Shown: one piece after another, positions 1-32,000 of the stretch
How the letters are laid out: the number at the start of each line of letters is the position of its first letter
Numbering within the stretch: position 1 is the stretch's first letter
Source of the DNA: Ignicoccus pacificus DSM 13166
GTDB taxonomy: Archaea > Thermoproteota > Thermoprotei_A > Sulfolobales > Ignicoccaceae
Direction of reading: 5' to 3'
DNA length: 32,000 nt
Assembly (NCBI GenBank): GCA_025340205.1
Contig: CP006868.1
Coordinates: 1,230,001-1,262,000 of the forward strand
Notes under the pieces: model-generated
Told to the model about the DNA's origin: nothing
The model's database searches: none
The model's input: only the letters and a program-made list of their open reading frames with translations
Program-made: the position numbers and the translations under genes

Positions 1-530
1 TCCAAGGCATCTATGGACTTAAGCAAGCTGTTTCCGGTGGTGGTGACGTCGTCGATAACTACCACCTTCTGACCTGGCTCTATTCCCTCAACCAACTTCT
101 TCTGCCCATACTCCTTCCTCTTGGGCCTTACGTATCCCATGGGCCAGCCTAGGGTAACCGAGAGGTGTGCTGCCAAGGGAATGCCTCCGGTAGCTACTCC
201 GGCCAAGCTCGCGTAGCTCACATGCTTCTTTATTTCAGCTGCCATTAACAAAGCGGCTATCCTAGCCAGTTTGGGAAAGCTCCAGAGCTTCCTCATGTCA
301 ACGTATATATTGCTCCTTTTACCAGAGGAGAGTATGAAGGTACCTTTCTTAACCAAACCGTATTCCCTTAACTTCCTGGCCAAGTAGTTCTTGAAGTAAC
401 AACATCCCAAGTTAAATACTAACATAGGCTCGTTGACTGCCTCGACTAGCGCCTCGGCGTCTAATAAGGATCCGGTCCACGGAAGCTCGCTCAGCACCGC
501 GATGTTGTAAGCTTCCATGTAGCGGTTCAT
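1..530 (-). CDS. Phosphoribosyltransferase, orotate-PRTase-like (C-terminus runs off the left edge of the window)
   Basis: Own minus-strand translation from the ATG at 530-528 gives ...KKGTFILSSGKRSNIYVDMRKL... and the PRPP-binding loop GQKVVVIDDVTTTGNSLLKSIDAL at the window edge. It is absent from the ORF track because there is no stop inside the window. An in-frame ATG at 425 is an alternative start. Confidence 0.6.
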   Translation of the reverse strand, partial: MNRYMEAYNIAVLSELPWTGSLLDAEALVEAVNEPMLVFNLGCCYFKNYLARKLREYGLVKKGTFILSSGKRSNIYVDMRKLWSFPKLARIAALLMAAEIKKHVSYASLAGVATGGIPLAAHLSVTLGWPMGYVRPKRKEYGQKKLVEGIEPGQKVVVIDDVTTTGNSLLKSIDAL

Positions 531-601
531 GTCCACAGCTTGCTACCCCGCTCTCTCACCGGGATACCTTTTAATATCCCAAAAGGTTTCAACCTCGAAC
601 C

Positions 602-1468
602 CTAGAACCACTCCCATCCTCTAGGCTCCAAGAGCCTCCCTCGGAAGTATACCCCTTCGCCTTCACTTACCTTTCCCGCCACGATACCTCCTATTCTTTT
701 AGCGAACTCCTCGGCGACATCGTTTTCGATAATGAAGACTGGTAAGTACTCCTCCCCAGAGAACAAGGCGTCCTCTAGGCTTACCTCTTCAGGCTTGGGA
801 ACGTCGAATAGGTCTATCCTAACTTTAGATGAGCTAGCTATTCTCCAAAGCGTTATGGCTAGGGAATCGCTAGAGTCGCTGGACGCGTGGATAAAATCAG
901 CGAACTCCTCAATGACATCAACCAACTCAATCCTTATCCTAGGCCTCTTGCAGTGTTCCAAGATCTCCCCTTCAGCTTCCCCTCTCAGACATGTGCTTAC
1001 ACATCCCCAGCAACCTCTCGGGATGACTAAGGAATCCCCCACCTTGGCTCCTCCTATCGGTATCGGCTTCTTAGCCGTCCCTATAGAAAAGACGTCTATC
1101 GCGTCCTCTCCCTTGTTGCTGTCGGCTCCCATGAAGATGAGGTCGTATTCCCTTATCGCCTCCAACGCCCCTTCGCTCAGCTCCTTTATTCCCTCAATTG
1201 AATTTGAATAAACGGAGAAGGAAGAGGCTAAAGGCCTTGCTCCCTTCGCTACCAAGTCGCTTAAGGAAGCTATTACTCCCCTCCAACCCACGTCCCTCAG
1301 ATCCATGAATTCCATCTTAACATCTTTGGCTCTAAATCCGTCGACGTTGGCACAAAGGAACGAATTCGTGAGCTTCAAGCACTCGCAGTCGTCTCCTAGA
1401 CCTAAGGCCCCGGTCCTCAGTTTCATCGACTTAGCCAGCTTTACTAACTCCTCCTCGACTCTTCCCAC
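602..1468 (-). CDS. AIR-synthase-related protein, thiamine-monophosphate kinase (ThiL)-like
   Basis: 288-aa ORF. The N-terminal GLGDDCECL...ANVDGFRAKDV pattern and the roughly 290-aa size resemble the ThiL/PurM-fold ATP-binding N-domain (GDDAA...ttD..ve..hF). This is motif-level recognition only. Confidence 0.5.
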   Translation of the reverse strand: MGRVEEELVKLAKSMKLRTGALGLGDDCECLKLTNSFLCANVDGFRAKDVKMEFMDLRDVGWRGVIASLSDLVAKGARPLASSFSVYSNSIEGIKELSEGALEAIREYDLIFMGADSNKGEDAIDVFSIGTAKKPIPIGGAKVGDSLVIPRGCWGCVSTCLRGEAEGEILEHCKRPRIRIELVDVIEEFADFIHASSDSSDSLAITLWRIASSSKVRIDLFDVPKPEEVSLEDALFSGEEYLPVFIIENDVAEEFAKRIGGIVAGKVSEGEGVYFRGRLLEPRGWEWF

Positions 1469-1483
1469 CAGGGTCCCCGAGAG

Positions 1484-1774
1484 TTGAGGAGGGTCGCGTT
1501 TTTGTGGGAGTCTGCCTTCGGCACCGCTTACGCGGCCTTGGGCTTCGATTGTAAGGATAGGGAGGATTGTGTGGAGAGAATTAAGGAAGCAAAGGAAATA
1601 TTGAAGGAACTCGATTCTAACCCCATCCTCACTTGGAGCTCCTACTACAAGATGTTCTTCTTGGTTACTAGGTTTGCGTTCCCAAAGGAAGAAGTAGAGA
1701 GGTTCTCGGAGAAGCTCTCAGTAAGCGGCTGGGAGGTGAAGTGGGGCAAGAGGGAGGAGGTGCTGGGGGAGTAA
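1484..1774 (+). CDS. Hypothetical protein (96 aa)
   Basis: ORF with a TTG start only 15 nt from the divergent ThiL-like start. No motif recognised. The coding call rests on native-looking codon usage only. Confidence 0.3.
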   Translation: MRRVAFLWESAFGTAYAALGFDCKDREDCVERIKEAKEILKELDSNPILTWSSYYKMFFLVTRFAFPKEEVERFSEKLSVSGWEVKWGKREEVLGE

Positions 1775-1833
1775 CCTCGCTTGGAATAACCCTAAAACTG
1801 CTCTCCGCGATTGCCGACTACATGGGGTAAGTT

Positions 1834-3024
1834 TTGATTCGAAGATATCTCTTGATTGTGTTAACACTTAGTACGCTAACCTTTGCCGTCCCTCTTAGAT
1901 CCTTAAATATGATAGGCACCTACACATTCGAGTTCTACGGGAGGGGCTTGGTCAAAATAGTCGATATAAAAGTAAATGCCAATCTTTTCAAGTTTTTCCT
2001 CCAGACTACGCCCGCTCCCGTGCAGCTGAAGCAAAACGTTGTTAGGATTACTTATCAAGGCCTAATGGTCGGACCAATACCTTTAGGGTACGTAAAGGAA
2101 ATGGTCAAAGTAAAGTTCAAGGTTGTTACTGATGTACCTCCGAGATATCAAGCGCTGAGGAACATCTTAGGACCCTTGGCAGATAAGCTCTTTATGATGT
2201 GTACCATAACTCCCAACTTCGCTCTAGCTGCAAAGACTGTGGGAGGTACCGCGGGCTTCTATTTAGCAAACAACATAAAATCGTTCTTCTTCTTTGCAAT
2301 TGCACCCTATAATGTTGTACTTAAACCCGGTGACACCTTTGAATTGGTCTACTTCCTCTCCACCACGCCTAGCGTAATAAGTCTCTACGGTAGGAGAGCT
2401 CTAAGCAATCAGTGCAAGTGGGGAGGACCGTGGCTCAGCTTGGTTCCGGACGTCTACAACTTCGGAGGACTTAAGGAATTGACGTTGAGGTACGGTTTCA
2501 TGATACCTGACGCCGTGAAACCGAAGGGATATTGGGATATACCTAAGAACTCTTACGTGGCTGTCAATATAGGAACTACGTTTAACTACCCCGACGTGGG
2601 CACTTGGACCCCCAGCAGGAGTCCCTCCGGTCTAATGACCGTACCCCCGATCGTGGCACCTGTATACATTACCTACACACAAGCTCAACCCCCCTTCCCT
2701 CTCAAGCTCCCAGCGACAATTCCCATAGCGGTGCTCCAGACTGTCGAGGTAGGCTTCCAAAGGAAATGCCCTGGAGACGTGGACTTGGATGGAAAGTACA
2801 CCCTCAGAGACTTCGAGGTCGTCGCGTGTCTAGCAAAGGTCTTAAGCGACACGAAGTTTTGTAAAGAAATACTCGACACCCTACCTCCTCACCTGGTCAA
2901 CCTCGCCACGTTGCTCGGCGATGTGGATAGCAATGGTGTTCTCAACAACGTTGATGCCTTGGTATTGTTGAATATGATAGGACAGAAGTGTCCCTATGCT
3001 GATTACGCACAAGGGATGGGATAA
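1834..3024 (+). CDS. Secreted protein with N-terminal signal/anchor and C-terminal dockerin-like (double Ca-binding loop) module
   Basis: The N-terminus is hydrophobic: MIRRYLLIVLTLSTLTFAVPL. The C-terminus carries two dockerin-type segments, GDVDLDGKYTLRDFEVV and GDVDSNGVLNNVDALVLLNMI, each matching D-x-D/N-x-D/N-G-x5-D followed by a helix. Confidence 0.7.
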   Translation: MIRRYLLIVLTLSTLTFAVPLRSLNMIGTYTFEFYGRGLVKIVDIKVNANLFKFFLQTTPAPVQLKQNVVRITYQGLMVGPIPLGYVKEMVKVKFKVVTDVPPRYQALRNILGPLADKLFMMCTITPNFALAAKTVGGTAGFYLANNIKSFFFFAIAPYNVVLKPGDTFELVYFLSTTPSVISLYGRRALSNQCKWGGPWLSLVPDVYNFGGLKELTLRYGFMIPDAVKPKGYWDIPKNSYVAVNIGTTFNYPDVGTWTPSRSPSGLMTVPPIVAPVYITYTQAQPPFPLKLPATIPIAVLQTVEVGFQRKCPGDVDLDGKYTLRDFEVVACLAKVLSDTKFCKEILDTLPPHLVNLATLLGDVDSNGVLNNVDALVLLNMIGQKCPYADYAQGMG

Positions 3025-3030
3025 AAAGAG

Positions 3031-3288
3031 TTACTCGTTCTTTTTCTTCTGAAGAGACTGGTAGAAGTACCACCACCTCCAGCCCCTTCCGGGTCCCCAC
3101 CAGTAAGGCGGGGGAACCTCCTCGCTGGAAGCTGGAGGTGCTGGGGGCGCGGGAGGCGCTGGAGGGGCCTCTACCTCGCCCTGCTGGTAAAGGTACCACC
3201 AGCACGGGCCGGGGCCTCCTCTGCCTCCCCATCCCCACTTCCTTCCTCTACCTCTGCCTCTTCCTCTACCAAAGCCGAACCAGCTCAT
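3031..3288 (-). CDS. Small low-complexity Gly/Arg/Trp/Pro-rich protein (85 aa)
   Basis: ATG start. A TATA-like box CTTTTATACT (plus-strand coordinates 3318-3327) lies 29 nt upstream. Internal repeat GPGPCWWYLYQQ / GPGRGWRWWYFYQS flanks a PPAPPAPPAPPA linker. N-terminal (GR)n run. Confidence 0.5.
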   Translation of the reverse strand: MSWFGFGRGRGRGRGRKWGWGGRGGPGPCWWYLYQQGEVEAPPAPPAPPAPPASSEEVPPPYWWGPGRGWRWWYFYQSLQKKKNE

Positions 3289-3317
3289 CTCACATCCCAG
3301 TTAGGTATGCCTAACAG

Positions 3318-3327
3318 AGTATAAAAG
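3318..3327 (-). promoter_or_regulatory. TATA-box-like element for the 3031-3288 gene
   Basis: CTTTTATACT on the minus strand, 29 nt upstream of the ATG. This is the same spacing seen at other genes in the window. Confidence 0.4.
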
Positions 3328-3426
3328 TGCATGTTCTCTAACGTTCCTATTTAAAGAGAACTTTTGCGGGACTGATACCTAAATAAGGTAATAGATAAGC
3401 AAAACTTTCGGGGGGTTGTGAGAGGC

Positions 3427-3434
3427 TTTAAAAG
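3427..3434 (+). promoter_or_regulatory. TATA-box-like element for the 3461-3763 gene
   Basis: TTTAAAAG ends 26 nt upstream of the ATG at 3461, consistent with a leaderless transcript. Confidence 0.4.
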
Positions 3435-3460
3435 GACCCCTCTTAGATGGGTAGCTGGAG

Positions 3461-3763
3461 ATGAGTTCCCCCCTTCAAGAACCCCGCCGGTCATCTAGTT
3501 CCTTGAACGGGATATCGGTGAAGGTAGTCATTCGTTACGACCCTCATGATCCCCTCGCTAAGGGAATAGCAAGAGTGCTCAAGAAGTACGCAGAAGAGAA
3601 GGGGCTTCAAGCAGAAATGATCGAGGATGGAAAGGACAGTAAATCAAAAATCGTGGTGGAAAGCTTCTGGGGCAGAGGAACGGGACTCGTCGGAGGCATG
3701 GAAGTAATCGAGGGTACATACATCGACGTACAGAGGTTACAAGCGGTAGACAACAAACAATAA
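3461..3763 (+). CDS. Hypothetical protein (100 aa)
   Basis: ATG ORF preceded by a TATA-like box at the leaderless distance. No motif recognised. Confidence 0.45.
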   Translation: MSSPLQEPRRSSSSLNGISVKVVIRYDPHDPLAKGIARVLKKYAEEKGLQAEMIEDGKDSKSKIVVESFWGRGTGLVGGMEVIEGTYIDVQRLQAVDNKQ

Positions 3764-3789
3764 AGCCCTTTTGCAATTTGCTAGGGATC

Positions 3790-5736
3790 TTATCCTTCTA
3801 GTTTTATTAAATATTTGAACTTTCTCTCCAGTTCTTCCTTAGAAGCAATGGTTACCACTACTGTACCTCCACCAGCCGTCGTGAAGGGGCCCTTGCCATG
3901 AGTTTCCCCAAACGCGGTAACCGCTTCCTTGTTGAATTCGTCGTAAATAATTCGGATTATACTCCTTTTGTTCTCACAGTCTGATGCATCCGAATACTCC
4001 AAAGAGTTATATTTCTCAAGACATTTCTCCTTTATCTCGTTTAGGTCTACCCTTTCCCCTGTTCGTTGATGTATCCAACTAGAGGTTATGATTGCCTTTC
4101 CCTTTACCGAGTTCGTTGAGGGATTTTTCTGTAAGGCATCAAAGGTGTCTTTGTCTAGGGGCGTGGGTATGAGTAGATAAACGGTACCCATAGCTCTGGC
4201 CTTCGCTCTTTGAATCTCCGCCTCGACGCCGCCACCCATATGAATGAGGAAATCCATATTCAAAGCGGATTCGCCGTCATGATCAGTAACGTTGATGGTA
4301 TACAAGATCGGAAGTATAACGATTAGTATATCTGACTGTTCCACGTACAAATAGTCGCGGAGCTCTATCTGCGAGTTTATCTGATTTAACATCTCCTGCG
4401 CTATGTATGAATGTTCAAGTACCTCAAACATTATATCAAGAGCTAGGGCCCGTCTGAACCTCTTGTTGACATACTTTAGGAATCCTAGTTCATCATGTAG
4501 CGGTTTGCACTTTTGGTCACAAGAGGGGTACAGAACTTTAGGATGACCTCTGTTAATTACATTCACATAGAACTCAACGTCTTCGAAGGGCCATCTGTTC
4601 ATACAATCAATTACCATGCTCAGTTTCTTGTCTTCTTCGCCCTCAGATCCCTTGGGCTCTTCTCCTAGGAGAGCGGCTTCTATCTCCTCCACTAGACTCT
4701 TACATGTCTCAAGTTTCTTAAAGTAATCAGTCTCATCTTTTCCACTCATCTCATCTTGCATTAACTTTGCGAAGAAAACTCGACCATGCCCCCTTTTTAC
4801 GTTTTCGAGCACCAATTCATCGATAGTAGTTGGTTCGAAGAGTATTAGTTTGGGGAAGAAGTCACGTAACAACTTCTTCGTTTTTTCAATTACATCACAA
4901 ACGCCCTTAACGTCCTTAAGTGGTTGGTCCTCCCTTCTAATTCTCCTGAAAATCGAGATTGGATGGGATACGTAGGCTTTCGTGTAACTTAAGGCATCTT
5001 CAAGATCGGAAGCTAACATTTCAAAGAACCTTATGTGGGTGTCTAGAGGGTACTTCAATGCAAAGATGTAGAATTCAAAGGGCTTTACGAAGCTCAATTT
5101 ACTCCCTTTATCAAGAGCTAGCTCTTGGGAGGAAGTCAAGAAAGTCAAGATATTCACGTCTGCGGCTCTCCACGACATTATCAAGAGGGGATCGATTGGG
5201 TAAACGTCGTCTTTCCGGATGTTGCGACCATTGACGTGCCCTGGCGAGAGGATCTTCTTCAGTTCTTCTTGCCTCTCGGCCAGCCTTCTTAGGATGTCGT
5301 ACCAATCATCGAACAGATAAATTACCTTCACTTCCTCAGCCAACTCTAACAGGGCGGGAAGTATGGGGTTAGGGACTAGCTCATTGGAAGTCGTAATATA
5401 GGATATATGAGTTATGAGTATGACGTGCTTAACGCCATCTTCAGAGTCGCATTTAAGGTTATGACACATCAGCTTGAGAGCTTCCTTGAAGCGATTTAAG
5501 AAGGCTGAGCGGGAGAGGTGTGCGAAGTCTAAGATTATTGGTATTATGTCCACCTTAGTTAACTCTCTTAAATAGTTTTTTTCGAAGTTTATAATTTTGA
5601 ACTTCTTCAGAGGGGAGTCAGGGTTTCTCTCGAGAGCTGCAGCTACTACCTCTCTAACGTAGTTCGAGAGGTTGAGGCCAGTAATGCCAGCAACTACGAT
5701 GATCTTCTTGAGAGGCTTTTGCACGAGCTCTCCCAA
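3790..5736 (-). CDS. Large uncharacterised protein (648 aa); weak hints of an N-terminal degenerate P-loop/Rossmann-like module and a C-terminal NDT/TIR-like Rossmannoid module
   Basis: A long uninterrupted ORF in a lower-GC region (one 60-nt line counted at 25/60 GC). TTG start at 5736 with GTG 12 nt downstream as an alternative. Own TATA-like box at 5764-5773. Motifs seen: KKIIVVAGITGLNLS, VKVIYLFDDWYD, AYVSHPIS, EQSDILIVILP, GGGVEAEIQRAKARAMGTVYLLIP. Confidence 0.8.
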   Translation of the reverse strand: MGELVQKPLKKIIVVAGITGLNLSNYVREVVAAALERNPDSPLKKFKIINFEKNYLRELTKVDIIPIILDFAHLSRSAFLNRFKEALKLMCHNLKCDSEDGVKHVILITHISYITTSNELVPNPILPALLELAEEVKVIYLFDDWYDILRRLAERQEELKKILSPGHVNGRNIRKDDVYPIDPLLIMSWRAADVNILTFLTSSQELALDKGSKLSFVKPFEFYIFALKYPLDTHIRFFEMLASDLEDALSYTKAYVSHPISIFRRIRREDQPLKDVKGVCDVIEKTKKLLRDFFPKLILFEPTTIDELVLENVKRGHGRVFFAKLMQDEMSGKDETDYFKKLETCKSLVEEIEAALLGEEPKGSEGEEDKKLSMVIDCMNRWPFEDVEFYVNVINRGHPKVLYPSCDQKCKPLHDELGFLKYVNKRFRRALALDIMFEVLEHSYIAQEMLNQINSQIELRDYLYVEQSDILIVILPILYTINVTDHDGESALNMDFLIHMGGGVEAEIQRAKARAMGTVYLLIPTPLDKDTFDALQKNPSTNSVKGKAIITSSWIHQRTGERVDLNEIKEKCLEKYNSLEYSDASDCENKRSIIRIIYDEFNKEAVTAFGETHGKGPFTTAGGGTVVVTIASKEELERKFKYLIKLEG

Positions 5737-5763
5737 GAGGAATGTAGACTGCGTGGTTATAGG

Positions 5764-5773
5764 GATTTATGAA
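5764..5773 (-). promoter_or_regulatory. TATA-box-like element (TTCATAAATC) for the 648-aa gene
   Basis: Lies 27 nt upstream of the TTG at 5736. It shares the core ATTCATAAA with the box upstream of the 786-aa gene. Confidence 0.45.
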
Positions 5774-5859
5774 TAAGAAGAAGACAGATTAACTTGGAGA
5801 GTATCAAATTCTAAAAATCTTGCTCAAGTAATGTTTGAGACATCTTTGTTTTCTTTTTC

Positions 5860-5887
5860 TGTAGAGACATATACACGTGTCTCTACA
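5860..5887. other. Perfect 10-bp stem / 8-nt loop hairpin in the spacer between the two large genes
   Basis: TGTAGAGACA (5860-5869) pairs with TGTCTCTACA (5878-5887). It is flanked by the 11-nt direct repeat CAAGTAATGTT at 5825-5835 and 5886-5896. Confidence 0.6.
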
Positions 5888-5933
5888 AGTAATGTTAATA
5901 TCCTTCGATTGCTGGGTAAAGGTAGTTCTCGCC

Positions 5934-8294
5934 CTATTTATGGCGAGAAGCCTCGTAAAAGTGTTGTGGTAAAAGTGTACATTCAGCCTTGAATAGTGCT
6001 ATCCAAGGGAAGATACAACGATCGAGTATCTCGTTATTCGTGTTTATACTTTCACATAATAATGAATCTCCTCCTAGGGAGTATTTCAAGTCGCTTTTTA
6101 TCAGTCCGACTAATCGTTCATGTAGTTTCATGTGAGGTCTCGTTTCTTTTCCTGAACCTCCGATCATCGCTACTAAGCATGACTTCCCTACTGTTTCATT
6201 GATGACACTTTCCATATTTTTACATTTTTCCTCTTGTAGACGCGATAAGAGGAACCTTACTATTAAAGCCATTACGTTAGAGTGGGTACCATATTTCTCT
6301 TCTGTACCTCCCGGTGATAAATCACGAAGAATATCTGAAATTAAAGACTTTTCGCAAGGTGAATTGTTCTCACGCAATAAGAGTAGTGTCATATAATAGA
6401 AGAGTCCATTTTCCTTTCTCCATTCATTACTTAAGAAAGACAAGATGTCGGCGACCTCGCAGTAACCCAAAGACACTTTGCCTGCACTTTTACACTTTCT
6501 TTTTTCTACTATGTATTTCCTCATCAATTTCTTCATACTCTTGCCTCCTGTTGGTCTTTTAAAGACTTCAATTATTTCCATTCCTAATATCAATATTCTT
6601 AGTATCTGGATTGTAAGTATCATCGATGAAATTAACTTTATGCGGCATTGAAGCCTCTTTTTAGCAGTTATATCTGGAGAAGAATAATCATTGACACACT
6701 GTCTAATTTGCTTTATCATATTAGAGAAGAGTTTGGTAATATCGGTCCCGAATAATTCTCTAATAATTAGATCCGAGGGAAGTACATTGGAGATTAGCTG
6801 CTCAACCTTACTGATGAGCTTATAAGCTTCAGTTATACCGTATTCTTCTGTGACTATATCGTTCTTGATTGCCAATATATTTCTTACACCCAAGTTGTTA
6901 TCCATAGCACTAATAATGCTAGATATGAGAGGAAATAAATCCCAAAGGGTCTCACCTTTCTTCTCACTACCATAACAACCTTTCCACCTTCCTTGTTCTA
7001 CTTCTTCTTTTATAGAGTTCCATTTCTCGATGATTGTTGATATCTCTTCTGCACTTACTTTAATAACTTTTTGCAAAATACTATACAATTCGAGGAAAGA
7101 AGAGGGGCTTATTAATGTTAATAATCTGTGGATGATTTCATCTACATACTCTTCAGGTAATTCTTTATTAGCTTGTTGCTTAAATCCACTTAATAATTCT
7201 TGTTGGAGAGTATAGAGAAATTTAGGCATACTTATTTTTCCTTCTGAGGTATCTGCTTCTACTATTTCGTCTCCTTTCTTCTCGACATTCTCTAGCTGGC
7301 TTTCTAAAATGTTCCCGATAGTCACCCAGATCCCCTCTAGGAGACCATAGTAAGAAGGTGGAGGAATGATTGCTATCGGAAAATTCTCTTTATTTACTAT
7401 TTTCTTCAGTATCTTAAACGTCATAGAGAGAGGAAAAATTACCTCCCAGTTGGGTAAGCTTCTCGGAGTATAGTAACTTAGTTCTGTCATAATCGTTTCT
7501 TGTTCTAGAAAATGTATTTTTTGAGAAAGAACACAGTCATACTTTTCTTTTAGAAGCCAATAAAGTATTATAAGCCGAGCGAATTCGTTTATATATATTA
7601 TTTCTGTATTATTACTCCGTTCCTGCTTAGCGATCTCACACAGTTTCGCAGCTACTGCGTTTAATGACTGGACCACAGTAATTGTTAGACCTCGTTTCCC
7701 GAGAACAATAGAGTGAATGGTATCCATGATCTTTTGCACAGCAGTTGAGTTTTCGAAGTTGAGGTACTTAAATGATCTTATAAACCAGTAAAGGAAAGAC
7801 AAGGCACTAAATTCTTCTATGGATAGTCGTAAGGGTTTTAGGTCGCGTAACCTCCCTAACTTGTTGCGCGTTCTAATGATTCCTTTTTCTACTTCAATTT
7901 TATGCAAACCAAACATGCTGTATAACATTCCAAAGGTTGCAAATGCGGTTGAATCACTCAGATAACCCAATCTGGTCCGTGGATTTTCTATATCATCAAG
8001 AATAATATAAATACTGTTGCTTGGTAAGTAATGTCTAACGTTCGACAACAGATTGGCGACATATATGGTACTCGAGGGTACTAGGCTAAGGAGAATTATT
8101 TTGTTTATGTGGTTTCTGATATCAAAATGTTCCATCACATGACTAAGATCTTCGTCATCTATTATATCTTTTATCACATCTCTTGCTCGGATAACTATAT
8201 TTTTCTCAATCCCATCATTCAGATGAGGGATTACTCTATCGAGTAACTGTAATATCACCTCCAATGTGTGAGTTATAGAGGTAGGTTCCTCCAT
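5934..8294 (-). CDS. Very large uncharacterised, apparently all-helical protein (786 aa)
   Basis: A long uninterrupted ATG ORF in the most AT-rich part of the window (single 60-nt lines counted at 17/60 and 25/60 GC, against 30/60 in alaS). Own TATA-like box at 8323-8332. No catalytic motif recognised. Confidence 0.8.
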   Translation of the reverse strand: MEEPTSITHTLEVILQLLDRVIPHLNDGIEKNIVIRARDVIKDIIDDEDLSHVMEHFDIRNHINKIILLSLVPSSTIYVANLLSNVRHYLPSNSIYIILDDIENPRTRLGYLSDSTAFATFGMLYSMFGLHKIEVEKGIIRTRNKLGRLRDLKPLRLSIEEFSALSFLYWFIRSFKYLNFENSTAVQKIMDTIHSIVLGKRGLTITVVQSLNAVAAKLCEIAKQERSNNTEIIYINEFARLIILYWLLKEKYDCVLSQKIHFLEQETIMTELSYYTPRSLPNWEVIFPLSMTFKILKKIVNKENFPIAIIPPPSYYGLLEGIWVTIGNILESQLENVEKKGDEIVEADTSEGKISMPKFLYTLQQELLSGFKQQANKELPEEYVDEIIHRLLTLISPSSFLELYSILQKVIKVSAEEISTIIEKWNSIKEEVEQGRWKGCYGSEKKGETLWDLFPLISSIISAMDNNLGVRNILAIKNDIVTEEYGITEAYKLISKVEQLISNVLPSDLIIRELFGTDITKLFSNMIKQIRQCVNDYSSPDITAKKRLQCRIKLISSMILTIQILRILILGMEIIEVFKRPTGGKSMKKLMRKYIVEKRKCKSAGKVSLGYCEVADILSFLSNEWRKENGLFYYMTLLLLRENNSPCEKSLISDILRDLSPGGTEEKYGTHSNVMALIVRFLLSRLQEEKCKNMESVINETVGKSCLVAMIGGSGKETRPHMKLHERLVGLIKSDLKYSLGGDSLLCESINTNNEILDRCIFPWIALFKAECTLLPQHFYEASRHK

Positions 8295-8322
8295 GGTATC
8301 CCAGACACCTTTTGGTTTTACA

Positions 8323-8332
8323 CTTTTATGAA
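8323..8332 (-). promoter_or_regulatory. TATA-box-like element (TTCATAAAAG) for the 786-aa gene
   Basis: Lies 28 nt upstream of the ATG at 8294. It has the same ATTCATAAA core and spacing as the box at 5764-5773. Confidence 0.45.
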
Positions 8333-8703
8333 TGTTATGATTTGAGAATAAGAGAAGTTTAAATTACAGGCTCTTAAGCCTATTCAATAACGACCTAACC
8401 CCATACCACCGTACCTACCATTTGGAGTATATATAGTATATATTATGAAGCAAATACTATTTCTGAACGTGGTCTACCTCCTTTACTTGACATATTCTTT
8501 AAGTAATTATAAACAATTTTACTCTTGGTGATTATGCAACATTCTGAATTTAAAAGAAATAGGATCTTGTATTACTTAAAAAATTTCTTAAACCTGAATT
8601 TTGTGTAGTTGTAAAATTCGGCTCACGGAATTTTGGGATTCCTCCAAAGTATAGAAAATTTATAAATTCTTTAAAAGAGATAAGGGATTAGGGTGATAAA
8701 GAA

Positions 8704-9252
8704 ATGTTCTCTAAGCAGTTCATCGAGGAGCTAATAGAAGGTATCGACTTAGTTTCACTCTCCTTAGTAGGAAGTGCGAGAAGATCGAAGAGAACAAGAG
8801 ATATTGACTTAGTTGTTATAACAAAGAACGAAATCTCTAGAAAAAAGATAGAAAGTAAAGCGATATCGCTAGGGGTACAAATCTTTCGACCTGACGTGAC
8901 AAGTAATACGTTCTATCCTCTCAAAGAAAGAAACAATATTAACTTAAAGATATTCACCCTCGATGAGTTCAGGAAAATCAAACACGTCCACATGGATAAC
9001 CTAAGGATAGTGTGGAGCCTCCAAGAGGTCAACCTAGCCGGCAAACCCTTAGCTGAACTAGTTAAGCCCTCCTTCCCCAAGAGCTTGAAGGACAAAGCTG
9101 CCGAGCTGAAGGGTCTGAGAAGGAAAGAGCTCTTCTGGGTTCTCGGTACCCAGCTACTAATGGAGGGAACCATGAAGCTTGAGGAGCTCGAGGACTTATC
9201 TAAGGACTTGAAGAGAGGCTTCCAAGTTCTTGCCGAGTACGGCGTTAACTAA
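8704..9252 (+). CDS. Nucleotidyltransferase-domain protein (Pol-beta/minimal NTase fold)
   Basis: The motif LVGSARRSKRTRDIDLVVI matches the hG[GS]-x(8-13)-DhDh signature of minimal nucleotidyltransferases. ATG start. Transcribed divergently from the 786-aa gene across a roughly 400-nt AT-rich spacer. Confidence 0.65.
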   Translation: MFSKQFIEELIEGIDLVSLSLVGSARRSKRTRDIDLVVITKNEISRKKIESKAISLGVQIFRPDVTSNTFYPLKERNNINLKIFTLDEFRKIKHVHMDNLRIVWSLQEVNLAGKPLAELVKPSFPKSLKDKAAELKGLRRKELFWVLGTQLLMEGTMKLEELEDLSKDLKRGFQVLAEYGVN

Positions 9253-9307
9253 GTTCAGCACGCTGGAGATAGATTTTTAGCTGCACGATAACAGCCAGAG
9301 GTCGGGG

Positions 9308-9408
9308 GCCGCCGTAGCTCAGCCGGCAGAGCGCCGGCCTTGTAGCGTCTCTCGGTCCTTGCGCGGGAAAGCCGGTGGTCGCGGGTTCAAGTCCCGCCGG
9401 CGGCTCCA
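9308..9408 (+). tRNA. tRNA-Thr (anticodon UGU) with a roughly 25-nt intron at the canonical 37/38 position and an encoded CCA
   Basis: Hand-folded. Acceptor GCCGCCG/CGGCGGC. D-arm GCTC-AGCCGGCA-GAGC. Anticodon stem CCGGC/GCCGG with loop CU-UGU-A, interrupted at 9345-9369. Variable loop TGGTC. T-arm GCGGG-TTCAAGT-CCCGC. Discriminator U, then CCA. Confidence 0.85.
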
Positions 9409-9626
9409 CTCCTCCTCAATGAAGACTCCTTGGCCGTTGACACCTGGGATGAAGAGAGGTCATGGGGACTGAGGGTCTCCATTGAAGAAAACTCGGTATA
9501 GTTAACTCGTACAGAAGGTTTGGCTCTACCACAAACCGTTTCGATCAAGATCTACAAGGGCTCTTGGAAAATGCTTTACCTTTTATTAGCTCTAGTAAAG
9601 AAAAAGCCTGACTATAGATAGAGGTA

Positions 9627-9992
9627 TCAAGAGGGGAGGCAACCATACTCAAAAATGAGATCTAGTATTAACTCTACTATCCTTTCGAAGAACTTAGCGA
9701 GGGCATCCTCGTTAAAGTCGTTCACTATCAGCTTTTCCCATAGCTCTTGCAGAGACACTGCGACGTCGTGTATCCTCTCTATCACTTCCTCGGGCAGTTC
9801 CTCTGGTTCATCGCAAACTGGGACTAACTCACCCGCGATCTCTAGAAATACTCCGAAGTCAACTGAAGGAGCTCCCGTCCAAGAGGTCTCCAACAGTCGG
9901 AAGTGTAGCTCTTCAGCCTTCTTGGCGGCGAAATCGACCCATTGGTCTATATCTGCTTCTTTTCCTTCAGGGGCGTTCTTCCCCACCATCAT
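9627..9992 (-). CDS. Small acidic hypothetical protein, paralog A (121 aa)
   Basis: Clear similarity to the ORF at 10400-10708: ETSWTG vs NTEWTG, and LQELWEKLIVNDFNEDALAKFFERIVELILDL vs IQGEWEKVIESEFNEDVMAQWFENIINYLLNL. Confidence 0.6.
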   Translation of the reverse strand: MMVGKNAPEGKEADIDQWVDFAAKKAEELHFRLLETSWTGAPSVDFGVFLEIAGELVPVCDEPEELPEEVIERIHDVAVSLQELWEKLIVNDFNEDALAKFFERIVELILDLIFEYGCLPS

Positions 9993-10399
9993 TCCGCACC
10001 AAGTAATACTATCACCCTTCTCTTATAAAGATTATATCGGATTGAGTATATTCATTATATCTAATTGGTAAAAAATATAATTACTAAATATGGGAATTTT
10101 AGAATATATTAATGCACAAACCGGATTATGTTGAAAATGCAGCACCATCAACTTTAGAAGGTGACAGAATGAGATCCTCAGAAAGCTCTCCCCCAGAAAA
10201 TTTCGGTAGAAGGAATTTTGGGGAGAAGGAAAATTTCTGGGTAGTAATACTGTAAAAGCTAAGGACCCCCTATCCCGCACTAAAAGTTGGTCGAAGAACA
10301 AGGAAGGAGTAAGTAGCTAAACGTAATACGAAGAGTTATCAAGGAAACGTTACTCAAATAAAAGAAAAAGAGAAGGATGAAAAAAGTATCATATGGGTA

Positions 10400-10708
10400 T
10401 CATATGTCTTCCAAGTTAAGTAGGTAATTTATGATGTTTTCGAACCATTGTGCCATTACATCTTCATTGAACTCGCTCTCAATTACCTTCTCCCACTCTC
10501 CTTGAATTAGTTCAGCAAGACCATAAGCTTTCTTTACAAGCTTCTCAGAGAGCTCTCCAGAGGGCGGGCGGTAGATCTTAACTATCATTGGAATGGCAAT
10601 GTCATTAACTATCCTTATGAAGTCTTGTGCGGTTCCTGTCCACTCAGTATTAACGAGCGAAGACCACGCTTCTTCCACTATGAGGCCTAGCTCCTCTGCA
10701 CTAACCAT
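10400..10708 (-). CDS. Small acidic hypothetical protein, paralog B (102 aa)
   Basis: Paralog of 9627-9992 on the same strand, separated from it by about 400 nt of AT-rich non-coding sequence. Confidence 0.6.
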   Translation of the reverse strand: MVSAEELGLIVEEAWSSLVNTEWTGTAQDFIRIVNDIAIPMIVKIYRPPSGELSEKLVKKAYGLAELIQGEWEKVIESEFNEDVMAQWFENIINYLLNLEDI

Positions 10709-11025
10709 ATGGCATTACCCTGTATCTCATAACGAATTCTTCCTTATGAATCTTTCTTGGGCATTTAGTATTACCAATAATACAGCAATTTGAAAATAAC
10801 AATTTCAAAACTTGGGATCACTTGAAATACATCAAAGAGTTCTAGAGAGAGGCTGCAATTCTTTTAGCTGAAATCTCAAACGAAGAGAAGTCGAGGACGC
10901 TTGAAATTGCAGTAGCCACAAATTTGTTTTCAAGTAAAATCCATCCTACCGAATTTTGATAGGGAAGAATTCCTTGGATCTCCTGGGTTCATGAAAGGCT
11001 AACGCTTAAGAAAAAGAATTCAGAT

Positions 11026-11688
11026 GTGTGCACCCGGCGAAATGATATGGTGCAATTGGTATCTATTAACGTTGACGTAAAGCAGAAGTACCTTGATCAA
11101 GCTGAAATGCTTAGAAAGCTTTACGACTCTAAGGGAATAAAGGTCTTCGAGCTCCTGGGAAGCCCCGGCTCAGGAAAGACCGCCTTAGCGGAGGCAGTAA
11201 TCGATAGGATAAAGGACAAGTACAAGATCCTCTACTTCGGAGGAGACGTGGCTTCCACCTTAGATGCCGAAAGGGTAGCAAAGCACGGGATAGAGGCGGT
11301 AGAGATAAACACCGGAGGCATATGCCATCTCGAGCCTTCTCATGTAATGGAGGCCTTGAAGAACGTTGACTTGAGCAAGTACGATATAATGTTCATAGAA
11401 AACGTCGGCAACCTCATCTGTCCCATAAACTTCCCTCTAGGAGCTCACAAGAGGATACTGGTAGTCTCAGTCGCCGAGGGAGAGGACAAGTTCGTGAAGC
11501 ATCCGATGAGCACCAAGGCTGCCGACGTGATAGTAATTAGCAAAGTTGACTTAGCGGACGCCATTGGAGTTGACGTTAAGAAGATGGAAGAAGATGCCAG
11601 GAAGCTCAATCCTAAGGCTCCGATAATCAAGGTCTCCGTCAAGACCGGAGAGGGAATAGATGAGCTGGTCAAGGCTCTAGGCCTTTAA
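11026..11688 (+). CDS. hypB: Hydrogenase nickel-incorporation GTPase HypB
   Basis: P-loop GSPGSGKTAL, the CH metal motif GGICHLE, ENVGNLICP and the G4-like SKVDL, at typical HypB length. The likely true start is the ATG at 11047 (MVQLVS...). Confidence 0.9.
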   Translation: MCTRRNDMVQLVSINVDVKQKYLDQAEMLRKLYDSKGIKVFELLGSPGSGKTALAEAVIDRIKDKYKILYFGGDVASTLDAERVAKHGIEAVEINTGGICHLEPSHVMEALKNVDLSKYDIMFIENVGNLICPINFPLGAHKRILVVSVAEGEDKFVKHPMSTKAADVIVISKVDLADAIGVDVKKMEEDARKLNPKAPIIKVSVKTGEGIDELVKALGL

Positions 11689-12238
11689 GCTCCTTCGTGA
11701 TTTCTTCTAGACATCTCATTATCTTAATTTGAATTTCATAGAAGCTATACCCCTCTTCATCGTACCTCCCGACCTTTATCCTGGCTCCCTCCACCTTCCT
11801 CCTCGGCCATTCCTTTCCCTTCTCACAAATGGTATCGATGACTCCCAGAACTTTGGCTACTAGGCATTCGGTAAGGGCTGAGTGCCCTACCTTTATCCCA
11901 CAAGATCCGTAGAAGTCTATGACGTAGAAGCCTTCTTGTCTAGCTATAGCTTGAAGGAGACCACTATTACCTCCGTGAGCGTTTACTACAACAAGGGCCC
12001 CTCCGAGCTTCTTTATGGATTCGTTGACATCCCTTAATACTGCTGAAAGCGTTTCTACCTTTAAGGATATAGATTCTTCCCACTCGAAGCTAGCTGAAAA
12101 TGGAATTGGCGGCAAAACATTACCTCCTACCCTCTCCGAGAGGATCTCCGCAATCTTGGCAGCTATCCTTGTGTCCAAGTCTTCCTCTAAGCCAGGATGA
12201 GGTTCCCAAGAGCCTATCGGGAGGAGGAAGAGCTTCAA
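11669..12238 (-). CDS. Creatininase-family (creatinine amidohydrolase/ArfB-like) protein, short form
   Basis: LPIGSWEPHPG and VVVNAHGGN match the family motifs PxGSxEQHG and NGHGGN with substitutions. The 3' end overlaps hypB by 20 nt (convergent). Confidence 0.6.
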   Translation of the reverse strand: MKLFLLPIGSWEPHPGLEEDLDTRIAAKIAEILSERVGGNVLPPIPFSASFEWEESISLKVETLSAVLRDVNESIKKLGGALVVVNAHGGNSGLLQAIARQEGFYVIDFYGSCGIKVGHSALTECLVAKVLGVIDTICEKGKEWPRRKVEGARIKVGRYDEEGYSFYEIQIKIMRCLEEITKELKGLEP

Positions 12239-12329
12239 ATCTCTCCCCGAAGGCTTGTACCTTGGGAGAGCTTATCCTCTGGGGCTATACGGATATATAC
12301 AGTACGAACAAGGGCGCTTGGGAAGAGAG

Positions 12330-13520
12330 ATGGAGGACGTTTACATTGTCTCTGCAGTTAGAACTCCTATAGGGAAGTTCCTCGGCTCCTTCTCCAAGAT
12401 CCCCGCTCCGGAGCTCTTGGCAATTGCAGCTAAGGAGGCAATGAAGAGGGCGAACGTTGAGCCCAAGGACGTGGACTTCTATGCATTTGGAAACGTGATC
12501 GGAGCTGCCGTCGGTCAGAACCCAGCTAGGAGGGCTGCCCTCCTAGCCGGCGTGCCTCCGGAGGTAGACGGCTACACGGTGAACATGGTCTGCTCCTCCG
12601 GAATGCTCTCCATAATAGACGCCATAAGGGCCTTCAGGGCCGGAGACGCTAAGATAGCCTTGGTGGGCGGAACTGAGAACATGACTAGGGCCCCTCTCTG
12701 CCTCCCTCAAGACGCTAGGACCGGTATAAAGCACCTAATAGGAAGGCAAGCAAACCTAATAGACACCATGGTTCTAGATGGCCTCACCGACGCTTGGAAC
12801 TGGAGGATAATGGGAGAGGAGGCTGACATGACTGCCAAGAAGTATGGGGCCAAGAGGGAGGAGCTGGACTGGATAGCCTACCAGAGCCACATGAAGGCTG
12901 CCAAAGCTACCGATGAGGGAATATTTGCAAGGGAAATAGTTCCCGTCGAGGTTAAGACGAGGAAGGGAACTGTCGTAGTCGACAAGGACGAGGGAATAAG
13001 GAGGGATACCAGCATTGAGAAGCTGGCTAAGCTTCCTCCAGCCTTCCTCCCCGACGGCGTCCACACCGCCGGAAACAGCTCCCAGCTGAGCGATGGGGCG
13101 GCTGCCTTGGTAGTCGCTCCTGAGAGCGTGGTGAATGAATACGGCCTCAAGCCGATAGCTAGGATACTGGGATATGACATAGTAGGCCTCAAGCCCGAGG
13201 ACTTCGTGGAAGCCCCCGTTCCTGGCATAAAGAGGATCTCTGAGAAGCTGGGAGTGAAGCCGGATGACTGGGACTTGTACGAGGTTAATGAAGCATTTGC
13301 CATAAGCCTCTGGCTACCTCATCACTTGCTTGGAATTCCATATGAGAGGATGAATGTCCACGGAGGAGCGATAGCTATAGGCCATCCCCTAGGAGCTTCT
13401 GGAGCGAGGATAGTGGTCACCTTGCTCAATGCACTACAAACTCACAACAAGAGCAGGGGAGTTGCTACCCTATGTCACGGAACTGGAGGAGGGACCACCA
13501 TAGCTGTGGAGCTAGTCTAA
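12330..13520 (+). CDS. Acetyl-CoA C-acetyltransferase (thiolase)
   Basis: VYIVSAVRTPIGKF, the active-site region NMVCSSGM, and C-terminal NVHGGAIAIGHPLGASG and LCHGTGGG. The start is placed at the internal ATG (MEDVYIV) rather than the track start at 12255. Confidence 0.9.
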   Translation: MEDVYIVSAVRTPIGKFLGSFSKIPAPELLAIAAKEAMKRANVEPKDVDFYAFGNVIGAAVGQNPARRAALLAGVPPEVDGYTVNMVCSSGMLSIIDAIRAFRAGDAKIALVGGTENMTRAPLCLPQDARTGIKHLIGRQANLIDTMVLDGLTDAWNWRIMGEEADMTAKKYGAKREELDWIAYQSHMKAAKATDEGIFAREIVPVEVKTRKGTVVVDKDEGIRRDTSIEKLAKLPPAFLPDGVHTAGNSSQLSDGAAALVVAPESVVNEYGLKPIARILGYDIVGLKPEDFVEAPVPGIKRISEKLGVKPDDWDLYEVNEAFAISLWLPHHLLGIPYERMNVHGGAIAIGHPLGASGARIVVTLLNALQTHNKSRGVATLCHGTGGGTTIAVELV

Positions 13521-13526
13521 GCAAAA

Positions 13527-16199
13527 TCATATTTTGGAGCTAAGTTCCTTGAGGAAGGCTTGCACCTCCTCCTCGCTCTTGCACACCGCCGTAGCCCTAG
13601 CCCCCTTTCCTCCTCCCTTACATATCCCTATTTGCCTTATCATCTTGCCTAAGCCTATATCTTTAGGAGCCGCTAGCTCCACTCTGTTCCCCACTATTAC
13701 AGCTGCTACGGAATCGGAGCTGAGCTCCCTCAGCACCTCTTGTGCTAACTCCGGATCCTCCAAGTCCATCTTCAGTACCTTGAGCTTTCCAAGGCTCTCA
13801 GCCTTCTTCACGTACAGCTCCTTTAAGGCCTTTCTATACTTATTGAGAAGCTCCCTTTCCTTCCTCTCCCTCTCCAGCAAGCTCTCAATTCTCTTTACGA
13901 GAGCACTCTTGTCTCCGCCCACCTTGCTCGCCGCTTCCTCCAAGGTCCTCTCCATCTCCTGAGCGACTTCTGCGACCCTTGTAGCAGCGACGTACTCGAG
14001 CCTCACCACACCGTCTTGTATCTTCCTAGTGGATATCACCTTGAGAGCCCCGACCTCTCCCGTATTTGCTAGATGAGTTCCAAAACATGCTTGGATGTCC
14101 CAGCCCTCTATCTCCACCAGCCTTATCTCCTTGTCCATAGGAACTCCTCCTTGATATATGGTGAACCAGTACTTGGCCTCAGCCTCGTTTCTAGGTAACG
14201 TGAAGGTCCTTACCTTTCTCCTCTCATCTATTATCTTGTTGGCCTCTCTCTCAATCGCCTCTATCTGCTCCTTAGTTAATGGCCTGTGATGGGTTATGTC
14301 CAGCCTGGCCTTCTCCGGGGTCTTCTCGGCTCCCGCTTGCCAAACGTGATCTCCCAAGACCTTCCTGGCAGCTGCTAGGATCACGTGGGTACCAGTGTGG
14401 TGCCTCATCAACCTATACCTCCTTATCCAGTCTATTTCCCCTACCACCAAGCTTCCCTTCTCTCCTTGGAATGGCTCGTTGAGAACGTGAACTATCACTC
14501 CTCCGACCTTCTGAACGTCCCTTACCTCATACTCCTTCTCTCCTTTGTAGATCTTCCCTCTGTCCGCCATCTGACCTCCTCCTTCAGGGTAGAAGGCCGT
14601 CTGATCGAGAACCAAGTAGTTATCCTTGTAGTCGATTACCCTGGCATCGAACCTCCTCATGTAAGGATCCTCGTGGAAGAGCCTCCTCGTCTCCGGAAGG
14701 CCCTTGGCCCACTCTATTATCTCTTTAGGTAGCTTGGCCTTCTCCTCCGCTCCCTTTACCCTTCTGACCTCTTTCTGGTGCCTAGAGGCTACCAAGGCGT
14801 AGAAGTTCCTGGGAACCTCCACCTTCACCCCAAGCCTCTCTCCTACCTCTTGGACCACCTCTGGGGGAATCCCGTGGCTGTCGTAGAGGGTGATTAGGTC
14901 ATCTAGTTCTATTTTCTTCTTCCTCTTCAATATCCTCTCGACCATCCTAGTTCCCTTCCTCAAAGCTTCCCTGAACTTGTTTTCCTCGTATTCAACGGCA
15001 TCCAAGATGTACTCCTTGTTCTTCCAAGCCCTTGGGTATTGGTCCTTCCAGTACTCGAGCTGCATCTTCACTAACTCCACTAGGGGAACCTCTGCCTTGA
15101 GCTTCCAAAGAGCTCTCAAGGCTCTCCTTATGACCAGCCTTGCGAGATATCCCTCGCCGGTGTTGGAGGGAACTATTCCGTCCCCCAACATCCACATTAT
15201 CGTTCTGGTATGATCGAGAACTTGGTAGACCAAGGAGGCCCTTTGGTGGAGCTCCCTTATCTCCTCAACGCTCATTCCCAAGTACTCGGAAGCCCTCTTG
15301 TAGGCCCTCTCTATGGTTTCCGGCTCGTCGGGATCCATGAGTCCAGCGGACCTCACCAAGGAGTAGAGGAGCTCCTCCGGAGGCTCTTCAACTCCCAGCT
15401 TCTCGTGGAAGCGCTTGAGCAAGTCGCCGTAAATGGCGTGGAAGGCCGTTGGAGTCTTCTGGGTGAACCAAGCTATCCTCTCTATTCCGTATCCCGTATC
15501 AACGACTTTGAGCTTCATGGGTATATATTCCTTCTTTCCGTTTTCCTTTACCTCATATTGCATGAAGACCAAGGTAGCCAGCTCCAAGCCCGCTATGGTC
15601 ACCTCGAAGGATGGTCCGGCGTTTCCTCCTCCCTCCCACCAGCTCTCCTTGAAGTTGATCAGCTCCTCTGGAATTCCCAGCCTTTCCGTGAAGAACTCGA
15701 AGGCTAGCCTTACTGTCTCCTCCTTCCAATAAACCTCCTTGTCCGGATAATTGAAAGCGTGATGTCCTCCCATCTCGAAGCCTGTCATGTGCCTTCCTAG
15801 AGTCAGGCCCACGTTGTCTATGTCCTCCAACCTTATGCAAGGCTGGGAGATGACTAGGGGATTTGCCGGGGGAGGCACTATTCCCTTGGTCACGTGAGGC
15901 TGGAAGACCACGATGCTCGCTATTGTTAGGAAGAGGTCGTCCCTCCACCTAGCCACGACGGGTCTGGGCTCGACTATGGTGTGACCGTGCTCCTCGAAGA
16001 ACTTGAGGAACTCTCTCCTCGCTTCCGGAAAGCTAAGTTTCCTCTTAGTGGGAACGTCAAAGAACTCGTACTCTTGGCAAGGAGCGTCTCCGCAGACCTC
16101 GTGCTCTCCCTTGGTCCAGAAGTAGGTTCCACACACCTTACACTTCTTCCTCTTGAAGCCGTTTTCCTCAAAGAACTTCAGGCGATACTCTTGCTCCAC
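13527..16199 (-). CDS. alaS: Alanine--tRNA ligase (archaeal type)
   Basis: 890 aa. N-terminal Zn-like CKVCGTYFW...CGDAPC, class II core, editing-domain motifs HTGTHVI and CFGTHL, and a C-terminal DHHA1-like tail. GTG start. Confidence 0.97.
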   Translation of the reverse strand: MEQEYRLKFFEENGFKRKKCKVCGTYFWTKGEHEVCGDAPCQEYEFFDVPTKRKLSFPEARREFLKFFEEHGHTIVEPRPVVARWRDDLFLTIASIVVFQPHVTKGIVPPPANPLVISQPCIRLEDIDNVGLTLGRHMTGFEMGGHHAFNYPDKEVYWKEETVRLAFEFFTERLGIPEELINFKESWWEGGGNAGPSFEVTIAGLELATLVFMQYEVKENGKKEYIPMKLKVVDTGYGIERIAWFTQKTPTAFHAIYGDLLKRFHEKLGVEEPPEELLYSLVRSAGLMDPDEPETIERAYKRASEYLGMSVEEIRELHQRASLVYQVLDHTRTIMWMLGDGIVPSNTGEGYLARLVIRRALRALWKLKAEVPLVELVKMQLEYWKDQYPRAWKNKEYILDAVEYEENKFREALRKGTRMVERILKRKKKIELDDLITLYDSHGIPPEVVQEVGERLGVKVEVPRNFYALVASRHQKEVRRVKGAEEKAKLPKEIIEWAKGLPETRRLFHEDPYMRRFDARVIDYKDNYLVLDQTAFYPEGGGQMADRGKIYKGEKEYEVRDVQKVGGVIVHVLNEPFQGEKGSLVVGEIDWIRRYRLMRHHTGTHVILAAARKVLGDHVWQAGAEKTPEKARLDITHHRPLTKEQIEAIEREANKIIDERRKVRTFTLPRNEAEAKYWFTIYQGGVPMDKEIRLVEIEGWDIQACFGTHLANTGEVGALKVISTRKIQDGVVRLEYVAATRVAEVAQEMERTLEEAASKVGGDKSALVKRIESLLERERKERELLNKYRKALKELYVKKAESLGKLKVLKMDLEDPELAQEVLRELSSDSVAAVIVGNRVELAAPKDIGLGKMIRQIGICKGGGKGARATAVCKSEEEVQAFLKELSSKI

Positions 16200-16301
16200 G
16201 ATGAGTCCCGAAGGGGGATAAGGGAAAGGGACTATGTACCTAAGCCGGCCAAGCTGTGGAGCATATTGAACTCTGTTCCTCCTTTACCTTAGGGTTTATG
16301 G

Positions 16302-16690
16302 ATGACCTCAGAGGTCTACGAGGCATTGTGGAGGAGAGCCAAGGTCCTCTTGAGGGAGGCGGAAAGGCTATTGAACGAAGGAGAATATGATCTAAGTCTA
16401 GTCATGTCCGAACAAGCGGCTCAGCTCGCCGTTAAGGCGGAAATATACATGCTTATCGGAGAAATCCCCAAAGGTCACAACTTGAGGAGGCTCCTCGGAT
16501 ATCTCGCTTCCTTAAGAGACGATGAGAGCTTAAAGGAGTTCGTCTCTAAAACCGAGATGTGTTAATTACGTTGGAGGAGGCCTATCTAGAAGGAAGATAC
16601 GCGGTCCCTTACTATACAAAGGAAGAGGCCGAGGAGGGATTGAGGATTGCAAGAGAACTACATAAAGCCCTTAGACAAGTTCATGGTTGA
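16302..16690 (+). pseudogene. HEPN-domain protein (toxin-type partner of the downstream MNT), interrupted by a frameshift near 16547-16565
   Basis: The 87-aa track ORF carries the HEPN N-terminal part (...EGEYDLSLVMSEQAAQLAVKAEIYMLIGEIPKGHNLRRLL...). The -1 frame continues with the expected C-terminal part NRDVLITLEEAYLEGRYAVPYYTKEEAEEGLRIARELHKAL and stops at 16688-16690. The switch falls at an AAAA run (16547-16550). Confidence 0.7.
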
Positions 16691-16997
16691 GACCTACAAG
16701 CTCCTCATGAAGTACTGGAGGGAAGTGGCGGAGAGGGTAGCTGAAACGTGTCTCGATCTCTGCGAGGACTGTGAGGTTTACGTAATTGGAAGCGTCGCCA
16801 GGGGAACGGCAACTGCCCTAAGCGATCTGGACGTCTTGGTAGTCGTTCCTAGGAAGTGTGAGCCGAGAGCTTTGAAGAAAAAGGTTTTGAGGAAGGTAAT
16901 TTGGAATATTCCTTACGATTATCCTTTGAACTTACATATCGTTCAGAAAGGAGAAGAAGAAAAGTGGTTGAGGAAGGGATTCGTGAAGATAAAGTGA
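16683..16997 (+). CDS. Minimal nucleotidyltransferase (MNT, antitoxin-type partner of HEPN)
   Basis: The motif VIGSVARGTATALSDLDVLVVV is the classic GSxxRG...DxD signature. The ATG at 16683 overlaps the reconstructed HEPN stop (ATGGTTGA). The track start at 16647 is probably too early. Confidence 0.8.
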   Translation: MVETYKLLMKYWREVAERVAETCLDLCEDCEVYVIGSVARGTATALSDLDVLVVVPRKCEPRALKKKVLRKVIWNIPYDYPLNLHIVQKGEEEKWLRKGFVKIK

Positions 16998-17003
16998 ACT
17001 CAA

Positions 17004-17171
17004 TCACTTACAGAGCTCTTCGCACATCTCCTTACACTCTCTGACCTCATCTCCGCACTGCTCGAAGCAGTCCACTCCCAGCTCTAGGTTTTCAAGGCAA
17101 TACCTTACGCACCTCTCTCCCGCCCTCTCGCAATCGGCTTGGCAGTTGGATAGACAAAGTAAGGACGTCAC
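17004..17171 (-). CDS. Small cysteine-rich protein (55 aa) with a repeated CxxxC ladder
   Basis: Own translation: VTSLLCLSNCQADCERAGERCVRYCLENLELGVDCFEQCGDEVRECKEMCEELCK. The GTG start is preceded by GAGGTAGAGGTAG (SD-like). Below the ORF-track length cutoff. Confidence 0.4.
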   Translation of the reverse strand: MTSLLCLSNCQADCERAGERCVRYCLENLELGVDCFEQCGDEVRECKEMCEELCK

Positions 17172-17346
17172 CTACCTCTACCTCTAGAATATCTCTTACC
17201 TTGAGCATAATATGCTTTCAAGAGAAGCTGACCTTAGGTACCTTGATACTCTAATAAAAAAGAGGGAAAAGTGAAAGTAACTAAATCGCTATCCTAAATC
17301 ACCTAGACTTTTAGGTAATTATGTGTAGCTTCGCAAGGGTCTCCCT

Positions 17347-17898
17347 TTGTCCCTCTTGGAAGAGCTTCAAAGGAAGGCAAACGAGGAAAGAAAGTATCCA
17401 AACGATCAAGAGTTCTTGGAGAGGAAGGCAATTGATGTCGTTTGCGAAATGATAAAAACAAAAGAGTTACTCGAAGAGGGAGACACAAGGAACGCCGCTG
17501 GCAAGGCCTTCCAAGCTTGGAAGGATCTGCTTTCATGCTTGATCTGCTTGAACTTGGATAAGATAGCAAGAGATGAGAAGGAGAAAGAGTGGTACATCAA
17601 GAGCGGAGTCCTAGTTTCCACAAGCAAGATGAGGAGGCTAGCCCAAAAGCTGGAGGAAATAGGGATACAGAACGTCTTATCATGGACCTCTGTTGCTTTG
17701 GACCTTCACACCTACCAGTACAATGGCCCCGATCCGGATGGTGTGTGGTACGGGCCTAGAGATGAGGAAGAGGCAAGGGAGGACATTAAGCTCTTACTCG
17801 AAGCTACTAAGGAGTACTTGGAGAGGTATGTTCTTCCTAACATTAAGGGAAAGAGCTTGGAGATGATAAGGGAAGGACTGAAGTTGCTTAAGGGTTAA
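17347..17898 (+). CDS. PaREP1-like (HEPN-related helical) protein
   Basis: 183-aa ORF with TTG start. The pattern EEGDTRNAAGKAFQAWKDLLSCL ... ALDLHTYQYNG resembles, from memory, the archaeal PaREP1 family consensus (eG...A..K.w.A ... LH..fY.g). Confidence 0.5.
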   Translation: MSLLEELQRKANEERKYPNDQEFLERKAIDVVCEMIKTKELLEEGDTRNAAGKAFQAWKDLLSCLICLNLDKIARDEKEKEWYIKSGVLVSTSKMRRLAQKLEEIGIQNVLSWTSVALDLHTYQYNGPDPDGVWYGPRDEEEAREDIKLLLEATKEYLERYVLPNIKGKSLEMIREGLKLLKG

Positions 17899-17968
17899 GT
17901 TGCGTTCCTCGTGACCTATCTTCCCTATCTTATTTATAATTACTCCCTCAAGGTTCAGTACGATAGCC

Positions 17969-18697
17969 TTGACTGAGCTCATTTACTACAAGGATCCCTA
18001 CGTGAAGACGTTTGAAGCGAGGGTAGTAAAGGTCCTTCCAGAGGAGAGCGCTATAGTCCTTGACAGAACCGCTTTCTACCCTGAGTCCGGAGGCCAACCC
18101 TACGACACTGGGAGGATAGTTTGGGAGGGAGGAGAGGCAAAGGTAGTCAACGTTCAGTTCAAGGGAGACGAAGTTTATCACTATTTGGAAGGTGCTCTTC
18201 CTCCTGAAGGGAGTATTATTAAAGGAGAGATAGACTGGGACAGGAGATACAAGCTCATGAGATCTCATACCCTAGCTCATCTGCTAATGGCTGCCGTTAA
18301 CGAGAAGTTCAGAGAGAAGGTCCCCGTGGTCGGCTCGGGACTGGGTCTCGAGGAAAGTAGAATGGACTTCAAGGCTAAGATAAAGAAGGACGACCTAAAG
18401 GAAATAGATGACATCATAAGGAAGTGGGTAGAAGAGGGAAGGGAGGTAAAGATACACTTGTTCGAGGACCCTGAGGAAGCCAAGAAGCTCCTAGATAGCT
18501 ACGGCATTCAAGGAGGAGAGCTGACGGAGGAGCACTTACAGAAGAGGCCCATAAGAATAATCGAGATAGTTGGAGTGAACGCCGATCCTTGCGGAGGTAC
18601 CCATTTGAAGAACACGAAGGAGGTAGGAGAATTCAAGTTGGTAAAGAGGGAGAGTAAGGGGAAGGGAGTGACGAGGATAAGGTTCAAGGTCCTTTAG
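17969..18697 (+). CDS. alaX: Alanyl-tRNA editing protein AlaX (AlaRS editing-domain homologue)
   Basis: RTAFYPESGGQPYDTG, HTLAHLL and CGGTHLKNTKEVG are the Thr/Ala-tRNA synthetase second-additional-domain Zn motifs (HxxxH, CxxxH). 242 aa. Confidence 0.9.
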   Translation: MTELIYYKDPYVKTFEARVVKVLPEESAIVLDRTAFYPESGGQPYDTGRIVWEGGEAKVVNVQFKGDEVYHYLEGALPPEGSIIKGEIDWDRRYKLMRSHTLAHLLMAAVNEKFREKVPVVGSGLGLEESRMDFKAKIKKDDLKEIDDIIRKWVEEGREVKIHLFEDPEEAKKLLDSYGIQGGELTEEHLQKRPIRIIEIVGVNADPCGGTHLKNTKEVGEFKLVKRESKGKGVTRIRFKVL

Positions 18698-19010
18698 CTA
18701 AGACCTCTAGTGCTTTCTCCAGCAATTTAGAGGGCACCAAGACGTAATCCCTCTCGAAGCTAGCATAGACCATTATCGGAATCCCCGCCTTCGCTAGCTT
18801 CCTAGATACCTCTGCCAAGAACCCTACAGTGCTCGGATCCATCTCTTCGCTCACCAACGCCTTGTAAGGCCCTATGCACTCTCCCACTTTTTCTTCGCTA
18901 ACGATCGTTATCATTCCACTAAGATCATTCACCAAAGCCAAGAACTTTATATCCCTGGGTATCATGGAGACCCGGCAAATCCAGTACTCCCCTTCCATAG
19001 GTCTCAGCAA
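18684..19010 (-). CDS. ACT-domain (ACT_7-like) small regulatory protein
   Basis: VGFLAEVSRKLAKAGIPIMVYASFERDYVLVPSKLLEKALEVL is typical of stand-alone ACT-like domains. The 3' end overlaps alaX by 14 nt. Confidence 0.65.
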   Translation of the reverse strand: MLRPMEGEYWICRVSMIPRDIKFLALVNDLSGMITIVSEEKVGECIGPYKALVSEEMDPSTVGFLAEVSRKLAKAGIPIMVYASFERDYVLVPSKLLEKALEVLAKGP

Positions 19011-19214
19011 AGCTCGATCCTCGCGGTACGAGTACCCACACCCTTTACTTCCTTAGCAAGAAGAGAACTGAGAGGTCGTTACCTTACCTTCTCATCATAG
19101 GTCAGTGGAGGTGCATGATCTCATCCCTCCGATTCCTCAAAACCAACCTTCCGTCCTCCCAAATCTTGAGGCTCAGTTATTAATGCCTTCGAGCGGTGGG
19201 AATGAGGGTTCAGT

Positions 19215-20276
19215 ATGTTCCTATTCTGGGGAATTAGCTACTTCATTGAACCGCTGATACTGGCAGTAGTTCTGGCCCTCTTCGTAGGACTGGCCCCGGT
19301 CCTCAGCAAGACTCCCAAGGGAGAGAAGCAGCTGAAACTCTTCATGGCGCTAACGGTGATAGGATATGCAGCAGTACTTTACGCCGGCTACGCTCTACTA
19401 GTAAACTACGCCGGCTACGTGCCGTCTCTAATGGCCTTCGCCTTGATCTTCACTGCATTCGGACTCGTCCAGTACCTAATAGCGCCTTGGCTCATCAACT
19501 TCATGTATGGAGCTAGGCCGGCAGAGGAGGTAGCGCCTTGGTTAAAGGAGAGCGTTGACAGGTTAGCACTAAAGGCTGGATTTAGAAAGCCCCCCAAGGC
19601 TATGGTGGCTGACGTCAACATTCCCAATGCCTTTGCCTACGGGAACTTCCTTACTGGAAAGTACATTGCAGTCACTAGAGGTCTCCTGGAGAGCATGCCG
19701 AGGGAGGAGGTGGAGGCAGTAATAGGTCACGAGCTAGGTCACCACAAGCACAAGGACATCTGGGTCATCCTAGCGCTCTCCCTAGCGCCGATGTTCATCT
19801 ACTACTTGGGAAGGATGCTAATGGAGTGGGGCTTCTGGAGCGGAGCAATGGAAAGAGATAGGGAGAACTCCTCCATGGGCCTCTTCTTCGCTGGAATAAT
19901 ACTGGTGGCTGTTGCTATGATCTTGAACTTCATAATACTCCAATTCAACAGGCTAAGGGAGTACTATGCGGACCTTCACGGGGCTAGGGTAAGGGGCAAG
20001 AGAGAGATGCAGAGAGCCTTAGCAAGGATACATGTGGAAATGGAGAAGTTGAAGTCTAATCCACTTTTGAAGAAAGAGCTCAGCGAGTTCACCGAATCCC
20101 CCGCAAAGATGCTGTTCATCTACGCTTTTGTAAACACCTTCGCAGATCCTTACTATGACATAGATGTGCTAGTGGAGAAGCTGAAGAGGGAGGACGGGAG
20201 CAGCTTCCTAGAGATATTCATGAGCCATCCTCCGATACCCAAGAGGTTAAGGTTCCTGGATACTATAGAGGAGTAA
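19215..20276 (+). CDS. htpX: Zinc metalloprotease HtpX homologue (peptidase M48)
   Basis: Multiple hydrophobic helices, the HELGHHKH zinc motif and a C-terminal SHPPIPKR motif. Confidence 0.9.
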   Translation: MFLFWGISYFIEPLILAVVLALFVGLAPVLSKTPKGEKQLKLFMALTVIGYAAVLYAGYALLVNYAGYVPSLMAFALIFTAFGLVQYLIAPWLINFMYGARPAEEVAPWLKESVDRLALKAGFRKPPKAMVADVNIPNAFAYGNFLTGKYIAVTRGLLESMPREEVEAVIGHELGHHKHKDIWVILALSLAPMFIYYLGRMLMEWGFWSGAMERDRENSSMGLFFAGIILVAVAMILNFIILQFNRLREYYADLHGARVRGKREMQRALARIHVEMEKLKSNPLLKKELSEFTESPAKMLFIYAFVNTFADPYYDIDVLVEKLKREDGSSFLEIFMSHPPIPKRLRFLDTIEE

Positions 20277-20287
20277 TTTTTGAAAAA

Positions 20288-20884
20288 TTAGGAGAGCGGC
20301 ACGAACTTAGTTTTCGGCTCCCCTCCTACGGGGATTACCAAGACGTCTATTCCGTCTCCGGAGAGGCTATCTCTCGAGGTAGCCACCTTAATGGAATCTA
20401 TGGCTAGTTGCTCAGCCTCCTCCAAGCTCATGTCTTCTCTGTAGTTCTTCTCAATTAAGGCTATTGCTAGAGGAGCTCCGGTCCCAGCGGCGGAGTACCT
20501 CTCCTCGACCACGGATCCTACGGGATCTAAGACGTAGATGTGGGCTCCCTCCTTGTCATATCCGCCGAAGACGGTTTCAGTTAACAAGGGGAACATCTTA
20601 TTGGAGTATAGCAACACTCCCAAGAACCTGGCGGCGGACCTAACCTTCATCTCCTTCTTCATGCTTATCTCATAGTACCTAACTTGGTTCTCCAGTATCC
20701 TGCTTATGGTCTGCATGTCAGCGTAGAGGCCCGCACAAGCCATCCCCATCCTGTTCCCTATTTTGAACACCTTCCTTATTGCCTTACTCATTATAAATCC
20801 TCCATAACTCATCCTCTTCTCAGCTGCTAGGACCACTCCATCCTTGACCTTTATCCCAACAGCCGTCGCTCCGAGGCCGTTCAC
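20288..20884 (-). CDS. psmB: Proteasome subunit beta (variant with Ala at the position of catalytic Thr1)
   Basis: GATAVGIKVKDGVVLAAEKR aligns to the canonical G|TTTVG..KDGVV.A.EKR, and the fold-typical AAGTGAPLA is present. GTG start. Confidence 0.9.
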   Translation of the reverse strand: MNGLGATAVGIKVKDGVVLAAEKRMSYGGFIMSKAIRKVFKIGNRMGMACAGLYADMQTISRILENQVRYYEISMKKEMKVRSAARFLGVLLYSNKMFPLLTETVFGGYDKEGAHIYVLDPVGSVVEERYSAAGTGAPLAIALIEKNYREDMSLEEAEQLAIDSIKVATSRDSLSGDGIDVLVIPVGGEPKTKFVPLS

Positions 20885-20944
20885 GTTTCCTTACCCCTTG
20901 AAGGGACGGCGGAACGGTTATGACTTTAAGAGGTGTTGAGGAGC

Positions 20945-21346
20945 TCAACAGCTCATAGAAGGGTAAAGGACTCCAAGCCTTCGATCTAAGGTCACCAAGT
21001 AATCCACCTTGTAGGTCTTAGCTACTTGGAGCAAGGTAGAATCTGTAAAGCTCAGCGCGGGGGCTCTTTCCTTGTATATCTCCCACGCCTTTATTACTAT
21101 ATCAAGCGTTGTGGGAATCACTCTGAAGGCGTTCTTTTCGAAGAAGAGGGATCCGAGCTTGAGGCATCCCTCCCTTCCGAGTCTCCGAGAGGCGTAGCTT
21201 AGGACCTCGTCTATTACGTAATCGGTAACCGCCGGAACCCCTAGTTCCCCCTTCAGTATCCTTACCATGAGTCTCTTACACTTACTGTGGTTAACATCCC
21301 TCTTGTTGAAAGCCGCTAATATGACACCAGTGTCTAAGAGGATCAA
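20945..21346 (-). CDS. vapC: PIN-domain ribonuclease toxin VapC
   Basis: MILLDTGVILA (first acidic residue), DYVIDEV, FTDSTLL and LVTLDRRL. 133 aa. There is a 4-nt overlap with the upstream small gene. Confidence 0.85.
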   Translation of the reverse strand: MILLDTGVILAAFNKRDVNHSKCKRLMVRILKGELGVPAVTDYVIDEVLSYASRRLGREGCLKLGSLFFEKNAFRVIPTTLDIVIKAWEIYKERAPALSFTDSTLLQVAKTYKVDYLVTLDRRLGVLYPSMSC

Positions 21347-21606
21347 GAGTAGAGCACCTCGTCCACCTCCTCCGAGGACTTCTCCGGTCCCTCGAAGGAG
21401 AGCTCCTCCAGCACCTCCTCCGCGCTCTCCAAGGGTCTCCAGAGGCCGAGCCTTACCTTGAGCTTCTCCAAGTCCTCACTGGCTACATCAACGATAGCGT
21501 CAATGAGCTCCACTAACTTCACCTTCCTTCCCGTCTCCAGCGTCAGCCTAGCTTGCATCTCCTCCAATCTCCTCTTCGCCCTCCTGCTCACCTTTATGCT
21601 CTCCAC
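21343..21606 (-). CDS. vapB: VapB-type antitoxin
   Basis: 87-aa ORF overlapping the vapC start (ATGA). The N-terminal IKVSRRAKRRLEEMQARL...LVELIDAIV resembles archaeal VapB antitoxins. Confidence 0.7.
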   Translation of the reverse strand: MESIKVSRRAKRRLEEMQARLTLETGRKVKLVELIDAIVDVASEDLEKLKVRLGLWRPLESAEEVLEELSFEGPEKSSEEVDEVLYS

Positions 21607-21902
21607 TTTTCCACCATTTCTACTTCTCTTCCAAAATTCCTTTAGAAGCTAACTCCTACTTTACTTGGAAAGTGAAAGAATGGAATTTAATTAGAAGAAG
21701 TGAGTTATCCAGACCAGGAGTTATCCCTGAAGGAACCCCCAATCTGTCCCTACTTCGAGCCCCGGAAGGACTTCTACGAGCGTCATGAAAGAGACGTCGA
21801 AAGCGTAAAGGAAATCCTGGAAAGGGAAGGTTCGATATAAGGAGAATGAGCATAGGCTAGGTCGTACCTATGGAATCTCTCAAACTCTATCTATGGCCGA
21901 GA

Positions 21903-22823
21903 TTACCAAACCCCAGCTCTCAAGTACCTAAAGGCGGTCAGACCAGCGGTATAGCCTTGAGCGGCCGCCACCAAGATCCTCTTCGGAGCGGGGGTTATGT
22001 CGCCGGCGGCCAGAACTCCCTTCACGTTCGTTTTCATCTTATCATCCACCACTATTTCCCTTCCTCTCATCACCACTCCTAGATCCTTTATCCAGCTTAA
22101 GTCTGGAGGTTCGTAGCCTATGAGGAATATCAAGTGATCCAAGGGAAGTATTTGCTGGTTCCCTTCCTTATCGACAACTCTTACTGCTATAGCTAATCCG
22201 TTCTTTGCTATTATCTCTTGAACCACGCTGTTGAGGACGAGCTTTACCCCCGCTTTTATCATCTTTTCAACGCTCCTCTTCGGAGCCCTGAACTGATCCC
22301 TTCTATGAACTATCGTCACCTCAGCTCCGGCTTGGGCTAAGGCTGTGGCGGTGTCTACAGCAGTATCACCTCCTCCCACCACCACGACCTTCTTCCCGGC
22401 GAACTCCTTGGGATCCCTGACGGTGTAGTGAACGTTTGGAAGGTCCTCGTTAGGAAGTCCCATCCTCCTAGGCCTCCCGAGTATTCCTATTGCTATTATT
22501 AGAACCTTGGTCTGGTAGATGTTTTTGGTAGTTTCAACTATTATCATTTCATCCTCCTTTCTAGCTTTTATGACTCTCTCTTGTTCCCTCACTTCAAATC
22601 CGAAGAACTTTATCATGTTATCAAAGGCTTTAGCTATCTCTATAGCCGGCTTTCCGTCGAAACCGGGGTAGTTCTCCACGGGCTTCCAAGCGTAGGAGTA
22701 GACGGTGGCCATCGTCTTTTCGGCCTCGAGTACTAATGGCTCTACTCCGTACTGCTTGAGGGTGCTGGCTGCCGTAAGGCCAGCCGGACCCCCGCCTACT
22801 ATTATTACGTCCCTCTTCTCCAT
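21903..22823 (-). CDS. FAD/NAD(P)-dependent oxidoreductase, thioredoxin-reductase-like but lacking any cysteine
   Basis: DVIIVGGGPAGLTAA (FAD), VVVVGGGDTAVDTA (NAD(P)H) and AAGDIT. The whole translation has no CxxC and no Cys at all. The ATG at 22823 is preceded by GAGGTGAT (strong SD), so the track TTG at 22844 is unlikely. Confidence 0.85.
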   Translation of the reverse strand: MEKRDVIIVGGGPAGLTAASTLKQYGVEPLVLEAEKTMATVYSYAWKPVENYPGFDGKPAIEIAKAFDNMIKFFGFEVREQERVIKARKEDEMIIVETTKNIYQTKVLIIAIGILGRPRRMGLPNEDLPNVHYTVRDPKEFAGKKVVVVGGGDTAVDTATALAQAGAEVTIVHRRDQFRAPKRSVEKMIKAGVKLVLNSVVQEIIAKNGLAIAVRVVDKEGNQQILPLDHLIFLIGYEPPDLSWIKDLGVVMRGREIVVDDKMKTNVKGVLAAGDITPAPKRILVAAAQGYTAGLTAFRYLRAGVW

Positions 22824-22828
22824 AATTA

Positions 22829-23692
22829 TCACCTCATAGAACAAGTTAACCTAACTACTTGAGTGTCATTTAAGAGATAGCCCAAGAGGGCCACAAACCT
22901 AGCGCAAGGAGATCGCGGAAGAGCATTACCTTGAGGATTTTGTACTAAGTAACAAGCGTGAGGGAGCCAAGGGTAAGAAGGTCCTATTCCCTTAGGACAG
23001 GGGGCGGTGGCGTTAGGTAAGGGGAAGTCCTTCTTGCAACCGCTCAAGGATAAGTAGTACTGCGCCATCTCATATGCTAGAGCTTCGCTCAGCTTGTTCA
23101 CTATAGGTATAGTCATGTTAGCTAGCTTGGCATTGAACGTGCCGGGCAAGTTCGCTAAAACTTGCTTTATCCTCTGTGCCTCAGTTCTCAAATTGCTGTA
23201 CAAGTACACGTAGAGGACCCTAGAGGTATTGGAACATCCCTTTCCTCTGACCGCTAGTTTAAAGGAGCTGAAGGCGGCGGAGGAGAGGAGCTCCCCTATC
23301 CTCGTGAGCCTCTCGCTGTAGGAGTTGAGGTACTTTAGTTTCATGAAATTGATCAATTCCAAGGCTCTGTAGGCATAAGCGAAGGAAGCCAGGTAATAGG
23401 CAGAGGCCAAGGTCCTATTACCTAGGACGTAATATCCATCTGCCTTATCTGCTAACTCCTTGCTTATCTTGAAGTCTTTTTTCAATTCGTTGAGAAGAAT
23501 TTTTTGATAATCATTGTGGGCCTTTAAGATTACTATCTCTGCACTCACCTTCGCTCTGTAGACTTGAGAGAGCACCTTTATTGAGGTGACCCACTCGTCC
23601 TTCCACGGTATCGTAATGTTCTTTATCGTCTGGGGGTTGCAAGCAGCCATTGCTATGGCCATCAACATTAGGATCGCTGCCGCCCACTTCAA
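22829..23692 (-). CDS. Secreted/lipoprotein-like hypothetical protein
   Basis: The N-terminus MKWAAAILMLMAIAMAAC is a signal peptide with a Cys after an Ala-rich end. The stop overlaps the SD of the downstream flavoprotein gene. Confidence 0.6.
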   Translation of the reverse strand: MKWAAAILMLMAIAMAACNPQTIKNITIPWKDEWVTSIKVLSQVYRAKVSAEIVILKAHNDYQKILLNELKKDFKISKELADKADGYYVLGNRTLASAYYLASFAYAYRALELINFMKLKYLNSYSERLTRIGELLSSAAFSSFKLAVRGKGCSNTSRVLYVYLYSNLRTEAQRIKQVLANLPGTFNAKLANMTIPIVNKLSEALAYEMAQYYLSLSGCKKDFPLPNATAPCPKGIGPSYPWLPHACYLVQNPQGNALPRSPCARFVALLGYLLNDTQVVRLTCSMR

Positions 23693-23740
23693 AGTCCACT
23701 ACCGTGGGACCCATGTGTAACGCAGTACTTATGACTTAGC

Positions 23741-23893
23741 TCACCTCATGCAACGTTCATTGTTAATTAGAGATAGGGAAACTGCGCTATCGCGAAAGGT
23801 CATCAGATCACCCATCTTCATCAAAGCCACAATTATCCCTATTACAATGCTTATCCACATGGAAGCCACTAGCCCTATCATCCACTTGAGCAT
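23741..23893 (-). CDS. Small membrane protein candidate (50 aa)
   Basis: Own translation: MLKWMIGLVASMWISIVIGIIVALMKMGDLMTFRDSAVSLSLINNERCMR. A canonical TATATAAA box (23919-23926) ends 25 nt upstream of the ATG. Same strand as both neighbours. Below the track cutoff. Confidence 0.45.
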   Translation of the reverse strand: MLKWMIGLVASMWISIVIGIIVALMKMGDLMTFRDSAVSLSLINNERCMR

Positions 23894-24035
23894 TGAATTT
23901 ATTTCCTTCCTAAGCTTCTTTATATACTCATTAATTACGGTTGCTTTACTTTGAATCCAAGGCTATTTCGTCCGCTATTTGATCGGGGAGGTAAGGTTGT
24001 TTTCAAGGATTTTTGGTCAGGAGAAGCAAAATAGC

Positions 24036-25481
24036 TTACTTGTCCATCTTCTTCAACACTATCTGCGTGTGAGTGCTCTCTATGCCCTTTATGCCCCTTA
24101 TGGTGTCGAGCACAGTGTTCAGCATGTAGTGATCTGGAGCCTCCACCCTCACTATCAAGTCATAGTCGCCAGTGACCTCCGCTATCTCCTTCACACCGTC
24201 TATCATGTGTATCTTCCTAGCTACGGAGCTGGTGAAGGTGTTGCTGTCCACCTTTATCCACACTATTGCCTCAAGCTTCTCCGTCACCTTAGGCCTTAGC
24301 GCCCTTCCAGTCACCTTCTCCGCTATACTGACCAAGTTCTCGTCGGTAAGTATCTTGTACCTACTCCTCTTGATCTCATCTAATATCTTCAAGAGCTCGT
24401 CGTCGCTAACCTTAATTCCTAGCTTCTCCAGCTTTGCCTTTACGGCCTTCTTGCCGGTGTACTTGTCTACCACGTAGTCTCTGCTCCTCCCTATCATCTC
24501 GGGCGGGAAGGCCTCGTAGGTCCTAGGGTCGGCCAGTATCCCAGCCACGTGTACGCCGGCCTTGTGGATGAAGGCATAGTCTCCTATCACGGGCATGTTG
24601 TAAGGCACCTCTAATCCGGAGTACCTCTCCACCAGCCTGGTTACCTCCATCAACTTGCTCAAGTTAACCTTATCTATTCCGAAGTGGACCTTTACTGCGA
24701 CAGCAAACACTTGCAAGGGAACTATTCCGACCCTCTCTCCTAAGCCGTTCACGGTTACGTGGACAGCGGTGGCGCCTCCCATGACGGCCCCAAAGGCGGT
24801 AGCTACTGCCATTCCCAAGTCGTTGTGGGCATGGATGTCATACTCCACATTAGGGACCCTCTTAACCATGTGTTCGAAGAACCTCTTAGCGGTCCAAGGA
24901 GTTAGGATCCCTACGGTGTCGGCCAAGCTAACCCTATCGGCCCCGGCGTCTCTGGCTGTCTTCACCACTTGCTCCAAGTACTCCAAGTCCGCCCTGGAGG
25001 CGTCCTCTGCCGTGAACCTTACCTTTACGCCATAGCTCTTGGCGTACTCAACCATCTCGGCTATTATCGAAAGGGCCTCCTCTCTGGTCTTCCTGTGCTT
25101 GGACTTGAGGTGGATGTCGCTTACTCCGTAGAATATCGCTATCCTATCAGCCTCGGTTTCGGCTGCAGCATCGATGTCGGCCTTTACCGCTCTGCTGTGA
25201 GCTATTATCTCCGCCTTGATCTCTCCCTCCTTCTTCATTGCAACTATTCTTTTCACCGCTTCCATCACGTCGGGAGCCACGGCCGGGTGTCCGGCCTCTA
25301 TCATGTGGACTCCCAACTCGTCCAGCTTCTTCGCTATCTCAAGCTTCTGATCTATGGTAAAGCTCACCCCGGGGGTCTGCTCACCCTCCCTCAGGGTGGC
25401 GTCTAGGAGCTTCACCCTCTCAAAGTTCTGTTTATACCTCAGCAACTCCTCTTGAAATGGAGCGCTCACCCTTGACCACAC
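24036..25481 (-). CDS. Homocitrate synthase / 2-isopropylmalate synthase family enzyme with a C-terminal RAM (Lrp/AsnC ligand-binding-like) domain
   Basis: HMGL-like core LLDATLREGEQTPGV and HAHNDLGMAVA. The C-terminal roughly 80 aa, EAIVWIKVDSN...IAEVTGDYDLIVRVEAPD...IESTHTQIVL, is RAM/ACT-like. Confidence 0.85.
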   Translation of the reverse strand: MWSRVSAPFQEELLRYKQNFERVKLLDATLREGEQTPGVSFTIDQKLEIAKKLDELGVHMIEAGHPAVAPDVMEAVKRIVAMKKEGEIKAEIIAHSRAVKADIDAAAETEADRIAIFYGVSDIHLKSKHRKTREEALSIIAEMVEYAKSYGVKVRFTAEDASRADLEYLEQVVKTARDAGADRVSLADTVGILTPWTAKRFFEHMVKRVPNVEYDIHAHNDLGMAVATAFGAVMGGATAVHVTVNGLGERVGIVPLQVFAVAVKVHFGIDKVNLSKLMEVTRLVERYSGLEVPYNMPVIGDYAFIHKAGVHVAGILADPRTYEAFPPEMIGRSRDYVVDKYTGKKAVKAKLEKLGIKVSDDELLKILDEIKRSRYKILTDENLVSIAEKVTGRALRPKVTEKLEAIVWIKVDSNTFTSSVARKIHMIDGVKEIAEVTGDYDLIVRVEAPDHYMLNTVLDTIRGIKGIESTHTQIVLKKMDK

Positions 25482-25582
25482 CGCTCAACGGTATAGTGAG
25501 GGCCTTATCTGTTCGGCGTACCTGTTCGCTTAGCGGATCCGTCGGAATCGAGCCTTCAAGTCCATGAAAAGCAAATTAGGAG

Positions 25583-26401
25583 ATGGGTCGAGCTTCCCCT
25601 AGGTGCTCACGAGTGCTCTGCTACTACCCGGGCTGTAGCGCTAAGGGAATAGGCAAGGACATGGACGAGGCGGTAAAGGCGGTTGCTGAGAAGCTGGGAA
25701 TAGATTACAAGGAGATCGAGGGCTGGTCTTGCTGCGGAGCTGGAGTAGTGGACGACGCCTCTCCTCTAGGAGCCGCTATCCTGGCCCACGGAAACATGGC
25801 CTTGGCGAAGGAGCAGAGGTGTGACAAGGTCTTCACCGCTTGCGGCATATGCTTCTTCCAGTTCATGAAGTGGAAGGGAAAGGTAAAGCAGAACGAAGCA
25901 CTGAAGGAGAAGGTTGAGGAGGCGCTGAAGTCTCACTTCCTCGAGCCCGCCGATGTGGAGGTGCTTCACTTCATCGAGTTACTTGCTGAGAAGCTGACTG
26001 ATGACGATATCGTGAGGCCTCTACCCTATCTGAAGGTAGCGATATACCCTGGATGTCAAGCCAAGAGGGGACTAGCGGCTAAGGGAAAGAACGCCTTCAA
26101 GCTCATGGAAGACATACTCAAAAAGCTCCAAGTTGAGATAGGCCCTAGGATCGACTTCTGCTGCGGTTTCCCCTCCTCCACCTACGACAAAAGGAATTCC
26201 AAGAAGATGGCCGAGGAAGTGGTCAGGAGGAGTCTGGACGCTGACGTAATAGTCACGCTGTGTCCGTTCTGTCAATACCACATAGACACGACCGTCAAGG
26301 GGAAGCCCATAGTCCACCTCCACCAGCTGGTAGGCTTGGCCTTGGGCATAGAACCCGAGAAGCTTGGTCTGCATAGACACAATAACAAACTCGAAATATG
26401 A
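25583..26401 (+). CDS. Two-CCG-domain iron-sulfur protein (heterodisulfide reductase subunit B / LutA-like)
   Basis: Two Cys-rich CCG repeats: YYPGCS...WSCCGAG...ACGICF and IYPGCQ...FCCGFP...LCPFCQ. Confidence 0.8.
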   Translation: MGRASPRCSRVLCYYPGCSAKGIGKDMDEAVKAVAEKLGIDYKEIEGWSCCGAGVVDDASPLGAAILAHGNMALAKEQRCDKVFTACGICFFQFMKWKGKVKQNEALKEKVEEALKSHFLEPADVEVLHFIELLAEKLTDDDIVRPLPYLKVAIYPGCQAKRGLAAKGKNAFKLMEDILKKLQVEIGPRIDFCCGFPSSTYDKRNSKKMAEEVVRRSLDADVIVTLCPFCQYHIDTTVKGKPIVHLHQLVGLALGIEPEKLGLHRHNNKLEI

Positions 26402-27996
26402 GGCAACTTTTAGCGCTGTACGACCAGAGTATGTATCGAGGAGTGATGAGTACGAAGAGCCGACTTAAGGTACGCCTTTTGACCCCTCCCATGGACGTCA
26501 GTTGGGGGTCCAAGTACATAGCTGTAGCTTTGGGTATGAGAGGTTTCACCTTGATTGACCCCTACACGGGAGAGGTCAGGAAGGAGATCACCGACAATCC
26601 CGCTTACGCCATCGCTTGGTCAGGAAGAGGAAAACTTGCCGTGGGCTCTGACGGCTATGTCTTAATATATGATGAGGAGGGAAGGAACGAGAAGAAGATA
26701 AGCGTCCCCGGAGAGGTCTCGGACCTAGTCTGGATCGGAGGGGGACTCATAGCTGGAGGCAACGGCTGGATAGCTTACTTGGAGGACAAGAAGGAGGTAG
26801 TCAACATAGGCTTGAACGTGACCAGGTTGGCTTGGAAGAGGGGTCTCCTAGCCGTTGGGACCGCGGAGGGAAGGCTCCTCATAATGGAGGAGGACAAAAT
26901 CATCTGGTCAGTTGAACTAGGCCCCTCCGTCCTTGGCCTCTCTTGGGGACCCTTCCTCTTAGCTGCTACGAGCAACGGGAAGATATTCAAAATATCTGAC
27001 TACGAAGAGTTCAAGCCTAAGGAGTTCATCGCTGTGAAGGGCGTAAGTGACCTAACCTGGAATCCCAAAGGAGATGAGTTCGCCTTAGCTGAGAACTACA
27101 AGAAGGCCATACTCTTCTACTCCTCGGACGGAGCCAAGATAGGAGAGGAGAGGCTCGACTCTATTCCTCTTGCAATAGACTACTCTCCCACTGCAGTGGA
27201 GGTGGCGGTAGTACTCGAGAGCGGAGAGCTCTACACCTTGGGAACTCCTAAGGTAGCCATAGTCCTTGAGGAACTCATCAAGGCTAGCAAGTGCAACCAG
27301 AAGGGAAGGATCCTCTGTCAAGCCCTCGAGAAGGCGTTCTGGAAGCTTGTGGGAGAGCTGGGTCAAGATATCCCCTTGGATGAGTTCTTGGCCTTGAAGA
27401 ACTTGGAGGAGAACATTCCTCAAGCCGTCTCCTGCCTCCTCAAGTACGCCAAGGAGGTAAGGGAAGCGGTAAGGGATATCCTAAGCATGGAGGACGTGGT
27501 AGATGCCTTAAAGGAGGGCTGTGAGAACTTCAAGAAGTGGATAGGAGTAGTTACCAAGAACAGGCTATGTGTCAAGAGGGTCTCCGAGCTCTTAGACGAC
27601 CTCTTGGACCTGGCTCCCGGAGAGCTCCTCCCTGCTCAGATCCCAACCTCAGTTACCTTAGTAGAGAGATTCGGGTGCGAAGGAGCCCTTAAAGTTATGG
27701 AGTGTGCCTTTGCCTTAGCTCTAATATTAAAGGACTTGAAGGAGCATGAGGATGAGCTGGGAGTGAAGCTGCCTACCCTAACGGAGGTGATACTCTACGC
27801 ATTGATGAAGAACGGGTGTGATGACCTAATTGCGAAGTTGAAGCAGATGGAGAAGCTGAAGAAGGAGGCGGCCAAGTACGCGGAAGAAGGTGAACTGGAC
27901 AAGCTGATGAGAGTACTAGACGAGGTAAGGAACATAGCTGAGGAGTTGAGGGAGGAGTTGCTGAGCACCTTGCCGGAGGGATATGTAGGAGTTTAA
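26398..27996 (+). CDS. Hypothetical protein with an N-terminal beta-propeller-like repeat region and a C-terminal helical region
   Basis: Repeated strand motifs (AIAWSGRGKLAVGSDGYVLIYD, LAWKRGLLAVGTAEGRLLIME, LSWGPFLLAATSNGKIFKI, LTWNPKGDEFALA). The ATG overlaps the stop of the CCG-domain gene (ATGA). Confidence 0.7.
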   Translation: MRQLLALYDQSMYRGVMSTKSRLKVRLLTPPMDVSWGSKYIAVALGMRGFTLIDPYTGEVRKEITDNPAYAIAWSGRGKLAVGSDGYVLIYDEEGRNEKKISVPGEVSDLVWIGGGLIAGGNGWIAYLEDKKEVVNIGLNVTRLAWKRGLLAVGTAEGRLLIMEEDKIIWSVELGPSVLGLSWGPFLLAATSNGKIFKISDYEEFKPKEFIAVKGVSDLTWNPKGDEFALAENYKKAILFYSSDGAKIGEERLDSIPLAIDYSPTAVEVAVVLESGELYTLGTPKVAIVLEELIKASKCNQKGRILCQALEKAFWKLVGELGQDIPLDEFLALKNLEENIPQAVSCLLKYAKEVREAVRDILSMEDVVDALKEGCENFKKWIGVVTKNRLCVKRVSELLDDLLDLAPGELLPAQIPTSVTLVERFGCEGALKVMECAFALALILKDLKEHEDELGVKLPTLTEVILYALMKNGCDDLIAKLKQMEKLKKEAAKYAEEGELDKLMRVLDEVRNIAEELREELLSTLPEGYVGV

Positions 27997-29612
27997 TCGA
28001 CCCTTCCTGAGCTCCACTCTTGGAGCTCCCAAGCCAAGCTCAGCGCCTTCTCGAACGACTCCCTCAGGAGTTCCTCAACCTCCTTCTTGTCCATAAACGT
28101 GTCCTCAAACAGTCCCTCGGCCTTTCCCTCCTTGAGTCTCCATGCGCTCAAGTTGTCTATCCTTCCCATGGTCTTCGGGAAGACTATGGTTACCTTTGCG
28201 TAAAGCGATCCCTTCAAGTTTCTCGAGACCACGGACCTGGGCGAGTGCTGGATGGGAACAGCTTCGTGAGGTTTGGATCGGTCGAATACGTAGACCTCGC
28301 CGGAGAGGCCCTCGTAGGCGCTGTGGTAAAATATCACAAAGGGATTTAAGTTCCTCTTCATGACGTACATAAACCTATCCCTATCCTCCTTTATCGCCCT
28401 TACTATTGACCTACTGTTGTACTCATTCATTATTAGGGCGCTCCAGTGCCTCCTCGAGAGAATACCCTTCGCTAACGTGTACAAGGCCAGGAAGAGGTCA
28501 GGCCTCTCCAAGCTTATCTCAGAGCCCTCCTTCAGCTCCTTTCCAAAGCTCACGATCCTCCTCAGTATCCTGTAGAAGGCTCCGTCCGTTACGTTGAGGA
28601 CGCTCTCGTAGAGCTCGGGGATATCGTGGAGCATTATCTTCCTTATTTGGGAAAACTCCGGGTAGCCGTTAGCTAGGGTTCTCAAGTCCTCATCGGGAAG
28701 AGCTAGGATCAAGCTGAGTACTCTCGTCGCCATAGCGCTGTAAATTATCGAAATGGGGTGGAGGTATACGTCGTTGTACATGTAAACTCTGCTTAACAAC
28801 ATGTTCTCAATTACACTTATTCCTTTTTCAACGACCCCTAAGGTGAAGACCTTCTGGGCTACTCTCTTAGGAACTATCGCTATGACGTTGTAGAGTCTGT
28901 CAAGATCGTAGAGGCCGGCGGTCGCCCCTGAGAAGTAGTAGTCCCTCAGTATGTAATCTCCCCTGTCCGCGTCTATCTCAGAGCTTATCATCTGAGAGGC
29001 TATTACCTTAGCGTTAAGCTCTGAATCATTAGCACAGTCTACCTCCTTGTCTATGTAAGCTAGTTTGAGTATTTCCTCTACTAGCTCCAGCTTGACCTCC
29101 TCGCCGGCATACTTTATTGGTCCCAACCTCTCCTTCATCTCGTTAAGCAAGCTGAGCGTAAGGTGTTCATGAGAAACCATAGTTTGAACGCTCTTCTCCT
29201 TCGCTTCGATGTAGTAAATGTAATCCTTCATGGCTACCTCGAAGACGTGGGATAACGCCACGTGGCCTAGGTCGTGAAGTAATGCGGCGACGATTATCTC
29301 CTTCTTCATTGAATCCAAGTGATCCAATACCTCCCCAGCGTATTCCTTAAGGTCCTTGAACCTCAAGTACCTTATTACCATCTCTTCTGTGTTCTTCCTT
29401 ATATTGTTTAACATGTTCTTAACTACGTGAGCCACTCCTAAGGAGTGCTCGAACCTCGTATGGTTTGCTCCAGGGTAGACGTAATGGGAGAGGCCTAGCT
29501 GTCTTATCTCCCTCAGTCTTTGGAATATCTCCGTATCTATCAGAGTCTCGAAGAGATCGGAGGGAAACTCTATGAAGCCGTGTATGGGGTCTCTGACCGT
29601 CTTCCTCTCCAT
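27993..29612 (-). CDS. HD-domain phosphohydrolase (COG1078 / SAMHD1-dGTPase-like)
   Basis: VRDPIHGFIEF, FQRLREIRQLG, NHTRFEHSLGVAHV and AALLHDLGHVALSH are the signature motifs of this HD family. Confidence 0.9.
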   Translation of the reverse strand: MERKTVRDPIHGFIEFPSDLFETLIDTEIFQRLREIRQLGLSHYVYPGANHTRFEHSLGVAHVVKNMLNNIRKNTEEMVIRYLRFKDLKEYAGEVLDHLDSMKKEIIVAALLHDLGHVALSHVFEVAMKDYIYYIEAKEKSVQTMVSHEHLTLSLLNEMKERLGPIKYAGEEVKLELVEEILKLAYIDKEVDCANDSELNAKVIASQMISSEIDADRGDYILRDYYFSGATAGLYDLDRLYNVIAIVPKRVAQKVFTLGVVEKGISVIENMLLSRVYMYNDVYLHPISIIYSAMATRVLSLILALPDEDLRTLANGYPEFSQIRKIMLHDIPELYESVLNVTDGAFYRILRRIVSFGKELKEGSEISLERPDLFLALYTLAKGILSRRHWSALIMNEYNSRSIVRAIKEDRDRFMYVMKRNLNPFVIFYHSAYEGLSGEVYVFDRSKPHEAVPIQHSPRSVVSRNLKGSLYAKVTIVFPKTMGRIDNLSAWRLKEGKAEGLFEDTFMDKKEVEELLRESFEKALSLAWELQEWSSGRVD

Positions 29613-29666
29613 CCCTCGCTGGACCGTTATGCTGAGAACTTGGGCAAGAATAAAGACGTTTCCCGA

Positions 29667-30017
29667 TTAGCTGAACAAGCGGTAATCGTTCACTATTATT
29701 ACCTTATGTTCTAAGGCCTTCTTCCATGTAGGCTTCTTGATCATCTTCTTTGCTTCCTCTGGGTCCAGAAGATCGCCTCAAAGTCTTCGAATTCTGGAAA
29801 CACCTCCCACCGGTATATCGGCTTTACTCCCTTGACCAGCTCGCTCACGACTATTACGTCCACGTCGCTCCACAAGTTGAAGTCTCCTCTGGCATAGCTC
29901 CCGAACAAGACGACCGTTAGCGGTCCTCTTCTTCTAGCTTTTTCCGCAGCTTCCCTAAGATTAGCTATTACCCTCCCCTTCCTTCTTCCTTCTTTCTAAT
30001 ATCTCTCCCAGCGACAT
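29667..30017 (-). pseudogene. Decayed minimal nucleotidyltransferase (MNT) gene
   Basis: Own translation in three frames: MSLGEIRKKEEGR / KGRVIANLREAAEKARRRGPLTVVLFGSYARGDFNLWSDVDVIVVSELVKGVKPIYRWEVFPEFEDFEAIFWT / EEAKKMIKKPTWKKALEHKVIIVNDYRLFS*. At least two frameshifts (about 29975-29995 and about 29757-29767). The track shows no ORF over 60 aa here. Confidence 0.6.
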
Positions 30018-30335
30018 CTTCGGCCCATCTTATTACCTTTTTCAGCACATCTTTTAGCTCTCAAAGCGTCCTCTTCATCGAAGTACTCCCAAAAGCGCCC
30101 CTTCGGAAAAGGAGTCGGGATAGCGAGGAGGTATGTAGAGCTTGTCCAAGAGTTTAGTTATTTCGTGACCAAAGGCAGCTATTCCCATTGAGTACAGCAA
30201 GCCCTTGAAACACGCCCAAGCGTAGCCTTCGTGCTCTATGTTAGCTCTATCAGCTCATAAGGTCTTCGTCCAAAAAGACCTTCCCGTTCAAGATGCCCTT
30301 CGCTTAGCAAAAAGGTTGGGGATGAGCGGGAACCT
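29996..30335 (-). pseudogene. Decayed HEPN-domain gene (partner of the decayed MNT)
   Basis: Own translation gives fragments ANIEHEGYAWACFKGLLYSMGIAAFGHEITKLLDKLYIPPRYPDSFSEGA, then shifted (E)YFDEEDALRAKR, then ELKDVLKKVIRWAEDVAGRD*. There are in-frame stops upstream. The 5' boundary is approximate. Confidence 0.5.
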
Positions 30336-30641
30336 CCGGCAGTGAGTGGATGAACGACTCTACCAGAGGCGACCTCGACTATTACAGCCAGTTTAAGTGC
30401 ATGTGACTAGAGCTACACGTTATCTCTCATTCTTTCCTTTAAGAGGTAGATCCTTGTCAAAGGTTGTATGAAAGGGGAGAAGACGTTTATGTCATCGTCG
30501 AGCTTGTCGCCAACATAGCGTCCTTTAGAAATACTATTAGGGACTCCTTGGAGAGAATCAAAGAGTTAAAGGAGTAGCCAAAGGGATGTAGAGCTTCTCG
30601 TAAAAGCTGATGTCCAACCCCTACTCCAAGGTAAGGGGGGC

Positions 30642-31466
30642 TTGAGGGTCCACTATTTTCTCTTTTTGCTAGCAATGCTCTCAATAGGCTCCTCAGCGAT
30701 ATTGGTGAGGTTGGCCAACGCTCCCGGCACCGTCTGCGCCTTCTTCCGCTTGCTCTTCTCCTTGCCCTTTGTGATAGTACTTAACAAGGGGTCTTTCAAG
30801 GGCTTTGACAGGTTGGCAGTATTGAGTGGAATCGCCTTGGGGGTCCACTTCTCCCTCTGGATGGATTCGCTTTACCGCTTGCCCGTTTTCGTGAGCACGG
30901 CCGTAGTGACCACTTACCCGGCGTTTCTGGCATTAATCGAATGGAAGAAGGAAGGCTTTAGACCCCTTTCCGCCTTGGGAATAGCCTTAGCCCTGTTAGG
31001 CACCTTCTCCCTCTTCGGCCTGAGGGGAGTCTTAGACCCCCTCGGACTTCTCGAGTCCCTTTTGGGCTCCTTGGCGATCACGGCCTATTTCTGGATTGGG
31101 AGGAAGGTTAGAAGAGAGAAGGAGCTGGGGGAGTACGTCCTATGGGCATATGCCTTCGCCGCCCTTACCGTCTTCCTTTACTTACTCCTTGTAAATGTCG
31201 ACCCCTTCATCTATCTCCCTAGGTCCTTCATTTGGTTCCTCCTCATGGCTTTAGTTCCTATGATGGGGGGCCATACGGTAATGAACTACTTGATCAAGTA
31301 CTACAAGGCCTACGTCGTTAGCTCTATAGCGTTCCTAGAGCCCATAATAGCCGCTATCCTAGCGTACTTGATATTCGGGGAAGTTCCGCCGAACAAGAGC
31401 CTCTTACCCAGCCTAGGAATAGTCCTAGGCGTCAGCTTGGTCGTGCTCTCGGAGCGCTACGAGTAG
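30642..31466 (+). CDS. EamA/DMT-family transporter
   Basis: 274 aa with about 10 hydrophobic helices in two halves. The N-terminal SSAILVRLA and the overall pattern are typical of EamA. TTG start. Confidence 0.8.
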   Translation: MRVHYFLFLLAMLSIGSSAILVRLANAPGTVCAFFRLLFSLPFVIVLNKGSFKGFDRLAVLSGIALGVHFSLWMDSLYRLPVFVSTAVVTTYPAFLALIEWKKEGFRPLSALGIALALLGTFSLFGLRGVLDPLGLLESLLGSLAITAYFWIGRKVRREKELGEYVLWAYAFAALTVFLYLLLVNVDPFIYLPRSFIWFLLMALVPMMGGHTVMNYLIKYYKAYVVSSIAFLEPIIAAILAYLIFGEVPPNKSLLPSLGIVLGVSLVVLSERYE

Positions 31467-31514
31467 AAAACTCTTAAAGCAAAGTTGGTAAGGTGCGGCT
31501 ACGGGTCACATGTA

Positions 31515-32000
31515 TTGCAAGGTGGGAGTCAGCTCTCAGACATACTAAACATTATAACTCAGATAATGTTCATGGCTTTCCTATTCATGGCCTTCACCGG
31601 AGCCGATCAGAGGCTCAGGATGTACCTATGGGCCAAGAACATCAAGGCTAGGATGGAAGAGATAAAGGAGATGGCAGAGGAGAGTAAGAAGGAAAGCATA
31701 GAAGTCCTCAAGAAGCTTGGGGTAAGCAAGGCTGAGGATTTAGTAAACAAGCTAAGCGAGTTTTTCACCATAAGTCCCGTCGACATAGAGCCAACCGACA
31801 TAACCAAGAGGATGGCTCACATCTTCAGAACCGGGCTGAGGAGGTGGGAGAAGGAAATAGACAAGAACTTAACAGAGCAGATACCCAAGGCGAACAAGCA
31901 CAACGCTTTGGTCCTAATTGAGATAACCAACAGCCTCAATATGATATATAAGATAATTAGGCACTACCTCCTTTACGCCCTTAAGAATAACAACTTGTTC
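31515..32000 (+). CDS. Membrane-anchored hypothetical protein (DUF1512-like), 3' end runs off the window
   Basis: Own translation: open frame from the stop at 31464 to the window end, ...ILNIITQIMFMAFLFMAFTGADQRLRMYLWAKNIKARMEEIKEMAEESKKE...FFTISPVDIEPTDITKRMAHIF.... Possible starts are TTG 31485, TTG 31515 and ATG 31566. The family assignment is from memory. Confidence 0.55.
   Translation, partial: MQGGSQLSDILNIITQIMFMAFLFMAFTGADQRLRMYLWAKNIKARMEEIKEMAEESKKESIEVLKKLGVSKAEDLVNKLSEFFTISPVDIEPTDITKRMAHIFRTGLRRWEKEIDKNLTEQIPKANKHNALVLIEITNSLNMIYKIIRHYLLYALKNNNLF

Follow-up and report, generated by a model that had tools for sequence, protein, structure and literature searches.

We lean towards reading the locus of Ignicoccus pacificus DSM 13166 that holds the genes IPA_07195 (p648) and IPA_07200 (p786) as a composite of two unrelated pieces: an acquired segment consisting of p786 and the 5′ half of a nucleotidyltransferase (NTase) gene, and a pair formed by p648 and the small ORF p100. 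The analysis covered one stretch of 32,000 nucleotides (the window), and the features of the locus are collected in Table 1. An original prediction, made from the letters of this DNA, had instead joined p648 and p786 into one undescribed defence or conflict system inserted at a tRNA gene.

Table 1. Features of the p648–p786 locus, in window coordinates
Feature	Position	Strand	Description
p100, small ORF	3461..3763	+	100 aa, convergent with p648 gene
p648 / IPA_07195	3790..5736	-	648 aa, three-member undescribed family
TATA-like box ATTCATAAAT	5765..5774	-	~32 nt upstream of p648 TTG start
Hairpin GTAGAGACA-N8-TGTCTCTAC	5861..5886	.	perfect 9-bp stem, read from sequence
Strongly AT-rich block	5757..8954	.	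GC ~0.355, change points
p786 / IPA_07200	5934..8294	-	786 aa, strict ORFan
TATA-like box ATTCATAAAAG	8323..8333	-	~33 nt upstream of ATG at 8294
IPA_07205, nucleotidyltransferase (NTase)	8704..9252	+	182 aa, divergent from p786
tRNA-Thr(UGU)	9308..9408	+	25-nt intron 9345-9369, encoded CCA

Results

Two long genes without known families

The two very long same-strand ORFs of the original prediction are both present and annotated, p648 with a TTG start and p786 with an ATG start. The annotated IPA_07200 begins at 8264 and encodes 776 aa, 10 codons fewer than the ORF that begins at 8294; owing to the TATA-like box ATTCATAAAAG ~33 nt upstream, we favour ATG 8294, as a probable leaderless start, over the annotated one. 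A separate TATA-like box, presumably acting as a promoter, precedes the start of each gene by ~32 nt, and the 9-mer ATTCATAAA upstream of p786 also occurs within the box upstream of p648. Sequence searches of Pfam, NCBIfam, PADLOC, PHROGs and the PDB gave no significant match for either protein, and the Walker A expression GxxxxGK[ST] is absent from both, as the original prediction had stated on both counts. No homologue of p648 or p786 was detectable in other Ignicoccus genomes within a collection of 5.8 billion proteins; judged from these protein searches rather than from synteny, the block that holds p786 is likely to be absent from the sister genomes. Neither islands of I. pacificus nor the MAG and metagenome accessions of the relatives described below turned up in a literature search.

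A search of genome contigs with the neighbouring thiolase as anchor led to two Desulfurococcales MAGs (87-88% identity) that are not syntenic with the locus. A 651-aa AT-rich ORF in L003 is unrelated.

A sharply bounded AT-rich block around p786

Background GC in 500-nt windows is 0.502 ± 0.029. In the p786 gene, GC content is 0.363, GC3 is 0.35 and the codon-usage z stands at -4.4, against values of 0.435, 0.50 and -2.2 in the p648 gene; for p100 the codon-usage z is -3.5. By these measures the deviation is real, but of two grades. Of the earlier claim that both genes differ from their neighbourhood, the strongly AT-rich character of p786 stands, whereas p648 is only mildly atypical, at the bottom of the native range.

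By maximum likelihood, composition shifts at two points: at 5757, where GC goes from 0.44 to 0.354, and at 8953-8955, where it goes from 0.32 to 0.51. These change points bound a block of ~3.2 kb with GC ~0.355 against ~0.50, 5 SD below background, and so displace the limits of 3790-8703 first proposed for the strongly AT-rich part. Besides p786, the block takes in the first 83 codons of the NTase gene and a divergent promoter region of 409 nt (GC 0.30); its deviation is sharp-edged, with edges that do not coincide with the tRNA. The hairpin of Table 1 lies in the 197-nt spacer between the p648 and p786 genes and is not followed by a T-run on the coding strand.

p786 is a strict ORFan. It matched only itself in a full HMMER search of 1.84e9 representative proteins and in a word-indexed search of 5.8e9 proteins. 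Nothing was found for it in Pfam (whole protein and five fragments), NCBIfam, PADLOC, PHROGs or the PDB, and phage, IMG/VR and plasmid collections hold no relative. Together with its GC content, this supports a foreign origin of p786, and the block 5757-8954 is probably a recently acquired segment. The original proposal of a compositionally foreign, horizontally acquired origin therefore survives for p786, but not for both genes as one unit.

The alternative that fares best, although improbable, is that no transfer took place: p648 and p786 would be native genes, specific to the lineage and fast-evolving, with a low GC that stems from weak selection or low expression. Hyperthermophilic Crenarchaeota contain many lineage-specific hypothetical genes, no mobility genes were found here, and the GC3 of p648 is close to native lows (0.49 for a creatininase-like gene, 0.55 for the ORF p396). 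The block, however, begins and ends abruptly, at change points of which one is inside an ORF, and drift does not predict this. Moreover, the GC3 of p786 is uniformly low over its 786 codons (0.22-0.43 along the gene, compared with 0.55-0.71 in neighbouring genes), and the protein searches gave no p786 homologue, even of low similarity, in other Ignicoccus genomes.

A chimeric nucleotidyltransferase gene at the right edge of the block

On its right, the block ends in frame within the NTase ORF, at codon 83. GC3 rises from 0.39 over codons 1-83 to 0.67 in the remainder (Fisher P = 1.8e-4), and the corresponding 85-codon jump of 0.28 is larger than in any of 169 native comparisons, which reach at most 0.19. 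The ORF is thus compositionally chimeric, with an AT-rich catalytic domain (codons 1-83) and a native-like C-terminal helical half. The native 3′ half suggests that the NTase gene was resident before the block arrived.

A weak match to PF01909 (E = 0.0055, aa 5-74) and a readable G-S...D-I-D motif in this 182-aa ORF bear out its earlier description as a divergently transcribed minimal nucleotidyltransferase. Like other members of the group (MNT/KNTase-like, PF01909), it shows the G-S...D-x-D signature in an N-terminal catalytic domain that precedes a helical C-terminal half; the compositional chimerism sets it apart. Toxin–antitoxin-type genes do occur elsewhere in the window, as had been noted, namely a HEPN gene (16302-16565) with an MNT gene (16647-16997), PaREP1 (17347-17898) and PIN (20945-21346). 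In contrast to the bona fide MNT-HEPN pair at 16302-16997, the NTase at 8704-9252 has the nucleotidyltransferase motif but no adjoining HEPN partner.

Could p786 itself be that partner? p786 and the divergent NTase would then form an MNT-type toxin–antitoxin or conflict module carried on the AT-rich block, with p648 as an unrelated neighbour. The contents of the block are just p786, the catalytic half of the NTase and the divergent promoter region of 409 nt that they share, and MNT-type NTases of the window have partner genes, such as the HEPN–MNT pair above. Yet p786 carries no HEPN or other partner signature: neither the whole protein nor its fragments match HEPN, and the lone Rx4-6H string, an Rx5H at aa 719, is fortuitous. 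Even its fragments lack any Pfam match, typical MNT partners are 5-8 times smaller than p786, the native 3′ half of the NTase gene suggests that the NTase preceded the block, and no second example was found. We regard such a module as rather unlikely.

The tRNA-Thr gene is a neighbour of the block

Rfam model RF00005 identifies a tRNA at 9308-9405 (60.8 bits). With its 25-nt intron (9345-9369, at position 37/38) removed, it is a canonical tRNA-Thr(TGT), which confirms the intron-containing tRNA-Thr of the original prediction. ARAGORN in default mode miscalls 9308-9405 as Arg(CCT).

The further claim of tRNA-targeted integration did not hold up. Pfam scans of 29 main window ORFs, a set that leaves out 25583-26401 and 26398-27996, contained no tyrosine or serine recombinase. 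A repeat finder gave no tRNA-derived direct repeat, and a scan with 16/20-mers (2/4 mismatches) from the tRNA ± 45 nt against the whole window gave no copy. Seen from the tRNA, the block is 5′, beyond ~350 nt of native composition that include the NTase 3′ half. A few-kilobase foreign block with an ORFan less than 400 nt from a tRNA does resemble the tRNA-targeting integrative elements and genomic islands of archaea. It differs from them in the lack of an integrase and of a direct tRNA repeat, in its position 5′ of the tRNA and in having one edge within a protein-coding ORF. The tRNA-Thr gene is a neighbour of the block rather than a demonstrated integration site, and their adjacency looks incidental.

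Since the NTase ORF stays in frame across the right junction, the most economical mechanism is recombination in an NTase gene that was already resident, and integrase-mediated insertion at tRNA-Thr appears less likely. As far as composition indicates, the ~3.2-kb segment would have come recently from an unsampled donor of lower GC, by allelic or homeologous replacement within the NTase gene, with p786 dragged in along.

p648 belongs to a three-member family

Only two relatives of p648 were found, both in uncultured archaea, which makes an undescribed family of three members. P0003, encoded on contig L001, is 25% identical to p648 over 80% coverage (E = 8e-28); the second, L038:78-1787, was added by a metagenome scan and is 27% identical. 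A renewed search with the family profile gave nothing new, and phage, IMG/VR and plasmid collections contained no relative. The genes of the relatives are native in composition, with a GC of 0.445 against 0.44 for the contig, and lie among housekeeping-type genes (fumarase, eS25, TrkH, NAD synthase). Both contigs also carry a convergent 73/75-aa gene and an S26-like peptidase beside the p648 homologue. As a counterpart of this peptidase, p396 was rejected, being a secreted beta-rich protein with dockerin-like repeats.

We propose a three-part layout for p648: an alpha/beta domain at the N-terminus (aa ~10-245) whose Walker-A-like loop lacks Lys, a middle core resembling nucleoside 2-deoxyribosyltransferase (NDT)/DNPH1 with insertions (aa ~250-530), and a C-terminal tail that carries a conserved G-x-F-x-T-x-GGG loop. 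Comparison of the N-domain with the C-domain gave no sign of an internal duplication in p648. Where a Walker A would stand in the N-domain, the family shows the strand-loop-helix 'K-I-h-h-h-A-G-[TI]-[ST]-G-x-[GN]-L', followed by the strands 'hhhhxH' and 'hIYhxxDxYD', which recalls P-loop NTPases and kinases; the N-domain profile also aligns weakly with the Walker A of KaiC (E = 0.54). However, the Walker A Lys and Ser/Thr are missing in all three members (GxxGxG-L-R or N-L-S), and the N-domain therefore fails the defining motif of P-loop proteins.

A putative NDT/DNPH1-like core

Weak but repeated sequence evidence points to an NDT/DNPH1-like core in the p648 family; the NDT/DNPH1 (Rcl) superfamily is represented by Pfam PF05014 and PDB entries 1F8X and 4P5E. 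Its members have a three-layer Rossmannoid (flavodoxin-like) fold, in which the Gly-rich loop that follows beta4 bears the catalytic Glu, a nucleophile, and the helix before it bears a conserved, sugar-binding Asp. PF05014 is the only Pfam match for P0003 (20.9 bits, E = 4.2e-4) and L038 (20.1 bits, E = 7.3e-4) once a 17-22-aa insertion, chosen with the NDT hypothesis in mind, has been removed, and these best scores of 20-21 bits lie below the gathering score of 28.8. On unedited 98-aa fragments of the two proteins it is again the only match, at 12-13 bits (E = 0.12 and 0.19), and it gives none on I. pacificus p648 itself. The unedited L038 protein is matched by phrog_355, 'nucleoside 2-deoxyribosyltransferase', at E = 0.052; apart from PF05014 and phrog_355, no family matched the relatives.

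The best local hhalign alignment to verified human DNPH1 is in the predicted register, with a probability below 4%. This low-probability alignment would place p648 E507 (AEIQRA) on the catalytic Glu of DNPH1 'GYELGRA' and D461 (RDY) on the conserved Asp of 'EQDLEW'; both residues are invariant in all three family members. A PDB profile search with the de-inserted core returned no relevant match. AF2 modelling of p648 with P0003 (a two-sequence alignment) gave a pLDDT of 32 and that of p786, from its single sequence, 38; the Foldseek matches of the low-confidence p648 model, with TM < 0.2, are meaningless.

NDT and DNPH1 are single-domain enzymes of 140-170 aa. The p648 segment at aa ~250-530 has their motif order, with beta1 'AYVSHPI' leading to beta2 'LILFEPT', then a helix and strand 'QIExRDYxYVxQSDhhIhh', then 'G-h-[ED]-A-E-I-Q-R-A...hYhhhP'. 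In contrast to these enzymes, the putative core is split by one insertion of ~130 aa and another of ~20 aa, and it is fused to the N-terminal domain of ~245 aa and to a C-terminal tail of ~110 aa. In our working model, in which fold and chemistry are both predicted, p648 would be a nucleotide or nucleoside N-glycosidase or transferase with a Rossmannoid core, in which Glu507 would act as nucleophile and Asp461 would hold the sugar; the degenerate Lys-less P-loop-like N-domain and the Gly-rich C-terminal loop may be ligand-binding or regulatory modules.

p100, a small convergent neighbour of p648

p100 lies 26 bp from the convergent p648 gene, and its position and orientation relative to p648 are those of the 73/75-aa genes on L038 and L001. 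A profile of these two small proteins aligns with p100 over 34 columns with an hhalign score of 19.4, a value reached by none of 200 shuffled p100 sequences (10.5 ± 2.0), and ranks p100 first among the 71 window ORFs of 60-160 aa. BLASTP between p100 and the 73/75-aa proteins was not significant. By position and profile, p100 is probably the counterpart of the convergent genes beside the p648 homologues. A functional link between p648 and p100 may be suspected, and the two would represent an older or separately acquired pair that is kept in two uncultured archaeal genomes.

Discussion

A more specific version of the two-piece reading can be imagined, which we consider rather doubtful. The block would be a fragment of an unsampled Ignicoccus mobile element or virus, or of AT-rich episymbiont DNA, and p786 would found a new family and act together with the NTase, whose catalytic half came in with it, as a new NTase-coupled conflict module; independently, p648 and p100 would be an NDT-like nucleotide-cleaving effector and its small partner. 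We know of no virus of the genus Ignicoccus.

Several points speak for the single-system interpretation, in which p648 and p786 together make up an undescribed defence or conflict system, gained horizontally and inserted at tRNA-Thr. The two genes are adjacent on the same strand, lack known domains and have below-average GC; they have a tRNA gene and an NTase gene as neighbours, and toxin–antitoxin modules lie elsewhere in the window. An NDT-like domain would moreover fit the known NAD- or nucleotide-depleting effectors, among them the NDT effector of retron Ec86 (PMC13276650). If p648 belongs to the catalytic superfamily of such defence effectors (PMC13276650), as it possibly does, similar chemistry could be expected, that is, cleavage of the N-glycosidic bond of NAD+ or nucleotides.

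Nonetheless, the evidence weighs against a unit of p648 and p786. On L001 and L038, the only contigs with p648 relatives, no p786-like gene adjoins the homologue, and because p786 is without homologues, its co-occurrence with p648 is not demonstrable. The change point at 5757 lies between the two genes, which differ in compositional class and have separate predicted promoters. Integrase and att-type repeat are missing, and native sequence intervenes between block and tRNA. The defence claim itself finds no support either. PADLOC-DB 2.0 gave no match for p648, p786, P0003, L038 or sub-constructs, its only matches being at noise level (PDC-S09 for the NTase, E = 0.037; PbeB for p100, E = 0.0031); there are no significant matches in PHROGs and no phage, IMG/VR or plasmid relatives, and the relatives of p648 reside among housekeeping-type genes. 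This setting separates the p648 family from NDT-like defence effectors, as does the failure of every PADLOC model, those of retron effectors included, to match it; in further contrast to retron Ec86-type defence, no RT, ncRNA or other sensor is found near p648. We therefore judge a single system to be quite unlikely, although the same-strand adjacency of p786 and p648 could reflect an organism-specific functional link.

That p786 is non-functional, a decaying remnant or an annotation artefact, is very improbable: it has no homologues and a low-confidence structure prediction, but at 36% GC, with ~0.07 stops expected per codon (~55 in total), 786 uninterrupted codons do not arise by chance, and the gene has a GC pattern by codon position (GC1 0.42 > GC3 0.35 > GC2 0.32), a purine skew on the coding strand and a TATA-like box at -33. 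p786 is a real and intact gene, whose product is probably a soluble, mostly helical protein; helices are predicted to predominate after aa ~160, and it shows no known motif and, in self-BLAST, no internal repeats.

p786 serves mainly as a caution: a long orphan ORF in foreign DNA beside a tRNA does not in itself make a system. In the mosaic NTase gene, the compositional junction would mark the site at which foreign DNA recombined, and it would exemplify how a hyperthermophilic archaeon can gain a gene through recombination in a resident gene rather than through an integrase. p648, P0003 and L038 constitute an undescribed family of three members, with a probable DNPH1/NDT-like core as read from sequence, an unusual three-domain architecture and a small gene adjoining. 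Should the N-glycosidase prediction prove true, the family would bring a new architecture into a superfamily that serves in nucleotide sanitation and in NAD+/nucleotide-depleting immunity.

Two parts of the region

Both long same-strand open reading frames of the original prediction are present and annotated, as IPA_07195 (p648) and IPA_07200 (p786). The proposal that they form one two-gene system is not supported: they have separate TATA-like boxes, belong to different composition classes and co-occur nowhere else. The region instead resolves into a sharply bounded foreign 3.2-kb block, on which p786, an ORFan, lies together with the 5' half of a nucleotidyltransferase (NTase) gene that is a mosaic, and a mildly atypical pair, p648 and the small ORF p100, belonging to an undescribed three-member family whose sequences predict a probable catalytic core like those of nucleoside 2-deoxyribosyltransferase (NDT) and the related enzyme DNPH1.

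Coordinates of features in the window
Feature	Position	Strand	Description
396-aa protein	1834-3024	plus	signal-peptide-like N-terminal segment, then beta-rich body
85-aa ORF	3031-3288	minus	candidate ORF, low-complexity protein
p100	3461-3763	plus	small ORF convergent with p648
p648 (IPA_07195)	3790-5736	minus	648 aa, annotated hypothetical protein
AT-rich block	~5757-8954		GC 0.355
Palindrome	5861-5886		p786/p648 spacer; perfect 9-bp stem, 8-nt loop
p786 (IPA_07200)	5934-8294	minus	786 aa from first ATG, 776 aa as annotated, hypothetical protein
NTase (IPA_07205)	8704-9252	plus	182 aa, divergent from p786; weak PF01909 match (E 0.0055); G-S...D-I-D motif readable
tRNA-Thr(TGT)	9308-9408		Rfam, 60.8 bits; 25-nt intron 9345-9369 at canonical 37/38 position
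IPA_07215	9627-9992	minus	121 aa, small acidic helical protein
Second AT-rich patch	9900-11000		GC 0.39
IPA_07220	10400-10708	minus	102 aa, small acidic helical protein
AlaRS	13527-16199
HEPN	16302-16565		87 aa, E 5e-18
MNT	16647-16997		116 aa, paired with HEPN
PaREP1	17347-17898		183 aa
AlaX-like protein	17969-18697		editing-domain protein close to AlaRS
PIN	20945-21346		133 aa, overlapping 87-aa ORF upstream

A foreign block ending inside the NTase gene

The foreign composition claimed for the two-gene block holds for p786 but only in part for p648. Against a background GC of 0.502 +/- 0.029 (500-nt windows outside the region), p786 has a GC of 0.363, with GC3 uniformly 0.22-0.43 throughout its 786 codons compared with 0.55-0.71 in neighbouring genes, and a synonymous-codon log-likelihood 4.4 SD under that of other genes (z -4.4). 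By contrast, p648 (GC 0.435, GC3 0.50, codon z -2.2) is only mildly atypical; the codon z of p100 is -3.5. Maximum-likelihood change points delimit a strongly AT-rich block, the left edge of which lies within the p648 promoter region and the right edge at codon 83 inside the NTase ORF. GC3 is 0.39 before this codon and 0.67 after it (Fisher P 1.8e-4), and the 85-codon GC3 jump of 0.28 exceeds all 169 comparisons made inside native genes (maximum 0.19). In composition, then, the NTase gene is mosaic: its catalytic domain belongs to the AT-rich block, whereas its helical C-terminal half, in the same frame, is native-like.

Insertion at the tRNA-Thr gene, as originally envisaged, finds no support. 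No integrase was found among the 29 main window ORFs scanned, a set without the two long ORFs at 25583-27996, and neither a repeat finder nor a scan that allowed mismatches, run with the tRNA +/- 45 nt, detected a tRNA-derived direct repeat anywhere in the window. Relative to the tRNA, the block is on the 5' side, with ~350 nt of native-composition sequence in between, and its adjacency to the tRNA appears incidental. On composition alone, we infer that the block was acquired by recombination rather than site-specific integration, because the junction is in-frame within the NTase gene, as allele recombination would leave it: a resident NTase gene would have recombined with a diverged incoming allele, producing an in-frame junction inside a two-domain protein. 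A single scan of genome contigs, anchored on the neighbouring thiolase, returned only MAGs that are not syntenic with the window.

The tRNA itself was read correctly by hand as an intron-containing tRNA-Thr: Rfam detects a tRNA here, and deletion of the intron gives a perfect tRNA-Thr(TGT). ARAGORN miscalled it as an 87-nt tRNA-Arg(CCT) in default (no-intron) mode and as tRNA-Ser(TGA), with the intron put at position 35, in intron mode, and the canonical form was obtained only by manual removal of the 37/38 intron. Such miscalls are an annotation pitfall for archaeal tRNAs with introns. Just 3' of the tRNA, in and beside the second AT-rich patch, IPA_07215 and IPA_07220 are paralogues (33% identity across 88 aa, E 7e-14) without a family match.

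The ORFan p786

As predicted, p786 belongs to no known family: searches of Pfam (with the entire sequence and with five fragments of it), NCBIfam, PADLOC, PHROGs and PDB sequences were all empty, as were those of INPHARED phages, IMG/VR and PLSDB plasmids. It is a strict ORFan, matching only itself in a word-indexed search of 5.8 billion proteins and when 1.84 billion cluster representatives were scanned exhaustively with HMMER. Nevertheless, p786 is a real gene, because it maintains 786 open codons in 36% GC DNA with a coding-type pattern (GC1 > GC3 > GC2), and its ATG at 8294 is preceded, at a distance of 33 nt, by a TATA-like box, ATTCATAAAAG. AT-rich patches with ORFans are common in archaeal genomes. 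Internal repeats, a Walker A motif and Cys clusters are absent from the sequence, as is any convincing HEPN motif; there is one hydrophobic helix (aa 552-578) with charged residues inside. The AF2 single-sequence model (pLDDT 38) was unusable, hinting only at a mostly helical protein.

The p648 family and its putative small partner

Only two relatives of p648 were found. The first, P0003 (571 aa), is encoded in MAG GCA_054025115.1 (locus L001) and shares 25% identity with p648 across 80% of the query (E 8e-28); the second is a 569-aa ORF (27% identity) on metagenome contig Ga0256831_1017754 (locus L038). The P0003 gene is native in composition (GC 0.445 in a 0.44 contig), with neighbours that encode fumarase, eS25, TrkH, a KaiC-like ATPase, a DUF5591 protein and NAD synthase; the DUF5591 (archaeosine-synthase-like) gene lies upstream and is divergent. 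Neither relative has a p786-like neighbour. In both loci (L001 8449-13456; L038 78-3305), a convergent gene of 73/75 aa comes next after the p648 homologue, with a 4-nt overlap, and beyond it lies the gene of a ~400-aa multi-pass membrane peptidase, S26-like, whose C-terminal domain resembles S26/S24 signal peptidases.

In the window, p100 is likewise convergent with p648, 26 nt beyond its end. A two-protein profile of the 73/75-aa proteins scores 19.4 against p100, compared with 10.5 +/- 2.0 for shuffled p100 (0/200 reach 19.4), and p100 ranks first among 71 window ORFs of similar size; BLASTP alone was not significant. As judged from sequence, the conserved pair is p648 and p100, not p648 and p786, because p100 matches the relatives' small convergent genes in both position and profile. 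A marginal PADLOC match of p100 to PbeB (E 0.0031, 15.7 bits, 31 residues) was discounted as noise. The protein collection has no exact copy of the 100-aa translation, so the gene either lacks an annotation or is annotated from a different start, with TTG codon 15 and GTG codon 20 as possibilities. Separately, the MAG contig whose thiolase is closest (87% identity), from Desulfurococcales, carries a locally AT-rich 651-aa ORF (28-1983, minus; GC 0.35-0.38 compared with ~0.44), in which tblastn finds nothing similar to either p648 or p786.

An NDT/DNPH1-like core (p648 aa ~250-530) was predicted from its motif pattern and tested afterwards against L. leichmannii NDT (verified as PDB 1F8X) and human DNPH1 (verified, e.g. 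4P5E). The best local hhalign alignment to DNPH1 is in exactly the predicted register, with SQIELRDYLYVEQSDILIVI...GGGVEAEIQRAKARAMGTVYLLIP on RLIHEQDLEWLQQADVVVAE...SLGVGYELGRAVAFNKRILCLFRP, so that E507 coincides with the catalytic Glu; the match is weak (score 22, P ~0.013, probability ~3%; reversed controls 10-14). With both insertions removed from P0003 and the L038 protein, the NDT family PF05014 was the sole match among 24,736 Pfam families (E 4.2e-4 and 7.3e-4), as it was for unedited 98-aa fragments (E 0.12 and 0.19). Unedited full-length L038 protein weakly matched phrog_355, 'nucleoside 2-deoxyribosyltransferase' (E 0.052). For p648 itself there was no match, and a PDB profile search for the core was negative. 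All scores are sub-threshold, and we regard an NDT/DNPH1-like core in p648 as somewhat more likely than not. The N-terminal domain of the family has a Walker-A-like loop without lysine (AGTSGTGL or AGITGLNL), and its sole similarity to a P-loop protein is at noise level. An AF2 model of p648 from a two-sequence alignment reached pLDDT 32, and the resulting Foldseek matches are meaningless.

Other features of the window

The toxin-antitoxin genes noted elsewhere in the window are real, comprising HEPN and MNT, PaREP1 and PIN; the modules at 16302-17898 and 20945-21606 have native composition and lie amid housekeeping genes. At its C-terminus, the 396-aa protein has a pair of dockerin/EF-hand-like repeats, DVDLDGKYTLRDF and GDVDSNGVLNNVDALVLLN; it gave nothing in Pfam at E < 0.01. 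The DNA around the 85-aa ORF is unusually rich in GC (0.62-0.66), and its translation reads FGFGRGRGRGRGR, GPGPCWWYLYQ, (APP)n and GPGRGWRWWYFYQ; a short DNA repeat, GGAGGTGCTGGGGG, occurs at 1756, 3134 and 3152. The palindrome, GTAGAGACA CGTGTATA TGTCTCTAC, is not a typical terminator, because an A-rich rather than T-rich run follows on the coding strand.

Functional reading

Some defence systems use NDT-like effectors, retron Ec86 being one example (PMC13276650), whereas the context of the p648 relatives fits nucleotide metabolism as much as conflict. No PADLOC model matches any member of the p648 family, and a defence role of the region is neither supported nor excluded. The value of the region lies only in the mosaic NTase junction and in the rare, putatively NDT-like family.
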